DNA of 64,000 nucleotides from a candidate division LCP-89 bacterium (GTDB taxonomy: Bacteria > Electryoneota > B3-LCP): contig JALGVT010000003.1 in the NCBI GenBank assembly GCA_025774555.1, forward strand, positions 72,654 through 136,653, written 5' to 3'. The notes beneath the pieces were generated by a model. That model did no database searches and was not told the origin of the DNA. It saw only the letters and a list, made by a program, of their open reading frames with translations. This document shows positions 1-64,000 of the stretch, piece after piece. The position numbers were made by a program, and so were the translations under genes. Positions within the stretch are counted from its first letter, which is position 1. Each line of letters opens with the position of its first letter.

Positions 1-812
1 AAGAGGGCACGCTGGTCATCGCCATCAGCCAGTCCGGTGAGACGCTGGACACTCTTGCGGCGATAAGGGAGGCAAAGCGCAAAGGAGCAATCACGCTTGG
101 AATTTGCAACGTGATTGGATCGAGTATTGCGCGGGAAACGGAAGCAGGGATTTATATTCATGCGGGTCCCGAGATCGGCGTCGCTTCGACGAAGGCATTC
201 ACCTCTCAGGTTACCGTACTGGCACTCCTGGCGATATTAGTAGGTCGCAGGAAGTCAATATCAGCCGCCCAGGGGCGATGGATGGTCAGAGAAATGAAGA
301 AGCTCCCGCAGTACGTGGAGAAAATCCTAGCGAGCACCGAGCATATCAAGGAGATTGCCGAGAGATTTAAGGATCATCGCAATTTTCTATATCTGGGACG
401 CGGCTATAATTTCCCCATCGCCTTAGAAGGCGCATTGAAGCTGAAAGAGATTAGCTACATCCATGCTGAAGGTTATCCCGCCGCTGAGATGAAGCACGGT
501 CCTATTGCTTTGATCGATAAGGACATGCCCGTGGTTTTCATCGCCACGCAGGATGGAACCTACGAAAAAGTGCTTTCCAATATCGAAGAAGTAAAGGCGC
601 GCGATGGCATCGTCATAGCCGTATGTTGTGAAGGTGACAAGGAGATGGCGGCGAAATCAGAATACCTCTTAGAGGTCCCGAGGACGATGAACTTCCTCAT
701 GCCTATACTGTCCGTTATCCCGCTTCAGCTTTTAGCTTATCATGTCGCGGTTTTACGAGACTGCGATGTCGATCAACCAAGAAATCTGGCAAAAAGCGTC
801 ACTGTCGAGTAA
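1..812 (+). CDS. glmS: Glutamine--fructose-6-phosphate aminotransferase, C-terminal SIS domains (5'-partial; reading frame runs from position 3)
   Basis: Translation from position 3 reads [45 protein letters not shown], continuing to the ORF at 111..812. The C-terminus ...[29 protein letters not shown] is the characteristic GlmS end. Confidence 0.9.
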
Positions 813-838
813 ATAACAGGAGTGTAAAATATAAATAT

Positions 839-2572
839 ATGCTAGTTATTATTTTAAGTTTTGTTCTTCTTGCTGGTAATGCCTACGCGGCGGCAGATGA
901 TGAGTCGCTGTTATTAACGGCAAAGGAGAAGTACGAGAAGGGTCGTTACGCATCAGCCATCGTTGACCTGAATGGTCTAATTGTCTCCCCGCATTCAAGC
1001 TATCAAAGCGCTGCCAGGCTTCTACTGGGGAAATGCCAATATAAACTCCGCAAATTCAAAGAAGCTGAAAACACTGCACGTAATTTAATTGCTAAATTTC
1101 CCTTCAGCCGCTACGTTCCGCACGCACACTACCTGACTGCTGAAATCGTTTTCAAGCGAAAAGAGTATTACGATACAGCATGGCATCTACTAATAACGGC
1201 ACAGACCACCTTCGAGGAAGATTTAAATTATACCGCTCGCGAAAAACTTGCCGGTGTTTTCGGTGGCTATCTCGATTCCAGTCAGCAAAAAGCACTGATA
1301 AATTGGGTGGAGTGTGATGATATTCGCGGTGAACTGGAATCCATTCAGAGAGGGTATATGCCCGCTGTTCCCATAGGGGTAATCCTCGATTTATCCGGCA
1401 CAAACGCACAAAACGGACAGAACCTGCTGCTTGGCATACAAGCAGCGAAGGCTGATGCAGGGAAAGACGTTCCCGGGGGCATCGAACTGGTAGTCCGCGA
1501 TGGCGGCGGCAGTGTCATCCAATCAGTCATAGCCGCACGAGAATTGATTTGTAATGAGAAAGCTGCTGCTATAATAGTTTGCCTGGATGCCGCCTGTACA
1601 GCCGCTATTGCTGGCGTGACATCATCAGAAGGCGTGCCGCTTATCGTGCCTACTCCGCAGAGTGCGGATATTCTCGAATTAGGAGACGATGTTTTCCAAT
1701 TGCTCGCCGGTTATAAGACAGAAGGCAAAATAGCAGCAGAATACGTTATAGCTGATCTCGAGGCGTCCAGAGCGGCGATTTTAGCGCCGGTGAGCGAGCA
1801 GGGCAGTCAATCGGTAAAAGGCTTTGCTTCTCGCTTTAAAGAGCTGGGCGGAGATGCTGAAGTAATTCAATGGTATTACAGCGGAGCGACCAATTACAAG
1901 CGTCAGCTTGATAAACTTATCCAGATTGGCGCGGACAGTCTGGCTGCGACGTATGAACTCACCGATGAAGATTACGAAGCGCTTCTGGCGTGGGATGATG
2001 AACCTGAAGAAGAGGAAGTGAAACCTGAGGAGGGTGAGCTTGAAGAAGAACCCTCTATTGTGGATTCCCTTCTTGAGGTGTACGTCTCACCCATTAATTT
2101 TTTTGACGTTCTCTATGTGCCTTTTGAAGGTGAAGAGATTCTCCTGTTAGCGCCACAAATCGCCGGCAGCGGATTTAACGGTTATTTTCTCGGCGGTTCA
2201 AATTGTCTGGATCATGTTCTGGATGAGTCCAATCGGCGGTATGTGAATGGACTCATTTTCCCATCGCATTTCAGTATTCCAAAAGGCTATTCGGATAATC
2301 CTTCCTTTGCCGCTGATTTTAAGTCGATTACCAGAAAGATGCCTGACAGATGGAATTTAATGGGGTGGGACGCATTTAATTACCTTGCCCTGGCATTCAA
2401 AGGGAAGGGCTGGCTGAATTCTCAACGGATCAAAACCAGACTTCAAGATGTGAGGGAATTTGAAAGTGAACGACTGGAGATACGTTTCCCTGAAGGGATC
2501 CGCGAGAACCAGTCGATGTTCATATTAGGCTTTGAGAATGGCAGTTTCCATACGTTGAAAACTCCTCAGTAG
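839..2572 (+). CDS. Secreted TPR-like domain plus periplasmic-binding-protein type I (Leu/Ile/Val-binding-like) domain protein; LpoA-like architecture
   Basis: Signal peptide MLVIILSFVLLAGNAYAAAD, TPR-like N-terminal region, then a PBP1-like stretch (GVILDLSGTNAQNGQNLLLGIQAA...GIELVVRDGGGS). There is also an acidic linker DDEPEEEEVKPEEGELEEEP. Confidence 0.5.
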   Translation: MLVIILSFVLLAGNAYAAADDESLLLTAKEKYEKGRYASAIVDLNGLIVSPHSSYQSAARLLLGKCQYKLRKFKEAENTARNLIAKFPFSRYVPHAHYLTAEIVFKRKEYYDTAWHLLITAQTTFEEDLNYTAREKLAGVFGGYLDSSQQKALINWVECDDIRGELESIQRGYMPAVPIGVILDLSGTNAQNGQNLLLGIQAAKADAGKDVPGGIELVVRDGGGSVIQSVIAARELICNEKAAAIIVCLDAACTAAIAGVTSSEGVPLIVPTPQSADILELGDDVFQLLAGYKTEGKIAAEYVIADLEASRAAILAPVSEQGSQSVKGFASRFKELGGDAEVIQWYYSGATNYKRQLDKLIQIGADSLAATYELTDEDYEALLAWDDEPEEEEVKPEEGELEEEPSIVDSLLEVYVSPINFFDVLYVPFEGEEILLLAPQIAGSGFNGYFLGGSNCLDHVLDESNRRYVNGLIFPSHFSIPKGYSDNPSFAADFKSITRKMPDRWNLMGWDAFNYLALAFKGKGWLNSQRIKTRLQDVREFESERLEIRFPEGIRENQSMFILGFENGSFHTLKTPQ

Positions 2573-2591
2573 ATCACTGGTACGATTATAA

Positions 2592-3416
2592 ATGACCCCT
2601 GAAGGAAAAGAAGCGAAGCTGCGAGAAATCATTCGTCAGATGGGAATACTGGCAATTGCTTTTTCAGGCGGCGTGGATTCTACTTACTTGTTGAACGTGG
2701 CTGCCGAGGAGCTGGGTGAAGATGTGCTTGCTATTACAGCGGTTTCACCGACTTATCCGCAGCGGGAACGTCAGAGGTCTATTGATCTGGCAAAGAATAT
2801 CGGCGCGCGACAGATGCTATTTGATTCGGGAGAAACTGATCTTCCCGAATTCAAAAGCAATCCTCCCGACCGCTGTTATTTCTGCAAGAAGGAGTTGTTT
2901 CTTCAAGTAGGGCGTATTGCACAGGATGAGGGAATAGCCAGAATAGCGGACGGCTCTAATGTGGATGACCTTCAAGATCATCGTCCCGGGATGGCAGCTT
3001 TGAAAGAGCTTGGCGTTCGCAGTCCTTTAAGAGAGTGCGGCATGACCAAGAATGACGTGCGGGAAAGATCGAAAACGCTAGGCTTATCCACGTGGGATCT
3101 GCCGTCATTTGCCTGTCTCGCATCCCGCTTCCCTTACGGCACTCCGATCACAGAGGATGCCTTAAAACGCATTGAACAAGCTGAAACGGCGCTCTATGAT
3201 CTGGGATTCAAGATCATCCGGGTGCGTCATCACGGCGACACAGCGCGGATCGAACTTGGGCGTGATGAAATTGATCTCCTTCTTAAAGAATCATTGCGGA
3301 CAAAAGTGGTCAGCGCAATAAAAAATACCGGATATAAATATGTCGCCCTCGATCTGGAAGGGTATCGCACCGGCAGTATGAACGAAGTGTTAGAAACTAA
3401 AGGACAATCCGCGTAG
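2592..3416 (+). CDS. PP-loop superfamily ATP pyrophosphatase (LarE / TIGR00268-like)
   Basis: SGGVDS PP-loop (AIAFSGGVDSTYLL) plus a CYFCK motif (DRCYFCKKELF), typical of the LarE/PP-loop ATP-utilizing family. Confidence 0.75.
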   Translation: MTPEGKEAKLREIIRQMGILAIAFSGGVDSTYLLNVAAEELGEDVLAITAVSPTYPQRERQRSIDLAKNIGARQMLFDSGETDLPEFKSNPPDRCYFCKKELFLQVGRIAQDEGIARIADGSNVDDLQDHRPGMAALKELGVRSPLRECGMTKNDVRERSKTLGLSTWDLPSFACLASRFPYGTPITEDALKRIEQAETALYDLGFKIIRVRHHGDTARIELGRDEIDLLLKESLRTKVVSAIKNTGYKYVALDLEGYRTGSMNEVLETKGQSA

Positions 3417-4138
3417 TGACCGAAGTCTGCTTTCAGCATAAAGGGAATCACGCACGATATACCGGGCTGCGTCCAAGCAGCATTATTGCAGCCTTTTCAT
3501 ATAGATCTTTTTATGAAGAGAACGAATCCCTTGAACGTGATCGAATGCGGGAACGATTCGTTCAGGAAATGGGGATTTCACCTGCTTTTACCGCCGGAGG
3601 CGAACAGGTGCATGGCGGAAATATCGCCGTTGCTGCCGAAGGGGGGATCGCTGCTGACGTTGACGGGGTGATCACGCGGGCGAGAAATCTCTTTCTCACT
3701 GTGGTAGTTGCAGATTGTCTCCCAATCTATCTCTGGGATGATGACGGCAAAGCAGTGGGATTACTGCATGCCGGCTGGCGGGGGACGGTTGCTGAGATTG
3801 CAGTCAGCGGTGTAGAAAAATTCAGTGATTCATTGCAGATAAAGCCTGATAAAATACACGTTCTGCTCGGTCCCTGTATTTGCCAGAGTTGTTTCGAGGT
3901 TGGACCTGAAGTTGCGGAACGATTCGATTCATTGTGTCTGCGGCAGGGCAGCGCTGATAGAATGCATCTGAATCTAAGAGATGCGAATTACCGTCAGTTG
4001 ATCGATGCGGGCGTCAGGTCAGAAATGATTCTTTCTGATAAGCGATGCACGAACTGCAACCAAGAACTGTTTTTCAGCTACCGTAGAGACGGCGCTGGCA
4101 CGGGCAGGATGATAGCCGCAATCGGTTTGAGCATATAA
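3416..4138 (+). CDS. pgeF: Peptidoglycan editing factor PgeF / YfiH (DUF152) family protein; GTG start overlaps the upstream stop
   Basis: Motifs QVHGG, ADCLPIYLWD, LHAGWRG, CICQSCFEVG and CTNC...FFSYRRDG fit the YfiH/PgeF family. Start position is uncertain (GTG at 3416 or an internal ATG). Confidence 0.75.
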   Translation: MTEVCFQHKGNHARYTGLRPSSIIAAFSYRSFYEENESLERDRMRERFVQEMGISPAFTAGGEQVHGGNIAVAAEGGIAADVDGVITRARNLFLTVVVADCLPIYLWDDDGKAVGLLHAGWRGTVAEIAVSGVEKFSDSLQIKPDKIHVLLGPCICQSCFEVGPEVAERFDSLCLRQGSADRMHLNLRDANYRQLIDAGVRSEMILSDKRCTNCNQELFFSYRRDGAGTGRMIAAIGLSI

Positions 4139-4160
4139 ACTATAATTCATAAGAAGAAAT

Positions 4161-4943
4161 TTGGACATATTATCCGCAGTACTTCTCGGGCTGGTTCAGG
4201 GATTGACGGAATTTCTGCCCGTTTCAAGTTCCGGGCATTTAGTGCTGTCGCAGCATCTTTTGGGATTTGAAGGATCAAACCTTGCCCTGAATCTATTGCT
4301 TCATATCGGAACTCTGCTGGCAGTTTTAATTTACTTCAGGAAAGACATTGCCCAGATCGCAATATCAGCGATAAGCGGACAGGGTGAGATTGACGGCCGA
4401 CGCTGGGTGATTATGATCTTGATCGGGTCTATTCCCACTGCAATAATAGGTTTTACGTTTAAGGATCAATTCGAGGCGCTATTCTTACAACCCAGATTGG
4501 TCGCGGTTATGCTCTGGGTAACGGCAATTCTGCTGTTAGCGTCTGATCGAGTTAAATTGAAGAAAGTGCAAGGGGAGAACATCACCGTATTGCGCAGTCT
4601 TTTTGTGGGCATCGCGCAGGGATTGGCGATTATTCCGGGTATTTCACGTTCGGGATCGACTATAGCCACCGCTATTTTCAGCGGGATACAACCGGAAAAG
4701 GCGGCAAGATTCTCTTTCCTGCTTTCTATTCCGGCTATTATAGGCGCGACTATGCTGGAATTTAAAGAGATCGCGGGTGTGACAGCAGCCGACGCGCCAT
4801 CATACTTGTTAGGGACTTTGACAGCTTTCGCTTCCGGTTACTTAGCGATAGATATTCTGCTTAAAATGGTCGTTAAACGAAAATTATGGAAATTTTCGAT
4901 CTATCTATTCGTCGTTGGTTTAGCAGGATTAATCTTCATTTGA
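4161..4943 (+). CDS. uppP: Undecaprenyl-diphosphatase (TTG start)
   Basis: N-terminal MDILSAVLLGLVQGLTEFLPVSSSGHLVL is the BacA/UppP signature; polytopic membrane protein. Confidence 0.9.
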   Translation: MDILSAVLLGLVQGLTEFLPVSSSGHLVLSQHLLGFEGSNLALNLLLHIGTLLAVLIYFRKDIAQIAISAISGQGEIDGRRWVIMILIGSIPTAIIGFTFKDQFEALFLQPRLVAVMLWVTAILLLASDRVKLKKVQGENITVLRSLFVGIAQGLAIIPGISRSGSTIATAIFSGIQPEKAARFSFLLSIPAIIGATMLEFKEIAGVTAADAPSYLLGTLTAFASGYLAIDILLKMVVKRKLWKFSIYLFVVGLAGLIFI

Positions 4944-4955
4944 ACAACTGATTAT

Positions 4956-5984
4956 ATGGCTGACAGACAGACAGAATTAAATTACCAATCGCTGGCGCGG
5001 GATCTTCAAAATAAGAATCTGCAGCCCGTATATTTCTTTTATGGCGCAGAGGATTATCTAATTGACAAAGCCCTTAAGCTATTGAAAAAATCCGCTCTGG
5101 AACCGGGATCCGAAGAGTTCAACTGGACTGTGTTCCGCGCTGATTCTGACGAAATGGACTGGAGTCTTTTTGCCGATTCACTAAACTCACTGGCATTGAT
5201 TCCCTCACAGCGAGTCGTTGTCCTTAAGCAGGTTAATCGAGCGCTGCGGAATAAGGGCGCTTTGAGAATCATTGAGAGTATAATTAAACAGCCTCCAGCC
5301 GATCTAACTTTCGTCCTCGTTGAAAGGGAACCCGATTTAAAGAAGGCTTTTTATAAGACAATCATCCAGCATTCCACGGTAGTCAATTTCCCTGTCCTGA
5401 GGTCTGCTGAATTGCAGCGGCAACTCGTCGAATTTACACGCGAATTTGGGAAAGAAATATCTGCTGCGGCGCTGGAGAAAATACTGACTGAGACGGATCC
5501 CTCTCTGCGTGAGTTGTTGCAGAAGCTGGAAGTCCTGATATTCTATGTTGGAGATCAAGAAGTTATATCTGAACAGGACGTCGAAACCTGCACCGCTTTT
5601 ACGCGCGAAGTCGAAATCTTCAATCTCCTTAAAGCGATCGGCGGAAAAGATGCGTCTGCCTGCCGCAGAATAGCCGAACAGCTTATTCAGAAAAAAGTTG
5701 AAATCGGCGCGTTGTTCACACTGCTATATCGCCAGATATGGGCGATGTATAGAATGAAATATCTGCAGGAACAACGCGTGCCGAACTGGAAGTGGCAGGA
5801 GCATTTAAATATCCGCCCGCAGTTCCTCGAGAAAAGATATCGTCAATATATTCCGAATTACAGTAGAGGGGAACTCGGTAGGTCTTTGGAGATATTGGCT
5901 GAAGCGGATCTGGCGAGAAAGACTACTGCGATTCAGGATGATGTATTATTACGAACGCTTATAGAAAAGCTGTTAAAACCATGA
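4956..5984 (+). CDS. holA: DNA polymerase III delta subunit
   Basis: PVYFFYGAEDYLIDKALKLL N-terminal motif and a length of about 340 aa are typical for HolA. Confidence 0.85.
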   Translation: MADRQTELNYQSLARDLQNKNLQPVYFFYGAEDYLIDKALKLLKKSALEPGSEEFNWTVFRADSDEMDWSLFADSLNSLALIPSQRVVVLKQVNRALRNKGALRIIESIIKQPPADLTFVLVEREPDLKKAFYKTIIQHSTVVNFPVLRSAELQRQLVEFTREFGKEISAAALEKILTETDPSLRELLQKLEVLIFYVGDQEVISEQDVETCTAFTREVEIFNLLKAIGGKDASACRRIAEQLIQKKVEIGALFTLLYRQIWAMYRMKYLQEQRVPNWKWQEHLNIRPQFLEKRYRQYIPNYSRGELGRSLEILAEADLARKTTAIQDDVLLRTLIEKLLKP

Positions 5985-6589
5985 CAGACCTGGAAAAAAC
6001 GAAAGAATTGTCGGTGAGCGTCAATCTGAAAGAGTGCAGTGACGAGGTGTTGATCGCACGTTTTCAGGCAGGTGAGTTGGCTTCTTTTGAGGAGATCGTC
6101 GGTCGCTACCAGGGGCAGTTGATCAATTTCGTAGGTCGTCTCCTGAGTGATCGCATTACCGCCGAGGATATTGTGCAGGAGACCTTCCTGCGCGTCTATC
6201 GTAATAAACATCGCTATAAGGAGATCGCCAAATTTTCAACCTGGATATATACCATTGCCGGAAATCTCGGTAGAACGGAACTCCGACGGCGCAAGATACG
6301 AAATATTTTTTCAATTTCTCAACGAGGCGAGACGGAGATAGATTACGAGATACCCGATCATGGAATCAACGTTGAAAAACAGGTTGAAGGGAAGATAAGG
6401 CAGGAGAGTATCCTGAAGGAGATCGGTAACCTGCCTGTTTATTTCCGCGAGGTTATTATCTTGCGGGACGTTCAGGATCTCTCTTACGAGGAGATCAGTC
6501 AGATTTTAAAGGTTCCGTTGGGCACAGTTAAGTCTCGTGTCAACCGGGGACGCACACAAATACAGAAGCGGTTGAAAAATAGATTATAA
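5981..6589 (+). CDS. ECF (sigma-24 family) RNA polymerase sigma factor
   Basis: Region 2 (QETFLRVYRNKHRY) and a region 4 helix-turn-helix (LGTVKSRVNRGRTQIQKRL). Its start overlaps the holA stop (ATGA). Confidence 0.85.
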   Translation: MTDLEKTKELSVSVNLKECSDEVLIARFQAGELASFEEIVGRYQGQLINFVGRLLSDRITAEDIVQETFLRVYRNKHRYKEIAKFSTWIYTIAGNLGRTELRRRKIRNIFSISQRGETEIDYEIPDHGINVEKQVEGKIRQESILKEIGNLPVYFREVIILRDVQDLSYEEISQILKVPLGTVKSRVNRGRTQIQKRLKNRL

Positions 6590-6749
6590 CATAATTTCTG
6601 AGGAAATTATAAATCAGGCGCAAAAAATTGCTTTTTTTGGGAACCCGTAAGATAGTGTTGGTGTTCAAATAGATGGAAGCATTTACCGTGGAGGTATATA
6701 CTGAAGAGTTAGAGAGCTGAATAATAGCAGATACAAAGGCGCTGATACC

Positions 6750-7346
6750 ATGAAGAAAATCACCTGTGAAAGCTACGAAAGAGGATTCCTTGAATTTACT
6801 AAGGGAACTCTTGATCCGGAACACAGGAAGGCTTTTGAAGACCACCGGGAACAATGCGAACATTGCCGGAATTTCAGCAAGGCTACCAGTGACGTTCGTG
6901 TTGCTTTGTCTCAATTACCGGCAATTGAGACACCTCCATATTTTACGAGCAATCTTAAACGTGAAATAAACCGGCTCGAGCAAGGTTCGAAAAAACCAGA
7001 GTGGAATTCCCGATTGATTCCAAGACTGTTAGCGCTCGGCACCGGTTTTGCCCTGGCGCTTTTCATCAGCTTTGTGGCGCTTCAGCCGGGTCAACAGCCA
7101 GGTATCCCCGGTATGGAACAACCGGACATGGTGGCTGGTTCTGGAGCTTCCGAAGAAACCGTTAATCCCGACAAGAAGCTGACAATTGATAGGGGCGGTG
7201 AGTTGTTGCTGACTGAGAACGAAGTGGTTGTTGATACCATGACACATCGTCTGCCAGAACCGGCGGGCATGGATTCAATACCGATTCCTGTCGATGACGA
7301 TTACTGGAAAATCAATCAGGTGTCAACCACACCGGAAGACAACTGA
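6750..7346 (+). CDS. Putative zf-HC2 anti-sigma factor with a single transmembrane helix
   Basis: Lies downstream of the ECF sigma gene. Has the HxxxCxxC motif (HREQCEHC) near the N-terminus and one transmembrane segment (LLALGTGFALALFISFVAL). Confidence 0.6.
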   Translation: MKKITCESYERGFLEFTKGTLDPEHRKAFEDHREQCEHCRNFSKATSDVRVALSQLPAIETPPYFTSNLKREINRLEQGSKKPEWNSRLIPRLLALGTGFALALFISFVALQPGQQPGIPGMEQPDMVAGSGASEETVNPDKKLTIDRGGELLLTENEVVVDTMTHRLPEPAGMDSIPIPVDDDYWKINQVSTTPEDN

Positions 7347-7373
7347 CTAACTAAAATATTACAGATCGTTGCA

Positions 7374-7407
7374 ATCCGCCCGAAGGTGATCGGGTGGATT
7401 TTTTATT
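7374..7407 (+). terminator. Rho-independent terminator after the anti-sigma gene
   Basis: Stem AATCCGCCCGA / TCGGGTGGATT with loop AGGTGA, followed by TTTTTATT. Confidence 0.6.
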
Positions 7408-7433
7408 GACTTTTCTGTAAAATGTATTATATT
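7406..7433 (+). promoter_or_regulatory. Sigma-70-like promoter (TTGACT-N16-TATATT) ahead of the small ORF and deoB
   Basis: TTGACT at 7406-7411 and TATATT at 7428-7433, read directly from the sequence. Confidence 0.45.
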
Positions 7434-7484
7434 ATAAGGTCTATGTAAAAGTAAGCTCAGATAATTAATAATCCAGAGGAATAA

Positions 7485-7679
7485 ATGGCAAAAGTACAGT
7501 CATTTGGCGATAAAGTCGCCAAGGCACATGCAAAGAAGACAGAATGCCCTGTATGCGGGCAGGTTGTGACCTACGTTAAAGTCGTAGCTCCAACCCAGAC
7601 TGAGGCAGGGAACTTCCGCTTTCGTTCCAGAATGCAGAGGTTATGTAAGTGTACCGAAGCTGAGTTGGCAGGGAAATAG
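7485..7679 (+). CDS. Small (64 aa) Cys-containing putative zinc-ribbon protein
   Basis: GAGGA ribosome-binding site 6 nt upstream; CPVCG...CKC motif; ends 2 nt before the deoB start. The coding call is tentative. Confidence 0.4.
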   Translation: MAKVQSFGDKVAKAHAKKTECPVCGQVVTYVKVVAPTQTEAGNFRFRSRMQRLCKCTEAELAGK

Positions 7680-7681
7680 GA

Positions 7682-8857
7682 TTGCCAACAGGTCGGTTTA
7701 CTGTCATCGTTTTGGATAGCGTCGGAGTCGGGGAATTGCCAGACGCTGATCTGTATAACGATGCCGGATCGAATACACTTGCGAACATCGCTGAGGATGT
7801 GGGCGGATTAGATCTACCCAATCTTGAATCTCTGGGATTAGGTAAAATTATCCCTGTTAAAGGTTTATCCGGGGATATCATAGCGAAAGCCGCTTATGGC
7901 ATCATGGCGGAAGCAGCCCCCGGAAAGGATAGTATCAGCGGTCACTGGGAACTGATGGGATACATCGCGCAGCAGCCACAGCCGACCTACCCGGAAGGTT
8001 TCCCCTTTGAGGTCATAACAGCTCTCGAGAAGGAGACCGGCAGAAAATTCATCGGGAATGTTGCTGCTTCTGGAACTGAGATCATAGAAAAACTTGGTAA
8101 AGAGCACGTTTCTACCGGTAGTCCGATCCTCTATACATCAGCCGATTCAGTGCTTCAGATTGCCGCGCATGAAGATGTAATTCCAGTCGAAGACCTTTAC
8201 CGAATCTGCAAGCAAGCGCGCGAGATAATGTCGGGGGAGAATGCGGTAGGCAGGATTATCGCCAGACCGTTTCAGGGCAGACCGGGGGATTTTCAACGCA
8301 CCGTCAACCGCAAAGATTATTCTATCCCGGCTCCGCAGGATACCGTTTTGGATTTGCTGAAGGATGCTGGTGTAAGCGTTCTGGGCATCGGTAAGATTGA
8401 GGATCTGTTCGCCGGCAGGGGTTTGACGGATTCTATCCATACAAGATCAAATCTCGAGGGAATGCAGACAACACTTCGTGCCATTCAGAGCGATATTTCA
8501 GGGATGATCTTTACCAATCTGGTTGATTTCGATATGCTTTGGGGACACCGCAATGACGTTGCAGGCTATTACCGCGGTTTGTGTGAATTCGACCGTTTTC
8601 TCCCGGAATTAATCGAAGCTCTTAAACCCGGTGATATACTTGTGCTGACAGCGGATCACGGTTGCGATCCCACGACTCCGTCCACCGACCATTCAAGAGA
8701 ACATGTGCCCGTTCTGGCTTATGGCGATGCTGTTTGCGGTGACGTGAATATTGGATTGCGATCGACCTTCGCTGATCTGGCAGCGTCGATAGTGGAGTAT
8801 TTTCAGATTACCGGCACCGGAGCGGGGGAGAGCTTCCTTAAAAAGATAATGGATTAA
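7682..8857 (+). CDS. deoB: Phosphopentomutase (TTG start)
   Basis: N-terminus RFTVIVLDSVGVGELPDADLYNDAGSNTL plus metal-site motifs (TADHGCDP, HSREHVP) typical of DeoB. Confidence 0.9.
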   Translation: MPTGRFTVIVLDSVGVGELPDADLYNDAGSNTLANIAEDVGGLDLPNLESLGLGKIIPVKGLSGDIIAKAAYGIMAEAAPGKDSISGHWELMGYIAQQPQPTYPEGFPFEVITALEKETGRKFIGNVAASGTEIIEKLGKEHVSTGSPILYTSADSVLQIAAHEDVIPVEDLYRICKQAREIMSGENAVGRIIARPFQGRPGDFQRTVNRKDYSIPAPQDTVLDLLKDAGVSVLGIGKIEDLFAGRGLTDSIHTRSNLEGMQTTLRAIQSDISGMIFTNLVDFDMLWGHRNDVAGYYRGLCEFDRFLPELIEALKPGDILVLTADHGCDPTTPSTDHSREHVPVLAYGDAVCGDVNIGLRSTFADLAASIVEYFQITGTGAGESFLKKIMD

Positions 8858-8878
8858 GGCAAAAGGACAAATCAAGAT

Positions 8879-10453
8879 ATGCATTTAGTATCAAGAATTA
8901 TTGCAATTGCATTCTTCGTGATGTTATCGGTCTCATTGACATTTGGAGAAGACATCTCATTGTACCCACCCAATGTGCAGGCTGTGCTTGATAGCACAGG
9001 CGACAATCGAGGCGAGTTGGAAACAGTCCTGGAACATTACTCTGCCGATATCGATTCACTGAAATTACAGGCTGCATATTATTTGATCGCCAACATGCAA
9101 GGGCATAATTATGTTACCTACTCCCTGAATGATTCTATTGGAAATGAAATCGAATTAAATGTCTTAGATTACCCTGATTTCAAGGCGCTGATTGCCGCAT
9201 GTGACACTCTTGAAGAACAACACGGTGAAATCGATTTTGAGAAAAAGGATAAAATCGAAGACATAGACGTCATCAAGGCGGATTTTCTGATAAAACAGAT
9301 CGATTGGGCTTTTCGAGCCTGGCGCGAGAAACCGTGGGCGAAAGGGCTTTCATTCGATCAATTCTGCGAATATATTCTACCCTATCGAGGCAGCAGCGAG
9401 CCCCTTGAAGATTGGCGAGAAACCTTCTGGGACAAATATGCGCATATAGCCGATAGTCTGGATAATCCATCCGATCCTATCGAAGTAACTGCTCTTATAA
9501 ACGATGACATTAAATCCTGGTTCTCCTTCGATCCGCGTTACTATCTGCATCCTACCGATCAGGGGTTGTCTGAGATGCTCGAGAACCGTATGGGCAGATG
9601 CGAAGATATGACCAATCTCACCATCTACGCTATGCGGGCGAACGGGTTGGCAGTAACTAGCGACTACACGCCTTACTGGGCGAACACAGGGAACAATCAC
9701 GCCTGGAACGCCATCGTAACCGCGGATGGTAATGTCGTTCCTTTTATGGGCGCGGAAGCTAATCCCGGCAAGTATAATTTAGCTCATAAAATGGCGAAAA
9801 CCTATCGCAAGATGTTCAGCGAACAGAAGGATAATCTGATCTTTCAGGCAAGAAAGCAAGAAAAGGTTCCCCGCTGGCTCGCCGGTAAAAACTATAAGGA
9901 TGTAACCTCTGAATATATCGACGTTTCCGACGTGGCGATCGCCTTCGATCCTGAAGCGCCCGATTCGATTGACATAGCCTACCTCTGTGTGTTCAATACG
10001 GGCGAATGGGGAGCGATCCACTGGGGACGGATTGAAGATGGCTTAGCATATTTCACGGATATGGGGATGGATATTGTCTATCTGCCGGCGCTTTATATCG
10101 ACAAAAAGATCACACCATGGGGAGCGCCATTCATACTCGATTGTGATGGAGCTATAAAAACGCTGCTGCCTGCTGACGAAGCCACTATCACAGTTAAGCT
10201 GACCTCAACGACAAAGCGGAAATTGTTGGAATCGACTGACGGTATCGTAGAGAGCAGCTTAACTGCAGGAGTGGAATACGAGCTGTCCGCCTGGGATAAC
10301 GGCTGGCAATCCCTGGGTAAGCAGATTGCCACAGATAAACCGCTCACGTTTGAAGACATTCCCGCAGGATGTCTGTATTGGCTCACCGTAGATGGATCTG
10401 AAAAAGACGAGCGTATCTTTACCATTGAAGATGGGAAACAGGTGTGGTGGTAG
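8879..10453 (+). CDS. Secreted transglutaminase-like superfamily (Cys-His-Asp) protein
   Basis: Signal peptide; core motif GRCEDMTNLTIYAMRANGLAV (Gly-x-Cys...Arg-x-x-Gly) followed by NHAWNA (His-x-Trp), which defines transglutaminase-like cysteine protease folds. Confidence 0.7.
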   Translation: MHLVSRIIAIAFFVMLSVSLTFGEDISLYPPNVQAVLDSTGDNRGELETVLEHYSADIDSLKLQAAYYLIANMQGHNYVTYSLNDSIGNEIELNVLDYPDFKALIAACDTLEEQHGEIDFEKKDKIEDIDVIKADFLIKQIDWAFRAWREKPWAKGLSFDQFCEYILPYRGSSEPLEDWRETFWDKYAHIADSLDNPSDPIEVTALINDDIKSWFSFDPRYYLHPTDQGLSEMLENRMGRCEDMTNLTIYAMRANGLAVTSDYTPYWANTGNNHAWNAIVTADGNVVPFMGAEANPGKYNLAHKMAKTYRKMFSEQKDNLIFQARKQEKVPRWLAGKNYKDVTSEYIDVSDVAIAFDPEAPDSIDIAYLCVFNTGEWGAIHWGRIEDGLAYFTDMGMDIVYLPALYIDKKITPWGAPFILDCDGAIKTLLPADEATITVKLTSTTKRKLLESTDGIVESSLTAGVEYELSAWDNGWQSLGKQIATDKPLTFEDIPAGCLYWLTVDGSEKDERIFTIEDGKQVWW

Positions 10454-10485
10454 CACTGAAGGATAAAATATAAACAGAGAATATC

Positions 10486-10806
10486 ATGCTTTTAGGCAGA
10501 GTAATTGGGACCGTCTGGGCGACGCGCAAGGACGATAAACTGGAGGGGATGAAATTCCAGATCGTCCGCGCGGTGGATACGGACTATAAACCGCTGAATA
10601 ACTTTGTCGTGGCGGTGGACAGCGTCGGCGCGGGGGCGGGCGAGATCGTGCTGATCGCGCAGGGATCGTCCGGCAGGCTAACCTGGCTGACGAAAGACAA
10701 GCCGGTCGATGCGGTTATCATGGCTATAGTTGACCGCTTAGACGTTGAAGTGCCGGAATCAGAATGGGAAGAGAACTTAAGCTCACCAGGTGGAACTAAG
10801 CGATGA
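10486..10806 (+). CDS. EutN/CcmL/PduN-family bacterial microcompartment vertex (BMC-P) protein
   Basis: MLLGRVIGTVWATRKDDKLEGMKF...AVDSVGAGAGEIVLIAQGSSGR...DKPVDAVIMAIVD matches the CcmL/EutN pattern (RV-GTV-ST-K...VGAG-E-VL...GS-R...PVDA-AIVD). Confidence 0.8.
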   Translation: MLLGRVIGTVWATRKDDKLEGMKFQIVRAVDTDYKPLNNFVVAVDSVGAGAGEIVLIAQGSSGRLTWLTKDKPVDAVIMAIVDRLDVEVPESEWEENLSSPGGTKR

Positions 10807-11084
10807 ACTTAGCGAAAGTTATCGGCACCATCTGGGCAACGGTTAAGGATGAGCATCTTGACAACTCCAAGCTGCAACTGATTCAGCCACTCACTGAGGA
10901 GGGCAAAAAGATGGGCAGCGTTATTGCTGCGGTAGATACCGTCGGAGCGGGGCAGAGAGAGATTGTTTTCTATGTGACCTCCCGCGAAGCGGCGCTGTCT
11001 TTCCCTGAACCGTTGTTGACGCCCGTCGATGCCGCCATAGTTGGTATCGTTGACCGGGTAGAACGTTATCAAAGGAATTCCTAA
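10803..11084 (+). CDS. Second EutN/CcmL-family BMC vertex protein (ATGA overlap with the first)
   Basis: MNLAKVIGTIWATVKDEHLDNSKLQLIQ...AVDTVGAGQREIVFYV...PVDAAIVGIVD. A hairpin GGCAACC...GGTTGCC plus a T-run follows at about 11125-11160. Confidence 0.8.
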   Translation: MNLAKVIGTIWATVKDEHLDNSKLQLIQPLTEEGKKMGSVIAAVDTVGAGQREIVFYVTSREAALSFPEPLLTPVDAAIVGIVDRVERYQRNS

Positions 11085-11166
11085 ATAAAACAAACTATCA
11101 CCGCTGAAAAAGTCGTACAACATTGGCAACCATGATTTGTGACAGGTTGCCGTTTTAATTAAAACT

Positions 11167-11757
11167 ATGAAAATACTATTAGCATCGAGAAACAAAGACA
11201 AACTCCGTGAGATTCGGGAAAAGACCGCCTCACTGGATGTGGATATCCTTTCGCCGGACGATTTTCCCGATCTGCCGGATGTAGAAGAAGACGGCGATAC
11301 TTTAGAAGCGAACGCCATCAAGAAGGCGCTGGCGCTCTCCAAGTTTGTCAATCTGCCCACTCTGGCGGATGATACAGGGCTGGAAGTGGACGCCTTGAAC
11401 GGTGCGCCGGGGCTCTACTCAGCGAGGTATGCCGGTCCGGACGCAACCTATCTGGATAACGTCGATAAGCTGCTTCGTGAGATGCAGGATGTGCCTGAAG
11501 GGAAGCGATCCGCCTGTTTCCGCTGTGTGCTTGCTTATGTAATTAAAGAAGAGATACATCTGTTCGAGGGGAAAGTTCAGGGAATCATCATCACCGAAGC
11601 TCGCGGCATAAGCGGTTTTGGGTATGATCCTGTGTTCTATATTCCTGAGGAGAACAAAACCTTCGCAGAGATGCCTCTGGAAAGAAAGAACAAGATCTCT
11701 CACCGTGGCCTCGCTGTTGATGCCTGGGTGAAATATATTGAGCAACTAATGCAATGA
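11167..11757 (+). CDS. rdgB: Non-canonical purine NTP pyrophosphatase (RdgB/HAM1)
   Basis: MKILLASRNKDKLREI, FGYDPVF and KNKISHRG motifs. Confidence 0.9.
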   Translation: MKILLASRNKDKLREIREKTASLDVDILSPDDFPDLPDVEEDGDTLEANAIKKALALSKFVNLPTLADDTGLEVDALNGAPGLYSARYAGPDATYLDNVDKLLREMQDVPEGKRSACFRCVLAYVIKEEIHLFEGKVQGIIITEARGISGFGYDPVFYIPEENKTFAEMPLERKNKISHRGLAVDAWVKYIEQLMQ

Positions 11758-11773
11758 TCTGGCTGGGAAACCT

Positions 11774-12922
11774 TTGAAACGTTACTACTTTGATCATAGC
11801 GCAACTACGCGCGTCAACGCACGGGCTATCGAGGCGATGACGAGGGTTATGGAGAGCAACTTCGGCAATCCGTCAAGCGTGCACGCTTTCGGGCGCGACG
11901 CCCGGGTTGTGCTGGAAGAATATAGAGAAACGATTGCCTCACTGCTGAATGCGGACGCTGGCGAGGTATTCTTTACGTCCGGTGGTACTGAAGCGGATAA
12001 TCTGGCTCTTATCGGCGTCATGCAGGCGAACAGATCGCGCGGCAGGCATCTTATTACGTCAGCTTACGAACATCACGCCATCCTCGACGCGGCTGAATAC
12101 CTCGGGAAGAACGGATTTGAGATCTCCTATATCAAGCCCGACAGATACGGACAAATTCAGCTTGATGACGTAGTGCGAGCAATCAGACCTGATACGCAAC
12201 TAATTTCGGTGATGCACGTCAATAACGAAGTCGGCACGATCAACGATATCGGAGCTATCGGAAAGTTAGCTCAAGAAAGGGATATTCTTTTTCACACGGA
12301 TGCCGTGCAATCGTTCAGTAAAATCCCGATAGACGTAAAAGCGATGAATATCGATCTCCTATCGCTCTCCGGGCATAAAATTTATGGACCGAAGGGGAAC
12401 GGCGCGATCTACATACGCAAGGGCGTTAATATCGAGCGTCGTCAGTTCGGTGGTCATCAGGAAAGGGAGATCAGGACGGGCACCGAAAATCTGCCCGGAA
12501 TAGCTGGACTGACCATGGCTGCTCAGATCTGTCACCAGGAAATGGATTCAGAAGCAGAGCGATTGCTTTATTTGCGCGAGAAACTATGGAATGGTCTGAA
12601 CGACAGTTTGGCTGATATTCAACTTAACGGACATCCTGAAGAGCGGCTGCATGGTCTATGCAACGTCTCTTTTGGCGGAGTTGAGGGTGAGGCGTTGATG
12701 CTTTCAATGGACCTGAAGGGGATAGCCGCTTCGACAGGATCCGCCTGCAGTTCGGGACAGACCAGTGCATCACACGTACTCCTTTCTATGGGAATTCCGC
12801 CGGAAATGGCGCAGAGTTCGATCCGATTCTCGCTGGGTAAGGAGACCGATGATGAAGCGGTTGATTACGTCCTTGAAATTGTTCCTGAGATAGTGAATAA
12901 CCTCAGGAAAATGTCCTTCTGA
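11774..12922 (+). CDS. Cysteine desulfurase, NifS/IscS family (TTG start)
   Basis: YFDHSATT N-terminus; PLP lysine region SGHKIYGPKG; active-site Cys in GSACSSG. Confidence 0.9.
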   Translation: MKRYYFDHSATTRVNARAIEAMTRVMESNFGNPSSVHAFGRDARVVLEEYRETIASLLNADAGEVFFTSGGTEADNLALIGVMQANRSRGRHLITSAYEHHAILDAAEYLGKNGFEISYIKPDRYGQIQLDDVVRAIRPDTQLISVMHVNNEVGTINDIGAIGKLAQERDILFHTDAVQSFSKIPIDVKAMNIDLLSLSGHKIYGPKGNGAIYIRKGVNIERRQFGGHQEREIRTGTENLPGIAGLTMAAQICHQEMDSEAERLLYLREKLWNGLNDSLADIQLNGHPEERLHGLCNVSFGGVEGEALMLSMDLKGIAASTGSACSSGQTSASHVLLSMGIPPEMAQSSIRFSLGKETDDEAVDYVLEIVPEIVNNLRKMSF

Positions 12923-12949
12923 TTATTCTGTTCATAATTAATAGTTGAT

Positions 12950-14062
12950 ATGGCACAGAAGCGAGCAGCCGTTGCCATGAGCGGCGGCGTGGATAGTTCA
13001 GTTACTGCGGCTTTACTGCTGAATAAGGGCTATGACGTCATCGGTATAACGATGAAGTTGTTTGCTCCTAAAACTACTGATCTCTCTTCGCAAATCGAAC
13101 GCGGCTGTTGTAATATCGATGCTGTCCACCGCGCCGAATCCGTCTGTCACACGCTAAACATTCCGCATTACTCCGTTGACCTGATAGATAAGTTTCAAAA
13201 ACACGTTATAGATGATTTCAGCGACGAATATATAGCCGGTCGGACTCCCAATCCTTGTGTCAGATGTAATGCCTTCCTCAAGTGGGGCAGTTTGCTGAGG
13301 AAAGCAGAATTGTTAGAGCGCCAATATCTGGCAACTGGTCATTACGCTCGTATTGATAAGGTAGGAGATGAATATCATCTGCTGAGGGCTGAAAATCACG
13401 ACAAGGATCAGGTTTATGCTCTCTGGGGAATACCGGCGGACGCTCTGTCGAAAACCCTGTTCCCTCTCGGGTCTCTAAGGAAAGAAAAAGTCAGGGAGAT
13501 TGCATCATCACTTGACTTGAAATCCGCGCAGACGCCGGAGAGTCAGGAAATATGTTTTATCCCCGGAAATGATTACGCCGAGTTTCTAAGAGGTTATCGT
13601 CCCGATTTTTTCACGCAACTTCAACCGGGCGACCTGATCGAAGAGACGTCAGAAGATGTGAAGAAAGTCGGCGAACACGCTGGTTATCCATTTTACACCA
13701 TCGGACAGAGGCGGGGCTTGGGCGGCGGGTTTCCTGACCCGAGATATGTGAACCGGATAGACCCGCAGACAAACCGGGTGTATATCGGAACTAAGGAAAG
13801 GCTCTTCAGCAAACGTTTTGAGGTGGATCAAATCAACTGGTTGATTGCCTCGCCGCATAGCGCAATCGTTGCTGAGGTTCAAATACGGTATCGGTCTCCC
13901 GCGGTACCGGCTCTGATCTATCCAAAAGATGATTCAGTCGGAGCAATAATTGAGTTTGAGGAGCCTGTCGAAGCGATTACTCCCGGGCAATCTGCCGTAT
14001 TCTTCCAAAGTGACCGGCTGATTGGCGGGGGCAGGATTACTATCGTTGCTGATCCTAACTAA
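12950..14062 (+). CDS. mnmA: tRNA-specific 2-thiouridylase
   Basis: AVAMSGGVDSSVTAALL PP-loop plus the conserved Cys pair; adjacent to the cysteine desulfurase, which fits the known sulfur relay. Confidence 0.9.
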   Translation: MAQKRAAVAMSGGVDSSVTAALLLNKGYDVIGITMKLFAPKTTDLSSQIERGCCNIDAVHRAESVCHTLNIPHYSVDLIDKFQKHVIDDFSDEYIAGRTPNPCVRCNAFLKWGSLLRKAELLERQYLATGHYARIDKVGDEYHLLRAENHDKDQVYALWGIPADALSKTLFPLGSLRKEKVREIASSLDLKSAQTPESQEICFIPGNDYAEFLRGYRPDFFTQLQPGDLIEETSEDVKKVGEHAGYPFYTIGQRRGLGGGFPDPRYVNRIDPQTNRVYIGTKERLFSKRFEVDQINWLIASPHSAIVAEVQIRYRSPAVPALIYPKDDSVGAIIEFEEPVEAITPGQSAVFFQSDRLIGGGRITIVADPN

Positions 14063-14110
14063 GAGATAATTTTCAATGATCTTATCCCACAGGTTTATTT
14101 AGGTTTATAA

Positions 14111-14917
14111 ATGAAAAAGGTTACGACGAAATCTCTTCTGGAGATGAAGGCAAAGGGCGAAAAAATCGCTGTTCTGACTGCCTATGACGCCACTTTTGCC
14201 AGTCTTCAGGATGAGGCAGAAATAGAGGTGATCCTCGTAGGTGATTCAGCGGCAATGGTCATCTGCGGCGAGTCTTCCACGCTGACCGCTACGATGGATC
14301 AGATGGTCTATCACGTGCGATGTGTTTCCGGGGGAGTGAAGCGTGCGCTGCTGGTCGCTGATATGCCCTTCATGTCATTTCAGATTTCCGCTGAAGAGAC
14401 ATTACGCAATGCCGGACGTTTTCTTGCCGAGGCTGGAGCGGAAGCGGTTAAACTGGAAGGCGGCAAGCCGATTCTGGATACGGTCAAGAGACTGGTGGAC
14501 GTCGGCATCCCGGTCATGGGACATCTGGGGTTGACGCCCCAGTCCATCCATCAATTCGGAGGGTGGGGAGTGCGGGCGAGAGAACAAGGGGAAGCGGATA
14601 GACTGCTTGAAGATGCGCTGGCGCTGGAGAAAGCAGGCGTATTCTCAATGGTACTGGAGAAGATTCCAGCTCCCTTAGCTGGTGAAGTCTCGCGTGCGCT
14701 GAAAGTACCCACCATCGGCATCGGTTCTGGAGCAGATTGCGATGGACAGGTGCTGGTCAATTACGATATGCTTGGGTTATATGAAAAGTTCGCCATGAAA
14801 TTCGTGCGCAAATACCGGCTTCTCGGGAAGGAAGTAACCGCTGCCGTAAGAGAGTACATTCAAGATGTAAAAAAGGGAGATTTTCCTTCCAAAGATGAGA
14901 GTTACGATATAAATTAA
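14111..14917 (+). CDS. panB: 3-methyl-2-oxobutanoate hydroxymethyltransferase
   Basis: LTAYDATFASL...VILVGDSAAMV signature. Confidence 0.9.
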   Translation: MKKVTTKSLLEMKAKGEKIAVLTAYDATFASLQDEAEIEVILVGDSAAMVICGESSTLTATMDQMVYHVRCVSGGVKRALLVADMPFMSFQISAEETLRNAGRFLAEAGAEAVKLEGGKPILDTVKRLVDVGIPVMGHLGLTPQSIHQFGGWGVRAREQGEADRLLEDALALEKAGVFSMVLEKIPAPLAGEVSRALKVPTIGIGSGADCDGQVLVNYDMLGLYEKFAMKFVRKYRLLGKEVTAAVREYIQDVKKGDFPSKDESYDIN

Positions 14918-14923
14918 AGCGCT

Positions 14924-15769
14924 ATGATAAAATGTGAAACTATATCGCAGCTTCGCGAGATAGTAAATGAATGGAAACAGCAGGGCAAGCGAATAGGATT
15001 AGTTCCTACGATGGGATACCTTCACGAGGGACATCTATCGCTGATCGATTATATCAAATCGCATTGTGACTGTGTAATCGCATCGGTCTTCGTCAATCCC
15101 AAACAGTTCGGACCGGGTGAAGATATAGATCGTTATCCACAGGATTTCGAACGCGACATGCAATTGCTGCAGGAGCGGGGTGTCGATGTCCTCTTCATCC
15201 CTGAAAGCAATGAAATCTATCCGGATGATTATTACACCTACGTTCAGGTAGATGAACTGGGCAAGGGACTATGCGGGCGCAGTCGTCCCACACATTTCCG
15301 AGGGGTCACAACCATCGTATCGAAGCTGTTTCTAATTACCAAGTGTGACGTTGCGGCATTTGGACAGAAGGATTACCAGCAGGCGGTAATCATTCAGCGG
15401 ATGGTCAAGGATCTGAATTTCGATATTCAGATTATCGTCTGTCCCACTGTACGCGAAGAGGATGGCGTTGCTATGAGTTCGCGCAACAGTTATCTTTCTG
15501 CGGAGGAAAGAAGTAGCGCAGTCCATTTATATCAATCTCTAAAGAGAGCGGAAAACCTTTTTAAATCGGGTGAATTGCACGCGGCGCGTTTACGCGAAGA
15601 GATGAAGAGTTCTCTGCTTTCAACACCTGAAATAAATGTGGATTACCTTGAGGTAGTGGATGCAGAAACACTGCAAAGCATAGATAAAGTTCACAGAATA
15701 ACTCTCCTCGCAGGGGCTGTTTGGGTAGGTAAGACGAGGTTAATAGATAATATTTTAATTGATCCCTGA
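14924..15769 (+). CDS. panC: Pantoate--beta-alanine ligase
   Basis: GLVPTMGYLHEGHLSLI (HIGH-like motif) and FGQKDYQQ. Confidence 0.9.
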   Translation: MIKCETISQLREIVNEWKQQGKRIGLVPTMGYLHEGHLSLIDYIKSHCDCVIASVFVNPKQFGPGEDIDRYPQDFERDMQLLQERGVDVLFIPESNEIYPDDYYTYVQVDELGKGLCGRSRPTHFRGVTTIVSKLFLITKCDVAAFGQKDYQQAVIIQRMVKDLNFDIQIIVCPTVREEDGVAMSSRNSYLSAEERSSAVHLYQSLKRAENLFKSGELHAARLREEMKSSLLSTPEINVDYLEVVDAETLQSIDKVHRITLLAGAVWVGKTRLIDNILIDP

Positions 15770-16507
15770 ATGAACACTGATAAGGAAAAGCTGGCTGTTT
15801 TTATCATGGCTGCGGGTAAGGGTACCCGGATGAAATCCGATCTTCCCAAGGTGCTGCACAAACTGCGCGGACGCGCTATGATACATTATGTAGTCGAAAC
15901 GGCACAGGAGATCGGCGCGGATCCCATCGTCCTGATTATTGGGCATCAGAAAGAAAGCGTCATGCAGGAATTGGAAGGTGAGAAAGTACGTTTTGCCGTA
16001 CAGGAGCCGCAATTAGGCACCGGACATGCTGTTATGTGCGCTGAAAAAGAGGCAAAGGATCATTCTGGAGCGGTTCTGGTCTTATCGGGTGACGTGCCGC
16101 TGATAAAACCTGCAACTTTAAAAAGGTTGCGGGATCAGCATAGAAAAATGAATGCCGCCGCTACTGTTCTGACTGCGGTTACTGAGCATCCTACTGGTTA
16201 TGGAAGGGTTGTTCGTCAGGCATCGGGTAACGTCGAGGCGATTGTCGAGGAGCGCGATGCAAGCGATGAGATTCGCAAGATAAACGAGATCAACAGCGGT
16301 ATTTATATATTCGAGATCGCCGATCTTCGCCGCGTGCTTCCACAGCTCAGCGACGATAATGATCAGGAAGAGTATTATCTGACGGACGCCGTGGGAATCC
16401 TGACCCGCGAAGGGAAAACCGTTGCCGCCGTCGATGGCGATATGCGTGAAGCGATGGGAATAAACACAGCGGGTGAGTTACAGGAAGCAGAGAAACTGCT
16501 TTCCTGA
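15770..16507 (+). CDS. Sugar-phosphate nucleotidyltransferase resembling the GlmU N-terminal domain, without the acetyltransferase domain
   Basis: FIMAAGKGTRMKSDLPKVLH matches the GlmU N-terminal motif. The protein is only 245 aa with a stop at 16507 and no left-handed beta-helix repeats. Start ATG overlaps the panC stop. Confidence 0.7.
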   Translation: MNTDKEKLAVFIMAAGKGTRMKSDLPKVLHKLRGRAMIHYVVETAQEIGADPIVLIIGHQKESVMQELEGEKVRFAVQEPQLGTGHAVMCAEKEAKDHSGAVLVLSGDVPLIKPATLKRLRDQHRKMNAAATVLTAVTEHPTGYGRVVRQASGNVEAIVEERDASDEIRKINEINSGIYIFEIADLRRVLPQLSDDNDQEEYYLTDAVGILTREGKTVAAVDGDMREAMGINTAGELQEAEKLLS

Positions 16508-16580
16508 GGAACTTCAATGCTTGGGGAATGTATAATTCTTAGATGAGATCAGCTCGAATTATAATTGATTCAGAAACTCC

Positions 16581-16609
16581 TTGACTTTTGCCCCTGATGT
16601 TGCTATACT
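16581..16609 (+). promoter_or_regulatory. Sigma-70-like promoter TTGACT-N17-TATACT
   Basis: TTGACT 16581-16586, 17-nt spacer, TATACT 16604-16609; 28 nt upstream of the ORF at 16638. Confidence 0.55.
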
Positions 16610-16637
16610 CATGTTAAAGGATTGAAGGATTTTTACG

Positions 16638-17171
16638 ATGAAGAGAACAGCACTATATTTGATGGTAGTCAGCTTTATAGTTGTCTCTTCTGCTGCCGCT
16701 CAGATAGAGGATACGCGCAGTACGGAAAAGTTCAGTAATTACCTGCGCTCCGGCAGCGATTACGGACTTGGATTACAGTCAATCGGCTTATTTAATCCCA
16801 GCCGGATGACGTTCTCTCATTCTATCTCCTCCAGCTATATTTCATCCGGCGGCGAAGGAGTGATGCGCAATATGTTCATGGAGACAATCGGATACAGGAT
16901 TTCGCAGCCATTGACTTTGACTATGAATATAGGCTATCTTCAGCAACCGTATTCGACCTTCAACCAGAACAGCGCACTAAGCTCAGGTCGTTTCATGGGC
17001 AGCGCCGCTTTGACATGGCGCCCGCGTGACAATATGTTTTTACATTTAGAGGTAGGAAATATTCCTTCTTACGGTAACTACGGCTATTACCCTTACAATT
17101 GTTTCGTACCGAGATATACGCCGGTTAATACAGATAGACCTCATACAGATGAATTATTCGAGGAGGATTAG
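16638..17171 (+). CDS. Hypothetical secreted protein (possibly a small outer-membrane protein)
   Basis: Signal peptide MKRTALYLMVVSFIVVSSAAAQ; promoter and ribosome-binding site upstream; no recognisable motifs. Confidence 0.5.
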   Translation: MKRTALYLMVVSFIVVSSAAAQIEDTRSTEKFSNYLRSGSDYGLGLQSIGLFNPSRMTFSHSISSSYISSGGEGVMRNMFMETIGYRISQPLTLTMNIGYLQQPYSTFNQNSALSSGRFMGSAALTWRPRDNMFLHLEVGNIPSYGNYGYYPYNCFVPRYTPVNTDRPHTDELFEED

Positions 17172-17257
17172 TTCATTCTGATGGGGATCGATTTAAATCA
17201 CCGAAATCTTAATAATAGACAGCGCCGCGCTGCTCACAGCGGCGTTTTCTTTGTGAT

Positions 17258-17866
17258 GTGACCATGAAAAAACGTCCCGTAAGTCGTTCGAGAAGCTCCT
17301 CAGGAAGTCGAACTGATAGTCCGCAGGTATGGATTATTGTCCTGCTCAGTCTGCTGGTCCTATTGACCGCAATTGATCTTTACTTGGATCACTTCAAGGT
17401 GTTGAAGTCACAAACGGAGAAGCCGCAGGATTCGCAAATCAAAGAGCTTAAAACAGAAGAAATCCCTGTGGCACGGAGAGTGGAAGACTCTGATCCTGTG
17501 CCCGATGAAGCTGAAGATGAGAAACCTGAGGTTGTTGCTGCGTCGCAGGAACTTCCCAGTCCATCTCAGGTCAACGTACAGGTCTTGAATGGCTGTGGAG
17601 TACGCGGGATAGCAGCGCGGGTCAGAGGGATTCTCAGGGAACGCGAATTTGACGTGCTGAGCTATGGCAATGCCAGAAAAGTCGATTATCCTTCGTCATT
17701 TATTCTGGTTCGTTCAGCAGGAAGTTTCGGCGAACAGGCAGCGAAGGTTTTAGCGCGCTCTGTTGGGATAAATGAATCCCGGATAAGCATACAACGAGAT
17801 CCCAATCTCGTCGATATTCACGTGACATTAGTCCTCGGGTTGGATTATAAAAATTTGAATCTTTAA
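17258..17866 (+). CDS. Membrane-anchored LytR_C (LytR cell-envelope-related C-terminal) domain protein
   Basis: One transmembrane helix, a Pro/Glu-rich linker, and a C-terminal VQVLNGCGVRGIAARVRGILREREFDVLSYGNA pattern typical of the LytR_C domain. Confidence 0.6.
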   Translation: MTMKKRPVSRSRSSSGSRTDSPQVWIIVLLSLLVLLTAIDLYLDHFKVLKSQTEKPQDSQIKELKTEEIPVARRVEDSDPVPDEAEDEKPEVVAASQELPSPSQVNVQVLNGCGVRGIAARVRGILREREFDVLSYGNARKVDYPSSFILVRSAGSFGEQAAKVLARSVGINESRISIQRDPNLVDIHVTLVLGLDYKNLNL

Positions 17867-17883
17867 CAGATCAGGAGCAACCT

Positions 17884-18282
17884 ACGCGGCAACAGAAAAG
17901 ACCTCGCACAGCCGAAAGCCTAGAACTGGCGAAGAAAATTGCCAGGCTGGCATGGGATAAAAAGGGTGAAGATATCGTCGTTCTGGATATAACAGGACTG
18001 GCAGAATTCACCGATTTATTCGTCCTGGTTTCTTCTGAAATTGATCAGCATATTAGAGCAGTTGCCCAACATATCATAGACGAATTGCGGGAAGAGGGTA
18101 TCCGTCCGCACCACGTCGAGGGCATGAATGAGATGCGCTGGATACTCATCGACTACGTTGACGTCGTGGTGCATCTATTACTGCCCGAGGTCAGGCAGTT
18201 TTACGAGTTGGAAGCGCTCTGGGGAGATGCGGAGCGCATCTCGATTGATTTCGATAAGGCAGATCGGGATTTATTGTCTTGA
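17884..18282 (+). CDS. rsfS: Ribosome silencing factor RsfS (Iojap); start codon uncertain
   Basis: The in-frame translation from 17851 reads ...LELAKKIARLAWDKKGEDIVVLDITGLAEFTDLFVLVSSEIDQHIRAVAQHIIDEL..., which is RsfS-like. No ATG, GTG or TTG lies in frame between the upstream stop (17848-17850) and the internal TTG at 18085. AGGAG ribosome-binding site at 17871-17875. Confidence 0.65.
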   Translation, partial: TRQQKRPRTAESLELAKKIARLAWDKKGEDIVVLDITGLAEFTDLFVLVSSEIDQHIRAVAQHIIDELREEGIRPHHVEGMNEMRWILIDYVDVVVHLLLPEVRQFYELEALWGDAERISIDFDKADRDLLS

Positions 18283-18339
18283 AGCCAAACGCCTTCCCTG
18301 TTTACACCCATAACCCCGTAATATAACTGAAATCCCATC

Positions 18340-19965
18340 GTGAATGTAAGCAAAGTATTAACCGATCTTCTGCATCAGGCGCTGGATGATCTGAAATACC
18401 CTGATACTGAGATCACTCTGGAAAGCCCGCCCGATCCCAAAATGGGAGACCGGTCTTGTACGATTGCTTTAGCGTTGGCAAAGCAGTTGAAACGTGCTCC
18501 GCGTCAGATTGCTGAGGAGATAAGGGACGCTATAAAAACCGATGGGTCTATCATTGAGAGAATTGAGATCGCTGGAGCGGGGTATCTGAATTTCTTCTGT
18601 TCTGAGGAAGTCTGGCTGCAGTTGTTGCAGAGCATATTATCCACCGGACCTGATTACGGTTCTTCCGATACAGGTAAAAATGAGAAACGGCTCTTTGAAT
18701 TTGTTTCAGCAAATCCCACCGGTCCGATGAATATCGTCAGCGCGAGAGCAGCAGCGTTGGGCGATTCAATGGTGAGACTTCAGAAAAAGGTCGGTTTTAG
18801 CGCCGACAGCGAATTCTATGTCAATGATTCCGGAAAGCAGATCCGTCTGCTGGGAGAATCAGTGCAGGCTCGAGCCAGGGAGTTGCAGGGAGAGACCGCT
18901 GAAATCCCGGATGGAGGGTATCACGGAGCTTATATAAAAGATCTGGCGAAGCGTGCCCTTGATGAATCGGCTGCGAATTGCCTTGAAGTCTCTGCTGAAT
19001 TGACCGGGAGATGGGCTGCAGATAAGTTAAGGGAAGGGCAGGAAGCGACTCTTGAGGAATACGGCGTCAAGTTTGATCGCTGGTTCCGTGAAAGTGAACT
19101 CTATACCGATAACAGTCATCAGAAGACGTTGGAGCGTCTTAAAGCGAATGGACATATCTACGAAAAGGACGGCGCGTTATTCTTCCGGACGACCGAATTC
19201 GGCGATGACGAAGATCGTGTGGTGATCACCTCGGATGGCAGACCGACCTATTTTCTTCCGGATATTGCCTATCACCTGAATAAAGCTGAGCGCGGTTATG
19301 TCAGGGTTTTCGATCTATTAGGACCAGATCATCACGGGCACGGCAAGAGGATGCAGGCGGCTATGAAGGCGGCTGGAATGCCGGATGATTTCCTTGAGAT
19401 AATCATAGTACAGCAGGTTAACCTGCTGCGAGGCGGCGAACCGGTTAAAATGTCTAAGAGAACCGGTGAGATGGTTACTATGAAAGAGCTGCTCGATGAG
19501 GTGGGAGCCGATGCTGCGAGGCAGATATTCCTGTCCAGAAAGTGGTCATCGCATCTCGATTTCGACATTGAATCCGCCAAAGACAGGTCTGAGAAAAGCC
19601 CCGTATTCTACGTGCAATACGCTCATGCCAGAATCTGTTCGATCTTCCGTAAAGCCGGGGATAGGGGAGATGCGAGTTTAAACGACCTGGAAAAACTCAA
19701 AGCCGCGGAAGAGAGAAATCTGATGCGTTCATTATCTCTCTTCCCTGATGTGGTCGAGAGTGCGGCTCTGTATCTGGCGCCGCATCGCCTGAATACCTAT
19801 CTAGGTGATTTAGCGACGGCATTTCATCATTTCTATCATGAATGCCGGGTGATTTCAGAGGATGAAGGATTAACCCGCGCCAGGCTGGCGTTATGCCGCG
19901 CGGTGCAGATAGCGCTTATAGAGGGTTTACGATTAATGGGGATGACTGCCCCTGAAAGGATGTAG
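18340..19965 (+). CDS. argS: Arginine--tRNA ligase (GTG start)
   Basis: FVSANPTGPMNIVSARAAALGD (class I HIGH region variant) and VKMSKRTG (KMSK motif). Confidence 0.9.
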   Translation: MNVSKVLTDLLHQALDDLKYPDTEITLESPPDPKMGDRSCTIALALAKQLKRAPRQIAEEIRDAIKTDGSIIERIEIAGAGYLNFFCSEEVWLQLLQSILSTGPDYGSSDTGKNEKRLFEFVSANPTGPMNIVSARAAALGDSMVRLQKKVGFSADSEFYVNDSGKQIRLLGESVQARARELQGETAEIPDGGYHGAYIKDLAKRALDESAANCLEVSAELTGRWAADKLREGQEATLEEYGVKFDRWFRESELYTDNSHQKTLERLKANGHIYEKDGALFFRTTEFGDDEDRVVITSDGRPTYFLPDIAYHLNKAERGYVRVFDLLGPDHHGHGKRMQAAMKAAGMPDDFLEIIIVQQVNLLRGGEPVKMSKRTGEMVTMKELLDEVGADAARQIFLSRKWSSHLDFDIESAKDRSEKSPVFYVQYAHARICSIFRKAGDRGDASLNDLEKLKAAEERNLMRSLSLFPDVVESAALYLAPHRLNTYLGDLATAFHHFYHECRVISEDEGLTRARLALCRAVQIALIEGLRLMGMTAPERM

Positions 19966-19973
19966 GAGGAAAA

Positions 19974-20873
19974 ATGAGTGTACTGGTAGTTGGATCAGCA
20001 GCGTTGGATTCAGTTAAAACGCCAACGGGTGAAGTAACGGACGCTTTGGGCGGATCGGCGTTTTACTTTGCCGCCGCGGCGAGTTACTTCAGTCCGGTGA
20101 AAATCGTTGCGGTGGTCGGTGAAGATTTCCCAATGGGAAAAATAGATTTTTTAAAAGAGAGAAATGTCGATCTAAAAGGTTTGGAAGTCGCTCAGGGGAA
20201 AACTTTCAGGTGGTCAGGCATCTATCACCAGGACATGAATCAGCGCGATACGCTCTCTACGGAATTGAACGTCTTCGAGAGCTTCTCGCCCAAACTTCCG
20301 GACGAATATCGACAAACACCATATATCTTTTTGGCGAATATCCACCCTGCGCTGCAGTTGGACGTTCTCAATCAGGTGGATAATCCTCGTTTTGTCATGC
20401 TGGACACCATGAATCTCTGGATCGATACCGACCTCGAGGGGTTGAAGAAAGTGATGGCAAAGCTCGATGCCATTATACTGAACGACCAGGAAACACGGCA
20501 GATCACCGGAGAGAACAACTTGATAAAAGCGGCTAAAGAGGTAACAAAACTGGGACCCACAACCGTCATTGTCAAAAAGGGTGAGCACGGCGCATTCATA
20601 GTCTCTCAGGACGATTTTTTCGCACTACCGGCATTTCCCATCGAAAACCTTTTCGATCCGACAGGAGCAGGGGATTCATTTGCGGGCGGTATGATCGGGT
20701 GTCTGGCTAAGCAAGATAATCTGTCCGCTGATAATTTCCGTAGGGCGTTGGTATATGGCACGGTAACGGCTTCATTTACGGTGGAAAAATTCTCTATTGA
20801 CAGATTACGCGAAATCACCATGGATGACATTGAATCACGCTACCAGAAAATGCAGGATATGACGAAGTTCTAA
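19974..20873 (+). CDS. PfkB/ribokinase-family sugar or sugar-phosphate kinase
   Basis: N-terminal GG motif (DALGGSAFYFAAAA) and C-terminal DPTGAGDSFAGGMIG anion-hole motif. Confidence 0.85.
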   Translation: MSVLVVGSAALDSVKTPTGEVTDALGGSAFYFAAAASYFSPVKIVAVVGEDFPMGKIDFLKERNVDLKGLEVAQGKTFRWSGIYHQDMNQRDTLSTELNVFESFSPKLPDEYRQTPYIFLANIHPALQLDVLNQVDNPRFVMLDTMNLWIDTDLEGLKKVMAKLDAIILNDQETRQITGENNLIKAAKEVTKLGPTTVIVKKGEHGAFIVSQDDFFALPAFPIENLFDPTGAGDSFAGGMIGCLAKQDNLSADNFRRALVYGTVTASFTVEKFSIDRLREITMDDIESRYQKMQDMTKF

Positions 20874-21011
20874 TTGCACAGTAATCAACTGGTGTAAAAG
20901 CCGTTTTTTTACCTTTTACCTTGACTTCAAAGATAAAATGAGTTAAATTTCCAGATTAGACATCTATCGGAGTGCGGCAGAATCACGATTATAAAAACGG
21001 CAAGATGGCAG

Positions 21012-22043
21012 ATGCGCGTAGAAACTTTAGAATGGCTCGCTGACGAAGAAAAGGTTTGCTTGGTTGCACAGACGAAGCTCCCCGGAAAACTCGAATATAT
21101 CGTAACGGATAACTACCTCGTGATGTGCGATGCGATCCGCCGTCTGGAAGTGCGCGGCGCTCCGGCAATTGGATGCGCTGGCGCGTACGGCGTTGTAATC
21201 GGCGCGCTGTCGATAGATGATACCGATTTCAAGCAGTTCAGCGCTGAACTGCGGCGCATCATGGATGAGCTTCGCGCTACGCGCCCCACAGCAGTCAATC
21301 TCTTCTGGGCAATCGACCGGATGGAGAAAGTATTCAACGAACAGTCCGATATCAAAGCCGCTCAGCAGGCACTGATCAAGGAAGCAGTTGAAATACACCG
21401 AGAAGATGCCGAAATGTGCCGCAGGATCGGAAAGAATGGAGCTGCATTGCTATCAGATGGGATGACCGTCCTGACGCACTGTAATGCTGGTTCTCTCGCA
21501 ACTGGCGGTATGGGAACGGCATTAGCGCCGATCTATACTGCGCAGGATCAAGGTAAGAATATAAAGGTCTTCGCCGATGAAACCCGCCCGTTGTTACAGG
21601 GCGCTCGCTTGACTTCATGGGAACTCCAGCAAAACGGCGTTGAAGTAACATTGATATGTGACAACATGGCTGCAGTGGTTATGCGTAAAGGCTGGATTGA
21701 CGCAGTGATAGTCGGATCAGACCGAATCGCCTGCAACGGAGACGTTGCCAATAAGATCGGCACGTTTACCGTTGCGCTGCTGGCAAAACAGTTCGGCGTG
21801 CCTTTCTACGTTGCCGCTCCTACTTCGACTGTGGATACTTCACTGGCATCCGGAGACTTGATTCCCATAGAGGAACGAGCGGATGAAGAGGTTGCCGGCT
21901 TTAACGGCATCCGCACGGCTCCAGATGGTATAAGCACTTACAATCCAGCGTTTGATGTGACTCCGAATGAATTAGTCGCCGCGATTATCACCGAACAGGG
22001 AGTGCATAAACCGCCATTCGATTTCTCGTATTTAACGCAGTAA
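21012..22043 (+). CDS. eIF-2B alpha/beta/delta-family isomerase (MtnA-like S-methyl-5-thioribose-1-P isomerase or ribose-1,5-bisphosphate isomerase)
   Basis: GAPAIGCAGAYGV, TRPLLQGARLTSWEL and VIVGSDRIACNGDVANKIGT motifs of the MtnA/e2b2 family. Confidence 0.8.
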   Translation: MRVETLEWLADEEKVCLVAQTKLPGKLEYIVTDNYLVMCDAIRRLEVRGAPAIGCAGAYGVVIGALSIDDTDFKQFSAELRRIMDELRATRPTAVNLFWAIDRMEKVFNEQSDIKAAQQALIKEAVEIHREDAEMCRRIGKNGAALLSDGMTVLTHCNAGSLATGGMGTALAPIYTAQDQGKNIKVFADETRPLLQGARLTSWELQQNGVEVTLICDNMAAVVMRKGWIDAVIVGSDRIACNGDVANKIGTFTVALLAKQFGVPFYVAAPTSTVDTSLASGDLIPIEERADEEVAGFNGIRTAPDGISTYNPAFDVTPNELVAAIITEQGVHKPPFDFSYLTQ

Positions 22044-22094
22044 AAACCTGAACAACAATAAACTAATTACAAATAGTATAACTTTGAGGCTTTA

Positions 22095-23147
22095 ATGAAA
22101 AAGTTGATCCCCATAATAATCGCATGCATTCTCATAGCGATGGGGTTGTCAAGCTGCAGAAATCCCGACGTCGTTTCAGCCGGGATCTATTTCTACCAAC
22201 AGAATAACGCCGATAAAGCGGAAGAATTGCTGGTGAATTCACTAAAAACCAATCCCAACGACTTTGAAGCACATTACATGCTCGGGCAGGTGTATGCCCA
22301 TAAGAAGAAGTACCCTGAAATGATCTCGGAATTCGACGCGTCGCTGGCAATCAAGTCAAAATACCAGGCTAAGATAGACAGCACGAAAGAGAAGCACTTT
22401 TTTAACCTGTATAACGGCGCCGTCGAAAACTTCAACAAAGGCGTGCTCGATAAGACAATAGACCAATTGAACACAGCGCTATTGATTGAACCTGGAGATC
22501 AGCAGGGCTGGGCGCTGCTCGGCAAAAGCTACATACGCAACCAGAATCACGATGAAGCGCTGCTTGCGCTGGAGAAAGCCGTCGAGCTGGATCCCGAATT
22601 GGAAGCGATTAACGATCATGTATTGCTGATGCAGATTCACTATGAAAATGAGGATTACGACAAAGCGCTTGATATTTCAGCGAACGTATTAGAACGTGAT
22701 CCGAAGAACATCGATGCTGTAAAAATTGCAGCCTTCTGTTACAACGCGATTGGGGAAACAGACAAGGCGCTGGAATACTATCAGAATCTATTGATAGAGG
22801 AGCCTGATGATCCTGATCTGGTATTCAACATGGGCATCCTCTACGAACAGATGGAAAAATATGACGAAGCCATCGAGCTGTTTATCAGGGCTTTCGAGCT
22901 GAACCCGCAGGATTTTGAAGCGATCCTGCATTGCGCACAGGTTTTCCTCGATATCAAGGGAGACAACCTGAAGGCTGTCGAGTGTTACGAAAAAGCGCTC
23001 GAGATTGAGCCGGATAACGCCGGTGTCTTGAACAATTACGGTATTGCCCTTATTCGTGCCGGTGAACAGAATGAGGATCAATCCCTGATCACGCGTGGCA
23101 CTGAAGCGATAAAGCGAGCCACTGAACTTCGTGAAACTGGACAATAA
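22095..23147 (+). CDS. TPR-repeat lipoprotein
   Basis: Lipobox LSSC; multiple TPR-like repeats (AHYMLGQVYAHKKKYPEMI and others). Confidence 0.7.
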   Translation: MKKLIPIIIACILIAMGLSSCRNPDVVSAGIYFYQQNNADKAEELLVNSLKTNPNDFEAHYMLGQVYAHKKKYPEMISEFDASLAIKSKYQAKIDSTKEKHFFNLYNGAVENFNKGVLDKTIDQLNTALLIEPGDQQGWALLGKSYIRNQNHDEALLALEKAVELDPELEAINDHVLLMQIHYENEDYDKALDISANVLERDPKNIDAVKIAAFCYNAIGETDKALEYYQNLLIEEPDDPDLVFNMGILYEQMEKYDEAIELFIRAFELNPQDFEAILHCAQVFLDIKGDNLKAVECYEKALEIEPDNAGVLNNYGIALIRAGEQNEDQSLITRGTEAIKRATELRETGQ

Positions 23148-23153
23148 AAAGAG

Positions 23154-23897
23154 ATGTCCAAAGCTGCCACATCAATACCCGCGGAACTCGATAAAGAGAA
23201 AGTGCCCCGTCACATAGCTATTATAATGGATGGCAATGGACGCTGGGCAAAGCAGAGGTCTCTGCCCCGCATAGCTGGTCATAATGAGGGGATCAAATCG
23301 GTTCGGGAGATTGTTGAAACATGCGGTAATATCGGCGTCGGTGCGCTGACGCTATACACTTTCTCTTCTGAAAATTGGAAACGTCCGCGCAAGGAAGTTT
23401 CCGCATTGATGCATCTTCTACTGGCTACCATCAATCGGGAAGTGAACGACCTTGACCGGAATAACGTAAGGTTGAAAGTCATAGGCAGGATGGACGATCT
23501 GCCTGAAAAGCCCCGGCAGGGGATGTTCGCAGCGATTGATAAGTTGAAGGACAACACAGGACTTACCTTGATTCTGGCGTTATCATACGGCGGAAGACAG
23601 GAGATTGTGGATGCTGTTAAGCGAATAGTTGATGAAGGAGTAAAGGATATATCGGTTGATTCGTTCTCAGGTTATCTTTACACAGAGGATCTGCCAGATC
23701 CAGAATTACTGATCAGAACATCCGGTGAGCTGAGGCTCTCCAACTTTCTCCTGTGGCAGTTAGCCTATACGGAGATTTATGTCACCGATACTCTCTGGCC
23801 CGATTTTCGTGCTCCACAACTCTTCGATGCCATCCTGGATTTCCAGCGGCGCGAGAGGCGTTTTGGGAGAGTTAGTGAACAATTGGAACCTGAATAG
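23154..23897 (+). CDS. uppS: Ditrans,polycis-undecaprenyl-diphosphate synthase
   Basis: HIAIIMDGNGRWAKQRSLPRIAGH and TLYTFSSENWKRP signatures. Confidence 0.9.
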   Translation: MSKAATSIPAELDKEKVPRHIAIIMDGNGRWAKQRSLPRIAGHNEGIKSVREIVETCGNIGVGALTLYTFSSENWKRPRKEVSALMHLLLATINREVNDLDRNNVRLKVIGRMDDLPEKPRQGMFAAIDKLKDNTGLTLILALSYGGRQEIVDAVKRIVDEGVKDISVDSFSGYLYTEDLPDPELLIRTSGELRLSNFLLWQLAYTEIYVTDTLWPDFRAPQLFDAILDFQRRERRFGRVSEQLEPE

Positions 23898-23915
23898 CCG
23901 CAGAGGCGCTCAGTG

Positions 23916-23950
23916 AAGACCAACCCGCAGGTTGGTCTTTGCTCTTTTAT
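23916..23950 (+). terminator. Rho-independent terminator after uppS
   Basis: AAGACCAACC / GGTTGGTCTT stem with CGCA loop, followed by TGCTCTTTTAT. A TGTATAAT extended -10 element sits at about 23983-23990 ahead of the next gene. Confidence 0.6.
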
Positions 23951-24011
23951 GGAACATTTGCAGCTAAAACTGGTGTAATTCTTGTATAATCAATAATAAT
24001 TTAATGAGATA

Positions 24012-24713
24012 ATGGAAGCCTCACTCATTGAAGACCTGAGCAAATGCGGTTGTCAGATTGTTGAGCAGTTATTGCCGAGGATCGTCCTTATTCCAGAAGA
24101 TACAGAAGCAATCGCAAAACTGGTTAGAACTGCTGTGGAGAAAAGATTTCATATCTGTCCCACAGGAACGGGTTCGAGCTTCCCGGCGAATTATTCACCG
24201 CCAGATGAAATAGTTTTTCTGATGATGAACCAGATGAATCAGGTTCTGGATTTAAAGCCTCTGGATGCTATTATTGCAGTCGAAAGCGGTATGTTGACGT
24301 CTGAATTGGCTTTAAAAATGGATGGCACCGATCTTGAAATACCGCCCTGTCTCGCAGAATATCCCGGGACTATCGGTGGAGCGTTACTCGGTCCGGATGC
24401 GAGTGGATACAGGCATGCCGAGATACGCAGACGCATCCTCGGAGTTCAGCTAATAGACTCCAGAGGCGATATATTAAGCTTCGGTGGAGCTTCGATAAAA
24501 AACGTAGCCGGGTACGATTACTGGTCTTTCATCGTTGGAACGAGAGGGCGATTCGGTATCTTAACTCATCTGATACTCAATATTGACAGGATGCCGGCGC
24601 TAAATGGACCCTCCGAACTGAAACAACCATGCAGCTCCGATGAAAATCCCACACAATGGATCTATGCCAACCTGTGTAAGGGACTCGATCCGGATGGAAT
24701 CTTTGTTCGATGA
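24012..24713 (+). CDS. Short FAD-binding (PCMH-type, GlcD/GlcE-like) domain protein
   Basis: FAD_binding_4-like stretch (ICPTGTGSSF...EYPGTIGGALLGPDASGYRHAEIRRRILGVQLI) and a C-terminal ...GLDPDGIFV end like FAD-linked oxidases, but only 233 aa. Its stop overlaps the next start (ATGA). Confidence 0.55.
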   Translation: MEASLIEDLSKCGCQIVEQLLPRIVLIPEDTEAIAKLVRTAVEKRFHICPTGTGSSFPANYSPPDEIVFLMMNQMNQVLDLKPLDAIIAVESGMLTSELALKMDGTDLEIPPCLAEYPGTIGGALLGPDASGYRHAEIRRRILGVQLIDSRGDILSFGGASIKNVAGYDYWSFIVGTRGRFGILTHLILNIDRMPALNGPSELKQPCSSDENPTQWIYANLCKGLDPDGIFVR

Positions 24714-27700
24714 ATATTCGCACATTCCTACTCTATTTTTCCCTCGCCTGCCTGATTATCGTTCTCTTAGGAGCGCTTGTCTGGCCCTTTCTTCATGTTG
24801 ATACCTACCTGCAAGAACTCCTTTTAGATCAGGTTCAGAGCGCCTTTCATGGTAATGTGGATGTGAAACGCGTTACCCTGGGCTTTTTCGCTCTCAATCT
24901 GCACAGCCTGGAAATTGAAGACGAGCAGATAACATACAGGCTGGATGCAGATCTGATTCGTGTTGAGATAAGTCCGGTGGAATTTATCAGTTCTAGATTC
25001 GATCCCCTGAGTTCCATATCATCCATTACAATCACCAATCCCAAGGTATTTATCCGGCTTCCCGATCAGAAAAAACCTCAGACTGGCGCAGAAAAAGCCG
25101 ATTCTTCATATTGGTCAATCATTCGTGGAATGCCGCCATATATCTGGGTTGATCATATTGAAATAGAATCCGGTGAAGTGCACCTGTTAACGAATACAGG
25201 TAAACCGCTTTGGTCAATTTATCATATAGATGGCGGCTTGCAATCAGAAGCTCAAGGAATGGTTAAGGGATATCTTCAAATTGGTAACTCAGATGAGCTG
25301 ATCGAAAGGCGTGATATCCGTTTCCTTCTGAATCAAGATGAGGAAATCTTCACTGCTGATCTTGCTATGCGATTTTCGGAAATCGCCTTAGGCGCGGAGG
25401 CTGGTTTACCAGATTCATTTGAATTTCTAACGAACAATCTTGCGATTGATATGCATCTCTGGGCTGAAGGAGAAAACACTGGGCTCGAGGGCGCTGTTAC
25501 TTCAGATCATTTAGGATTAATGGAAAACGGGAGGAGCCTATTCGCTGCCGATTCCTTGTCTTGCTTGATTGATAATTGGGAAGTTGCAATAAAATCTATT
25601 AAGATCGATGGTATGGATGCTGTTTTTATTATAAGCGGCGGAATCCCTGACCTGCGAGAACCTAATTGGGACATCGAGATCGATGGTAAATCAGACAATT
25701 GCTCGGAATTAGCCAGGTGGCTGATAGATCGAAATGGGATCGAACCAGCCGGCAATTTTTCTATTCATGCAAGTTTAACGAATGAAATCGCCAATCCTGA
25801 ACTGATAATAGTTAGTGAGTTGGAAAAGATCACCATGCCGTTTGACGATCTAAACGACATTAAACTGAAAGGCTCACTATACAGGGGTGTTATTCGATTG
25901 AATGAGATGAAAGCATTTTGTTCAACCGGGGAAATATCAGCGCATGGCGAAGTGGAACTGTCTAGGGATGATGCTGATTACCAGGGCATATTAAGTCTGT
26001 ATGGATCGATTCCCAGCTTTGGCGGATCAACTAGCGGAGGTATAGAATTAGAATTTACAGGTGCTGATCATATCCACCGGATGAACGGTCATTGGTGGGC
26101 TGATGGGACACCTGATCAACCACTGTTTATTGATGCAACTTATTGGGCAGAAGGCGATCGTTTAACAGCAGGTTTGAATATTCCTGGTAGTCAGTCAGGT
26201 GCAGACTTAACAATTAACGGGTTATCCGGTAAGCCTGAGTATAACCTTCATTTCAACGAACTCATTGATATTTTTAAGAGGGTGTATCCTTCGCAGGAGT
26301 GGGAGAAATTCACCGATGTTTATTTGACCGGAGATATTAATGGAACCATAGATGAGCTTTCCACAAAGTTTAAAGCTTATTACGCCGAGTCTGGATCTTA
26401 CTTTGATTTTGATGGCATACTATTGATTCCATCGAAGGATGAGATACAGTACTACGGTGCTCTTAGATTCCAGCAGGGAGAAAACGCTGCGCTAAACGGC
26501 GTGGTTGAAATCGTGTACAGTGATAACGTTTTGTCACTCAAAAACATCGAGTTGGATGATGCCATATTCGGCAGCGGGTCGGTAGATTTTGGAACAGGGG
26601 AATTTGGCTTAACCGAGCTGCAGGTTTTTAAGTGGGACATCTCAAGAGGAGTCCAACTATTCGCGCCCGAATTGGCAACGCGCCTGGGCGGAATCATCGA
26701 CGGGCGGGTTGAGATATATGGTCCCTTAGACAATCCATACGCTTCAATAAACTTCTATGCCTCAAGAGGGCATTTCAATGATCAGACTGATTTTTGGGCG
26801 GTCTTTTCTGCTGATTATGTAGAAAAATCCCTGAATATCAAAGAGTTTAACATAGGGCGCGGTGTATTGAGCTTATTAACCGTTTCAGGTGCAGGCGCGG
26901 CAGACGGATCCGATATCAATTTTAATATTGCATCTAACGGCGTTGACGTTTCGCAGGTTGTCAGGTTAGCGGGATTTGAAACAAATCTGTTCGGAGGATT
27001 GCTTACTCTGGATGCATCGGTTAAGGGATCGGCAGCCAATCCTGAAATCAGTGTCTCCGCTCGGATTAATTCCGGTTATTTCTATAAAGCGCCTTTTGAA
27101 AAACTGGAAGCAGAGGTTTTTATCGATTCATCGACCAGCGGCGTCCCGGTGATCGAAAGATTGTTGCTGACTCAATCGGATGACTTGGTTATAAGAGGTG
27201 AAGGTTCAATCCCGATCAATTCTACCCCGGCGAAGTTTTCCATTACGCTTGAAGGGAACGTCCTGAAGATACCGAATTTGATCGAAAGAACAATTCTCAA
27301 ATCCAGCGGAGAAGGCAGAATATTTCTGGAGATGACCAGCGGAGCGGATGGTCTTCGGCTGGAAAATGCTGAGTTTGTTATTCATAATGGTTACATGAAG
27401 TTACCCGACGTCGTAAAAGAGATTGAAGGCATTGAAGCCGATATTCACCTCGAAGGTAACCGGGTAGTCATCAATGACCTTTCAGGTACGGTGGACAGAC
27501 AGAAGTTCAGGTTCAATAACTTTTTTATTGAAGATAGTGACAGCGCCAGTTTCGATCATCTCTATTTCCGGAGCGTCGATCTGGACGTGGGAATTCTGAC
27601 CATAGAAACCGAAGGACGCGGACTTTATGCGCACATTCCGGCATTGATGATACCGGGTTCAATGGGGTATTTCCGTTTTAACGGAAAGGAGGATGCGGAG

Positions 27701-28801
27701 AATTTTCTATTTGCCGGTCCCGTCGATAATATAACCATACAAGGTAAGCTTAATATTTCCAGAACCATACTTACCTTCCCCTTTCCCGAAGGACAGAGAA
27801 GCCCCTCTCCGTTTGCCCGCGGTGTTCTCAAGGTGCTTAAGGCTGCAGATTGGGATATCGACGTCATTCCTGAAAGAGACAATCGGTATGTGAGACAAAT
27901 AAGCAGTGACGTCAGAACTTTATTTTTGGAAGGAATGTCAGATTTATTTACTACCATCGACATAAATCTCAATATCAATGCAGCGTTGAGTCATCTTAAA
28001 CTGCTGGGAAATATCGACAGGGGAAATTTCAGATCCCAGGGAACTCTCGTTTCAACACGCGGCACAATCGAATATCTCGATCTTAAATTCAATGTGGATC
28101 AATTTACCGCGGATTTCGATGAACATGACCCTCTGCCCTGGGTAGAAGGCAGGGGACAGACGGTTTATATCGACTCCCTAGGTCAGACCAGAAATATCTA
28201 CCTGAAGCTTTATGTCGTCGATCCAGTCACTGGTGAACGCACGCTTCGTGGTCGCTGGGGGGATTTCATATTCATTTTAGAGGATGACGCCGGATCGTCG
28301 CAGGAGCAAATTTTAGCTTCTATGGGTTACTCGCCAGAGCAGATTACCGATAAGATGACGGCGCTCTCCAGTCAGATGATTTCCGATGCCGTACTGCGCC
28401 GCTGGATTCGTCCTATCGAGCGTGAACTTGAATCGGTTTTAAATGTCGATTTTATACGCCTCCAACCCGCAATTGCGAAGCATTTCTTTGAAACACAAGT
28501 GTTTGGCATCACAACCGGACCGGAAGGAGAACTCGATTGGGGCGCCTACTTCTTAAACCAGTCTCAGCTCTCAGTGGGGAAATATATCACAGATGATATA
28601 TTCGTAACCTACACAGGGCTGTGGGAAAGCGCGCTTGATGCACAGAACGAAAGGCACTCCGGAGTTATCCACCGTTGGAGGGTCGAATATAGAATTCTGC
28701 CTATATCAAAGCGGTTGACTTTAGATTTTGGATATGAATATGACAGTCTTGAACAGCTTCGCGACCGTGAAATTAAGTTGCGCTATTCGATTCTATTCTA
28801 A
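24710..28801 (+). CDS. TamB/AsmA-like translocation and assembly module protein (1363 aa)
   Basis: N-terminal membrane anchor, very long beta-rich body, C-terminal ...LDFGYEYDSLEQLRDREIKLRYSILF resembling the DUF490 end of TamB. Located immediately upstream of bamA. Confidence 0.55.
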   Translation: MNIRTFLLYFSLACLIIVLLGALVWPFLHVDTYLQELLLDQVQSAFHGNVDVKRVTLGFFALNLHSLEIEDEQITYRLDADLIRVEISPVEFISSRFDPLSSISSITITNPKVFIRLPDQKKPQTGAEKADSSYWSIIRGMPPYIWVDHIEIESGEVHLLTNTGKPLWSIYHIDGGLQSEAQGMVKGYLQIGNSDELIERRDIRFLLNQDEEIFTADLAMRFSEIALGAEAGLPDSFEFLTNNLAIDMHLWAEGENTGLEGAVTSDHLGLMENGRSLFAADSLSCLIDNWEVAIKSIKIDGMDAVFIISGGIPDLREPNWDIEIDGKSDNCSELARWLIDRNGIEPAGNFSIHASLTNEIANPELIIVSELEKITMPFDDLNDIKLKGSLYRGVIRLNEMKAFCSTGEISAHGEVELSRDDADYQGILSLYGSIPSFGGSTSGGIELEFTGADHIHRMNGHWWADGTPDQPLFIDATYWAEGDRLTAGLNIPGSQSGADLTINGLSGKPEYNLHFNELIDIFKRVYPSQEWEKFTDVYLTGDINGTIDELSTKFKAYYAESGSYFDFDGILLIPSKDEIQYYGALRFQQGENAALNGVVEIVYSDNVLSLKNIELDDAIFGSGSVDFGTGEFGLTELQVFKWDISRGVQLFAPELATRLGGIIDGRVEIYGPLDNPYASINFYASRGHFNDQTDFWAVFSADYVEKSLNIKEFNIGRGVLSLLTVSGAGAADGSDINFNIASNGVDVSQVVRLAGFETNLFGGLLTLDASVKGSAANPEISVSARINSGYFYKAPFEKLEAEVFIDSSTSGVPVIERLLLTQSDDLVIRGEGSIPINSTPAKFSITLEGNVLKIPNLIERTILKSSGEGRIFLEMTSGADGLRLENAEFVIHNGYMKLPDVVKEIEGIEADIHLEGNRVVINDLSGTVDRQKFRFNNFFIEDSDSASFDHLYFRSVDLDVGILTIETEGRGLYAHIPALMIPGSMGYFRFNGKEDAENFLFAGPVDNITIQGKLNISRTILTFPFPEGQRSPSPFARGVLKVLKAADWDIDVIPERDNRYVRQISSDVRTLFLEGMSDLFTTIDINLNINAALSHLKLLGNIDRGNFRSQGTLVSTRGTIEYLDLKFNVDQFTADFDEHDPLPWVEGRGQTVYIDSLGQTRNIYLKLYVVDPVTGERTLRGRWGDFIFILEDDAGSSQEQILASMGYSPEQITDKMTALSSQMISDAVLRRWIRPIERELESVLNVDFIRLQPAIAKHFFETQVFGITTGPEGELDWGAYFLNQSQLSVGKYITDDIFVTYTGLWESALDAQNERHSGVIHRWRVEYRILPISKRLTLDFGYEYDSLEQLRDREIKLRYSILF

Positions 28802-28944
28802 AGAGTATGCATAGCAATAATGTGCTAATCCAAGGATATTGTTACACATAAAATTCGTTACAATAAGGTGAACTGCAAAACGATTATCACATTTTCTGCT
28901 TTAATCTATGCGAAGAATTAATTAACTTACAAGGTTCACCTATC

Positions 28945-31347
28945 TTGTCTATGAATACGATGAAATACGCCAAAGCTGTTTTTGCTTTATTACTGCTCCT
29001 CCTATCTATATCCAGCGCATCTGGACAGGCGGGGCGCGTTCGTTTGATTGGTCTGACCGTTGAAGGCGCGCTGACGGCTGACGAAGGACTCATCCGCGCA
29101 AACTCGGGGCTGATTGTCGGATCTGAAATCGGCGGAGATGAAATTCAGCTCGCCATTAAGCAGATCTGGAAACTCGGACTCTTTTCCGATATCAGAATTG
29201 TGATAGAGCAGGAAGTTCCACAGGGAATCTTTCTCAAGATCGTCGTTGAAGAATATCCGAGATTGGAGAAGATCGAAATATCTGGCAACAAGAAATTGAA
29301 ACAGGACGAAATAGAGGAGATTCTCGATTTCTATCCCGGACAGATTCTCCGTTCAGAACAGGTATTGAGCGCCAGGAATCTTCTGCTGGACAAATATGCA
29401 GAGAAGGGCTACCTGCTCGCTGAAATAGAGACAGAGACGTTTCGCAGCGAAGAGAGCGGCAAGATTGTTCTGAAGATAGATATCGAAGAGCACAAAAAGG
29501 TAAAGATTAAAGAAATCACTTTCCATGGCAATGAGCATCATGATAAAACAGGCGTATGGTTTCCTGCATCGCTGGTTAACTGGTCTGTAGAGTGGCTGGT
29601 ATTGGATGATCCCTTCACATCGGGTAAACTGCGCGGTAAAATGAAGAATACCAAGCAGAAGAATCTATTCAGATCTGGTGAGTTCAGTGAGGATGGTTTC
29701 GATGAAGACCTGGCAAGTCTGATAGATCATTACAAGAACTACGGTTATCGTGACGCCACTGTTATTGCGGATTCAGTGAGGTACAGCGAAAATAATCGGC
29801 TGCTGTATATCGACGTCTGGATCGATGAAGGCACCTTATATACCTTTGGTGAACTGACATTCTCGGATAATACACTCTATACGGACGATGAACTGAGAGA
29901 AAAGCTGCTTTTTGAAGAAGGCGACCTGTACAGCAAGGAGAAACTTGATCGAAGCGTGCAGGAGAACCTGACCAACCTTTACTATGACCGCGGCTATATT
30001 TACGCCAATGTATCGCCGGTGGAAGTCCCTTCCGGCGACGATAAAGTCAACGTCCATTTCCGGGTTTTTGAGGGTAACGAGTTCACAGTCCGACGCATCA
30101 ATATCGAAGGAAACACGAAAACTCATGAAAAGGTCATCCGGCGGGAATTCGTCCTTAATCCCGGTGATACTTTCAACGTTTCTAAATTGCGCCGCTCAGC
30201 CCGTGAAGTGACGATCCTGAACTATTTCTCCAATATCATCCCCGACGTCCAGCCGGTTAATGATGAGGAAGTTGATCTCTTTATAAAGGTCGAAGAAAAA
30301 TCGACCGACCAGATACAGACTTCCGCCGGCTATTCTGAACGCGACGGTATGATCGGTTCCTTAGGTTTTACTATGCCCAACCTGTTCGGAACGGGCAAAA
30401 GGTTCAGCATGGATTGGCAGTTTGGTCGTATCTACCGCACTTTCTCAGTCAATCTGACGGAACCGTGGCTCTGGGATACTCCCACTCTGGTAGGCTTGAG
30501 TTTTTTTGATACACGGCGTGGTGGCAGCTATTACGGATTCAACGAGAACATTATCGGTGGCTCTTTGCGTGTGGGCAGAGAACTACGCTGGCCCGATGAT
30601 TACTTCCGGATCGACTGGATCTACCGCCTTGAACGGGCATTATACACCGGTTTCAGCTCATCATTCACACTGTATAACCCTCGAAACCTGCAAGAAGATG
30701 AACCGCGCATTTCTTCAGGTTTGACAACAATCCTTACCAGGGACTCGAGAGATAATCCGGAATTCCCCTCTTCCGGTTCCGTAAATCGATACTCGGTAGA
30801 AGTGGCGGGCGGTCCTTTTTACGGCGACGACCAGTATCACAAGCATATTTTCACGTCTCAGTGGTATTCGCCAATCTTTAAATCGCTGGTGCTCTACACC
30901 GATACCGAAATGGGAATTGTAGCAAACCTGACAGACGATGATCAAGCTGTGCCTTACATAGAACACTTCTTCATGGGTGGTTCGGGGCTTTCGCTCGGCA
31001 CAGCCCTGCGAGGCTACGATGAGCGGGTTGTCGGTCCGCAAAGCGGCGGTTATGCGGTCGGCGGCAAGACCATGTTCAAGCAGTCCATGGAACTCCGTCT
31101 CCCTGTTGTCTATAATCCCACGATTTTCCTGCTCGGTTTTGCCGAAGCCGGTAACGTGTGGTACAACTTTGAATCGACCGACGTCTTCGACCTCAGACGT
31201 TCAGTTGGTCTGGGCATCAGGCTCTATATGCCTATGATCGGACTGATCGGGCTCGATTACGGTTACGGCTTTGATAATCCTGATCCTGTCACAGGTGAAT
31301 TAAAAGGCGAATGGATTCCACACTTCCAGTTTGGCAGAGGTTTCTAA
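28945..31347 (+). CDS. bamA: Outer membrane protein assembly factor BamA (TTG start; ATG alternatives at 28951 and 28960)
   Basis: Signal peptide, POTRA-like repeats (RINIEGNTKTHEKVIRREF), Omp85 barrel, terminal ...FQFGRGF with C-terminal Phe. Confidence 0.9.
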   Translation: MSMNTMKYAKAVFALLLLLLSISSASGQAGRVRLIGLTVEGALTADEGLIRANSGLIVGSEIGGDEIQLAIKQIWKLGLFSDIRIVIEQEVPQGIFLKIVVEEYPRLEKIEISGNKKLKQDEIEEILDFYPGQILRSEQVLSARNLLLDKYAEKGYLLAEIETETFRSEESGKIVLKIDIEEHKKVKIKEITFHGNEHHDKTGVWFPASLVNWSVEWLVLDDPFTSGKLRGKMKNTKQKNLFRSGEFSEDGFDEDLASLIDHYKNYGYRDATVIADSVRYSENNRLLYIDVWIDEGTLYTFGELTFSDNTLYTDDELREKLLFEEGDLYSKEKLDRSVQENLTNLYYDRGYIYANVSPVEVPSGDDKVNVHFRVFEGNEFTVRRINIEGNTKTHEKVIRREFVLNPGDTFNVSKLRRSAREVTILNYFSNIIPDVQPVNDEEVDLFIKVEEKSTDQIQTSAGYSERDGMIGSLGFTMPNLFGTGKRFSMDWQFGRIYRTFSVNLTEPWLWDTPTLVGLSFFDTRRGGSYYGFNENIIGGSLRVGRELRWPDDYFRIDWIYRLERALYTGFSSSFTLYNPRNLQEDEPRISSGLTTILTRDSRDNPEFPSSGSVNRYSVEVAGGPFYGDDQYHKHIFTSQWYSPIFKSLVLYTDTEMGIVANLTDDDQAVPYIEHFFMGGSGLSLGTALRGYDERVVGPQSGGYAVGGKTMFKQSMELRLPVVYNPTIFLLGFAEAGNVWYNFESTDVFDLRRSVGLGIRLYMPMIGLIGLDYGYGFDNPDPVTGELKGEWIPHFQFGRGF

Positions 31348-31426
31348 AGCACAGATAAAACTACCTTAATACAATCTAAAATCAATTCGTAGTATCCTGA
31401 AATAATGTAAGGTATATGAGGTTCTA

Positions 31427-31942
31427 ATGCGTACAAAAATTACAATCTGCATTGCCGTTATTCTGTCCGTTGCAGCAGCGGCATTTGCCAAAGATTTAAA
31501 AATCGGGTATATCCATTCGCAGCGCATCTTGAGCGAATTTCAAGAATCGACTGAAGCTCAGCAAACGCTCGACGATGAGCAAAGAGAATGGATGGAGCAG
31601 GCAAAACAGATGGAAGAGGAGATCACAGATCTCGAAAACGAGCTGGAAAACCAGAGTCTTCTGACGTCGGAGGAAAAAAGAGCAGAACGTTTGCAGTTGA
31701 TTCAGGAAAAATATCTCGAGTATCAACGATTTCAACAGGAAATCTGGGGTGAGAACGGCACACTGTACCAGCGAAACGAAGAGCTTACCAAACCTATTAT
31801 CGACAAAGTCAATGTCATTATCCAGAAAATCGGCGAAGACTATGAATATGACTTCATTTTCGACGCTGCGCTCGGCAATATGGTCTATGCCAAAGATGAT
31901 TACGATATTACCGATCTGATTCTGGAAGATCTGAACGAGTGA
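31427..31942 (+). CDS. skp: Periplasmic chaperone Skp/OmpH
   Basis: Signal peptide, then KIGYIHSQRILSEFQES... and a Glu/Gln-rich coiled coil; conserved position between bamA and lpxD. Confidence 0.8.
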   Translation: MRTKITICIAVILSVAAAAFAKDLKIGYIHSQRILSEFQESTEAQQTLDDEQREWMEQAKQMEEEITDLENELENQSLLTSEEKRAERLQLIQEKYLEYQRFQQEIWGENGTLYQRNEELTKPIIDKVNVIIQKIGEDYEYDFIFDAALGNMVYAKDDYDITDLILEDLNE

Positions 31943-31946
31943 GACG

Positions 31947-32987
31947 ATGATAATCAAAGCTCGTGAGTTGGCTTCGATGCTGGGGGGAAAGCTGGAGGGC
32001 GATCCCGAGGTGGAAGTCTCCGACGTCGCAAAAATCGAAGAGGCGAAACCCGGAGACGTCAGCTTTCTCGCTAATCCGAAGTATGAACACTACTTAAGCT
32101 CCACTGGCGCTTCTATCGTCCTCGTTTCTGAATCGCAGGAAACCCCTACAGGGAACTATATCAGAATAGCTGATCCGTACATGGCTTTTGCGAAGCTATT
32201 GATTTTTTTTCACCCCCCGGAAGAGCCGCCTGAAGTAGGCGTTCATACGACCGCGTTTATCGATCAAGATGTGCAGATGGGTGACAAGATTCGCATTGCT
32301 CCCAATGTGGTAGTCGGTAAGAGTTGTATAATAGGAGATAATGTGACTCTATATCCCGGAGTCGTTATCGGTGATCGTGTGACGATAGGGAAAGATACCA
32401 CCATTCGAGCAGGTGTGTCGATACGAATAGATGTACGAGTCGGGCAACGTGTGGTTATTCAGGATAATGCAGTAATCGGTTCTGATGGTTTCGGTTTTGC
32501 GCCTAAACAGGAAGGCGATTATGCGAAGATCCCACAGGTCGGCACGGTCATTATAGAGGATGACGTGGAGATTGGCGCAGGATGTACAATCGACCGCGCC
32601 ACGCTGGGATCGACTGTAATTCAGAGAGGGACGAAACTCGATAATCTCATTCAGGTAGCTCACAACGTGGTGATAGGGGAAAATACCGTAATCGCGGCAC
32701 AAACCGGTATTTCCGGATCAGTGAAAATCGGCAGAGGCTGTATGATCGGCGGGCAGGTAGGCTTTGCCGGACATATCGACATCGGTGATGATTCCAAGAT
32801 CGGAGCCCAGTCAGGGTTATCCAAATCTTTCCCCGACGGATCCGTTCTGTTCGGAACGCCTGCCCAGGATTTGAAGCGAGAATTTCGCACCAAAGCAGCA
32901 CTGAATAAACTGCCAGAGTTAACCCGCACTGTTCATCGCCTCGAAAAAGAGATCGAAGAGCTTCGCAGAAAATCGGAAGACAAATAA
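31947..32987 (+). CDS. lpxD: UDP-3-O-acylglucosamine N-acyltransferase
   Basis: LpxD N-terminal domain followed by hexapeptide repeats and a C-terminal helix. Confidence 0.9.
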   Translation: MIIKARELASMLGGKLEGDPEVEVSDVAKIEEAKPGDVSFLANPKYEHYLSSTGASIVLVSESQETPTGNYIRIADPYMAFAKLLIFFHPPEEPPEVGVHTTAFIDQDVQMGDKIRIAPNVVVGKSCIIGDNVTLYPGVVIGDRVTIGKDTTIRAGVSIRIDVRVGQRVVIQDNAVIGSDGFGFAPKQEGDYAKIPQVGTVIIEDDVEIGAGCTIDRATLGSTVIQRGTKLDNLIQVAHNVVIGENTVIAAQTGISGSVKIGRGCMIGGQVGFAGHIDIGDDSKIGAQSGLSKSFPDGSVLFGTPAQDLKREFRTKAALNKLPELTRTVHRLEKEIEELRRKSEDK

Positions 32988-32988
32988 T

Positions 32989-34392
32989 ATGCTTCAAAAA
33001 CAGCGCACGATTCAGAGCTCTATGTCTTGTTCAGGAATCGGACTTCACACAGGCGCCCCCTGCTCATTGACTTTCCATCCTGCTCCAGTCGGGCATGGCA
33101 TTCAGTTCAAACGGCTTGACATCCCCAATTCCGTTCCGATTCCAGCTATAATCGACAACGTCGTCGATATTTCCCGGGGAACGATAATCGGGATGAATGA
33201 CATTAAAATCTACACCGTAGAGCACGTACTCGCCGCCCTGGCTGGACTCGAGATCGACAACGTATTGATCGAATTGACCGCCAGCGAACCGCCCGTCTGC
33301 GATGGTTCGGCTCTCCCCTTTATTGAAGTGCTTCAAAAAGCGGGATTCGAGGAGCAGGATGCTCCGAAGGAATACCTCGAGATCGATCAGACCATTATCT
33401 ATCACAACGAAGAGAAGGGCATTGACCTCGTCGTGGTGCCCGCGCCAGCATTCCGCATTACTTACATGATTGATTATAAGAATCCGGCGCTGGGGACACA
33501 GTACACTTCCTTATATGATCTTCAGGAGGAGTTTGTAAAAGATTTCGCTGCGGCGCGCACTTTCTGTTTTCTCTCCGAAGTGGAAATGTTGAAGGATAAC
33601 GATCTCATCAAAGGTGGCGGCATCGACAATGCCGTGGTCTTCGTGGACAGGGAAGTCGATTCATCTGAACTGGAACGGCTCAAGTCGCTTTTTGCCATGA
33701 CTTCTGACGTTATTGTCGGAGCTAATGGGATTCTCAATGGTCGTGAGTTGCGATACTATAACGAGCCTGTGCGGCATAAAACGCTCGATCTAATCGGTGA
33801 TCTTGCTCTTCTCGGATTCCCGATTCAGGGACATGTTTTAGCTGCGCGCGCCGGACACGCCGCGCACGTTGAGTTAGTGCGGATGCTACGGAAAGAATAC
33901 GAAAAGAAGAAATTAATCCGCGCCTATCGCGGTAAAACCTCCGCTGATGTAATTTTCGATTCTGCGGCGATTGCCAGAATTCTGCCGCATCGCTATCCCT
34001 TCCTGCTGGTCGATAAAATCGTCGATCTGTCTCCCGGCGAAAAAGTATGCGGCGTCAAGAGCGTTACCATTAACGAGCCGTTTTTCCAGGGGCATTTCCC
34101 CGGATACCCGATTATGCCAGGTGTGCTGGTCATCGAAGCTCTGGGTCAAGCAGGAGGCGTTTTATTGCTGAACTCAGTCGAGAATCCTGAGGGCAAACTG
34201 GTTTTCTTCACAGGGATGGATAAGGTGCGATTCAGAAAACCGGTTGTGCCGGGAGATCAACTCTATCTTAAGGTTGAACTGGATTTCTTTCGTCGGGGGA
34301 TATGCAAAATGCGCGGCAAAGCGCTGGTTAACGACGTTGTTGTGGCTGAAGCGGAAATGACTGCGGTTGTGCGCGACAAGGAGGCTTCATGA
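32989..34392 (+). CDS. lpxC/fabZ: Bifunctional UDP-3-O-acyl-GlcNAc deacetylase / 3-hydroxyacyl-ACP dehydratase (LpxC-FabZ fusion)
   Basis: N-terminal half is LpxC (SGIGLHTGAPCSLTFHPA...HAAHVELVRML). C-terminal half is FabZ (HRYPFLLVDKIVDL...GHFPGYPIMPGVLVIEALGQAGG). Confidence 0.9.
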   Translation: MLQKQRTIQSSMSCSGIGLHTGAPCSLTFHPAPVGHGIQFKRLDIPNSVPIPAIIDNVVDISRGTIIGMNDIKIYTVEHVLAALAGLEIDNVLIELTASEPPVCDGSALPFIEVLQKAGFEEQDAPKEYLEIDQTIIYHNEEKGIDLVVVPAPAFRITYMIDYKNPALGTQYTSLYDLQEEFVKDFAAARTFCFLSEVEMLKDNDLIKGGGIDNAVVFVDREVDSSELERLKSLFAMTSDVIVGANGILNGRELRYYNEPVRHKTLDLIGDLALLGFPIQGHVLAARAGHAAHVELVRMLRKEYEKKKLIRAYRGKTSADVIFDSAAIARILPHRYPFLLVDKIVDLSPGEKVCGVKSVTINEPFFQGHFPGYPIMPGVLVIEALGQAGGVLLLNSVENPEGKLVFFTGMDKVRFRKPVVPGDQLYLKVELDFFRRGICKMRGKALVNDVVVAEAEMTAVVRDKEAS

Positions 34393-35156
34393 ACATTCAT
34401 CCAACGGCTATCGTAGATCCAAAAGCCGAACTCGCTGAAGACATTGAGGTAGCGCCTTTTGCCATCGTTGAGGCGGACGTTGAAATCGGCGCTGGATCTT
34501 CAATTGGACCTCATGCTTTGATTGCTGCTGGAACCAGGATGGGGCGTGAAGTCAGAATCTTTAACGGAGCCGTAATCGGGACGGTACCGCAGGATTTGAA
34601 GTTCGGAGGCGAAAAGTCTCTGGCCGTAATCGGTGACAGGACTATGGTGCGTGAATTCGCGACAGTCAACCGCGGCACTGAAGCCACAGGCAAAACCGTC
34701 GTCGGCTCCGATTGTCTCCTTATGGCATACTCCCACATCGCTCATGATTGCGTGCTGGAAGATAAAGTAATCTTGGCTAACGCAGTCAACTTAGCGGGAC
34801 ATATATCCATCGGAGAACACGCTATTTTAGGCGGAATTGTCCCTGTACATCAATTCGTGCGGATTGGTAGACACGCCTTTATCGCTGGCGGGTATCGTGT
34901 CCCCAAAGACGTTCCACCTTACGTTCTCGCTGCCAACGAGCCAATGAGATATTCAGGTTTGAATAGCATAGGCTTAAAACGGAGTGGTTTTTCAACTGAT
35001 ACAATCGTTGCGATAAAGAGAGCTTACAAGTTGATCTATCTTTCTGACCTTAACGTTTCACAGGGCATCAAGAGAATTAAAGACGAGATGGAACTCATCC
35101 CGGAAATTCAACATATCATCGAATTTATCGAGAGCACTAAGCGGGGGGTCATCTAA
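34389..35156 (+). CDS. lpxA: Acyl-ACP--UDP-N-acetylglucosamine O-acyltransferase
   Basis: MNIHPTAIVDPKAELAEDIEVAPFAIVE plus hexapeptide repeats and a C-terminal helical domain. Confidence 0.9.
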   Translation: MNIHPTAIVDPKAELAEDIEVAPFAIVEADVEIGAGSSIGPHALIAAGTRMGREVRIFNGAVIGTVPQDLKFGGEKSLAVIGDRTMVREFATVNRGTEATGKTVVGSDCLLMAYSHIAHDCVLEDKVILANAVNLAGHISIGEHAILGGIVPVHQFVRIGRHAFIAGGYRVPKDVPPYVLAANEPMRYSGLNSIGLKRSGFSTDTIVAIKRAYKLIYLSDLNVSQGIKRIKDEMELIPEIQHIIEFIESTKRGVI

Positions 35157-35160
35157 CAAT

Positions 35161-35952
35161 ATGACCGGTCGCTTGGTATTCGATTCAGCGCGTAATGGCG
35201 CTTTTAACATGGCGGCTGACAGCTATCTTGCATATGAATCGCGTAAAAGATGTATGCCAGCGTTGCGTTTGTACAGATGGAAATTGCCCACGTTGTCTCT
35301 GGGTTTTCACCAGAAGCTCTCAGAATCTGTTTTAGAAAAATGCGGTAGTATGGGTGTGCCGGTTGTGCGGCGTCCAACCGGCGGCAGAGCAGTTTTGCAT
35401 GACCATGAACTGACTTATTGTTTGACGCTGCCAGAAGACCACGTTATATTCAAGAACAGCCGCGGCGATCTACTCAAAGAGATTGGTTCCATATTTGTTT
35501 TAGCTGCTGAGAAAGCTGGATTAAATGCTCAGTTGGTACGCGCTGGCAGCAGAGATGAATCGCCGAGTGATGCCTTGAAGAGAGGAAGTCCGCTCTGTTT
35601 TGATGCTGTCTCGAGATGGGAAGTGCAGCTTTCAGGCAAGAAATGGATCGGATCCGCGCAACGGTTTCTACCCGGGGTGTTGTTACAGCATGGGTCGATT
35701 CTGCTGGGCAAAAGTGAAGTGGATATAGCAAGACTCTTTAATCTGCGGGGATCAACCGATAGAGAGCTGTCCATTTCCGATGATCAGAGGTTAAGACTAC
35801 AGGAAGCGATCCCAAAGGCGTTCAGTGATTACTGGGGAATTGACTGGATCGAATCATCGTTTGACAGCGCTGAAATAAAAGCAATTAAATCGACAGCGGA
35901 CAATTACAGTATTTTAGATCTGAAGGATAGCAGACATCGTAAGTCTGCATAG
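35161..35952 (+). CDS. Lipoate/biotin protein ligase family (BPL_LplA_LipB catalytic domain) protein
   Basis: RLYRWKLPTLSLGFHQ and VVRRPTGGRAVLHDHELTY resemble the LplA motif RRxSGGGAVxHD. Confidence 0.65.
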   Translation: MTGRLVFDSARNGAFNMAADSYLAYESRKRCMPALRLYRWKLPTLSLGFHQKLSESVLEKCGSMGVPVVRRPTGGRAVLHDHELTYCLTLPEDHVIFKNSRGDLLKEIGSIFVLAAEKAGLNAQLVRAGSRDESPSDALKRGSPLCFDAVSRWEVQLSGKKWIGSAQRFLPGVLLQHGSILLGKSEVDIARLFNLRGSTDRELSISDDQRLRLQEAIPKAFSDYWGIDWIESSFDSAEIKAIKSTADNYSILDLKDSRHRKSA

Positions 35953-36008
35953 ACAATATGGTATGGTTGAATACGAATTACACTCCAAGCTACTAATCAG
36001 GAGGGATC

Positions 36009-36794
36009 ATGAAGCGTTGCACACCCATTATCTTGTTGCTGGTCATTGTATTTTGTGCATCTCAAGTGATAGCACAGGATGACAACAACCTGTTCGATGA
36101 GATTAAAGAATATGCCGAAGCCGAAGCAGAAGAGGCATTGTCGCCGGTTGTTCAAGCCTTTGGCACAGGTGTAACCGGTGGTTTGTATAACACAGCAAAG
36201 ACCCACGGCGTGCTCGGTTTCGATGTTGGAGTCAGAGCCATGATGGTGACGATATCTAATGGCGAGGGCGTTCTGGATTCTGTTGACATCTCGATGTTCC
36301 CTGTCCCTGTCATACAGGCTTCAGTAGGTCTTCCGATGGATTTTGAGGTGATGGTTCGCGGCTTTGGCGCTAAATTCGATGATGAAACAATTTCGCTTTT
36401 CGGTGTCGGTGTGAAGAAGAACTTCAATCACCTGATTCCCGTGCCGGCTTTCCCGGACGTCTCCGCTATGATAGCATATCACAAATTCAAGGGAAGCGAT
36501 ATTTTAACATCTTCCCACCTGAGCTTCGATTTAATGGTTTCAAAGAGCTTTGTAATTGTTACACCGTATGCAGGATTCGGGATTGACAGACATTCGATGG
36601 ATATTGAATACACATGGGTTGATCCTTATAATGTCCTACCTGATGAAAATCTAGATCTGAGTATCAAAGAAACGACGACCAGGTTGACGCTGGGATTGAA
36701 TGTTACTCCATTCCCCTTCGTGAAGCTATTTGCTGATTACAATATAGGCAAGTTCTCGGAAATCACAGCCGGTCTTGCGGTGAGCATCAGATAG
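36009..36794 (+). CDS. Hypothetical secreted or outer-membrane protein
   Basis: Signal peptide MKRCTPIILLLVIVFCASQVIAQD; beta-rich; no recognisable motif. Confidence 0.5.
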   Translation: MKRCTPIILLLVIVFCASQVIAQDDNNLFDEIKEYAEAEAEEALSPVVQAFGTGVTGGLYNTAKTHGVLGFDVGVRAMMVTISNGEGVLDSVDISMFPVPVIQASVGLPMDFEVMVRGFGAKFDDETISLFGVGVKKNFNHLIPVPAFPDVSAMIAYHKFKGSDILTSSHLSFDLMVSKSFVIVTPYAGFGIDRHSMDIEYTWVDPYNVLPDENLDLSIKETTTRLTLGLNVTPFPFVKLFADYNIGKFSEITAGLAVSIR

Positions 36795-36819
36795 GCGAAA
36801 CATTTCAGGAAGTGTTCAG

Positions 36820-37980
36820 ATGAAAAACGTTGCTATATTAGGTTCGACTGGCTCTATCGGCAGAAGTACCTTAGACGTCATCAAGCAACTGGGCGATGAA
36901 TTCAGGGTTATCAGCCTTGCCGCGCGCTCTCAGATCGACCGGTTAGTCGATCAGGCGAGAGACTTTTCACCGGTGCGGCTCGCAGTTGCCAATCCTGAGT
37001 CTGAGCGGGACGTTCGCAGCCTTCTCGGTGAAAATGGGTGTGATATTTTCTCAGGTACTGAAGCCCTGGTTGAACTAGCGAAAGACCCCGACGCGGATAT
37101 AGTTGTGAACGCTCTTGTCGGAGCAGTCGGACTGCGCGCCACTCTGGCAGCCTTGGAAGCGGGTAAAATCGTGGCGTTGGCGAACAAGGAGAGCATTGTC
37201 ATGGCTGGCGTTTTGGTGATGCAGGCTGTCGCCGAGAGTGAAGGTTGGTTAGTTCCGATTGATTCTGAACATTCTGCCGTTTTACAATGCTTACGCGGAG
37301 AAGATCCGACTCAAGTGAAACAGTTACTCCTGACTGCTTCCGGTGGACCTTTTCTGCGCAGACCAATTGACAGTTTTGCCAGTATCACACCCGAAGAAGC
37401 CTTGAAACATCCCAACTGGGAGATGGGACCCAAGATTACCATAGACAGCGCTACTTTGATGAACAAGGGATTGGAAGTTATCGAAGCACACTATCTCTTC
37501 GATCTGCCTCCGGAAAAGATCAAGGTAGTGGTTCATCCGCAATCCATTGTTCATTCAATGGTTGAGTTTGTCGATGGTTCAATTAAAGCGCAGCTATCTC
37601 AGCCGGATATGCGCGTTCCCATTCAGTATGCGTTGACCTATCCCGACAGATTCCAGGCTGATTTCGTCTCGTTTGATCTGTCACAGATCGGATCTTTAGA
37701 ATTTGAAGAGCCGGATATTGAAAAATTCAAGTGCTTGAAATTAGCCTGTCAGAGTCTTGATCAAGGGAATGGGTATCCAACGGCGCTGAATGCTGCCAAT
37801 GAAATCGCCGTCGAGGCATTCCTCGAAAAGCGAATCAGATTCGATCAGATTGCCAAATTAAACGAAAGCGTGCTTACTGCCTTTAACTCTCCTGATTCAT
37901 TCGATCTTGACGCCGTTTTACAGGTCGATGACTGGGCGAGGCAGTGGTGCCGCGAACAGATAAAATCAATAAATAAATAA
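36820..37980 (+). CDS. dxr: 1-deoxy-D-xylulose 5-phosphate reductoisomerase
   Basis: VAILGSTGSIGRSTLDV NADPH-binding N-terminus and a typical length of 386 aa. Confidence 0.9.
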   Translation: MKNVAILGSTGSIGRSTLDVIKQLGDEFRVISLAARSQIDRLVDQARDFSPVRLAVANPESERDVRSLLGENGCDIFSGTEALVELAKDPDADIVVNALVGAVGLRATLAALEAGKIVALANKESIVMAGVLVMQAVAESEGWLVPIDSEHSAVLQCLRGEDPTQVKQLLLTASGGPFLRRPIDSFASITPEEALKHPNWEMGPKITIDSATLMNKGLEVIEAHYLFDLPPEKIKVVVHPQSIVHSMVEFVDGSIKAQLSQPDMRVPIQYALTYPDRFQADFVSFDLSQIGSLEFEEPDIEKFKCLKLACQSLDQGNGYPTALNAANEIAVEAFLEKRIRFDQIAKLNESVLTAFNSPDSFDLDAVLQVDDWARQWCREQIKSINK

Positions 37981-37991
37981 CAGAATTCAGA

Positions 37992-39062
37992 ATGCTCTTA
38001 ACTATAGCTGCTTTTATCGTTGTTCTGGGCGTAATTATTTTTGTCCACGAATTGGGGCATTTCATCGCCGCCAAATTGGTGGGGATTCGTGTCGAAACAT
38101 TCTCACTCGGTTTTCCGCCCAAAATGATATCAAAGAAGATCGGGGAGACGGAATACGTCATTGCCTGGATTCCGCTGGGCGGATACGTCAAAATGACAGG
38201 CATGATCGATGAAGGCTTAGAGGATAAACCGTTAACAGGCGCTCCGTGGGAGTTTATGTCGAAATCCTTCCTGCAGAAAGCATTCGTCATTACTGCCGGC
38301 GTCATGATGAATTTTCTCCTGGGCATTCTGGTGTTTTTCTTCCTGACGCTGCACGTAGGAGCGCCGGTTACCAGCGACGAACCGTTGGTCGGTTATGCGG
38401 TGACAGATTTTCCCGCCGCTGAAGCAGGCATGGTGATAGGCGACCGGATTATCGCTATTGACAGTGACAGCATTCTTACCTGGCAGAATCTGGTTGACGC
38501 CGTTCACCCCCGGGCAGGCGACAGCGTGACCGTTGCCTGGATGCATGATGGCGAAATACATACTGCTTTGATGGCGCCGGTACAATCCGAATACGTTTCG
38601 GGTGACAGCGTGGTGTCATTTGGTCGAATCGGAATCAATCCGAAAGTGGAATTTCATAAGGTTGGACTGTTCCAATCGGCTGTCCACGGAATCAATCTTA
38701 CTGGATATATCATCACAGAAAGTCTGAAGATGATAAAGATGCTGATTTTCGGCGAAGCGAGCATCGAGGGTTTGGCAGGTCCTATTGGTATTGCGCAAAT
38801 TTCCGGTCAGTCGATCCGCTCTGGGTTTGTTGAGTATCTATCACTCATTGCACAGGTATCAATCAGCATCGGCTTGTTGAACATTATGCCGTTTCCTGTG
38901 CTGGATGGCAGTCACCTGGTTTTTGTGTCAATAGAAGCTGTTATCCGGCGACCCATTCCAACTAAGATTAAGATGAACATTCAGAAAGTGGGATTGGCGT
39001 TATTATTGGCTTTATTCCTATTGATTAGTTACAATGATATCATAAGGATATTCACAGGCTAA
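37992..39062 (+). CDS. rseP: RIP metalloprotease RseP (site-2 protease)
   Basis: HELGHFIAAKLVGI (HExxH within the first transmembrane helix), a PDZ-like middle region and C-terminal LDGSHL. Confidence 0.85.
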   Translation: MLLTIAAFIVVLGVIIFVHELGHFIAAKLVGIRVETFSLGFPPKMISKKIGETEYVIAWIPLGGYVKMTGMIDEGLEDKPLTGAPWEFMSKSFLQKAFVITAGVMMNFLLGILVFFFLTLHVGAPVTSDEPLVGYAVTDFPAAEAGMVIGDRIIAIDSDSILTWQNLVDAVHPRAGDSVTVAWMHDGEIHTALMAPVQSEYVSGDSVVSFGRIGINPKVEFHKVGLFQSAVHGINLTGYIITESLKMIKMLIFGEASIEGLAGPIGIAQISGQSIRSGFVEYLSLIAQVSISIGLLNIMPFPVLDGSHLVFVSIEAVIRRPIPTKIKMNIQKVGLALLLALFLLISYNDIIRIFTG

Positions 39063-40438
39063 TGAAAAGATCAACAGGCTATATATCCCTCTTATTCTTT
39101 TTCCTTCTTCTGCTGACGGGATGTGCTTCACACCGTCCCGAAATCGAGATAGAGGAAGCTGATCATGAACCCTCGCCGCAGGCGCTGGAGCATTTCATTC
39201 GCGGAGTTGTACTTGATCAGCAGGGGGAACTAATCCGTGCCATTGCAGAATACAGACGCGCTCTGCTGTATGATTCGACTTCAGCCAGTATCCATCTGGC
39301 GATGGCTGAAGATTATTACGCCTTAAAGCTGCTAGACGATGCGTTGAATCAACTGTACGTCGCTCAGAATCTTGAACCAAAAAACGAAGAGGTACTGAAA
39401 TTTTTGGGCGACATTTACATCAGAAGCAACCAGCTGGATTCAACCGCTGTCTATCTCGAAAAACTGGTGGAGCACTGTCCTGATAATTTCGATTACAGAC
39501 ATGATCTTGCCAGCATTTATCTGCGATTGAACCGGACCGATGATGCGGTTTCACAGTACAAATTGATTCTCGAACAGCACCCCGAAGACGCTGAAGCGTT
39601 GGGTCAATTGAATGCCCTTTATATTTCCAGCGGCAGTTATGAGGAAGCGCTGGGCACAGCGTTGAAGCTTTATAAAATCGACGATCAAGATGATCGCGTC
39701 TGTTTTACAATTGCCTCGCTATACGCAGAACTGGATCAAACAGCAGAAGCGGACAGTTTCTTTGCTTTAGCTGCCGAACTAAACCCGAACGATCCCAGAT
39801 ACTATACGAATTGGGCGTTTCTCCACCTGCGAAATGATGCGCCTGATAGAGCTGCTGAAATATTGGTAGATGGTACTTATCAGCACCCCACATCGGCTGA
39901 TATATGGGGGTTGTTGGGGTCGGCATATCAGCAGGCACAGCAGGATTCACTGGCTCTGGAAGCATTGGACGTATCGCTCGAACTTGACGCAGGCAACGTC
40001 GGATCCTACATAACGCTCGGCTTTATTTACGACAGCCGCGGTGAGATCGAAAAAGCGATAGAGGTTTATGAACAGGCGCTGACCATAGCTCCAGAAAACG
40101 CGCTTATATTGAATAACTACGCCTATCTGTTATCACAGAAGGGTGAACGACTGGATGAAGCGTTAAGTATGGCTCAGAAAGCCGTACAGCTAAGTCCGGA
40201 TAATCCATCTTACCTCGATACCATCGGGTGGGTCTATTTCATAATGGGACAGCCGGAAGAAGGGCGGGAGTACATTGAAAGAGCCCTAGAATTAGATCCG
40301 GAGAATGCAACGATACTGGAACACCTGGGAGATTTGTATAGCAAGTTGGGTGAACACAGTAGAGCCAGGGATTTCTGGCTCAAGGCTTTAGAATACGATC
40401 CTGACAATGTTCCAATACGCGAGAAGCTGGCGCAATGA
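39062..40438 (+). CDS. TPR-repeat lipoprotein
   Basis: Lipobox LLTGCASH; many TPR repeats. Confidence 0.7.
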   Translation: MKRSTGYISLLFFFLLLLTGCASHRPEIEIEEADHEPSPQALEHFIRGVVLDQQGELIRAIAEYRRALLYDSTSASIHLAMAEDYYALKLLDDALNQLYVAQNLEPKNEEVLKFLGDIYIRSNQLDSTAVYLEKLVEHCPDNFDYRHDLASIYLRLNRTDDAVSQYKLILEQHPEDAEALGQLNALYISSGSYEEALGTALKLYKIDDQDDRVCFTIASLYAELDQTAEADSFFALAAELNPNDPRYYTNWAFLHLRNDAPDRAAEILVDGTYQHPTSADIWGLLGSAYQQAQQDSLALEALDVSLELDAGNVGSYITLGFIYDSRGEIEKAIEVYEQALTIAPENALILNNYAYLLSQKGERLDEALSMAQKAVQLSPDNPSYLDTIGWVYFIMGQPEEGREYIERALELDPENATILEHLGDLYSKLGEHSRARDFWLKALEYDPDNVPIREKLAQ

Positions 40439-41205
40439 GGCACGCAATTCTGCCCAAACGCGCATTTTTATTAGTGCTCGCTATTATGATAGCGGGCTGT
40501 GCGCGGCATTATCAAGATATTCAAACCCTCCCCGTTCCCAATCTGCAGGTATTAAAAGAGCGTATAGAAGCTAATAAAGATGCCCTGAGTGATTTCAAAG
40601 GATTTGGCGTTATCGTGGTGCGGGGTCCGGAAATGCGGCAAGCGTTCGGAATAAAAACGCAGTATCTGGCTCCCTCTTCTTTTAAAATCGAGTTTAATGG
40701 ATCGATGGGCGTGAGTATGGGAACGCTGATTCTCAATGAACGTCAATATCTGTTGACGGGCGGTGGTTCAGGCGAGTCCTTCTGCGGAAGTATCGAAGAT
40801 TTCAATCTGGCAGATGAATTTGGCATTCCCATTAAAGGCGAGGATCTGCTGGAGCTATTTGATCCTCTCAGGTCCATTGCTGAAGTGCCGGACACGACTG
40901 CCCTGAAGACAGATTTTCAAACACAACAATATTCGTTTATAACGTATAGCGATAGCCTCACTACAACATTATGGATTGCGCCCTATACGCCGCTCATTAC
41001 CCGCGAACTCCACGCTAAAGCGTCAGGGGATACAGTCTGGTTCAGAAATATTGAGAAGGTAAAAAAGCGTAGCGGAGTGTTTTTCCCCGCGGCATGGAAT
41101 GGTCAGATTGGGAGTGGGGAAGAGGCGGTTACTTTCGATTTGGAATTCAGCAGTTTATGGCTTAATAAAGGCATTTCAGCTTCTCTTTTCGATATCGATA
41201 ATTGA
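40435..41205 (+). CDS. Hypothetical lipoprotein (possibly a LolA/LolB-like fold)
   Basis: Lipobox IAGCARH; its start overlaps the upstream stop; no catalytic motifs. Confidence 0.5.
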   Translation: MRHAILPKRAFLLVLAIMIAGCARHYQDIQTLPVPNLQVLKERIEANKDALSDFKGFGVIVVRGPEMRQAFGIKTQYLAPSSFKIEFNGSMGVSMGTLILNERQYLLTGGGSGESFCGSIEDFNLADEFGIPIKGEDLLELFDPLRSIAEVPDTTALKTDFQTQQYSFITYSDSLTTTLWIAPYTPLITRELHAKASGDTVWFRNIEKVKKRSGVFFPAAWNGQIGSGEEAVTFDLEFSSLWLNKGISASLFDIDN

Positions 41206-41232
41206 GTGCGCTTTTATTTAAGGAGCGGTCAC

Positions 41233-42183
41233 TTGGCAGACGAAATTCTAATCACAGCAGTTATTCCGTTACTGAACGAAGAAGAATCGCTTCGTGAATT
41301 ATATAAACGGTTAGCGGATAACTTGACGCCTCTGGGCAATTGGGAGATCATCTTTATAGATGATGGCAGCGTCGACCGGTCACTGGACGTTCTGAAAAGC
41401 CTCAACGCTGAGGATCAGCGGATTAAGATCATCTCTTTCCGAAAAAATTATGGCAAATCAGCCGCATTAAACGCTGGCTTCCGAGTGGCAAGAGGACAAT
41501 TTGTCGTAACATTGGATGCAGACCTGCAGGATGATCCGGCTGAAATTCCCAATCTTATTCGTAAATTAGAAGAGGGATACGACCTCGTTTCCGGCTGGAA
41601 GAAAGTGCGGCACGATCCCATCGGTAAAACCTTTCCATCAAAGATTTGGAATCGCATTACCGCAATTATATCCGGCTTGCGAATACATGATTTTAACTGC
41701 GGATTGAAAGCCTATCGCAACGAAGTGATCAAACGGTTGCCAGTTTATGGTGAAATGCACCGGTTTCTACCAGCGCTCGCACACTGGGACGGGTTTAGAG
41801 TCACTGAACTGCCGGTAACGCATCATCCGAGAAAATTCGGGCGGAGCAAATTCGGTGCATCACGCTTTCTGAAGGGATCGCTCGATTTATTAAGTGTGAT
41901 GTTTCTGGCAAGATTTGCCAAAAAACCGATGCACCTTTTCGGCTTGGCAGGAATTATCTTTACATTGATGGGATTTATAATTCTCGCTTACCTGACCTGG
42001 GGATGGCTGCACGGTATCTGGATTGGTAACCGTCCCATTTTCTTCCTCGGTATTCTGTTGCTCATCTTCGGCGCTCAGTCATTTTCCCTGGGATTTCTCG
42101 GTGAACTGATGACTCGTTTCCTGTCAGATAAAAAAGAATACTCCTTTAAACTACTTGAGGGAATCGATCAGGAGGCATTTTGA
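41233..42183 (+). CDS. Family 2 glycosyltransferase (polyprenol-phosphate sugar transferase-like) with C-terminal transmembrane helices; probable TTG start (the longest ORF would start at GTG 41206)
   Basis: AAGGAG at 41220-41225, then TTG 41233 giving (M)ADEILITAVIPLLNEEESL. DxD-type motifs IFIDDGSVDRS and VTLDADLQDDP; two C-terminal transmembrane helices. Confidence 0.8.
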   Translation: MADEILITAVIPLLNEEESLRELYKRLADNLTPLGNWEIIFIDDGSVDRSLDVLKSLNAEDQRIKIISFRKNYGKSAALNAGFRVARGQFVVTLDADLQDDPAEIPNLIRKLEEGYDLVSGWKKVRHDPIGKTFPSKIWNRITAIISGLRIHDFNCGLKAYRNEVIKRLPVYGEMHRFLPALAHWDGFRVTELPVTHHPRKFGRSKFGASRFLKGSLDLLSVMFLARFAKKPMHLFGLAGIIFTLMGFIILAYLTWGWLHGIWIGNRPIFFLGILLLIFGAQSFSLGFLGELMTRFLSDKKEYSFKLLEGIDQEAF

Positions 42184-43313
42184 CCTTCTGCATCGTTGGA
42201 CCATTTTACCCGCTGCGAGGTGGGATTGCTCAATACATAGGCGTCTTAGGACAGAAATTGATAGACAGAGGGCATCGGGTTAAGGTGCTCTCTTTTCGTA
42301 AGCAATTCCCTAAGTTCTTATTCCCCGGTCAAACACAGATTGAATCAAGCAGAGAACATATAGCTCTGGATTCCCTGCAAATATTCACTCCCTGGAATCC
42401 ACTGACCTGGTTACGCACTTTTCTTCAAGTTAAGCGCGACAAGCCTGATGCAGTGATATTCAAATTCTGGATGCCTTTCTTCGCGCCGGGTTTTGCCGCA
42501 GTTTGCGCATTGATAAAATGGTGTACCAAGGTTCGTACGATCTTTATTCTGGATAATGTAATTCCACATGAGAAGCGTTTTAGCGATAAGTTTTTAACCC
42601 GCCTGGTTTTTAGATGGGTAGATTGCTTTATTGTCCAGTCAGAGGTGGTGAAGAACGATCTCTTCAAATGGTTTCCTGAAGCTGAAGGGCGGGAAGTACA
42701 GTTTGTTCCACATCCTGTTTACGACTGCTATTCGGGCGATGAAATAAGTCTTGAAGAATCACGACAAAAGCTGCAGATTGATATTGATACAAGGCTGCTG
42801 CTGTTTTTCGGATTGGTGCGGGAGTATAAAGGTCTGGATGTACTTCTGAATGCGATACCGCATATAGTAGATAAGTTAGGTCAGAAGGTTCATCTGGTAA
42901 TTGCCGGCGAATTCTACGAACCGGAAACGAAATACCAGCAGATCATTGAAAGGCTAAATATAGGGCAGTTTGTGACTATCCATAATCGATATATTGCAAA
43001 TGAAGACGTCAGTCTTTACTTTCAATCAGCCGACGTTCTCGTTTTACCTTACCGTTCCGCTACACAATCGGGTGTTATCCAGGTCGCCAGTAACTTCAAG
43101 CTGCCGGTGATATCAACGGAAGTAGGTGGATTACCGGAAGTTATTGATCATGGCAGAAACGGGTTTCTGGTGCCGCCTGAAGACCCGGAGGCTCTTGCTG
43201 AGGCAATTGTTGAGTTTTTCAAAGGTGATCTAAGTGAGAAAATCAGAAGGAATCTCGATGCCGAAGGAGAGGATGAATCCTGGGAAAAGATGATGTTGGT
43301 AATGGAAAGTTGA
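42180..43313 (+). CDS. Family 4 (GT-B, group 1) glycosyltransferase (TTG start)
   Basis: C-terminal GT1 motif FGLVREYKGLDVLL...PYRSATQSGVIQVASNFKLPVISTEVGGLPEVIDHGRNGFLV (EX7E-like). Confidence 0.8.
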   Translation: MTFCIVGPFYPLRGGIAQYIGVLGQKLIDRGHRVKVLSFRKQFPKFLFPGQTQIESSREHIALDSLQIFTPWNPLTWLRTFLQVKRDKPDAVIFKFWMPFFAPGFAAVCALIKWCTKVRTIFILDNVIPHEKRFSDKFLTRLVFRWVDCFIVQSEVVKNDLFKWFPEAEGREVQFVPHPVYDCYSGDEISLEESRQKLQIDIDTRLLLFFGLVREYKGLDVLLNAIPHIVDKLGQKVHLVIAGEFYEPETKYQQIIERLNIGQFVTIHNRYIANEDVSLYFQSADVLVLPYRSATQSGVIQVASNFKLPVISTEVGGLPEVIDHGRNGFLVPPEDPEALAEAIVEFFKGDLSEKIRRNLDAEGEDESWEKMMLVMES

Positions 43314-43389
43314 TAATAACTTCTGGAAATGACATTCATTTGAAAAACAGCTTGCAAAGCAGTCGATAATTATATATATTATTTTTCTT

Positions 43390-43465
<76 letters not shown>

Positions 43466-43494
43466 AGGTATATTATTGGAAATACAAAGAATTA

Positions 43495-43530
43495 CCCCGG
43501 ACTTTTCGCAGAAGTTCGGGGTTTTCGCGT
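43495..43530 (+). terminator. Rho-independent terminator after tRNA-Pro
   Basis: CCCCGGACTT / AAGTTCGGGG stem (one G-U pair), loop TTCGCAG, then TTTTCGCGTTT. Confidence 0.55.
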
Positions 43531-43630
43531 TTAATATTTAGCGTATTTTCTGGATTTATCTAATTGTGATTAAGTTACATAACACACGACCGCAGGTCAT
43601 GTGATATCATTATAGAAATTTCATCTGGTT

Positions 43631-45652
43631 TTATTTTACCAGTATCATTTTCTGAACGAAAGAAAAATCCTCCGCTTGGATGCAGTAGAGATAGATACCA
43701 GAAGCTAGATAAGTTGCGTCAAATGTTACCCCGTGCAATCCAGCATCACGCCAGCCGCTGACTAATTCTGCGACCATTCTTCCCGACACATCATATACTG
43801 ACAGATTTACATGACTGTTTTCCGCCAACAGATAGCTGATGGTGGTGGTTGGATTAAACGGATTGGGATAGGCATGCATTAGCATGTTTTTATCTGGTAC
43901 ACTATCACTAAAAATCTTGTCTGCCGCCTCGCTGTCACTCATTCCGGTTCTCTCAGTGACTTCGTAGGTTATCAAGTTGTTTTCGAACAGGAATTGTGAT
44001 TGATGCCACCCAATCACCCGCTTCGGTGAATTGCTGGATACATCACTAGTCAGAACCAACCAGATTTTCGCACCATAACCCCAGCTATAGTATCCCAAAC
44101 CATCGAAGGGAAGATCACCCGTTTCAAGGGAATTCTCAATGTGCAGTGTGCCATCAGTTTCCGGCGTACCAGAGCCCAAAACGAGCAGGTTCCAACCGGG
44201 CCAGGGATCAGGATAGTAGATCAAGCTGTAGTTTTTTGCAGGATTCAAACCTATTCCATCGAAGATATAGCTGAATTCTGGACCAGTCGAATTGAATATC
44301 ATTTCACCTGCAATCTCACTTGTCTGGATTGGCTGCCATGTAGATGGGTGCTTCTTATAAAGCATTAATGATTCACCCACAATAGTGAACTCGACATTTT
44401 TATTCACCATTGCGCCCGCCCAATAACCTCCCAATCCAGATGAATGGAAGCTCTCTTCGGTTAAAAGCAGTTGAACGTTATATTGTCCAAGCGGTAATAA
44501 TGTATTACCGGGCGTTGGTCTGTCGTTTTGCCATTCAGCGTAGATACCTTCGGTATATGGGCCTCCTGTCATGTCATAGGCAATGCTGGACGAGCTGGTG
44601 CTGAAGGTATGCCATTTCGTATCAGAGTCATTTGATCCAGGGGAACGTTGACTCTCCTTCCATAGCACGTGATAGCTGCTGTTCAGGTTAAATTCGAGGT
44701 CTGCGTTACCATTATCATCGGTAGTGAAGAAATCGAACAGCAGGTACCCTTCGAAGATGTAGGTTGGATCACTAAGACGAGGAGTGATGTAGGCATCAAC
44801 TCGGTTTCCTGATCCTGGAGCTTGTTCAAACCATCTTCCAGCATAACCAATGCTCTGGTTTGACCAGTCATCACCCCCGGTAACCCATTGCGGATCATTT
44901 TCCGGTTTTCCAACCAATTTCACTTGATAGGAGAAATTTGGCTTTAACCCGACTGCTGACATAGAACCGCAGAACGTAGTGCCGACATCGTGGTATGTAA
45001 CCGTTACATTAGGATGATATTTCTTCTCATAGGTCACTAATTCAACTTCCAGAAGAAACTGCGATACATTCCATCCTGTCATACAACAGGCAGTTTGATT
45101 GACATAGTTGGAAGGCACCAACCAGATTTTTGCACCCGGATTCGGATCACCTGCTGCCGGAAGATCACCGGTATCTACACTACCTTCGAGATGCAGATCC
45201 CCTATGGTGGTGGGAGTTCCTGATCCCAGAACGATGAGGCCATTTCCTGGCCAGGGATCAGGATAGTAGATCAACAGGTATTCAACTATGTTAAGCCCCG
45301 AAGCATCAAATTCATATTCAAACGTCGGTCCTGTTGGGCTGTAGATGAGAGTTCCCGATGCAGCGCCTGGCACCGGCTGCCAGGTGGATGGATCTTTTAT
45401 ACTCAATTGTATAGACCGCTCTGGCTCGATATAATAATCGAACCGATCCTGATAATCACTGGCATAGAGATTATTGGCAACGTCCATCATCCTATAGGTA
45501 GTTGTGGACCATGTGGTAACATTGCCTGCTGCTTCCAGTGATTGTGTTACTTCACCTGTAAAGCTGACATTTACAATTACCATACATGTAATTAGACAGA
45601 CTAATAATAGATATGCTTGTCGCATATTAACCTCCCTTTGTAAAGTTAGCAA
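43631..45652 (-). CDS. Secreted protein with T9SS C-terminal sorting domain; internal tandem duplication
   Basis: Signal peptide; C-terminal ...YPNPFNPTTTISYLL...LSVYDVSGRMVAELV...GIYLYCIQAEDFSFVQKMILVK is a T9SS C-terminal domain. Repeated module ...LIYYPDPWPG(N/W)xL(I/L)VLGSGTP...GDLP occurs twice. Confidence 0.8.
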   Translation of the reverse strand: MLTLQREVNMRQAYLLLVCLITCMVIVNVSFTGEVTQSLEAAGNVTTWSTTTYRMMDVANNLYASDYQDRFDYYIEPERSIQLSIKDPSTWQPVPGAASGTLIYSPTGPTFEYEFDASGLNIVEYLLIYYPDPWPGNGLIVLGSGTPTTIGDLHLEGSVDTGDLPAAGDPNPGAKIWLVPSNYVNQTACCMTGWNVSQFLLEVELVTYEKKYHPNVTVTYHDVGTTFCGSMSAVGLKPNFSYQVKLVGKPENDPQWVTGGDDWSNQSIGYAGRWFEQAPGSGNRVDAYITPRLSDPTYIFEGYLLFDFFTTDDNGNADLEFNLNSSYHVLWKESQRSPGSNDSDTKWHTFSTSSSSIAYDMTGGPYTEGIYAEWQNDRPTPGNTLLPLGQYNVQLLLTEESFHSSGLGGYWAGAMVNKNVEFTIVGESLMLYKKHPSTWQPIQTSEIAGEMIFNSTGPEFSYIFDGIGLNPAKNYSLIYYPDPWPGWNLLVLGSGTPETDGTLHIENSLETGDLPFDGLGYYSWGYGAKIWLVLTSDVSSNSPKRVIGWHQSQFLFENNLITYEVTERTGMSDSEAADKIFSDSVPDKNMLMHAYPNPFNPTTTISYLLAENSHVNLSVYDVSGRMVAELVSGWRDAGLHGVTFDATYLASGIYLYCIQAEDFSFVQKMILVK

Positions 45653-45760
45653 TTAACCATGAGGTGGTGAGTTAAACAATTGGATACGCCGTATTCTCCT
45701 GTGAATGATCTCATTAAACTGGTTATATCATTGCTGATGTATTTATGACTACTAAATGGT

Positions 45761-45805
45761 AAAAACATCAATCGTGGCCTCTGGGTGACCACGATTGATG
45801 TTTTT
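45761..45805. terminator. Bidirectional rho-independent terminator (17-bp perfect stem)
   Basis: AAAAACATCAATCGTGG ... CCACGATTGATGTTTTT with an 11-nt loop; T-runs on both strands; sits right after the minus-strand gene that ends at 45847. Confidence 0.7.
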
Positions 45806-45846
45806 GGCTGGTATCTGGTCGATAGCCTTAGATTTTACTCGTATTG

Positions 45847-47967
45847 CTACTTCATAAGCACAATCTTTCGAGTGATTGAATTGCCTTCAGCTTTCAAGCA
45901 AATGACATAGATACCTGATGCTAGCCACGATCCATTAAATGTTAATTCGTATGTTCCTGCATCTCGCCAGCCGTTGACCAGCACTGCGACCTGCCGTCCG
46001 AATGTGTTGTATACTGTCAGGCTTGTAAAGCTGTAAGTTGCAAGTTGGTAACTGATAGTCGTCAACGGGTTGAAAGGATTAGGATGTATTCCTGTTAATC
46101 TGAATTCCCCTGGTGCATCAGGCTGATTTGGCATAATCCCTGAGTTTTGATTCGATACGGTAATTATGAATTCGACTGGCTCTTCATAATCGATCGAGAT
46201 CAATTGGGTTGCCAGTAAATCGTAATCTATCCCCTGAATAATTGCAAATGCTTCATACTCGTCAGGCAGATTTTCGAGGATATCGGGAAATTCGATACAA
46301 ACCTCACCTGGTTGGGATGCTTCCAGCATCCCTTGCCACAGTTCAACCGATTCCGGTTCCACCGGGGAGCGATAATCGTTGCAGAATGAATCGCCAACAG
46401 GCGCTGACCATTCCGGATGTTCGAATGTGATTCGTACATAATCACCCGATGGGGCTATAGGTGGTACCGGGAGATCATACAGAGAGTCGAATCCATTTGT
46501 AGCATCCGGTTTGACGCCCAGGCGGGTCAATCGGTTCTGAATAGCGCCCTGTTCGACGAGAATCCCGATTTGCCAATCATCTTCGTCACCCTGATCAACA
46601 ATGGAATATTCTTTTGATGTGCCATGGTCATAGGGTGGATTCGTGATCATATCCAGGTTTTCCACCAGAGCTTGCAACCAATATCCCTCCCATGGAGTTA
46701 ATGTAGTCGCAGTCATGTAACTTCCTGTTCCGTTATTGAAGCTGTAGAATGCCGCAGAAATCCAGCCTGTAGTGACAGCATTCACAAAAGTATGTGTTGT
46801 AATTCCGTCAGTGAACAGCAGATCATCACGAGAAACGGGTGCTGCCATGGCGCAACCCACCATGTTCCAATTCAGAGAGAGTGGAATAGTGACCGGATTT
46901 ACAGCCGTTAATCCTGTAACGTCAATCAGGGCGCTGTTTTCCAGCGCAAGCCAATAACCGTATCCGTGATCAACGTTTTGAACAAGCCCATAACCACCTG
47001 CCTGGGAGTAATCATAGACGAAATAGGCTCCTGTGACATCGTCACCGTAAATGTCTGCGATGGCGGTACTTGGCGGAATCAGGGGAATACTGGTTAAATG
47101 CCAGCCGACGTTGAAGCTACTCTCCATATACCCTGATGCGATTGTGAACGGACTGCTCATGATTGTTTCACCTGAGTTACCCGCCCAATCCTGTGCCTCT
47201 ATTTTAATGAGTGCTTCAGTGCTGATGGTCCCCGGAGTTGTCCACAAATAACTCGTCGTTTCACCAGTGATATTATCAATAAGTGTCCATGATGTACCAT
47301 TATTAAGCGAATAATACAGGTCTGCAGACCGGATTGGTGAAACGTCTGTGTATGACCAGGTGACGGTATATCCTGTATTTGTCAGTAAGGTGATTCCCGG
47401 AGTGGGATACGTTATACTGATGGACGGTGGAGTCCCATCCCCAAGCCGTAAATTGAAGGTGTGAACGGCGAGAGAGGCAGTATAATTATAGGTATTACTT
47501 TCTCTGATGTTTTGGTAGGTTCCGGTATCACTATCGTAGAGCACCACACCGTATGATCCCGGGTAGGAAGGTCCGATGGTAAAAGTTAGATCCACAGTCT
47601 CACTATTTTGATCGGTATCGACCTCAAAATCATAGATTTTCACCGCGTTGGTCAGGTCGTCGTTTCCGTTTCTTACATCCACCATGAAATTATCGCCGAA
47701 TATGCTGCTCCACTCCGGATGGGGAAAGTAGGTTGTTAAGTATTCAGAAACAGGTGGGGCGGGTTCAGGAACATCTATCCCTGAATCGTATCCATCCGTA
47801 GCTGTTGCATCAAGGGCTGCGTAGTTACCATCGTCAGTGAGGACAGTCTCGAATCCGGTATCGATCATGCTGGTTATTAGCACGCTGTTTTCGTATTGTG
47901 CGTGAGCAGAATACTGGAAAACACTCAGGACAATTCCTATACTGAAAAATCGGATAGCAAGTCTCAT
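45847..47967 (-). CDS. Secreted protein with T9SS C-terminal sorting domain; shares a roughly 300-aa module with the neighbouring GH5 enzyme
   Basis: Signal peptide; C-terminal HPNPFNPLTTISYQL...LTVYNTFGRQVAVLV...GIYVICLKAEGNSITRKIVLMK. An internal HPEWSAPVGD module and an SIPLIP...GDDVTGAYFVYDYSQ...GYWLALEN module are both also present in the 48040..51666 protein. Confidence 0.8.
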   Translation of the reverse strand: MRLAIRFFSIGIVLSVFQYSAHAQYENSVLITSMIDTGFETVLTDDGNYAALDATATDGYDSGIDVPEPAPPVSEYLTTYFPHPEWSSIFGDNFMVDVRNGNDDLTNAVKIYDFEVDTDQNSETVDLTFTIGPSYPGSYGVVLYDSDTGTYQNIRESNTYNYTASLAVHTFNLRLGDGTPPSISITYPTPGITLLTNTGYTVTWSYTDVSPIRSADLYYSLNNGTSWTLIDNITGETTSYLWTTPGTISTEALIKIEAQDWAGNSGETIMSSPFTIASGYMESSFNVGWHLTSIPLIPPSTAIADIYGDDVTGAYFVYDYSQAGGYGLVQNVDHGYGYWLALENSALIDVTGLTAVNPVTIPLSLNWNMVGCAMAAPVSRDDLLFTDGITTHTFVNAVTTGWISAAFYSFNNGTGSYMTATTLTPWEGYWLQALVENLDMITNPPYDHGTSKEYSIVDQGDEDDWQIGILVEQGAIQNRLTRLGVKPDATNGFDSLYDLPVPPIAPSGDYVRITFEHPEWSAPVGDSFCNDYRSPVEPESVELWQGMLEASQPGEVCIEFPDILENLPDEYEAFAIIQGIDYDLLATQLISIDYEEPVEFIITVSNQNSGIMPNQPDAPGEFRLTGIHPNPFNPLTTISYQLATYSFTSLTVYNTFGRQVAVLVNGWRDAGTYELTFNGSWLASGIYVICLKAEGNSITRKIVLMK

Positions 47968-48039
47968 TTCAGGTTCCTTTCAGTCGAATTTATCTTTTTG
48001 ATATTCACTTTATATAATTGGTTTACTTGAGAACATAAG

Positions 48040-51000
48040 TCATTCCCAGGTAACTCTGTAAAAATAGACGACGTTCAGAAGTGCATAGAGGTCTAAGTAT
48101 TGCGAAACTGCAGTACTATCTATAGGTGATATCCCTGTTGTTTCGAAGTAGGGATCGGTAGAGCGGTAGATGTAATAGACTGATGCACCTGCCATATCAC
48201 TCCAATCTAACAAGACGTCTAAGTCCGACAATGATAAAGTCAGGTCATCAATCGCCTGAATATCGTTTGAAACGATGATATCGATAACATATGGATCCGT
48301 ATAGTTGAAAGTAAACTGAGGCGTCTGCAACAGGTCAACGGTACCACCAAAATGTTCGACACGCGCAGAATACCCAGCAGGCAGAATCGATAGAATATTA
48401 TCGAAATCAACCGTTACCATTCCCTCTTCAGATGCTTCGATAATGCCTTCCCAGGTTTTTACGGATGAAGAATCAAGCGGCGCGCGGGTATCAGTGCTGA
48501 AAATATCTCCCACAGGTGCGAGCCATTCGGGATGATAGAAGACCAGGCGAATATAATCTCCACTGGGTGGAGTCGGTGGCGCAGACATATCGTACCATAC
48601 GTCATATTCATCTGTGGCATTATAATGGACTCCGATCCCCGGAAGATAATCAGACAGATTTCCAAGCGTGACCTCAATCTGAACGAACCAATCATCCTCT
48701 TCATCAGAATTATCTGCTATCATGGGCAATGGTATTTTTTCGGATACTGGAGAGTAGGTCAGCATTTGTAAGCCTGACGATAAAGTCTGCAACCAGTAAC
48801 CTCCCCAGGAATGCAGAGAATCGCTCGATTGGTAGCTCCCCATGGAATTATTATATTGGTACACCGCTGGTGAAATCCATCCGCTATTGACGGCATCGTT
48901 GAATGATTGCGTTATTATACCATTTGTGAAATGAAGAGACTGTAGTAAGATCGGATCAGAATAGGCCGCGCCTACAATATTCCAGTTTAAATCGAGTGGT
49001 AGGAGTGTTGAGTCTCCGGGAACAGTACCCGTCAGATCGACAGCGGCTCCGTTTTCCAGGGCAAGCCAGTAGCCAGCTCCATGCTCAACCTCATCAATCA
49101 GTTCATAACCATATATTTGCGAATATTCATAGACATAGTAAGCACCGGTGATATCATCACCGAAGATGCTGTCGATATTGGCGTATTCCGGGATCAACGG
49201 AATACTCATCATATGCCATCCGGAGCTGAAAACGTGCTCAACATAGACGGAGATGCTGTTCAACAGGTTCATAGAATCAGCATGAGCCTCCAATATCGAA
49301 ATTGTTGAAGTGTGTGCTGGATAGTAAACTCCAAAACCATCGTAATCAGGATAATCATCATGGTATAATATCCAGAGATTGGATCCCGCTGAAGAGTTAC
49401 CTGCTTGCGCCCCAGCAAGGATGACATCCAACCAGCTCTGGAAATACTGGTTGCGAGTAGATATTGGCTGTGATTTGCCGTATTCTTCTAAAATCAGCGG
49501 TTTTCCCAGAAGGGCATCGGTGTCCGCGATATGATCATTTGTCCAGTTAATAGAGGTTGTTAAATTCATCCCCCACCAGTCCGGCCAAGCATGATAACAA
49601 GCAAAGTCAATAGCTTCAGGTTGGTGATTCCGGATAAAGTCAACGCCTTTACTTTCCATCCAGCCGCTGGGATTGTGAGCTGGTCCTGTTGGCCCATAAA
49701 AGCCTTCCGAGCCTGTGGTTACCATATGCAGCGAATCAATTGACTTGATATAAACTGCGGTCTCTTCAATCCAGGTCTGGAGGATATCACCACCCGCATC
49801 GGATGTGCATTCAGGTTCATTTGCCAGTTCCCAGGCAAAAACGGTTGGATCCTCCTTATAGACACGTCCATTGAAGACGTTGACGCGATTAAGAACAGTA
49901 TTTACGTGATTTTCATACCACTCGATACAGAGTTCATCCTGGTAGAAATCATCATGCTCACCTGAAGTTAGCAGGGTCTTCATCTGATCGGAGTGAGATG
50001 ATATTATCGCAATCGTACTCACATCGGAATCATAAACGCTATACCAGCCTTGATGTTCGTGTGGTGGATCTCCAATCCAGGGATCGCCAATGCTCCAGTA
50101 ACTTCCATAGGGTAAAACCGGTCTCCCTTCACCAGCCCAGGACCAGATATTCGTCCCTGCGGCCGGCTGTCCAGAAGATGCCGAAGTATACACTTCATCA
50201 AACATAGCATTGAAGAAAGTATTTCGCCATGTTGTTGACGAACTTGGATCGTAGCTCTCGCTGTCGCGTGCAAGTCCGAATTCTTCAAGCACCATCGGTT
50301 TACCCAGAGAAACAGCTTCAGCTTCGTGATTGTTGAAGTACGTTATTGCAGATGCTTCCGAGCTTGCGTATGTACCGCCCGGATTTGCAGGATCGTACCA
50401 GCCCCAGTTTTGTGGCCAGATATGAATGGTGGTATAGTCGATATCAGGACCGTTGTGGTTCTGGATAAAGTCTAAACCATTCCATGAAGGCCAGGGGGTG
50501 TCACCTTCGCAGCCAGTAGTAACGAGATGATTTGAATCCAAGGATTTGATATAAGCGGCACAATTATCAATCCAGATGTTGAACGCTGCAGCGTTGTTGT
50601 TGAAGCCTCGCGGTTCATTGCACAACTCCCATGACATGATAGCAGGTTCATCACTATATGTTGTGCTCGTATATGGATTTGTGCGGTTGATGATGAAGGC
50701 AATGTGATCCTCAAAGTCCTGCATCGCCCCTGCATTTGAATAGAAGTCCGAGGCGTAATCCTGGAAAGCATCCCAGCTTCCTCCCGGCTCGGGAGGCGGA
50801 TATGGAATTGGACCGCCACCATTCCAATTCACATATTGAGCCATACCTCCCGACCATTGCCAGAAGTTATTCAAGCACATTACCGCTCGAATACCTCGCT
50901 GTTTCATGGCGTAAATAAGGTAATCCAAACCATCGAGAACGTCGGGATCATAAACGCCCGGTGAGGTCTGAAAAGAAGGCACCATACGCCAGGGCTCGGT

Positions 51001-51666
51001 GTCAGGACCTTCCGAACCTGTCATGATGCGCAGATTCGTTATTCCAATCGCTTTAAGAGAATCCAGTTCACGATTAAGTCTATCTCTATCACCTCCGGAT
51101 CCGTTGGAAGCGAGGTTTAATCCGTACCAGTAGTTGGCGCCGACGTAGTAATACTTCCTGCCACCGATTTCGAAATGAGTGCCATTCACTTCGACGAAGC
51201 CGGAAGTCCCCAGAGTATAAGCTGAATCCGCCCAATCGACATACTGATTCATGCCGCCGTAATCGTCCCAATTGTTTATGAACGGCAGGATAAGCCTGAT
51301 ACCTTCTAGATCAGCTTTATGGAGCACATAATCCAGTCCCTGGAAGACATATTCCTGGTAAATTCCCGGGCTGGTCTGCAGAGAGTTCCACTGTGTCACA
51401 CCATCATTAAAAGCCCAGGTGCGCAGAACAGACATATCCATTGCCGCTATCTCTTCGATGACCTCATCCACCGCATAGCGAAGTCCCATATCAGCGGCAT
51501 AGACCATCTGGTAGTAATTATTGGCGCCGGCGTAGTAAAAGGGATTTCCATTCAACGTGAAATGGTTACCATCGCGCGTGGCGATTCCAATATTCTCCGC
51601 GTTAGCAGAGAAAATGAAGACCATAATACTGGGTACCAGGATGAGGTGCTGGATAAATCTGGTCAT
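48040..51666 (-). CDS. Multi-domain family 5 glycoside hydrolase (beta-mannanase-like) with a second GH5 domain apparently inserted into the first
   Basis: Signal peptide. GH5 mannanase strand motifs appear in order: VLRTWAFNDG, ILPFINNWDDYGG...YVDWA. A complete second GH5 domain follows (YYYVGANYWY, NLRIMTGSEG, MCLNNFWQWSGG, WELCNEPR, TTGCEG, IHIWPQNWG, LEEFG). Then come the remaining strands of the first barrel (FAWELANEPEC, VTTGSEGFYG, YHAWPDWWG, LILEEYGKS). A roughly 440-aa C-terminal region shares modules with the 706-aa neighbour. Confidence 0.8.
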   Translation of the reverse strand: MTRFIQHLILVPSIMVFIFSANAENIGIATRDGNHFTLNGNPFYYAGANNYYQMVYAADMGLRYAVDEVIEEIAAMDMSVLRTWAFNDGVTQWNSLQTSPGIYQEYVFQGLDYVLHKADLEGIRLILPFINNWDDYGGMNQYVDWADSAYTLGTSGFVEVNGTHFEIGGRKYYYVGANYWYGLNLASNGSGGDRDRLNRELDSLKAIGITNLRIMTGSEGPDTEPWRMVPSFQTSPGVYDPDVLDGLDYLIYAMKQRGIRAVMCLNNFWQWSGGMAQYVNWNGGGPIPYPPPEPGGSWDAFQDYASDFYSNAGAMQDFEDHIAFIINRTNPYTSTTYSDEPAIMSWELCNEPRGFNNNAAAFNIWIDNCAAYIKSLDSNHLVTTGCEGDTPWPSWNGLDFIQNHNGPDIDYTTIHIWPQNWGWYDPANPGGTYASSEASAITYFNNHEAEAVSLGKPMVLEEFGLARDSESYDPSSSTTWRNTFFNAMFDEVYTSASSGQPAAGTNIWSWAGEGRPVLPYGSYWSIGDPWIGDPPHEHQGWYSVYDSDVSTIAIISSHSDQMKTLLTSGEHDDFYQDELCIEWYENHVNTVLNRVNVFNGRVYKEDPTVFAWELANEPECTSDAGGDILQTWIEETAVYIKSIDSLHMVTTGSEGFYGPTGPAHNPSGWMESKGVDFIRNHQPEAIDFACYHAWPDWWGMNLTTSINWTNDHIADTDALLGKPLILEEYGKSQPISTRNQYFQSWLDVILAGAQAGNSSAGSNLWILYHDDYPDYDGFGVYYPAHTSTISILEAHADSMNLLNSISVYVEHVFSSGWHMMSIPLIPEYANIDSIFGDDITGAYYVYEYSQIYGYELIDEVEHGAGYWLALENGAAVDLTGTVPGDSTLLPLDLNWNIVGAAYSDPILLQSLHFTNGIITQSFNDAVNSGWISPAVYQYNNSMGSYQSSDSLHSWGGYWLQTLSSGLQMLTYSPVSEKIPLPMIADNSDEEDDWFVQIEVTLGNLSDYLPGIGVHYNATDEYDVWYDMSAPPTPPSGDYIRLVFYHPEWLAPVGDIFSTDTRAPLDSSSVKTWEGIIEASEEGMVTVDFDNILSILPAGYSARVEHFGGTVDLLQTPQFTFNYTDPYVIDIIVSNDIQAIDDLTLSLSDLDVLLDWSDMAGASVYYIYRSTDPYFETTGISPIDSTAVSQYLDLYALLNVVYFYRVTWE

Positions 51667-51694
51667 CTTTGTCTCGGGATCATTTATGTTTCAG

Positions 51695-53341
51695 TTATAG
51701 TTGATCGAACTCGCTTGGATCGATCAGAAGGTGGGGTGTGATCAATACGACCACTTCGGTTTTCTCGATTTCGGTAGTAGTATTTCCGAAAAGGTAGCCT
51801 AAAATGGGGATGTCTCCCAGGAAGGGGATGCGGTTTCTCGTCTCTCGCTTGTTTTCGGATACCAGACCACCGATACCAATGGTCTGTCCATTGTCAATCT
51901 GCACCCTGGTCTCCACTGATCTCACGCTGGTTACCGGCAGATCTGTGGCGCCGGATCCAGTGACGTCGCTGACCTCAATCACGATATCTGCCGTGATGTT
52001 GGCTTCACTGCCGACATAAGGCGTGATCATCAGCATGATGCCGGTAGCTATTTTTTCCAGGGTCACATAGCTGTAGGCAGAAGATCCCTGGAGCAGTGAA
52101 TAATAGGCTTCCTTCCCAATGCGAATTGCGGCTTCCTGTCCGTCAGAGGTAGTGATGCGGGGGTTAGCGCGGATGTTTGCCTGATCTTTTATGGCTAATG
52201 CCTGAAGTGCTAAACGCAGATCGAAGACCATACCTTGGTGGTGATCTCCGGTTCTGAACATTTCGCTTAAGAAGAAGGATGTGTCGCTGTAAGAGGGCAG
52301 CAGTTTTGACAGTTTGAACGCATCATTCCCTTTCGTGCCTGACCAATCCCATTCCAAACCGAGCGAACGCCTGGCTTCGTCGCCCATCTCCACGACAAGT
52401 GCTTCTATCAATACCTGCTGAGGGGGGTGGTCAACAGCAGCTAACTCCTCCTTGAAACGGTCGATGATTGCAGGGGGAGCAGATATAACCAGCGTATTGG
52501 TTTTTTCGTTCACCTTAATAAAATTATTATAATAGTCGGGTATGAGTTTAGGAACTTCAGCCGCCGGAAGGTGCTTGGGCTTGACCGCCTCTGTCTGCGC
52601 CAGTAGAGGGAAAGAGGGATTGTCAGCCACCGGCGCGCCGACGATGTAATAGTTTTCAATTTTACGGTAACTATAACCCATCGGCGACAGGATCAGACTG
52701 AGCGCCTGTTCGAGGGGTACGTCGATTATATCAAGCGTTATGTAACCTCTCACCATGGCATCCGGAATGATGGCAATCTCTGTCTGTGCGGAAAGATCCA
52801 TCAGCGCCTGGCGGATATCCGTTTCATAGAAGGAATTGGACACCAGCGGTCCGGAGTGATTTGAATCGGTCATAGAAGGCTCTTCACCGGAATCATTCTC
52901 CTGCCCCTGGAGCTTCTTCAACGCGGCTACACCCTGCTCTGCGCTGCTCTCCCAACTGGCGAGTAGAGGATAATTGGCTTCCACCCGTGGAAAATACTGC
53001 CTCAGCAGGTTGAAGCACCGCGCTGCTTTAACCGGGTCTCCCAGCGCTATATTACACCGCCCCAGCAGATACAGCACTTCGTCCATCCGGTAGTACGATG
53101 GCTCCTGCTGTCCGGTGGATCGCAACAGGTCCGCGGCATCCACGTAATCGCCGGAATCCATCAAGGTGGTGGCTCTCTCGATTATTCCGCTGATACCATC
53201 AGGATATATGCTCTCCATTTCCTGCGGCAGCAGGGGGGGTGACTGCGTGCAAGAAAGGATAAGTAATCCGAGTGATAGCGCGCAACAAACGGGAACCCAT
53301 GAGCGTATAATTTTATAGAAGCGGTTGTAGGGACGTATCAT
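51695..53341 (-). CDS. Secretin (GspD/PilQ family) with N-terminal lipoprotein TPR-like (pilotin-like) region
   Basis: Lipobox LILSCTQS, then a TPR-like segment and secretin N-domain (FYETDIRQALMDLSAQTEIAIIPDAMVRG). C-terminal secretin motif IPFLGDIPILGYLFGNTTTEIEKTEVVVLITPHLL. Confidence 0.8.
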   Translation of the reverse strand: MIRPYNRFYKIIRSWVPVCCALSLGLLILSCTQSPPLLPQEMESIYPDGISGIIERATTLMDSGDYVDAADLLRSTGQQEPSYYRMDEVLYLLGRCNIALGDPVKAARCFNLLRQYFPRVEANYPLLASWESSAEQGVAALKKLQGQENDSGEEPSMTDSNHSGPLVSNSFYETDIRQALMDLSAQTEIAIIPDAMVRGYITLDIIDVPLEQALSLILSPMGYSYRKIENYYIVGAPVADNPSFPLLAQTEAVKPKHLPAAEVPKLIPDYYNNFIKVNEKTNTLVISAPPAIIDRFKEELAAVDHPPQQVLIEALVVEMGDEARRSLGLEWDWSGTKGNDAFKLSKLLPSYSDTSFFLSEMFRTGDHHQGMVFDLRLALQALAIKDQANIRANPRITTSDGQEAAIRIGKEAYYSLLQGSSAYSYVTLEKIATGIMLMITPYVGSEANITADIVIEVSDVTGSGATDLPVTSVRSVETRVQIDNGQTIGIGGLVSENKRETRNRIPFLGDIPILGYLFGNTTTEIEKTEVVVLITPHLLIDPSEFDQL

Positions 53342-53412
53342 ATATCTTCTCGATTTTTATCTACTTCAGACTATGCTCTTTGACATAGTCCCTAAAAACC
53401 CGTTAATGTACT

Positions 53413-55038
53413 CTATTTCAATCCTTTAGGTGTTGTCGTAGTGCTGGTAAAGCTTACTTCGGAGCGCTCCCAGACCGGCTTTTTGCCTAAAGTGACAAAT
53501 TCGGCTTTTACAAGGAAACCACCCTGATCCAATGGCGGCAAGGTCATGCGGAACTCGCGTGAAGATCCCGGCAGAATAATTTCCTCCTGATCTTTGCCCA
53601 GATTCATGAAAGCGATCACCTGTCCATTGGTTCGTTCCAATTGCAATTTGCCCTTGAAGGTCGCGACTTTTCCGCCGCTGTTATAAATTGGCACTACTGC
53701 GGTCGTAGGGTTGGCACCCTCTACGGGGTAAATCAGATTGGGTTTGCTGACCTCCAGCTTTGACGGAGGAGATTTGGGATTCTTGGCTACCAGCAGAACC
53801 CCAAATTCCGCACCGCTCACGCGCCCACCAACTGTCAATGGACCAGTGGCGTTGATGCGTACTGCTTTCACGAATGCGCCAAAACCGGTGGTATCGCGTG
53901 GCACCTTGACCTGAGCTTTGATAGAAGCGGTACGTTTTGATTCTATAGATACAGTTTCCGGGGAGATACTTATCCAATCATTGCTCTCCTGAATCTTTGC
54001 AGGGAATGTAAGGGATCCATCCACTTCCATTTTCACATCGGAGACATAAGCTCGAATTTCAGTGGTACGCTCGTCTCTGTTCTGAATCCTGATGGGAACA
54101 GTGCGCACCGCGCCGGGTGTGAGTGTTAGTTCAACCATTTGGGGATTGACCGACATATCCAGATCGAACTCGGACCTGGTCAGGATTTTACTGGAAACGC
54201 TCTTGCCTGTCAAAGAAGCTGGAACTTCGAATTCCAGATTGCTGACTGAACGTATCGCACCGTTCAAAAGCAAACGTACCTCAGCTCTGTATTTACCAGG
54301 ACTTGGAACTTCCGTGAGAGGACAAATAAGATCAACCTCATAACCAGGATATATTTCAAACGGTTTACCCCCTGGCCTGAAGGGAATTGGAACTTTAGTA
54401 GGAAATATACTTGTAGGTCCATAGAGGAGCATATCCCCAGTAACATCCAATCTCCAAACGCCTGGATTTGAGGCTAAAAGACTTATGCAATAATTATCCT
54501 TTCCTGTCACTGGAACAAGTTTCATATCCTTAACTTCTATATTCGTTTTGCCTCTTCCCAGTACCATCGCCTCAATTTTTATAGAAAGAGCAGGTCGTAC
54601 TAAAACGGCAATATTAGCAGATGGTCGCTCAGGCTGAACCTGTATTATAATATAAGCATAATAGTGACCTGGATTGGCAGTGGGATAGGTTATCGTAATC
54701 GGGATGTCCATTGATCCACCAGCCGGGATTTCTAACTCTTCGGCTACAGATATCCAAGACGCGCAGGATTGATATCCAAGGCCTGCATCTACGACCTGAA
54801 TAGTTCCTTCGTTACTCTGGTTGAGATCCCTGACTTCTATAGTATATCTTGATGTTGCTGTTGTGTTGGTTGCAGCCAATATGAAACTGGAGTTGACTCT
54901 TTGCCCTGGATTGCCTTGCAACTGTATATGTGCAGGACTTATCCCAAATCCTCTACGACTTTCTTCTTGTGTCTGTGCTTCAGAAAGTGAAAGCGCAAAA
55001 AATATGGATGTGAAAATTAGGATAGTACTTTTTACCAT
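53413..55038 (-). CDS. Hypothetical secreted 541-aa beta-rich protein (predicted multiple Ig-like/beta-sandwich repeats)
   Basis: Signal peptide MVKSTILIFTSIFFALSLSEAQTQ; recurring ...ISP...I.L...G...V... strand-like patterns; no catalytic motif. Transcribed just upstream of the secretin gene. Confidence 0.5.
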   Translation of the reverse strand: MVKSTILIFTSIFFALSLSEAQTQEESRRGFGISPAHIQLQGNPGQRVNSSFILAATNTTATSRYTIEVRDLNQSNEGTIQVVDAGLGYQSCASWISVAEELEIPAGGSMDIPITITYPTANPGHYYAYIIIQVQPERPSANIAVLVRPALSIKIEAMVLGRGKTNIEVKDMKLVPVTGKDNYCISLLASNPGVWRLDVTGDMLLYGPTSIFPTKVPIPFRPGGKPFEIYPGYEVDLICPLTEVPSPGKYRAEVRLLLNGAIRSVSNLEFEVPASLTGKSVSSKILTRSEFDLDMSVNPQMVELTLTPGAVRTVPIRIQNRDERTTEIRAYVSDVKMEVDGSLTFPAKIQESNDWISISPETVSIESKRTASIKAQVKVPRDTTGFGAFVKAVRINATGPLTVGGRVSGAEFGVLLVAKNPKSPPSKLEVSKPNLIYPVEGANPTTAVVPIYNSGGKVATFKGKLQLERTNGQVIAFMNLGKDQEEIILPGSSREFRMTLPPLDQGGFLVKAEFVTLGKKPVWERSEVSFTSTTTTPKGLK

Positions 55039-55116
55039 TTGACTTTCCCTTCAATTATAACCATTGTATGCCTGGGAGATAGAAAGCTCCCAGACATACC
55101 TTATTAGGCCAGACCT

Positions 55117-55911
55117 TTAGGGCACACTAAGAGTTACATTAAGATTAGCGGTGTAAACGCCCGCCGGATCAGACATACCATTTCTTTCTACCCTACCATG
55201 GAATGTGAAGGTACCCCTAACATATTGGTTCATTGCTAGAGTGTACGTAGGAGAGCCGGCCATGACCCATGCTTTCTGCGTTGGGAATTCGTTAAAAGGA
55301 TTAACCAGACCTGGCCACACAGCACTGGGAGATTCGAGACCAAAGTCAGTGCCCGCAACATTGGAAAGGTACTGACCGTCATTCCACCCAAACGGGGGTA
55401 CGCCTGCAGTCCAACCACCCATATATGTTGTTCCGTTTGCTATGAAGCCGCCCACATCCCACCACGCTGCTGCTGCAGTGAAGTATGATGGGAGAGTAAA
55501 AGACCCATTAGTAAGATCTCCGGACGGTGTAATTTGAAGGTTCATTCCACCATTGCTGGTTACATAGATATCTGCCCAGTCTCCGGACTCCCAGTACTTT
55601 GCTGATGGGGCTGGAGTCGTGGTGGGATCACCAGACCATGGATCGGTTGCATACGTTTTGAGGCCTGGATCATTGCCACTACTATAAGCGCTGCCCTCAA
55701 TTGCGGTTGTGTTCCACCAGTCATATCCTGGTCCCTGTTCCGGAGCAACTTGACCATTTGGTCCGAAAACGATGTTCATGTCTTGCCACTGGACATCAGA
55801 CCACACCGGTATGTCTAGCGTGACAACTACAGTGCCGGTGTAGGTGATAGGCTGTGCAGACACAATACCTGCAAACGCCAGGACAACAAGAATTATTAGT
55901 GCTTTTCGCAT
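55117..55911 (-). CDS. Hypothetical secreted 264-aa Gly/Trp/Thr-rich protein
   Basis: Signal peptidase I-type signal (AGIVSA|QP); Trp- and Gly-rich (8 Trp, many GxxG); no class III (prepilin) signal. Confidence 0.5.
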   Translation of the reverse strand: MRKALIILVVLAFAGIVSAQPITYTGTVVVTLDIPVWSDVQWQDMNIVFGPNGQVAPEQGPGYDWWNTTAIEGSAYSSGNDPGLKTYATDPWSGDPTTTPAPSAKYWESGDWADIYVTSNGGMNLQITPSGDLTNGSFTLPSYFTAAAAWWDVGGFIANGTTYMGGWTAGVPPFGWNDGQYLSNVAGTDFGLESPSAVWPGLVNPFNEFPTQKAWVMAGSPTYTLAMNQYVRGTFTFHGRVERNGMSDPAGVYTANLNVTLSVP

Positions 55912-56179
55912 TTTCTTCTCCTAAATTTCCGCCCAAGGGTATCTGATCGAGGAATGGGAAGTCGTGTCAAGACCTCTTCCCTGCCGGGGAGGGCGGTGCC
56001 CCCCGGTTCCCCGTCCGGCTTTTTTCTCCGGGGAGCCGGAACCCATTTAGCCGTCGGGCTTATCGCCCGGCGGTTACTCTTTACAAACGCTCAGCTTATT
56101 GCCAGGTCATCACCTCCTTTTTTAGGCTCAAAGCCTTGTTGTTCGGTCGTTATATGAACGTAGTCAATCGAATTGACTA

Positions 56180-56662
56180 TTAATCTCGAGATTCTTCTCC
56201 CTCAATATCAGCGCCTGGCTTCTTATCACGAAGCCGCGCCTTGCCTTTGTTCTCGATTTGTTCCTTAATGGATTGCCTTTGCTGGCATTCTTCCAGCCAT
56301 TCAGCCAACTTTACCAGCTTGATCGGTTTCTTCAGAACCTTATATCCCAGCTCCTCAGCTACCTGTTCGTAATCTTTCAGCCATTCATCGATAATCAGGG
56401 CGATATTGTCGATCTTGAAGCCGCTGTTCAGCAGTAGTTCCGTGAATTCCAATCCGTCCATGATCCGCAGATTCAGCTCACAGATCAAGACGTCCAGGCG
56501 CAAATAATCGTTTGCTTCAGATTCTGGCGGCTTCGCTTTCGGCATCGGATAATATGAGGGATCCTCATAAGGTTCAACCTCATAACCATACACCTCCAGC
56601 ATCTCCACAATCTTGGACCGAACGTGTAAGTTTCTCTCAATAACGCAGGCTTTAGGTTTCAT
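56180..56662 (-). CDS. Single-domain response-regulator receiver-like protein with atypical phosphoacceptor site (Glu in place of Asp) and a charged C-terminal tail
   Basis: Aligns to CheY-like receivers: KACVIERNLHVRSKIVEML..., DVLICELNLRIMDGLEF (CheY DWNMPNMDGLEL, so Asp57 corresponds to Glu), KKPIKL (Lys109 conserved). The usual acidic pair near the N-terminus is ER. Confidence 0.55.
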   Translation of the reverse strand: MKPKACVIERNLHVRSKIVEMLEVYGYEVEPYEDPSYYPMPKAKPPESEANDYLRLDVLICELNLRIMDGLEFTELLLNSGFKIDNIALIIDEWLKDYEQVAEELGYKVLKKPIKLVKLAEWLEECQQRQSIKEQIENKGKARLRDKKPGADIEGEESRD

Positions 56663-56806
56663 GAATGAATCCTACTGCACATTTCCATGATTTTGTTTGC
56701 TATTTTATCAGTGCCATACGCCCACTGGTAGTGAATTGATCTGTAGATAGACGATACAGGTAAATCCCCGAGGCTATATTTCCAGCATCGAATGTAACCT
56801 GGCACT

Positions 56807-57871
56807 TTAATTTCCAGTTATCCCCTGCAAGGATATATTCCCCCGGTAACTGCCGGCTACGTCCGCCATGGTGATATCGATGTTGAAACGGAGAATAATC
56901 TCTTCGTTAGGCCTGCAGTGCCGTGAACCACTCCTGGCTACTTCGTTGCTGCTGCCCAGGTTGCCGCTATCCAGCACGTCGCCAGAGGGGCTGACCTGCG
57001 TCCAATGTATTCTGTCTGCTGGTATCTCACCGCGCTCGCTCGTGAGATTGCTTGTATTCGCCAACACTCTCCACTTGCGCGAATTTGTGATGACCTTAAA
57101 GCGGACTTCCTGCTGTGCCTGATAGGTTCCTTCCGGACCATCACCCTGGAAATCCAACTCCCCACCGCACAAGAAAGCTATCTCCATGATTTCGGGGATT
57201 GTGAGGGCGACATGTACCTGGCCAGGAAGTCCCTGAAAGGGCGTTCCTGCACCCGGTGTTGGTGTGAAGTGTTGACTCGGACTTGGATCAAGACCTTCAC
57301 CTTTACGATTAGAAGAGGTCTTTCTTGCAGAAAATTTTGATGTATGTGTTTTTATTTTTGGCCCTGAAGGCGTCAGAACCAGGGTGCCATGATATTCACC
57401 CGGCGGGTCCTGCCAGGTGGGACGAACTTCTATTGCAATCTCAGTATCCTTAACAGGCATTCCAAGGTTGCCGATCACGACTGGTATGGGTTTGGTTAAA
57501 GGTGTGAAAGCACCGCCGGTCTCTTCAGTTTTTATCCATAAGCGGTCAGGCGGGAGAGCGCCTTCCGGTCCCTCCAGATTAGTTGGGACAATAGTAGCAC
57601 TCCATTCAGGCAGATAGGATTGTACTCTCAGTTTGAGAATGCCGCTGCTGATCCAGGGAGCATGTTCATAACCCCCTTGAGGTCCAAATTCCAAGCGAAC
57701 CTGATCGCTCTCGGGGATGATCTGAATGAAACCATTTTTGAGCACGGGTGACGCGGGAGAAATTTCCTGTCCATACGCGTCATTACGGGTAGCAAGGAGG
57801 AGCGCCAAAATCAACAGCAGCCCGCATATGGTGTAGATCACTAATCTTTTCGTGATCTTGATTCTTTCCAT
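56807..57871 (-). CDS. Hypothetical secreted 354-aa protein
   Basis: N-terminal transmembrane/signal segment (LVIYTICGLLLILALLLATRNDAYGQ); Pro/Gly-rich middle section; no recognisable motif. Confidence 0.5.
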   Translation of the reverse strand: MERIKITKRLVIYTICGLLLILALLLATRNDAYGQEISPASPVLKNGFIQIIPESDQVRLEFGPQGGYEHAPWISSGILKLRVQSYLPEWSATIVPTNLEGPEGALPPDRLWIKTEETGGAFTPLTKPIPVVIGNLGMPVKDTEIAIEVRPTWQDPPGEYHGTLVLTPSGPKIKTHTSKFSARKTSSNRKGEGLDPSPSQHFTPTPGAGTPFQGLPGQVHVALTIPEIMEIAFLCGGELDFQGDGPEGTYQAQQEVRFKVITNSRKWRVLANTSNLTSERGEIPADRIHWTQVSPSGDVLDSGNLGSSNEVARSGSRHCRPNEEIILRFNIDITMADVAGSYRGNISLQGITGN

Positions 57872-58900
57872 GGCTGATTTCCTCCAACCTTTTATGGAGC
57901 AGATGATGGAAAAATACTGTTCTGCAAAATTCTGCGGATTGAATAAGCAGATCCCCGAGAATAAGTCAAGGAATGGTAGTTTTAACTTGATTTCTACAGT
58001 TTAAATTTGTATATTAAAGAGAGTTTGCCCCGTCCCTAATGCTAGGGGTGAATCTCTTGAGCCGGTTTCAGAGGTGCTCCTACACACGCTCTCTTGGAAT
58101 CGGCTCTCCTGTTTTACTCAATTAGATAACGCTTATTAAATATGTTCCTCTACTCACATCCCAATAAGTAGATTTAGAATTAATTCATCCTATACAAGAA
58201 ATCGCCCTGAAAAGAAAAGCCCTCTTGCGAAGTGCAGAAAGATTCCACACTCGAGAGAGGGCAAAGCAATTCTAAGAGTAGCTTTCTAATGACTAACGAA
58301 AACAAACTTTGAGATTTATAAGGCGTAGTTTTAAGATTCATAACAATTTCCTGAAGTAATTCCTTTCACCTGGATATTGAAGCGCCTTACACCCGATATA
58401 TAAAAAAGCAAAAAAGACACAAACGTATCCGCCGAATCAGTGCCACGGATCTGTTTATGCCTTCGACTTACTGGCCCATACGTCCAATCCGACAAGGCGG
58501 CTTGCCCTGAAATATGCAAGCCTTCCCAAAATCAGGGATATACAATATACAAAACTATTTTGGAGAAGTCAAGCATTTTTTTTAAAAACATAAATAATTT
58601 TTCATTTGTCATTATAGGCAGCATTCATAATTCGATAAATTGACATAATATCATGATATTCCCGAACTTCTTCTTGCGAGAATCAAATTCATTTCTTATT
58701 GTTTTACATTCCATTTGAGATTGAACATACAGGACAAGAATAAGACAAAAACCCAGTTGTTTGAAGAAGTCTTATCCAGCGCATGTTAGAGCCTGCACTA
58801 ATCCCTGAAAACAAGACATTTATAAAGGAGCTTTCAACAGAGGTGTTCCTTTTGACCGTGAAGCCAAGTTTATACGTATGAAGGAAGATCACAAACGTAA

Positions 58901-58947
58901 CGGACTCATAATCCGTCGGTCGTAGGTTCGAGTCCTACTGGGCCCAC
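58901..58947 (+). pseudogene. 3' fragment of a tRNA-Met/Ile2 (CAT anticodon) gene: anticodon arm, variable loop, T-arm and 3' acceptor strand only
   Basis: ACGGA-CTCATAA-TCCGT anticodon arm (loop C-U-CAU-A-A), CGGTC variable region, GTAGG-TTCGAGT-CCTAC T-arm, TGGGCCC acceptor 3' strand plus discriminator A. The 26 nt upstream (ACGTATGAAGGAAGATCACAAACGTA) cannot form the matching 5' acceptor strand (GGGCCCA) or a D-arm. Confidence 0.55.
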
Positions 58948-58979
58948 AGTAAATAGACGATATTGTCATTACAAAAATA

Positions 58980-59019
58980 ACAGGAACCTGTAAGCTGCAC
59001 AGGTTCCTGTTATTTTCTA
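58980..59019. terminator. Bidirectional rho-independent terminator (13-bp perfect stem) ending the minus-strand NifX-like/ATPase operon
   Basis: AACAGGAACCTGT / ACAGGTTCCTGTT with loop AAGCTGC; flanked by AAAAAT and ATTTTCT; 22 nt after the stop of the gene at 59042. Confidence 0.7.
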
Positions 59020-59041
59020 TGCTATCATATATAAGCAAGCG

Positions 59042-59956
59042 TCACAATGCTTCGATTTTTTCCTCCAGTTGGTTCCAAAGCTGCTTAATGTCTTCGGCAA
59101 CTCCGTTGTTTGAATATTCCACTACGCTGATTCCCGCAATCTGCGCTTTTGTGAAGGCGCTATCGTAACGAATTTTGCCGATAACTTTCACTCCGTCAGC
59201 TAAAGCTTCATTTTCGATTTCGTTTGATATTTCCTGGTTTAAATCGCATTTGTTAATGCAGACGACCATGGGGATACTGAAGTGGCGCGTTAATTCGGCG
59301 ATACGCTTCAAATCATGCCGCCCGGCGACCGTTGGTTCGGTAACGGCTAGAACGAGATCAGCTCCAGTAAGGGAAGCTATGACGGGACAACCCACTCCCG
59401 GTGAACCATCGATGAAAAGATAGTCGATACCGGTCTCCTCGGCTAATTTCTTCGCCTCGTTTCGCACCAGAGTTACCAGTTTTCCAGAATTTTCTTCAGC
59501 TATCCCCAGACGGGCGTGAGCCATAGGTCCGAAGTGGGTATCTGAGCTGAACAGTTCTCCACAAATCGGAGTTTCCATCTCGATAGCTTTCTCGGGACAG
59601 AAAAAGGAGCATACTCCGCACCCCTCGCAGGCAATTTTATCTATTTCGTATTCGCAGTTGTTCGCTTCGATAGCGGGATCAAGCTTTTTTACGGCGTCAA
59701 AGCGGCACAGGTCATAGCATATTCCGCATGACGTGCATATTTCGGGATCTATCTTTGCCTTGTATCCAGCGCGAAAATCCTCATGATGGAGGATTTTCGG
59801 CTTCATAATGAGGTGTAAATCAGCCGCGTCCACATCGCAGTCAGCCACCACAGCATTATGCGCTAAAGCAGCAAGCGAAGCTACGATGCTGGTTTTTCCG
59901 GTGCCTCCTTTGCCGCTGATGATAACTATTTCTTTCATTTTACTGTTTTGCAGCAT
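59042..59956 (-). CDS. MinD/ParA-superfamily P-loop ATPase with inserted 2x[4Fe-4S] ferredoxin module (COG1149-type)
   Basis: Deviant Walker A ISGKGGTGKTS; two CxxCxxCxxxC(P) motifs (CTSCGICYDLC and CEGCGVCSFFCP) inserted in the ATPase fold. Confidence 0.8.
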   Translation of the reverse strand: MLQNSKMKEIVIISGKGGTGKTSIVASLAALAHNAVVADCDVDAADLHLIMKPKILHHEDFRAGYKAKIDPEICTSCGICYDLCRFDAVKKLDPAIEANNCEYEIDKIACEGCGVCSFFCPEKAIEMETPICGELFSSDTHFGPMAHARLGIAEENSGKLVTLVRNEAKKLAEETGIDYLFIDGSPGVGCPVIASLTGADLVLAVTEPTVAGRHDLKRIAELTRHFSIPMVVCINKCDLNQEISNEIENEALADGVKVIGKIRYDSAFTKAQIAGISVVEYSNNGVAEDIKQLWNQLEEKIEAL

Positions 59957-60294
59957 TAATGATCACAGACATTATTACCTGCCTCGAGATTACCATCGAT
60001 GTATGCTTTTGCAACATTTTCAGGGTAGTCCGGAAAGGCTCCCACTACAACTTCGATGCCATATCCCCGAAAGAAGTTCTGCGCCATTTGTCCCATACCT
60101 CCTGAGATGATGGTGGTAGCACCTTGTTCGCTGAGCCAGCGGGGAAGCACCCCCGGTTCATGAACAGGTGGGGTTAGGGTCTCATTGGACACAATATCGT
60201 TGTTTTCGGGATCAACGCTAATCAATGCGAAATGTTGACAGTGGCCGAAATGAGCACACAGCTTTCCATCTGCAACCGGTATGGCGATTTTCAT
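59956..60294 (-). CDS. NifX/NafY/NifB-C-terminal-like dinitrogenase FeMo-cofactor-binding family protein (small)
   Basis: MKIAIPVADGKLCAHFGHCQHFALISVD... family pattern. A GAGGA ribosome-binding site precedes the ATG at 60294; the longer ORF to 60324 has a weak site. Its stop overlaps the next start. Confidence 0.75.
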   Translation of the reverse strand: MKIAIPVADGKLCAHFGHCQHFALISVDPENNDIVSNETLTPPVHEPGVLPRWLSEQGATTIISGGMGQMAQNFFRGYGIEVVVGAFPDYPENVAKAYIDGNLEAGNNVCDH

Positions 60295-60377
60295 TCTCTT
60301 TTCCTCTGTTTTAGTTAAATTCATTTTACTTTCAATTTGATTCTCGATAAATGAATGGATTGTTCGATTCTATTTAA

Positions 60378-61247
60378 TTATCGTATAGTCTCTTCTTGTA
60401 TTGGCTTGAATCTCATTTTGATAGAGTCCACCAAGCGCTTGAATAACAGTTCGTATTGCGGCAGTGCGTCTACTAGAAGCTCCCCTCGTGAGTAACTTTC
60501 CGCAATCTTACGGTCATCAGGAATTTCGGCGATCAGATCAATATCTTCTTTCCGGCAGTAATCGTGTACCCGGTCGTCGCCTGAACCAGCGCGGTTCAGA
60601 AGAACAGAATATCGTAAATTCAGTTTCCTAACCATTTCGACAGCCAATTTCAAGTCATTCAATCCAAAAGGAGTCGGCTCGGTAACTAAGAGGACATAAT
60701 CTGAATCTTTTACCACCTCAACAACAGGACATGAGGTCCCGGGTGGAGCGTCGATGACTGCATGCTCATTTGCTGGAATGGCACGCTTTACTTCACGAAT
60801 GAGAGGAGGGGACATAGCTTCGCCGATGCGCAGTTTCCCACTGACGAAATTAAGATCGCCGGCGCTGCCGGTCTCTACAATCCCAATATTACGAGGGATT
60901 TCCTTTATGGCTTTAGGTTCACAAACCAAACTGCATCCACCGCAGCTATGGCATAATTCCGGGAAAGTAAGCGGCTTACCAGCTAAGACCACAATAGCGC
61001 TGAAATTGCAGATTTCTCCGCACTTGCCGCAGCCGTCGCATAAATCAAAATTCACCTCGGGGACCAGCGCTCCAATTTGTTCTGTTTTTTCTATCGAGGG
61101 CTTAAGGAAAAGGTGACCATTCGGTTCTTCGACGTCGCAATCTGCATAGGTTACCTTTTCCTCCAAGCGCGACCAGGCGACGGCTAAGTTAGCGGAAACA
61201 GTAGTCTTACCAGTCCCGCCTTTTCCACTGGCGATGGCAACTCTCAT
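60378..61247 (-). CDS. Second MinD/ParA-superfamily ATPase with ferredoxin insertion (COG1149-type)
   Basis: IASGKGGTGKTT P-loop; CDGCGKCGEIC and CHSCGGCSLVCEP 4Fe-4S motifs. Confidence 0.8.
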   Translation of the reverse strand: MRVAIASGKGGTGKTTVSANLAVAWSRLEEKVTYADCDVEEPNGHLFLKPSIEKTEQIGALVPEVNFDLCDGCGKCGEICNFSAIVVLAGKPLTFPELCHSCGGCSLVCEPKAIKEIPRNIGIVETGSAGDLNFVSGKLRIGEAMSPPLIREVKRAIPANEHAVIDAPPGTSCPVVEVVKDSDYVLLVTEPTPFGLNDLKLAVEMVRKLNLRYSVLLNRAGSGDDRVHDYCRKEDIDLIAEIPDDRKIAESYSRGELLVDALPQYELLFKRLVDSIKMRFKPIQEETIR

Positions 61248-61289
61248 TATAGTAATATAATCCTTCGGTAAATCGGCTTTCTATAAGGC

Positions 61290-61544
61290 TCAACCCTGTC
61301 GGGTTAGAGTAGTGCCACATGAGGCACACTGCATTGCGTTGCATGGCGTGCCACTTTGGTGTGGAACGACGGCGCCACATTTAGGGCAGATACAATTACC
61401 GCCCTGACCAAGACCTCTGCCGCCGCCCATACCACGACCACCACTCTGACCACCTCCTCTACCAGAGCCCATGCCGCCACCTTGACCGGCGCCGCGACCA
61501 CCACCTTGACCGCCTGCTTTATTACCTCCACCACCCTGAGGCAT
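61290..61544 (-). CDS. Small Gly/Arg-rich protein with C-terminal Cys-rich zinc-ribbon-like motif
   Basis: MPQGGGGNKAGGQGGGRGAGQGGGMGSGRGGG... low-complexity N-terminus, then CICPKCG...CNAMQCASCG. Lies within the minus-strand operon; the plus-strand ORF over the same DNA is low-complexity nonsense. Confidence 0.5.
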   Translation of the reverse strand: MPQGGGGNKAGGQGGGRGAGQGGGMGSGRGGGQSGGRGMGGGRGLGQGGNCICPKCGAVVPHQSGTPCNAMQCASCGTTLTRQG

Positions 61545-61640
61545 AATGTTCTTCCTTTCTTGCGAGTTTTATACAATCTCTTTGTTTTTACGAGTTCAGC
61601 GTTGAAGAAAAGTTGGATACTTTCTTCATGTATTTACTAA

Positions 61641-62039
61641 CTATTTCTTTTCTGTAGATGCTTTCAGTTCGTCTATGCGTTTGTTAATTTCGCTCATAGC
61701 ACTTTTTAAGCTGTCTGCCTGAGCTTTCAGTCCTTCGATCTCCTGATCTTTGGTCATTGGCGCCATTGGAAGCGCTGCCCCATACCCCTGATAATAATCC
61801 GGGTAAGCAGCTCCGTAGTAACCGTAACCTGGTCCACGTCCGCCACCCCAGGCTCTGCCTCGTCCACCACCCCAGGGCTGACCGCCGCGGCCTGCGCCGC
61901 GATTACCAAAACCATAACCATAACCACTGCCTGGTACGTTATTCATGTATCCGGGAACATCGTATCCGGCGCAATAACCGGCTCTTCGTCCAGTCATCGG
62001 TCCTGCGCCCTGAGGACCTGTTCTATCTCCACGTGGCAT
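61641..62039 (-). CDS. Gly/Tyr/Arg-rich protein with C-terminal coiled coil (resembles the uncharacterized Gly-rich proteins found in NifX-like/Mrp-like clusters of anaerobes)
   Basis: MPRGDRTGPQGAGPMTGRRAGYCAGY...GGGRGRAWGGGRGPGYGYYG... then QEIEGLKAQADSLKSAMSEINKRIDELKASTEKK. Confidence 0.5.
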   Translation of the reverse strand: MPRGDRTGPQGAGPMTGRRAGYCAGYDVPGYMNNVPGSGYGYGFGNRGAGRGGQPWGGGRGRAWGGGRGPGYGYYGAAYPDYYQGYGAALPMAPMTKDQEIEGLKAQADSLKSAMSEINKRIDELKASTEKK

Positions 62040-62078
62040 TTTGTTCTCCTTTCACGTTTATTGCTGTTTACTATTATT

Positions 62079-62438
62079 CTACCAATGACTTGCCACATCT
62101 GCCGAAGAAGCGAATTGATATTCGCCCTTCTTAAATTTATCAATAGCTGTTTTTACCGAACCCTCAACACCGTGAACGATTTTTACTCCTGCGGAAGTTA
62201 ACGCTCGAAAAGCTTTCGGTCCACAATGACCTGTGAGCAGAACTTCGGCTTCATTTTTAACAATCGCTTCAGCCGATTGAATTCCCGCTCCGCTTGCCGC
62301 CTGTAAATTTTGATCATTGTCTATGGGGAGTATCTCTTCCGTTTCGGTATCAACAAGCAAGAAATATTGCGCGCGCCCGAAGCGAGGATCAACTTCTGAT
62401 TCCAGATTAGTTCCAGTAGCGGTTATAATAATTTTCAT
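62079..62438 (-). CDS. NifX/NafY-like FeMo-cofactor-binding family protein
   Basis: MKIIITATGTNLESEVDPRFGRAQYFLLVDTE...LLTGHCGPKAFRAL...VKIV pattern of the PF02579-type family. Confidence 0.75.
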   Translation of the reverse strand: MKIIITATGTNLESEVDPRFGRAQYFLLVDTETEEILPIDNDQNLQAASGAGIQSAEAIVKNEAEVLLTGHCGPKAFRALTSAGVKIVHGVEGSVKTAIDKFKKGEYQFASSADVASHW

Positions 62439-62461
62439 TGTTATACCTCGTTTATTTAGAT

Positions 62462-62845
62462 TTAACTTGTTCTATTTCCGCGTCTGCGGCGATATCCTCT
62501 GCCTTGACCGCAACAACCCGGCATTCTGTAACAAGGCTCTGAAAGGCGATCCGCGATAAATGCCTTTAATACGTCCTCTACGTCGCCAATCAGCCAGGGA
62601 TGAACCTTAATTTTTTGATTAACTAAAAGGTTCATGAACATATCTGATACGGCGCCGCATAACACGTCATCAACACCGTTTCTTTTCAACGATATCGCGC
62701 GTTCTGAAATAGGATCGCGTTCAATCGGCAACTTTAGACGGTTAATTTCACTTTGCTGGTCGAAATCCACCAGAAGTATTTCTCTGGCTACGTCCAACAC
62801 AGGTGAAATTCTATTACCCCACACGGGGATTGCTATGCGCATCAT
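62462..62845 (-). CDS. NifX/NafY-like family protein with Cys-rich, Arg-rich C-terminal tail
   Basis: MMRIAIPVWGNRISPVLDVAREILLVDFD... family pattern; tail CYRMPGCCGQGRGYRRRRGNRTS. Confidence 0.7.
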   Translation of the reverse strand: MMRIAIPVWGNRISPVLDVAREILLVDFDQQSEINRLKLPIERDPISERAISLKRNGVDDVLCGAVSDMFMNLLVNQKIKVHPWLIGDVEDVLKAFIADRLSEPCYRMPGCCGQGRGYRRRRGNRTS

Positions 62846-62872
62846 TCATGCCCTTATCTTACCATGAATATG

Positions 62873-62888
62873 TGCAATCATCGTGCCG
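62873..62888 (-). promoter_or_regulatory. Sigma-54 (-24/-12) promoter GGCAC-N5-TTGCA for the NifX-like/ATPase operon
   Basis: Plus strand reads TGCAATCATCGTGCCG; the minus strand therefore reads CGGCACGATGATTGCA, matching TGGCAC-N5-TTGCA. It lies about 30 nt upstream of the ATG at 62845, with an AAGGG ribosome-binding site between them. Confidence 0.6.
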
Positions 62889-63032
62889 ATAGGGATAAAA
62901 TGATATAAGTTGTTTTTATTATATTATTAATTAACAATTTAAGAAAACAGGCGAGGTGTGTATATTTTTAGAGGGGCGTATTACAGTATCAGTAATGCAA
63001 CTATAGATCAGAATAACGTCGCAGCAACGCTA

Positions 63033-64000
63033 CTATTTATGATGCCTGCTATTCCTGCCATCCATATCGGGAAGGGTGATGTTCAGTTTGTGGATTTTTC
63101 GGTAGAGAGTAGTTTTGTGTATGCCCAGTTCTTTTGCGACTGCGGTGCGATTCCAGTTGTTTCGTTCCAGAGCAGTTGTTAAGAACTGCGCTTCCAATTC
63201 TTCCATAGTCTCTGCGGTAGATGCGGAGGCGGTTTTACTGGCTAAGAGTCCATCAGGAAGATGCTGGGCAAGAATGATTCCTCCGCTGCAAAGCACGAAA
63301 GCGTGCTCGAGGACGTTCTCCAGTTCCCTTATATTCCCGGGATAATCATGGTTCATTACAATTTTTAGCACATCAGGGGAGACGCCGTTGATATCCTTGC
63401 CATGAATCTGGTTGAGTTTTCCAATGAAATGTTCAATCAAGAGTGGAATATCCTCCTTACGGTCACGCAAAGGCGGCAGTATCATATGGATAATATTGAT
63501 TCTGTAAAATAAATCGCGCCGAAATGATCCTTTCTCCACAAGCTCGGCGAGATTCTGGTTTGTGGCGGCTATTATGCGCACGTCAACTTTAACAGTTTCC
63601 ACGTCGCCTAAAGGTTCGAAAGTTCTTTCCTGTAATACGCGTAACAGCCGAACTTGTAGGGCGGAAGAAACGTCTCCTATCTCATCCAAGAATAAGGTCC
63701 CGCCGTCAGCTAATTGGAAGCGTCCCGGTTTGTCTTTCCTGGCGTCGGTAAAAGCGCCTGCTTTATAGCCAAACAGTTCGGATTCGAGAAGCGTGTCTGG
63801 AAGAGCGCCGCAATTTACTGTAATCAGCCGTTTATTTTTTCGAGAGCTTAGATTGTGGATAGCTCGAGCGATCAGCTCTTTGCCCGTTCCACTTTCTCCT
63901 TCAATTAAAACAGTACTATCACTGAGGGATATTGTAGGCAGAATCTCGAATATTTTCTGCATTGCAGGGCTTTTACTGACGATGTCCTCAAATGAGTAGC
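63033..64000 (-). CDS. Sigma-54-dependent transcriptional activator (AAA+ sigma-54 interaction domain plus Fis-type helix-turn-helix), 5'-partial at the window edge
   Basis: GESGTGKE Walker A, ESELFGY, GAFTDA, and C-terminal TAVAKELGIHKTTLYRKI. The frame continues upstream past 63962 (...YSFEDIVSKSPAMQKIFEIL...) to the window end. Confidence 0.85.
   Translation of the reverse strand, partial: YSFEDIVSKSPAMQKIFEILPTISLSDSTVLIEGESGTGKELIARAIHNLSSRKNKRLITVNCGALPDTLLESELFGYKAGAFTDARKDKPGRFQLADGGTLFLDEIGDVSSALQVRLLRVLQERTFEPLGDVETVKVDVRIIAATNQNLAELVEKGSFRRDLFYRINIIHMILPPLRDRKEDIPLLIEHFIGKLNQIHGKDINGVSPDVLKIVMNHDYPGNIRELENVLEHAFVLCSGGIILAQHLPDGLLASKTASASTAETMEELEAQFLTTALERNNWNRTAVAKELGIHKTTLYRKIHKLNITLPDMDGRNSRHHK

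Follow-up and report, generated by a model that had tools for sequence, protein, structure and literature searches.

Two overlapping genes for microcompartment vertex proteins lie in a 64-kb stretch of DNA (the window) that appeared, in a preliminary description, to hold no other part of a bacterial microcompartment (BMC). Why would vertex genes stand apart from the genes for the shell that they are expected to close? The preliminary description offered two answers, that the BMC locus lies elsewhere in the genome or that the pentamer fold is used outside a microcompartment, and placed the pair behind a secreted transglutaminase-like protein. The features relevant to this question are as follows.

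7373..7400, + strand: intrinsic-terminator-like hairpin closing the upstream ECF sigma/anti-sigma unit; 11-bp stem with 6 GC pairs, then TTTTATTG
7406..7435, + strand: sigma-70-like promoter candidate for the operon, TTGACT-16-TATATT, 10/12 matches to a consensus that may not be that of the host phylum
7485..7679, + strand: Cys-rich (CPVC...CKC) zinc-ribbon-like open reading frame (ORF), 64 aa, co-conserved with the BMC-P pair
7682..8857, + strand: deoB, phosphopentomutase, TTG start; NF003766 and TIGR01696 above cutoff
8879..10453, + strand: transglutaminase-core protein, 524 aa; PF01841; signal-peptide-like N terminus
10486..10806, + strand: EutN-1 (BMC-P vertex paralogue 1), 106 aa; PF03319 match
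10803..11084, + strand: EutN-2 (BMC-P vertex paralogue 2), 93 aa; PF03319 match
11125..11156, + strand: weak terminator-like hairpin and U-run after EutN-2, GGCAACC-13 nt-GGUUGCC-GUUUU

The vertex-protein pair and its operon

Both small proteins match the Pfam family PF03319 (EutN_CcmL) over model positions 1-83 of 83, EutN-1 with an E value of 6e-29 (100.8 bits) and EutN-2 with an E value of 6e-25 (88 bits); the cutoff is 25. These end-to-end matches bear out the preliminary claim of two overlapping EutN/CcmL-family genes, and the profile search that it proposed, in which either protein might have failed, recovered both. As judged from these profiles, both genes are full-length members of the vertex-pentamer (BMC-P) family. 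The proteins are 41% identical to each other, and the genes overlap by 4 bp (ATGA), through which EutN-2 is predicted to be translationally coupled to EutN-1. The nearest solved structure to EutN-1 is the vertex pentamer of the Haliangium ochraceum (HO) shell (5V74; E value, 5.7e-24), to which residues 1-86 align without gaps at 53% identity; the best structure match of EutN-2 is 4I7A (E value, 7e-13). The pair shares the PF03319 fold family with CcmL and CsoS4 of carboxysomes and with EutN of ethanolamine systems, but the RuBisCO or Eut context of those systems is absent around it. Identity of EutN-1 as any of the three was rejected because its scores fall below the NCBIfam equivalog cutoffs (CcmL, 83.4 versus 125; EutN, 47.8 versus 118; CsoS4, 30.6 versus 120).

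The order of genes shows the pair to be the 3' end of an operon that comprises the small zinc-ribbon ORF, deoB, an inserted transglutaminase-like gene, bmcP1, and bmcP2. The DeoB assignment is firm (NF003766, 512.2 bits with a cutoff of 256; TIGR01696, 468.6 bits with a cutoff of 341.2), and its profile match runs end to end, from residue 4 to residue 389 of 391, leaving no extension. The 64-aa Cys-rich protein matched no Pfam or NCBIfam family; its AF2 model (pLDDT, 70) consists of a helix plus a beta-hairpin, for which a fold search returned no significant neighbor. Downstream of EutN-2, a terminator is plausible but weak. The hairpin reported there does have a 7-bp GC-rich stem (11125-11131/11145-11151), a 13-nt loop, and a following GUUUU, but its fold z-score is only −1.66 (13/200 shuffles fold equally well), and it was not called in the terminator scan. 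Farther downstream, a PfkB kinase and an IF-2B-family protein (20-22 kb) were considered as a pentose-bisphosphate pathway, and this was rejected, as the IF-2B protein scores as MtnA, an enzyme of methionine salvage.

The transglutaminase-like protein matches PF01841 (Transglut_core) at 33.3 bits (cutoff, 23), with Cys241, His274, and Asp283 (a Cys-His-Asp triad) in the matched core, and has no sequence relative in the PDB. By inspection only, it appears to carry a signal peptide with a putative cleavage site at MHLVSRIIAIAFFVMLSVSLTFG/ED.

Conservation of the pair and its neighbors

The closest genome is that of candidate division LCP-89 B3_LCP, which is fully syntenic and whose EutN-1 is 92% identical to that of the window, compared with 61-68% for the flanking DeoB, Ham1, and transglutaminase-like proteins. 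The corresponding dN values are 0.07 for EutN-1 and 0.25-0.31 for the three flanking genes. Conservation was measured by dN and amino acid identity relative to flanking genes rather than by dN/dS, because synonymous sites are saturated, and on this protein-level measure the EutN pair is shown to be under strong purifying selection. Across phyla, EutN-1 identity is 62-92%, and the two genes are adjacent and in unchanged order in 78 of 80 genomes.

A same-strand deoB gene lies upstream of the pair in 62/80 related genomes (62/75 informative genomes) from several phyla, while the outer flanks differ; about 17% of the informative set (Kryptonia, Chlorobi, and some Rhodothermales) lacks the linkage. 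Homologues of the 64-aa ORF are located just upstream of deoB or, where deoB is absent, directly upstream of the EutN pair. Phosphopentomutase and the Cys-rich ORF are thus conserved neighbors that the preliminary description overlooked. One member of the Planctomycetota (L070) has RpiB (PF02502) interleaved with its orthologous pair and DeoC (PF01791) after it.

The gene that the preliminary description emphasized has a very different distribution. The order that it reported and the protein family stand, and the same orientation and the spacing between the genes (21 and 32 nt) indicate that the transglutaminase-like gene and the pair are probably co-transcribed in the window genome; the arrangement is also kept in B3_LCP. 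Nevertheless, the gene occurs in only 3/80 related genomes (L007-L009) and is missing from two in which EutN-1 is 83-87% identical (L010 and L011), where deoB directly abuts EutN-1. In other lineages the same slot is filled by unrelated genes, for a PIN-domain protein and a 90-aa ORF or for a 4HBT thioesterase. In addition, a protein bearing an export signal would be kept apart from a shell in the cytoplasm. The transglutaminase-like gene is a lineage-specific insertion into the operon and its link to the pair is incidental; gene distribution effectively refutes a functional partnership between the two, to which we attach almost no probability.

Probable dispersal of the shell genes and alternative explanations

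Searches for the remainder of a BMC confirmed the earlier impression that the window lacks it. Six-frame searches of the 64 kb with phmmer, tblastn, and a five-sequence BMC-H hidden Markov model (HMM) gave no PF00936-like sequence, and none of the window genes encodes an aldehyde dehydrogenase, PTAC, DERA, RpiB, RuBisCO, or a glycyl-radical enzyme. A third BMC-P gene was likewise not found in the 64 kb. The absence of facet genes extends to 105 related loci, which were free of PF00936 genes over ±10 kb (L007-L086) or ±6 kb (L087-L111) around the pair, as expected if shell genes are dispersed. A query with an H. ochraceum BMC-H sequence against a set of 5.8 billion proteins gave matches that were 83-97% identical among the best 120, none of which could be assigned to LCP-89 or to an FCB genome.

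Such dispersal has been described. In the BMC catalog of Sutter, Melnicki, Schulz, Woyke, and Kerfeld (2021, Nat Commun 12:3809; PMC8217296), fragmented (FRAG) BMCs have their shell genes, a BMC-P triplet (the green, grey, and orange clades) plus one or two BMC-H genes, spread over as many as six separate sites. FRAG3, carried by LCP-89 and Calditrichaeota, has the triplet, two BMC-H genes, and DeoC adjoining one BMC-P gene, while FRAG1, a "shell protein only" type of 57 loci, is carried by Ignavibacteria, Kryptonia, Bacteroidetes, Chlorobi, and Rhodothermaeota (PMC8217296). Several FRAG types are reported without enzymes, encapsulation peptides were not found in FRAG genomes, and FRAG function is called enigmatic (PMC8217296).

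The window resembles FRAG3 and FRAG1 in its taxa, in the position of BMC-P away from BMC-H (here and in the 105 related loci), in its multiple BMC-P genes, and in having few or no cargo enzymes nearby. The closest genome belongs to LCP-89, and the carriers of EutN-1 orthologues in our scan are the same taxa as the cataloged FRAG1 and FRAG3 carriers. It differs in that only two paralogues of the triplet are present in the window and in that the catalog text does not mention phosphopentomutase (pfam01676) or a small Cys-rich ORF as neighbors (0 occurrences). We consider it probable that the pair supplies two of the three vertex paralogues of a FRAG-type BMC, with BMC-H, the third BMC-P, and any cargo genes elsewhere; according to the literature, a DeoC aldolase gene adjoins that third BMC-P in this lineage. 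The distance between the vertex genes and the shell-facet genes would then reflect the scattering of shell genes over the genomes of the lineage. The suggestion that the BMC locus lies elsewhere is therefore supported by the catalog with respect to the shell genes but not with respect to a compact main locus, as all shell genes are dispersed in the FRAG types to which the catalog assigns the lineage.

The pair could instead be a redundant satellite of a compact, complete locus elsewhere, of the PVM-like or rhamnose type implied for LCP-89 by the title of the genome paper of Youssef et al. (2019), which includes "microcompartment production." Some carriers, among them Melioribacter roseus, do possess a second, compact locus (MIC4) besides FRAG1 (PMC8217296). 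However, the pair is more conserved than its housekeeping neighbors and is kept across phyla, which redundant copies fit poorly, and the catalog places LCP-89 in FRAG3 rather than in a compact type, making a satellite origin unlikely. A role without any BMC-H shell, with the pentamers recruited in FCB-group bacteria, e.g., to scaffold DeoB and the zinc-ribbon protein or to partner with them in a pentose-phosphate-linked function, would accommodate the absence of PF00936 genes near the pair at all 105 loci, the FRAG types that lack enzymes or encapsulation peptides, the unusually high conservation of EutN-1, and the multiplicity of BMC-P paralogues, the reason for which is unknown according to the study of sugar-phosphate utilization (SPU) BMCs (PMC11585597). 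Against this, BMC-H is part of the shell composition by which FRAG types are defined, and the tree files of the catalog contain, among their entries, both BMC-H and BMC-P of FRAG1 Ignavibacteria (PMC8217296); EutN-1 aligns ungapped with the pentamer of a real shell vertex, and the Planctomycetota orthologues sit with SPU signature enzymes. None of the results speaks positively for use of the pentamer fold without a microcompartment, and we regard a shell-free role as very unlikely.

A possible link to deoxyribose phosphate

If the pair belongs to a FRAG-type shell, its neighbors may indicate what that shell does. SPU BMCs, with DERA and an RpiB-like protein as signature, also have a BMC-P triplet, and their proposed substrate is deoxyribose-5-phosphate, on which SPU DERA is active and for which DeoB catalyzes the feeding step (PMC11585597). 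SPU loci differ in being compact, so that genes for DERA, RPI, and aldehyde dehydrogenase share one locus with BMC-H or BMC-T. The window has none of them, and neither an SPU-type DERA (pfam01791) nor an RpiB-type (pfam02502) gene was found in it. The Planctomycetota locus, in which an orthologous pair sits with RpiB and DeoC, suggests, by analogy, that shells with pairs of the window type may process deoxyribose phosphate as SPU BMCs do. HO type I offers another parallel, in that a satellite locus separate from the BMC-H gene holds two BMC-P genes together, but the gene that accompanies them there is for a class II aldolase (pfam00596) rather than deoB, and HO has a recognizable main locus.

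Under such a scheme, nucleoside phosphorylases would yield (deoxy)ribose-1-phosphate, which DeoB, presumably cytosolic as it lacks an encapsulation-type extension, would convert to (deoxy)ribose-5-phosphate; the pentamers would cap the twelve vertices of the shell, and joint transcription with deoB would couple the supply of vertices to that of substrate. Conversely, deoB is a housekeeping gene, and its linkage could therefore reflect synteny retained from an ancestor and not a link in function. That the module reveals the function of FRAG1 and FRAG3 as nucleoside/deoxyribose-phosphate catabolism, with the 64-aa zinc-ribbon protein as a BMC accessory factor, is accordingly put forward tentatively, as a proposal with a rather smaller chance of being right than wrong, although it is more likely than the shell-independent reading.

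Orphan vertex genes are already accounted for by published fragmented BMCs, and since the FRAG class explains the puzzle, the finding as originally stated is ordinary. Were the shell-free alternative true, the module would represent a compartment-independent role for two highly conserved pentamers. The wider significance lies in a functional clue to FRAG BMCs, namely, that a BMC-P pair is tied to phosphopentomutase across phyla and to RpiB and DeoC in Planctomycetota. A candidate accessory factor is the 64-aa zinc-ribbon-like protein conserved along with the pair, and the clue provides a testable hypothesis, that FRAG shells may handle the deoxyribose-5-phosphate that arises when DNA and nucleosides are scavenged.

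Identity of the vertex-protein pair and anatomy of its operon

The features of the locus, in window coordinates, are as follows.

7373-7400, strong terminator, just upstream of the small ORF
7406-7435, promoter-like site (candidate, by sequence match), just upstream of the small ORF
7485-7679 (+), small Cys-rich ORF, 64 aa
7682-8857 (+), deoB
8879-10453 (+), transglutaminase-like gene, 524 aa
10486-10806 (+), EutN-1, vertex-pentamer (BMC-P) gene, 106 aa
10803-11084 (+), EutN-2, BMC-P gene, 93 aa
11125-11156 (+), hairpin 3' of EutN-2

Two EutN/CcmL-family genes with an ATGA overlap are present, as the preliminary description claimed, and the EutN_CcmL profile (PF03319; cutoff, 25) is matched end to end by EutN-1 (100.8 bits) and EutN-2 (88 bits). 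For CcmL, EutN, and CsoS4, both proteins miss the NCBIfam equivalog cutoff by a wide margin; this rules out a carboxysome or Eut vertex identity, and the pair therefore consists of generic BMC-P proteins. Among solved structures, EutN-1 is closest to the pentamer at the vertices of the intact Haliangium ochraceum (HO) shell (53% identity, ungapped). Its nearest sequence relative is in B3_LCP of candidate division LCP-89, the closest genome (92%), followed by relatives in Zixibacteria, Melioribacteraceae, Ignavibacteria, and BMS3Abin04 at 70 to 90%.

Synteny between the B3_LCP contig and the window extends over ~20 kb and takes in the transglutaminase-like gene. Between the two, identity is 92% for EutN-1 and 77% for EutN-2 versus 61 to 68% for flanking proteins, and dN is 0.07 and 0.20 versus 0.25 to 0.31 for the flanks. 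This combination of low dN and high identity shows that EutN-1 and EutN-2 are functional genes under strong constraint and not decaying remnants. In the comparison with L008, conservation of EutN-1 greatly exceeds that of the housekeeping genes beside it (92% versus 61 to 68% identity), and its cross-phylum identity is 62 to 70%; such constraint is unusual for a protein required at only 60 copies per shell.

Intergenic gaps from the small ORF through deoB, the transglutaminase-like gene, and EutN-1 to EutN-2 are 2, 21, 32, and −4 nt, and the terminator and promoter-like site upstream suggest a single transcription unit from the small ORF through EutN-2. Of the terminator proposed after the pair, the hairpin is present, with weak terminator character.

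No BMC-H- or BMC-T-like sequence (shell-facet proteins, PF00936) was found in six frames of the window by phmmer, tblastn, or a small BMC-H HMM, and the remaining genes annotate as housekeeping only, which bears out the reported lack of facet and signature enzyme genes. They include genes for ECF sigma and anti-sigma factors, pantothenate, IspD, ArgS, MtnA, DXR, and RseP, LPS and outer-membrane biogenesis, glycosyltransferases, T9SS-tailed proteins, and a secretin. A pentose-bisphosphate pathway, considered for the adjacent PfkB-family kinase and IF-2B-family isomerase at 19974-22043, was rejected: the isomerase scores as MtnA of methionine salvage (TIGR00512, 433 bits; cutoff, 279). Elsewhere, two large proteins with T9SS C-terminal sorting domains (673 and 706 aa; 43631-51666, −) adjoin a 1,208-aa protein without a Pfam family, with the secretin gene upstream (51695-53341). 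A conserved cluster typical of anaerobes (59042-62438, −) encodes two MinD/ParA-like 4Fe-4S ATPases, two dinitrogenase FeMo-cofactor-binding-like (PF02579) proteins, and a DUF5320 protein, and adjoins a sigma-54 activator.

Linkage to deoB and a small Cys-rich ORF across phyla

Species-representative genomes, scanned with an alignment of EutN-1 orthologues, gave >553 relatives, of which the best 80 loci (L007 to L086) were tabulated. EutN-2 follows EutN-1 in 78 of these 80, and a deoB homologue lies directly upstream on the same strand in 62 (62 of the 75 with sufficient upstream sequence), with a median gap to EutN-1 of about 560 bp and a minimum of 2 bp. No PF00936-like ORF occurs within ±10 kb of the pair in any of the 80. 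Gene order in three phyla had already argued against the transglutaminase-like gene as the conserved neighbor: a PF01676 enzyme comes before the pair in Melioribacteraceae and Zixibacteria, with differing small genes in between. The window deoB encodes a bona fide phosphopentomutase (NF003766, 512 bits; cutoff, 256); the profile covers residues 4 to 389 of 391, so DeoB lacks extra terminal sequence that might serve as an encapsulation peptide. The linkage could partly be inherited synteny; it persists although the outer flanks and the intervening genes have been replaced completely.

In the slot between deoB and EutN-1, one LCP-89 sublineage has the transglutaminase-like gene, Ignavibacteria and Melioribacteraceae throughout have a PIN-domain protein (~130 aa) plus a ~90-aa ORF, and Rhodothermales have a 4HBT hotdog thioesterase (PF03061). 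At L010 and L011 (EutN-1 83 to 87% identical), deoB abuts EutN-1 with no gene between. The variation of this slot by lineage indicates, from gene order, that the transglutaminase-like gene entered a far older deoB-bmcP-bmcP unit only recently. Its link to the pair, emphasized in the preliminary description, is incidental: only 3 of the best 80 loci (L007 to L009) carry it. The protein does belong to PF01841 (Transglut_core, 33.3 bits; cutoff, 23) and has Cys241, His274, and Asp283; its N-terminus resembles a Sec signal on inspection, its C-terminal ~240 aa have no family match, and no sequence relatives were found in the PDB. The insertion falls precisely within the deoB-bmcP intergenic space.

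The ~90-aa ORF and PIN protein (L017, L021, L023, L024, L033, L043, L046, and L059, ~9320-9990 each; L003, 9430-9992) resemble a toxin-antitoxin system, yet are stably fixed in the operon. The Rhodothermales thioesterase, immediately upstream of the pair (L012, 7512-7994; L014, 9429-9842; L071, 9338-9931; L026, 1418-1888), may be a clue to acyl-CoA handling by the shell metabolism.

The small ORF, with CPVC and CKC motifs, lies 2 nt upstream of deoB. Homologues precede deoB in LCP-89, Zixibacteria, L010, L011, and L085; in loci of Bacteroidota, Kryptonia, and Prosthecochloris without deoB, they stand immediately before the EutN pair. An independent search of JGI metagenomes from the small protein gave 25 loci: the ORF is followed by deoB-EutN-EutN in 4, by deoB and then the contig end in 3, by EutN-EutN directly in 11 (in L105 the contig ends inside EutN-1), by deoB only in 1, and by neither in 3 (L095, L096, and L098), with 3 contigs too short to judge. 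Among its locations are L028 (9730-9930), L030 (9733-9933), L073 (9721-9909), and L094, L102, and L107 to L111 (~6001-6192). The protein matches no Pfam or NCBIfam family, and a word search returned only nine relatives, unnamed or "hypothetical." Its predicted model is a helix plus a zinc-ribbon-like hairpin (pLDDT about 70), for which a fold search gave no significant neighbor. The ORF (CPxC...CKC) accompanies the BMC-P pair in different phyla, whether or not deoB lies between; it may encode an unrecognized microcompartment accessory or regulator.

Fragmented microcompartments and a possible role

In the catalog of Sutter et al. 2021 (PMC8217296), fragmented (FRAG) BMCs have shell genes spread over up to six genomic locations, comprising a triplet of BMC-P genes plus one or two for BMC-H, with few or no enzymes and no detected encapsulation peptides. 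FRAG3 is assigned to Calditrichaeota plus a single member from each of "KB1" (as printed) and LCP-89, and its DeoC aldolase adjoins one BMC-P; FRAG5, of Planctomycetes, has pfam01791 and pfam02502 (PMC8217296). FRAG1 Ignavibacteria BMC-H and BMC-P are among the entries in the catalog tree files (PMC8217296), and an LCP-89 genome paper reports "microcompartment production" in its title. The catalogued FRAG carriers match the taxa with EutN-1 orthologues in our scan, and HO type I likewise has a satellite locus that holds a pair of BMC-P genes. Given this taxon match, the likeness to the HO shell pentamer, and the HO precedent, the locally "orphan" pair is very probably one part of a shell-gene set of the known, dispersed kind, with BMC-H elsewhere on the authority of the catalog (PMC8217296). 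The BMC-H family is conserved to such a degree that the top 120 hits of a database search were all near-identical sequences (83 to 97%). The earlier alternative of satellite vertex genes was essentially right; their kind is the FRAG-type BMC, already published, including for LCP-89.

At L070 (Planctomycetota; 448-4469), an RpiB-family gene lies between orthologous BMC-P genes and a DeoC-family aldolase gene comes after them, in the order BMC-P, RpiB (N-terminal extension of ~90 aa), BMC-P, a 91-aa ORF (weak BMC-P similarity, phmmer E value of 4e-08; no Pfam match), a 376-aa ORF (sub-threshold Pfam match only), and DeoC. This locus resembles FRAG5 or the sugar-phosphate utilization (SPU) BMC and ties the same BMC-P orthologues to SPU signature enzymes. 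The SPU DERA acts on deoxyribose-5-phosphate, and deoB is named only as the cytosolic step making the presumed SPU substrate (PMC11585597); the catalog text does not mention pfam01676 (PMC8217296). Taken with the deoB linkage, L070 shows the same BMC-P orthologues linked, in different phyla, to three consecutive pentose-phosphate enzymes (DeoB, RpiB-like, and DERA).

As the FRAG class is known, with LCP-89 among its members, the orphan pair is not a new kind; what is new, to a modest degree, is the link to deoB across phyla and the small Zn-ribbon ORF. As the reading we favor most, at somewhat less than even likelihood, we tentatively propose that the shells of types FRAG1 and FRAG3 are SPU-like metabolosomes for deoxyribose phosphate. 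On this view, the DeoB step would take place outside the shell, and expression of the vertex proteins would be tied to deoB.

Follow-up and report, generated by a model that had tools for sequence, protein, structure and literature searches.

Does the reverse-strand open reading frame at positions 48040-51666 of the window (the whole 64,000-nucleotide stretch of DNA analyzed here, from a candidate division LCP-89 bacterium) encode one GH5 enzyme with another GH5 enzyme inside it, as the order of its motifs had suggested, or is it a decayed tandem array or an assembly error? The ORF is single and unbroken, with a stop codon at 48040-48042, and its 1208-aa product is predicted to be secreted. 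A complete GH5 barrel (the guest) is nested in the beta3-alpha3 loop of a second, likewise complete GH5 barrel (the host), to which it is joined by 7-residue linkers; both barrels probably belong to subfamily GH5_7.

Domain layout and evidence for nesting

The protein begins with a predicted signal peptide (aa 1-23, MTRFIQHLILVPSIMVFIFSANA; 51598..51666 (-)), recognized in the sequence by its basic N-region, hydrophobic core and A-x-A site, with cleavage after ANA; homologues carry equivalent leaders. The N-terminal part of the host barrel follows (aa 24-148; 51223..51597 (-)), corresponding to residues 9 to ~121 of 8gf3. It comprises the N-terminal hairpin, beta1-beta3 and a short helix after NNWDDYGG, includes R82 and N131-N132-W133, and is 58-81% identical to its counterparts in nested and uninterrupted relatives. 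The N-linker AYTLGTS (aa 149-155; 51202..51222 (-)) then leads into the guest barrel, a predicted CmMan5A-type exo-beta-mannosidase module that matches 1uuq (aa 156-563; 49978..51201 (-)). After the C-linker TLLTSGE (aa 564-570; 49957..49977 (-)), the host barrel resumes (aa 571-812; 49231..49956 (-); 8gf3 residues 123-353) with the HDDFY helix, alpha3, beta4-beta8 and alpha8. In a comparison of junctions, which delimited both linkers, the N-linker had no counterpart in uninterrupted hosts or stand-alone inner enzymes, and the C-linker was similar to the post-catalytic linker of the stand-alone inner enzymes. The C-terminal region (aa 816-1208; 48043..49221 (-)) matched no Pfam family; it shares 46% identity over 324 aa with the neighboring ORF 45847-47967 and is 51-62% conserved in four other nested proteins (P0002-P0005).

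All motifs quoted in the original prediction are present in the predicted order: YYAGANNYY, VLRTWAF (with R82), INNWDDYGG (129-138) and YVDW (to W145) before the insert; NLRIMTG (211-217), WELCNEPR (346-353) and VLEEFG (459-464) in the guest; and WELANEPE (612-619), CYHAWPDWW (690-698) and ILEEYG (725-730) after it. The junctions had been placed at about 51190 and 49960; they fall at 51222/51223 (host to N-linker), 51201/51202 (N-linker to guest) and 49956/49957 (end of the C-linker, where the host resumes). Insertion had been placed in the loop between strand 3 and the strand bearing the NEP motif; more precisely, the site is in the beta3-alpha3 loop, ahead of helix alpha3 rather than directly before the NEP strand.

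With phmmer, the inner segment matched 411 residues of 1uuq (residues 20-430 of 440; E = 6e-104). The outer segments, once spliced, matched 8gf3 in one stretch (residues 9-353 of 365; E = 1.3e-87) with a gap of 2 residues at the splice. Judged by these alignments, the homology of the inner and the spliced outer segments lies far beyond chance. The two outer pieces complement each other exactly: where the N-terminal piece stops in uninterrupted relatives, the C-terminal piece starts, and the site is seamless. Searched intact against Pfam and NCBIfam, the 1208-aa protein gave nothing significant, and GH5 calls emerged only once the modules were excised or spliced. The excised guest then scored 29.3 bits against the Pfam GH5 family (PF00150; cut-off 23.5), and the spliced host cleared the threshold as one stretch running over the splice.

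Relatives place the two parts in their usual settings. The host barrel is contiguous in 117 uninterrupted homologues, and the guest is autonomous in more than 100 stand-alone homologues; the insert starts at the mature N-terminus of the latter and ends within their C-linker. The length of the beta3-alpha3 loop is bimodal, with 12-28 aa in the 117 proteins vs. 428-433 aa in 12, and none between.

An AlphaFold2 (AF2) model of the 791-residue core, predicted with confidence (pLDDT 87.1, pTM 0.80), puts the insert between host beta3 and alpha3. In trimmed numbering (protein residue = trimmed residue + 24), strands of the N-terminal host part lie at residues 21-25, 56-58 and 100-104, and helices and strands of the C-terminal part at 547-780, with pLDDT mostly above 90; together, these two discontinuous segments are predicted to form a complete (beta/alpha)8 barrel. 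The guest is also a (beta/alpha)8 barrel, and Foldseek aligned it to 1uuq with a TM score of 0.91 and an rmsd of 2.4 A. For the split host barrel, the sequential alignment used by Foldseek gave no superposition (rmsd about 23 A). The input for AF2 was a balanced alignment (A3), the only set that aligned correctly in local trials; a large mixed alignment (A2) was dropped, as MAFFT placed stand-alone hosts onto the paralogous guest barrel.

Two predicted active sites

The guest retains R213, N350, E351, H415, E462 and W508. Its predicted acid/base, E351 (codon 50614-50616 (-)), aligns with E215 of 1uuq, and its predicted nucleophile, E462 (codon 50281-50283 (-)), with E330; the codons of these and of the two host residues were checked. 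In the host, R82 is joined by N616, E617, H692, E728 and W765 from the C-terminal part, with E617 (codon 49816-49818 (-)) the predicted acid/base and E728 (codon 49483-49485 (-)) the predicted nucleophile. Across an alignment of nine nested proteins that are 46-81% identical, neither barrel shows any change in its signature residues (R, N-E, H, E and W), which include the two catalytic pairs. On these alignments, both active sites of the nested protein are predicted to be retained.

The closest solved relatives of both barrels (1rh9, CmMan5A and BlMan5_7) belong to subfamily GH5_7, according to Aspeborg et al. or to a “5_7” in the name. Mannan or glucan had been suggested as the substrate; we retain mannan and not glucan because all of the characterized close relatives are GH5_7 enzymes that act on mannan. 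The spliced host aligns end to end with the GH5_7 endo-beta-1,4-mannanases BlMan5_7 (8gf3), tomato LeMAN4 (1rh9) and soybean GmMAN19-1 (9m20), with E values for this group of 1.3e-87 to 5e-74 and all signature residues present. Those enzymes have a short beta3-alpha3 loop, whereas the host has 422 extra residues there. The guest matches the exo-beta-mannosidase Cellvibrio mixtus Man5A (CmMan5A; PDB 1uuq, 1uz4, 7odj) over its whole length, and Aspeborg et al. include this exo-mannosidase in GH5_7 (PMC3526467). The guest keeps the acid/base and the nucleophile of CmMan5A as well as its long beta8-alpha8 loop, which at about 36 residues is some 20 residues longer in the guest than in the host (about 15). 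However, CmMan5A is free-standing, while the guest has lost its signal peptide and is joined at either end into the loop of another enzyme.

We consider it likely that the protein couples endo-cleavage of mannan to exo-trimming. Our main reading, to which we assign a probability of about 0.78, is a single secreted polypeptide in which a guest exo-beta-mannosidase barrel sits in the loop of a host endo-beta-1,4-mannanase, with both barrels folded and both active. That the host serves as a scaffold or binding platform instead, its endo-mannanase activity lost or greatly changed, would make the protein effectively one exo-enzyme with a GH5-derived binding module. In the AF2 model, the insertion occupies one of the beta-to-alpha loops of the catalytic face, and the adjoining NNW/W145 segment belongs to the conserved region of the active site, both of which speak for such a loss. 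We nevertheless consider it improbable, since the host signature residues, including E617 and E728, remain invariant in the nine nested proteins down to 46% identity; host-part branches are similar in length to, and no longer than, those of uninterrupted relatives; and GH10 enzymes that carry CBMs in the same loop are still active xylanases (PMC7848910).

We give equally little credence to a different division of labor, in which both barrels are active and the guest is a mannobiohydrolase, a transglycosylase or an enzyme acting on gluco- or galactomannan oligomers. GH5_7 does mix hydrolases and transglycosylases, and endo- and exo-acting enzymes (PMC3526467), the related RmMan5B (4lyp) is an exo-mannosidase studied for transglycosylation, and the guest loop aligned to 1uuq residues 378-430 was poorly modeled by AF2 (pLDDT <50). 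Against this, the alignment of the guest to CmMan5A is nearly gapless, with one gap in the region of residues 378-430, and the TM score noted above extends the likeness to the fold.

Recurrence and origin of the insert

The architecture recurs in about 12 distinct nested proteins encoded on independent contigs from NCBI, JGI, ENA and Logan, which represent at least two candidate phyla (Ca. Eisenbacteria MAGs and an LCP-89-like genome). Given this recurrence, the nested gene is neither a chimeric assembly nor a decayed tandem array. The source contig is metagenome-derived, so that an assembler might have spliced two different GH5 genes; yet the order, site and linkers are repeated in about 12 proteins of 46-81% identity from independent projects, the frame is intact through both junctions, and neither GC nor GC3 shows a break across the nested gene, which effectively refutes a chimera and removes the assembly error that had been named as a possible flaw. 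Decay of a tandem array into a truncated first, an intact second and a truncated third GH5 copy, for which tandem GH5-GH5 fusions in relatives (P0008, P0160 and P0190) offer a precedent, is effectively refuted as well: the first and third pieces together make up exactly one barrel and splice into one PF00150 match rather than giving three independent partial copies, they are predicted by AF2 to pack into one barrel, and they are conserved as much as the intact guest, with invariant catalytic residues.

Other origins were also rejected. The conservation of the architecture across sources and the absence of a compositional break exclude recent foreign acquisition, and an identity of only 30-34% between host and guest barrels excludes recent internal duplication. 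An intein would have a Hint fold, with Cys, Ser or Thr both as its first residue and at the +1 extein position, and would end in His-Asn. Here the insert starts at Ala149, the next host residue, His571, is preceded by Gly-Glu, and the insert is itself a GH5 barrel, which rejects an intein; a mobile element was rejected on the junction residues.

Among relatives, the two module types also occur as separate adjacent genes (loci L006 and L004) and as a tandem fusion (L005) in the same o55117-o53413-secretin slot; further tandem fusions of the two were also seen. The nested insert was probably formed by in-frame capture of the mature catalytic module of a neighboring exo-mannosidase gene, from the residue after the signal-peptide cleavage site to the post-catalytic linker; it would have entered a loop where clan GH-A barrels are known to tolerate insertions.

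The nested proteins have linkers in common, yet their host barrels are polyphyletic: they were monophyletic in 0 of 300 bootstraps, and local support for their polyphyly is strong. Despite this, the insert and its linkers have the look of a single cassette with a common origin. On the evidence of the polyphyletic hosts and the common linkers, we tentatively raise a broader reading, about which we are more doubtful than confident: that the guest with its proline-containing linkers is a cassette of common origin that moved into or out of the same loop in several mannanase lineages across candidate phyla, with the near-invariant bracketing host motifs NNWDDYGGMNQYV and HDDFY as recombination handles. 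The guest-domain tree is poorly resolved at depth and therefore does not decide between one and several origins.

Proposed function and significance

Under our main reading of two active barrels, the host would make internal cuts in mannan chains, and the guest, rigidly attached to it, would trim the new non-reducing ends to mannose, with both synergistic steps held together at a fixed 1:1 stoichiometry. CmMan5A combined with an endo-mannanase showed a synergy of about 1.2-fold (PMC9232400). It is a possibility that the fixed two-tether geometry creates a composite surface, over which chain ends produced by the endo-cleavage would pass straight to the exo site.

Small binding modules have been documented as insertions in the beta3/alpha3 loop of clan GH-A barrels, and tandem fusion is a well-known arrangement of multi-catalytic glycosidases. 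GH10 xylanases with an inserted CBM4/CBM22 (Pm25, Xyn10C-type; PMC7848910) use the same loop of a clan GH-A barrel and keep a functional host, and CBM58 inside domain B of the GH13 enzyme SusG is a comparable insertion of an autonomous module. In the GH10 enzymes and SusG, the insert is a binding module of about 150 aa with no catalytic role, whereas here a complete catalytic barrel, probably from the same GH subfamily, is inserted. Tandem multi-catalytic glycosidases (P0008 and P0121; Caldicellulosiruptor CbCel9B/Man5A, PMC4892530) likewise place two catalytic modules for the same polymer on one polypeptide, and P0008 joins the host and guest module types in the genomic slot that the nested gene occupies. 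However, the tandem enzymes have a sequential topology, free termini and often long linkers, in contrast to the two short tethers of the nested protein. Here, a complete catalytic TIM barrel of 415 residues lies inside a catalytic TIM barrel probably of the same subfamily. In the full-text literature searched, no glycoside hydrolase was described as nested within another glycoside hydrolase, and nothing relevant turned up on Eisenbacteria and mannan.

The protein is also a warning for annotation, as in its intact form it receives no Pfam or NCBIfam call; public names are only “cellulase family” or “mannan endo-1,4-beta-mannosidase.” If confirmed, it would prove by a natural example that a (beta/alpha)8 enzyme can accept an insert that exceeds it in size and still keep its catalytic residues, a point that bears on the engineering of enzymes by domain insertion. 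Polyphyletic hosts with shared linkers make these proteins a tractable case of the spread or loss of an inserted domain. The nested GH5-in-GH5 design is rare, shared by about a dozen uncultured bacteria, and has been kept by selection in different candidate phyla. Together with separate genes and tandem fusions, it would, if confirmed, provide three natural topologies in which to compare the effect of fixed geometry on endo/exo synergy on mannan.

Two GH5 modules in one open frame

An ORF of 1208 codons runs without interruption through window positions 48040-51666 (minus strand), and the GH5 motifs that the original prediction had read in it are all present in the stated order. Its N-terminus (MTRFIQHLILVPSIMVFIFSANA followed by EN) reads by eye as a signal peptide (aa 1-23). 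After it come the N-terminal part of an outer, putative GH5_7 endo-mannanase barrel, the host (aa 24-148, containing R82 and N131-N132-W133); an N-linker, AYTLGTS (aa 149-155); an inner, putative exo-mannosidase barrel, the guest (aa 156-563, containing R213, N350-E351, H415, E462, and W508); a C-linker, TLLTSGE (aa 564-570); and the C-terminal part of the host (aa 571-812, containing N616-E617, H692, E728, and W765).

In a phmmer search of PDB sequences, the whole protein had matches of two kinds. Over residues 153-563 it aligns with the complete exo-mannosidase Man5A of Cellvibrio mixtus, CmMan5A (1uuq residues 20-430 of 440, E 6e-104), and also with Rhizomucor RmMan5B; guest E351 and E462 correspond to the catalytic CmMan5A residues E215 and E330. 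The other matches, to endo-mannanases (8gf3, 9m20, 1rh9, 3pz9, and others), are split in two, and their C-terminal part begins at about chain residue 123. When the host was spliced in silico by taking out aa 149-566, it matched 8gf3 in one stretch (residues 9-353 of 365, E 1.3e-87), with a gap of only 2 residues at the splice. The intact protein received no Pfam or NCBIfam call. Both the excised guest (29.3 bits) and the spliced host (27.4 bits) exceed the PF00150 (GH5) gathering threshold, the host in one stretch that runs across the splice (profile positions 18-256 of 272), a parse equivalent to the predicted split GH5 hit around a contiguous one, which is thereby borne out. With no more than 30-34% identity between them, the two barrels are old paralogues rather than products of a recent duplication.

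AlphaFold2 modelled residues 25-815 from a checked alignment (8 nested, 6 host-type, and 6 guest-type sequences) with a mean pLDDT of 87.1 and a pTM of 0.80. In the predicted secondary structure, the insert follows host beta3 and a short helix and precedes the HDDFY helix and alpha3; the model thus places it in the beta3-alpha3 loop, on the catalytic face of the host. The modelled guest superposes on CmMan5A at TM 0.91 (Foldseek), and PDB chains cover at most 0.48 of the nested model; therefore, no solved structure has this topology.

Clan GH-A barrels with a module inserted at the beta3/alpha3 loop are known from those GH10 xylanases that carry CBM4 or CBM22 there, in a loop termed "quite accommodating" by the authors of that study, and CBM58 sits within GH13 domain B of SusG (PMC7848910). 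Those inserts are non-catalytic modules, whereas the insert here is a GH5 catalytic barrel. Tandem multi-catalytic glycosidases are common. Full-text literature searches found no description of one glycoside hydrolase nested within another, and databases name the nested proteins only generically.

Recurrence and conservation

Among 5.8 billion proteins searched, nine had the order host-N, guest, host-C (P0001-P0007, P0009, and P0010); they are 46-81% identical to the nested protein and originate from NCBI, JGI, ENA, and Logan. Only two of 1.84 billion cluster representatives matched it end to end, and the same scan yielded a further nested protein, P0124. Genome and metagenome scans contributed a 1622-aa nested protein (L001n) in homologous locus L001, plus loci L054/L003. 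Three Candidatus Eisenbacteria MAGs have the architecture, and the window belongs to a different lineage: its arginine-tRNA ligase (18340-19965, plus strand) has its best named relative in candidate division LCP-89, FCB group (65%). The window also contains a fused LpxC-FabZ gene (NF009667, 627 bits; 32989-34392, plus strand); judged by these two genes, it is part of the chromosome of a diderm FCB-group bacterium, on a contig of 151,341 bp. GC and GC3 show no break where host and insert meet. The spacing of the NNWxxYGG and HDDFY anchors falls strictly into two classes among the family members sampled (12-28 residues in 117 uninterrupted proteins, 428-433 in 12 nested), and no other type of insert occurs in the loop. 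Found in independent sources and lineages, the nested architecture is no artefact.

Signature residues of both barrels, including both Glu pairs, are invariant in the alignment of nine nested proteins, as are the junction-flanking motifs. Branches of the host barrel are about as long in nested proteins as in uninterrupted relatives, and within the closest group the catalytic modules are 69-81% identical, vs. 51-62% for the C-terminal region. Both active sites appear to be maintained.

The C-terminal region (393 residues, aa 816-1208; window 48043-49221) matches nothing in Pfam. Over 324 aa it shares 46% identity with the mid-part (46135-47106) of a neighbouring T9SS-tailed ORF (45847-47967). 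It is retained in nested P0002-P0005 (51-62%) and is a possible binding or surface module of an undescribed type. Unlike its neighbours and many relatives, the nested protein lacks a Por_Secre_tail. Host-type relatives also show a second variable site after the nucleophile strand, in the beta7-alpha7 loop. An additional ~85 aa lie there in P0147, and P0319, P0323, P0324, P0336, P0346, and P0348 (77-80% query coverage) may have a similar segment; P0009 and P0010 have a 13-17-aa insertion (alignment columns ~757-773), Pro-rich in P0009.

Origin of the cassette

The inserted block is exactly the mature catalytic module of stand-alone guests, beginning right after their signal-peptide cleavage site and finishing inside their post-catalytic linker (AL-I-P-T-S-A type). 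Its place is identical in all nested proteins, inside the 6-residue loop of uninterrupted hosts (W-SPTASS-HDDFY). Nested proteins of different host clades have in common distinctive N-linkers (SAEAPPSGG, SHGTPPSGD, TQGAAPPAD, ARTSPPLPTD, ARAVPPVGT) and C-linkers (GPTE, GPTA, GAPTQ, GPSA) that are absent from every uninterrupted loop, which argues for a single origin of the cassette (guest plus linkers).

Host and guest trees are distance trees. By neighbour-joining, the host barrels of nested proteins are nevertheless polyphyletic, with nested monophyly in 0/300 replicates. The window's group (P0001-6) has uninterrupted, scar-free P0053/P0061 as its sister (97-100% bootstrap), a grouping that holds in both barrel halves (75% and 99%); P0009 clusters with four uninterrupted enzymes (87.5%), and L001n and P0124 with uninterrupted P0111/P0126 (79%), all four of which have a 267-aa N-terminal extension. 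The guest-domain tree gives no resolution at depth. DNA of the junction-flanking motifs is 78-96% identical over 51 nt across phyla, with unbroken matches as long as 45 nt, and this conservation makes it mechanistically plausible that homologous recombination could exchange or remove the cassette. Repeated precise loss, cassette transfer, or repeated insertion may explain the polyphyletic hosts.

In L001, an Eisenbacteria MAG, the nested gene (5200-10068) is followed 27 bp on by a stand-alone guest gene, P0011 (10095-11717). The two guests are 82% identical, each closer to the other than to any other nested guest, which suggests local duplication or gene conversion.

Gene context and likely function

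Directly upstream of the nested gene are a secretin (PF00263) and two unannotated ORFs, o53413 and o55117 (51695-55911, minus strand). The same order is repeated upstream of a GH5 tandem fusion in locus L005 (861-4877), and a secretin also adjoins GH5 genes in L001 (12291-14330); the linkage of secretin cluster and mannanase is conserved across divergent genomes. A domain of ~190 aa (aa 215-406; window 44435-45010) in T9SS-tailed neighbour ORF 43631-45652 shares 44-50% identity with an extension at the N-terminus of host-type GH5 barrels in loci of Eisenbacteria, Fibrobacteraceae, and Krumholzibacteriota (relatives at L001 5425-5991; L004 3584-4207 and 10547-11116; L006 367-957), and is a candidate novel mannan-associated module. 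Unrelated to the nested GH5 finding, two nearby paralogous MinD/ParA-type P-loop ATPases with 4Fe-4S ferredoxin inserts (59042-59956 and 60378-61247, both minus strand) have CbiA and Fer4 matches.

Subfamily GH5_7 takes in both tomato-type endo-mannanases and exo-acting CmMan5A, whose exo action Aspeborg et al. ascribed to longer loops (PMC3526467). Like CmMan5A, the guest has a long beta8-alpha8 segment (~36 residues vs. ~15 in the host), and the two segments align with one gap. CmMan5A favours longer manno-oligomers and shows ~1.2-fold synergy with an endo-mannanase (PMC9232400). Host-type and guest-type modules are separate adjacent genes in L006 and L004, and in L005, downstream of the homologues of o55117-o53413-secretin, they are fused in tandem, the guest first, through a 6-residue linker; tandem fusions of a more distant kind occur too. 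These adjacent genes and fusions indicate repeated selection for physical coupling of the two activities, of which the nested form is the tightest. The nested protein would be secreted and bifunctional: the host would cut mannan internally and the guest would trim the resulting products to mannose.

Follow-up and report, generated by a model that had tools for sequence, protein, structure and literature searches.

To our knowledge, all secretins studied to date form the outer-membrane part of machines powered at the inner membrane (T2SS, T4P, Tad, T3SS or filamentous-phage export), and all characterised ones that we know of have an inner-membrane partner that runs on ATP or the proton-motive force. 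What, then, does a secretin do that is encoded with none of this machinery beside it? The question is raised by a locus in the 64-kb stretch of DNA analysed here (the window), where a secretin gene follows the genes of three proteins with predicted Sec signal peptides, A, B and C. These four genes recur together in about ten uncultivated Zixibacteria-like FCB-group bacteria, which have two membranes. Our best explanation, which we hold tentatively, is that they form a self-contained cassette that builds a cell-surface protein complex and exports it by way of its own minimal secretin; this may be a route of surface display that has not been described before. When a secretin is inherited, across many genomes, only together with three periplasmic or surface beta-proteins, it has either a borrowed motor or none. 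The first, if true, would reveal the extent to which secretin systems are modular; the second would mean that folded proteins can cross the outer membrane on a principle not seen before. In the literature we found nothing relevant on a secretin with DUF916, on orphan secretins or on Zixibacteria secretion systems.

A conserved cassette with no motor nearby

The five open reading frames on which the original prediction was built are all present where it placed them, on the minus strand, and three large genes follow them downstream (Table 1).

Table 1. Genes of the secretin locus and its downstream neighbours, in window coordinates.
Feature	Coordinates	Strand	Length (aa)	Basis	Remarks
Gene A	57871-56807	minus	354	ORF	First gene of conserved cassette
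Receiver-like gene	56662-56180	minus	160	ORF	Degenerate by sequence; outside conserved cassette
Gene B	55911-55117	minus	264	ORF	Sec signal peptide; orphan family
Gene C	55038-53413	minus	541	ORF	Sec signal peptide; four Ig-like domains
Secretin gene	53341-51695	minus	548	ORF; Pfam	
GH5-mannosidase-like protein gene	48040..51666	minus	1208		Recurrent neighbour, not core component
706-aa protein gene	45847..47967	minus	706		Por_Secre_tail; T9SS C-terminal sorting domain
673-aa protein gene	43631..45652	minus	673		Por_Secre_tail; T9SS C-terminal sorting domain

A-B-C-secretin is found again, at 25-65% identity, in about ten independent metagenomic loci, including one from a Zixibacteria MAG, and the genes flanking the cassette are completely different between loci. 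In all related loci the B-C pair has an orthologue of A upstream, and wherever a related locus is long enough it includes an orthologous secretin. The presence of the same set in about ten independent loci means that this adjacency is not due to chance. The original prediction had treated five genes as one block and had proposed its conservation in relatives as a check; the synteny of four of them is conserved, but the receiver-like gene, which it had seen as embedded in the block, is confined to this window, has no homologue in the other cassette loci and falls outside the cassette. Its product scores 23 bits against Response_reg, below the cutoff of 30.2; Glu62 aligns with the phospho-acceptor Asp57 of CheY and Lys112 with Lys109, and the acidic 'DD' pocket is replaced by 'ER'. 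With neither the acidic pocket nor the phospho-acceptor Asp of a receiver, it is degenerate as judged from its residues. A relic of a deleted gene lies beside it, adjoining the block.

Two loci, L001 and L012, carry a joint duplication of B and C; over 12 pairs the subtypes of the two proteins match, and the pairwise identities of B correlate with those of C (rho 0.60), a pattern that makes B probably the partner of C. The identities of A likewise track those of the secretin (rho 0.63, from 28 non-independent pairs).

When all non-spurious ORFs of 150 aa or more in the window are searched with Pfam, no GspE/PilB/TadA ATPase, platform protein, prepilin peptidase or pilin appears, and a regular-expression scan of the window finds neither a GspE-type Walker A motif nor prepilin N-termini. 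There are no gspC-M, pilM-P or pseudopilin genes in the 64 kb, and T2SS/T4P/Tad genes are absent from the flanks of the about ten related loci as well (up to 10 kb per side, contig permitting). The claim that the window holds no T2SS, T4P or Tad machinery thus stands and extends to the surroundings of the relatives: unlike T2SS and T4aP loci, neither window nor flanks contain GspC-M/E/F, PilM-P/B/C, a pseudopilin or a prepilin peptidase. PapD_N, PapD_C and Usher have no match in any window ORF.

The secretin and its three companions

The secretin belongs to the secretin superfamily (Pfam PF00263, residues 382-539, 143.7 bits against a cutoff of 27.5, E=5.5e-42) and carries an STN/N0 domain (196-236) and a Secretin_N or N1 domain (251-309). 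This clear C-domain with N0 and N1 is shared with GspD and PilQ, to which the PDB relatives of the protein point about equally (near 110 bits; 22 PDB secretins at E<1e-5), 7ofh being among the matches. Unlike GspD and PilQ, it misses every NCBIfam equivalog cutoff, including those of the GspD model TIGR02517 (200.9 bits against 351.35) and the PilQ model TIGR02515 (186.2 bits against 284.35). In Pfam it shows only STN/N0 and one Secretin_N, not the N0-N1-N2-N3 array of GspD, and has neither N2/N3 nor an S-domain nor an AMIN match. The secretins of the relatives have the same N0-N1-secretin architecture in 423-473 aa; such a compact set of N0, one further N domain and a secretin domain recalls pIV of filamentous phages and other minimal secretins.

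Ahead of these domains lie a signal sequence with a lipobox Cys at residue 31 ('LLILSC') and a TPR region (about 55-119, followed by a linker; TPR_19 at 60-119, 27.3 bits against a cutoff of 25), a combination of lipidation and TPR that is reminiscent of TPR pilotins and of self-piloting lipidated secretins; the pilotins that serve GspD and PilQ are PilF/PilW/Tgl and GspS. Lipobox-like motifs are present in the secretins of the window's locus (W, 'LILSC'), L005 ('FLSC') and L009 ('IISC'), and no small lipoprotein gene directly follows a secretin gene with its own lipobox. Of the four short secretins without one, three (L008, L011 and L014) are followed immediately by homologous lipoproteins of 118-132 aa with an L[AI]GC or TAGC lipobox, as in pilotin-assisted secretins. 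The two types, lipidated TPR secretin and short secretin plus lipoprotein, alternate in a way that fits pilotin arrangements, and this swap suits the earlier reading of the lipidated TPR N-terminus as pilotin-like.

Read by eye, the N-termini of A, B and C each run from a basic n-region through a hydrophobic core to a cleavage site resembling AxA/AxG. Protein C is basic (pI 8.8), and its AF2 model (pLDDT 84.3) contains four Ig-like domains, one of the folds for which the original prediction had suggested looking. These domains are a tandem duplication of a two-domain WxLIP-like (DUF916/DUF3324) unit, the N-terminal and C-terminal halves matching each other at 96.3% probability in hhalign. In Foldseek, C matches the Enterococcus faecium WxLIP structures 9i1y and 9i25 at E=3.8e-10 with target TM-scores of 0.47-0.48, the highest in the top 50 (0.47 over 265 columns for 9i1y_A, 0.48 for 9i25_C); the rmsd of about 7.6 Å indicates that the domains are alike and their relative orientation is different. 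The list is headed by ASH-domain proteins; ASH domains have a PapD-like Ig fold. All seven C-family members match PF06030 weakly (best E=2.9e-7), the window's C falling just under the Pfam cutoff (25.2 bits against 27.3, E=1.7e-5), and C has no sequence match to DUF3324; its profile finds nothing significant among PDB sequences. By fold, and weakly by sequence, the nearest relative of C thus appears to be the Gram-positive WxLIP (DUF916). The original prediction had missed this likeness. The family is rare, with only 7 clusters among 5.8 billion proteins, and scans for C relatives from a four-sequence alignment found only 3 and 2 loci.

Protein A consists of a Sec signal peptide and two homologous beta-sandwich domains (97.7% probability, E=1.9e-12 in hhalign), each ending in 'PpGxYxGxlxL'. 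None of nine A-family members has a Pfam match, and among PDB sequences the family profile weakly matches the CFA/I pilin CfaB (4y2o_B, E=0.033). B is acidic (pI 4.1) and has a beta core with two long loops. Its relatives were found with a profile of locus-derived homologues, a single-sequence search having returned B alone, and the family counts 63 representatives among 1.84 billion proteins. Across 58 of its members Pfam gives no consistent match, and none of these 58 nor the nine A proteins matches the WxL domain model at E<=1, the model being assumed to be part of the Pfam-A library searched. The B profile finds nothing significant among PDB sequences. The original prediction had singled out the Trp/Gly-rich B as a candidate fibre subunit: the composition holds (4.9% Trp, 11.7% Gly), but the role is not borne out. 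The AF2 model of B is too poor (pLDDT 56) for a fold to be assigned, and a fold search returns only weak matches, of jelly-roll rather than pilin type (E>1e-3). A and B have an N-terminal strand motif, 'IxVxLxIP', in common; that they are paralogues is unproven, the hhalign match being limited to 26-29 columns at this strand (35-39% probability).

Glycosidase-like neighbours and the Gram-positive parallel

The 1208-aa protein gene starts 28 bp downstream of the secretin gene. Its product is 73.6% identical over 812 aa to a 1502-aa protein of L005 that matches PF26410 GH5_mannosidase and Por_Secre_tail and, unlike this orthologue, has no T9SS tail. Por_Secre_tail is matched by the 706-aa protein (E=3.5e-8) and by the 673-aa protein (E=3.1e-9). 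The former has a module of about 330 aa in common with residues 806-1139 of the 1208-aa protein (45.5% identity), and the latter is 51% identical to a 1033-aa protein of L001 and has modules that also occur in the L001 and L008 DUF5060 giants; a 184-aa protein adjoining the cassette in L014 matches its residues 431-566. Of about ten locus types, six (W, L001, L005, L008, L011 and L012) have GH5 or DUF5060 giants next to the cassette, with secretin and glycosidase genes adjacent in the first five of these, and glycosidase neighbours are absent from L009, L014, L016 and L019. T9SS sorting domains occur on several of the glycosidase-like giants with Pfam data, including the 1502-aa protein of L005 and two of the three in the window, and from these domains it appears that the two probably leave by another route. 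Both the recurrent neighbours and their T9SS domains had escaped the original prediction.

A Gram-positive Csc/WxL cluster consists of a WxLIP (CscA, with a DUF916 PGBD, a DUF3324 HBD and a TM helix) and a short and a long WxL protein. The cassette resembles it in being a small cluster for Sec-exported all-beta proteins, in combining one protein of WxLIP-type Ig domains (C) with one short and one longer further protein, and in having carbohydrate-active enzymes nearby. It differs in its two-membrane host and in the outer-membrane secretin inside the cluster. Unlike a WxLIP, C comprises two WxLIP-like units and has no C-terminal transmembrane helix, its end ('...SFTSTTTTPKGLK') lacking a hydrophobic segment, as do the ends of its homologues; unlike WxL proteins, A and B show no double Trp-x-Leu motif; and the cassette has neither an LPXTG protein (CscD) nor a peptidoglycan-surface setting. 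Csc/WxL clusters have been proposed to serve the use of plant polysaccharides (PMC1534035), an analogy with which the giants beside the cassette would agree.

A model for export and its alternatives

We tentatively propose the following scheme. Sec would carry A, B and C across the inner membrane. In the periplasm the basic C, with its two tandem WxLIP-like units, would bind and stabilise the acidic B, probably by adding a beta-strand to it as WxLIP does to WxL, and A, a tandem pilin-like Ig protein, would join the complex or link it to the channel. The secretin would be taken to the outer membrane by its own lipidated TPR N-terminus, for which the adjacent small lipoprotein would substitute in the relatives, and the folded complex would exit through it to the surface. 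There the complex and the glycosidase-like neighbours, two of them with T9SS domains, would bind or degrade polysaccharide. The whole would be the outer-membrane-cell counterpart of the Gram-positive Csc/WxL surface complexes, possibly for polysaccharide capture.

Several lines of evidence point this way: the conservation of the cassette amid changing flanks, the co-duplication and matched subtypes of B and C, the match of C to solved WxLIP structures and the weak PF06030 matches of its family, the giants beside the cassette in six locus types, the opposite charges of B and C, the pilotin-like alternation of secretin types and the absence of a GspE/PilB-type ATPase, platform protein and prepilin from the window and related loci. 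Against it stand the lack of a WxL or consistent Pfam match in A and B and the poor model of B, the sub-threshold score of C together with its missing membrane helix and DUF3324 match, and the four loci without glycosidase neighbours. As no inner-membrane machine is encoded here, the energy would come from elsewhere or the mechanism would be without precedent. The cassette offers a first hint that WxLIP-type proteins, known to us only from the cell walls of Firmicutes, have relatives in two-membrane bacteria, and it would tie an uncharacterised surface module to the equipment with which Zixibacteria-like sediment bacteria degrade polysaccharides.

In the main rival, which we rate as somewhat unlikely, the secretin is an accessory channel with cargo of its own. 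The inner-membrane platform on which it docks would be that of a canonical T2SS, or possibly of T4P, whose genes lie at another place in the genome, and A, B and C would be ordinary T2SS substrates or surface-retained exoproteins pushed by the pseudopilus. XqhA and HxcQ of Pseudomonas are orphan or alternative secretins of this kind. The core of our secretin is equally close to GspD and PilQ and keeps N0, the part that binds GspC or PilP; its companions bear Sec signal peptides, as T2SS substrates do; all known secretins need an inner-membrane motor; and our inspection covered at most 10 kb on each side of a locus. Yet T2SS/T4P genes are never linked to the cassette in about ten loci from divergent genomes, the secretin stops at N0 and N1 where GspD runs from N0 to N3 and stays below all equivalog cutoffs, and the strict co-inheritance of A, B and C with it, like the co-duplication of B and C, resembles that of machine parts rather than of exchangeable cargo.

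A bolder reading, to which we give a low probability, takes the cassette as a complete, previously undescribed 'chaperone-secretin' route made of a minimal secretin and periplasmic Ig-fold proteins alone, with no inner-membrane ATPase or pseudopilus. C would be a WxLIP-like strand-donating chaperone or scaffold with A and B as its clients, and the route would display a WxL-type surface complex or fibre in two-membrane bacteria. If true, an ancestral form in cells that have an outer membrane would be linked to the WxL/Csc complexes of Gram-positive bacteria.

Assembly of a fibre in the manner of chaperone-usher pili, with the secretin as usher, seems to us a still weaker candidate and quite unlikely. 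Here C would act in the periplasm as an Ig-fold chaperone and, by strand donation, cap A, B or both, whose folds would be incomplete, and strand exchange at the secretin would polymerise the subunits, the energy of folding driving the fibre out. Like chaperone-usher pili (class 5 CFA/I, archaic Csu), the cassette is Sec-dependent, would need no ATPase, of which no gene lies nearby, and sets a multi-Ig protein beside small beta-sandwich proteins with a pilin-like C-terminal strand motif: the domains of A end in an 'aGxYxGxlxl' strand typical of pilins. The N-terminal strand motif common to A and B, the poor folding of B alone in its AF2 model, the WxLIP-like Ig domains of C with ASH proteins at the top of its Foldseek list, and the tracking of secretin identity by A agree with such a scheme. 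But the likeness of A to CfaB of the class 5 CFA/I pili is marginal at its E-value, no PapD or pilin family is matched in Pfam, C has four domains with no recognisable PapD motifs, and the correlation of A with the secretin comes from non-independent pairs. Unlike chaperone-usher pili, the cassette has no usher (PF00577) and its outer-membrane component is a secretin, at which we know of no case of strand-exchange polymerisation.

In a further reading, very improbable in our estimate, A, B and C are an adaptor in the periplasm or at the outer membrane, and the secretin serves as a pore through which the 1208-aa glycosidase leaves or large glycan fragments enter. The short spacing of the secretin and glycosidase genes, the lack of the T9SS tail that the L005 orthologue bears and the adjacency of secretin and glycosidase in five locus types speak for it; against it are the four loci that have the cassette and no glycosidase, the T9SS domains on several giants, which mark another export route, and the fact that we know of no secretin that imports glycans.

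Descent of the secretin from a filamentous phage or mobile element, with unrelated passengers as neighbours, is close to refuted: the relatives' secretins are as compact as pIV, 7ofh is among the PDB matches, and a truncated tRNA and a deleted-gene relic lie beside the block, but, unlike pIV, the cassette comes with no assembly ATPase (pI/Zot) or coat genes, no phage, integrase or Zot-like gene occurs in the window or any related locus, the viral contigs of IMG/VR contain neither the C nor the B family, and the same three chromosomal neighbours are kept in many genomes.

In the preferred reading A, B and C would be the substrates of the secretin, and we looked at two features of the surroundings of their genes. 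A genomic island bounded by tRNA genes is unsupported, since the tRNA-Pro at 43390 and the truncated tRNA fragment at 58874, which adjoins the block, have no common repeat and no integrase accompanies them. Control of the cassette by sigma-54 was rejected: neither A nor B has a -24/-12 match upstream. The only good sigma-54 site (62888-62873) is that of the neighbouring Fe-S operon.

A recurrent cassette of three exported proteins and a secretin

Our analysis describes a cassette in which genes for three exported beta-proteins, A (354 aa), B (264 aa) and C (541 aa), are encoded with a 548-aa secretin. In the window these genes belong to a run of eight in the same orientation, transcribed in the order A, a 160-aa receiver-like protein, B, C, the secretin, a 1208-aa protein, and then the 706- and 673-aa proteins. 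The intergenic gaps of the core are 78 bp (B-C), 71 bp (C-secretin) and 28 bp (secretin to the next gene), and A, B and C bear typical Sec signal peptides, as judged from the sequence by eye. The receiver-like protein scores 23 bits in Pfam, under the cutoff, and with Glu62 at the position of the phospho-acceptor Asp it reads as degenerate.

Coordinates of features in the window and in related loci (L numbers) on metagenomic contigs

Sequence	Position	Strand	Feature
Window	57871-43631	minus	Run of eight genes
Window	48040-51666	minus	1208-aa protein
Window	45847-47967	minus	706-aa protein
Window	43631-45652	minus	673-aa protein
Window	56718-56813	minus	Out-of-frame relic 'VTFDAGNIASGIYLYRLSTDQFTTSGRMALIK*' between A stop and receiver-like start
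Window	58874-58938	plus	Truncated tRNA
Window	43390-43464		tRNA-Pro
Window	62873-62888	minus	Near-consensus sigma-54 -24/-12 element CGGCACGATGATTGCA
Window	63033-63962		Sigma-54 activator gene, cut by window end
L001	5160-7406		PMT_2/PMT-family glycosyltransferase
L001	17440-20541		DUF5060 giant
L005	4213-6999		Signal transduction
L005	13556-18064		1502-aa protein
L008	2747-3790		Signal transduction
L008	8924-13780		DUF5060 giant
L008	15182-15547		Small lipoprotein
L008	15598-18801		PMT_2/PMT-family glycosyltransferase
L009	12257-16994		Signal transduction
L011	14122-15300		Small lipoprotein
L011	15334-15732		Small lipoprotein
L014	13860-14216		Small lipoprotein
L014	14296-14850		184-aa protein

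The C family is very rare, with seven clusters in 5.8 billion proteins, and B has 63 representatives in 1.84 billion. Every sufficiently long contig that carries the B and C families has A, then B, then C, with a secretin. Compared with their window counterparts, the A proteins are 25-47% identical, the B proteins 27-32%, the C proteins 36-45% and the secretins 32-65%. The four genes are contiguous in L005, L009 (from the Candidatus Zixiibacteriota MAG JBAUFO01), L014, L016 and L019, and a giant glycosidase-like gene separates C from the secretin in L008 and L011. Two further arrangements begin A-B-C-B'-C': in L001/L013 this set is joined by a 994-aa gene and faces a convergent pair of DUF5060 giant and secretin, and in L012 it is accompanied by a DUF5060 giant on a contig that ends before any secretin. 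The flanks differ wholly between loci (among their genes are those for gyrase, PGK, peptidase S9, ankyrin, RiPPs and PAS/two-component regulators), and no T2SS or T4P component occurs among the flanking genes of the related loci. The original prediction had treated the locus as a five-gene block; its A-B-C-secretin part recurs, and the receiver-like gene is present in the window only, among the cassette loci compared.

Secretin, lipid anchors and secretion machinery

The secretin assignment is secure: Pfam recognizes PF00263 (E=5.5e-42) together with Secretin_N, STN/N0 and, at the N-terminus, a TPR region (TPR_19, 27.3 bits against a cutoff of 25), and a Cys in a lipobox-like context follows the signal sequence. 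The protein falls under every NCBIfam equivalog cutoff (GspD, 200.9 against 351; PilQ, 186 against 284), and PDB comparison places it about equally far from solved GspD and PilQ structures. Across loci the secretin takes three forms: lipidated with a TPR region (window, L005), lipidated with a linker (L009 alone) and short without a lipobox (L008, L011, L014, L016). A conserved small lipoprotein of 118-132 aa, with a lipobox L[AI]GC or TAGC and no Pfam match, is encoded directly after three of the four short secretins, L016 being the exception; one of the L011 copies is fused to CarboxypepD_reg and CBM96 domains. These lipoproteins are a candidate new pilotin family, and the pattern of lipobox or lipoprotein is what would be expected if the secretin reached the outer membrane through either its own lipid anchor or a separate pilotin.

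A Pfam scan of all genuine ORFs of 150 aa or more within the 64-kb window found no GspE/PilB/TadA ATPase, platform or alignment-complex protein, prepilin peptidase or pilin, and a search for GspE-type Walker A motifs and prepilin N-termini was negative in the window and in every fetched locus. These scans confirm the claim that the secretin locus lacks visible T2SS, T4P or Tad machinery in the window, which elsewhere encodes housekeeping and envelope genes (BamA, TamB-like, Skp, LpxD, LpxC-FabZ, LpxA, Dxr, RseP, ArgRS, PanBC, UppS and glycosyltransferases). An accessory secretin, which together with its cargo would use a T2SS platform encoded elsewhere in the genome, is possible, and we consider it only slightly less likely than the model favored below.

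Proteins A, B and C and a model for their export

The model of C (pLDDT 84.3) confidently predicts four Ig-like beta-sandwiches, one of the folds named at the outset as worth checking for, and the two N-terminal domains share homology with the two at the C-terminus (hhalign 96.3%, E=1.8e-9). The longest Foldseek matches are eukaryotic ciliary central-apparatus proteins, which are multi-ASH/PapD-like Ig arrays. By target coverage the best match is the WxL-interacting protein (WxLIP) of Enterococcus faecium, the structures of which were recently solved (9i1y and 9i25; E ~4e-10, target TM-score 0.47-0.48). All seven C-family members match WxLIP_PGBD (DUF916) weakly in Pfam (best E=2.9e-7; window C, 25.2 bits, under the 27.3 cutoff), and the C-terminal membrane helix present in WxLIP is missing from C.

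B is Trp/Gly-rich, as first noted by eye (4.9% W, 11.7% G), and acidic, with a pI of 4.1; the pI of C, a basic protein, is 8.8. No consistent Pfam match was found among 58 B-family members, nor anything significant when the B profile was compared with PDB sequences; the model is poor (pLDDT 56), with a beta core and two long low-confidence loops, and gives weak jelly-roll-type matches in fold searches. A is an internal duplication (hhalign 97.7%), both domains of which have a 'W-x-V' segment and end in 'PpGxYxGxlxL'; none of nine A-family members matches Pfam, and similarity between A and B is confined to a short N-terminal strand motif, 'IxVxLxIP'. The A profile has a single marginal match in the PDB, to the CFA/I pilin CfaB (E=0.033). 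A chaperone-usher-like fiber pathway, with no ATPase and with the secretin in the usher's place, would be the most novel of the readings, and we regard it as improbable.

B and C are duplicated together in L001 and L012, are assigned to two subtypes in matching fashion (12 pairs) and have correlated pairwise identities (Spearman 0.60, a nominal statistic, since pairs are not independent); by these comparisons they are a pair. The identities of B do not track those of the secretin in the same kind of nominal pairwise comparison, and A may track the secretin, which is suggestive only (rho 0.63 over 28 non-independent pairs, likewise nominal).

Among described systems the Gram-positive WxL/Csc cluster comes closest; it comprises one WxLIP with one short and one long WxL protein, and a role for such clusters as surface complexes in the use of plant polysaccharides has been proposed (PMC1534035). 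The cassette resembles it in its 1+2 layout, its WxLIP-like component and its glycosidase neighbors, but it belongs to a two-membrane host and includes a dedicated secretin, A and B do not pass the test for a WxL domain, and C is sub-threshold and has no membrane anchor. The likeness is thus one of functional analogy, not family membership, and in the literature we found nothing that connects a secretin with proteins of the DUF916/WxLIP type. Given the shared layout, the WxLIP-like C and the glycosidase neighborhood, together with two membranes and a secretin, we tentatively favor a model in which C would bind B in the periplasm, forming a complex that A may join and that would exit through the secretin and act at the surface. 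The cassette is best classed as a secretin-based export module, and the chance that it represents a new pathway is real though unproven. For a specialist in secretion systems so clean a genomic pattern would come as a surprise; every mechanistic step is one that we infer.

Neighboring genes and other features

Six locus types have large glycosidase-like proteins next to the cassette, of the GH5_mannosidase type in the window, L005 and L011 and of the DUF5060 type in L001, L008 and L012; L009, L014, L016 and L019 have no such giants. That the cassette is an adaptor or pore serving a glycosidase or glycans seems to us quite improbable, and an origin as a phage remnant seems very unlikely; the protein families of the cassette are missing from IMG/VR. 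Several of the glycosidase-like neighbors, including the 706- and 673-aa proteins of the window and the 1502-aa protein of L005, carry T9SS C-terminal sorting domains, which points to an export route of their own and makes them unlikely as secretin cargo.

The 1502-aa protein (GH5 domain plus T9SS tail) corresponds to two window genes. One, for the 1208-aa protein, covers the GH5 region and a ~330-aa module and lacks a T9SS tail; the other, for the 706-aa protein, encodes a signal peptide of its own, that module again and the tail. The arrangement looks like duplication or fission of a modular enzyme. The 673-aa protein contains two copies of a ~130-aa domain ('...YYPDPWPG...LGSG...GDLP') without a Pfam match, found also in the stand-alone 184-aa protein beside the L014 cassette, and a ~220-aa module (residues 207-424) common to the DUF5060 giants of L001 and L008.

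Genes for signal transduction recur beside the cassette, namely a PAS-rich response-regulator hybrid, a PAS histidine kinase accompanied by a PAS-LuxR response regulator, and a sigma-54 activator; this suggests regulation by environmental signals. Large glycosyltransferases, protein O-mannosyltransferase-like or ArnT-like and in one case with TPR repeats, lie a few kb from the cassette in two unrelated loci, and glycosylation of cassette proteins or envelope components is a possibility.

Within the gene run, the relic after A matches the last ~32 residues of a T9SS sorting domain and is preceded by no ORF; the probable explanation is that this place has lost a T9SS cargo gene, and the window-specific receiver-like gene adjoins the scar. 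The truncated tRNA (Rfam 29.7 bits, no ARAGORN call) retains the anticodon arm (CAT), T arm and 3' acceptor strand and lacks its 5' half. It may be the scar of an old integration; no integrase lies nearby, and it has no repeat in common with the tRNA-Pro. The sigma-54 element lies upstream of an Fe-S/Nitro_FeMo-Co operon encoding Nitro_FeMo-Co-domain proteins, DUF5320 and CbiA/MinD-type ATPases with 4Fe-4S domains, which the sigma-54 activator gene adjoins; this is a separate system with no relation to the cassette.
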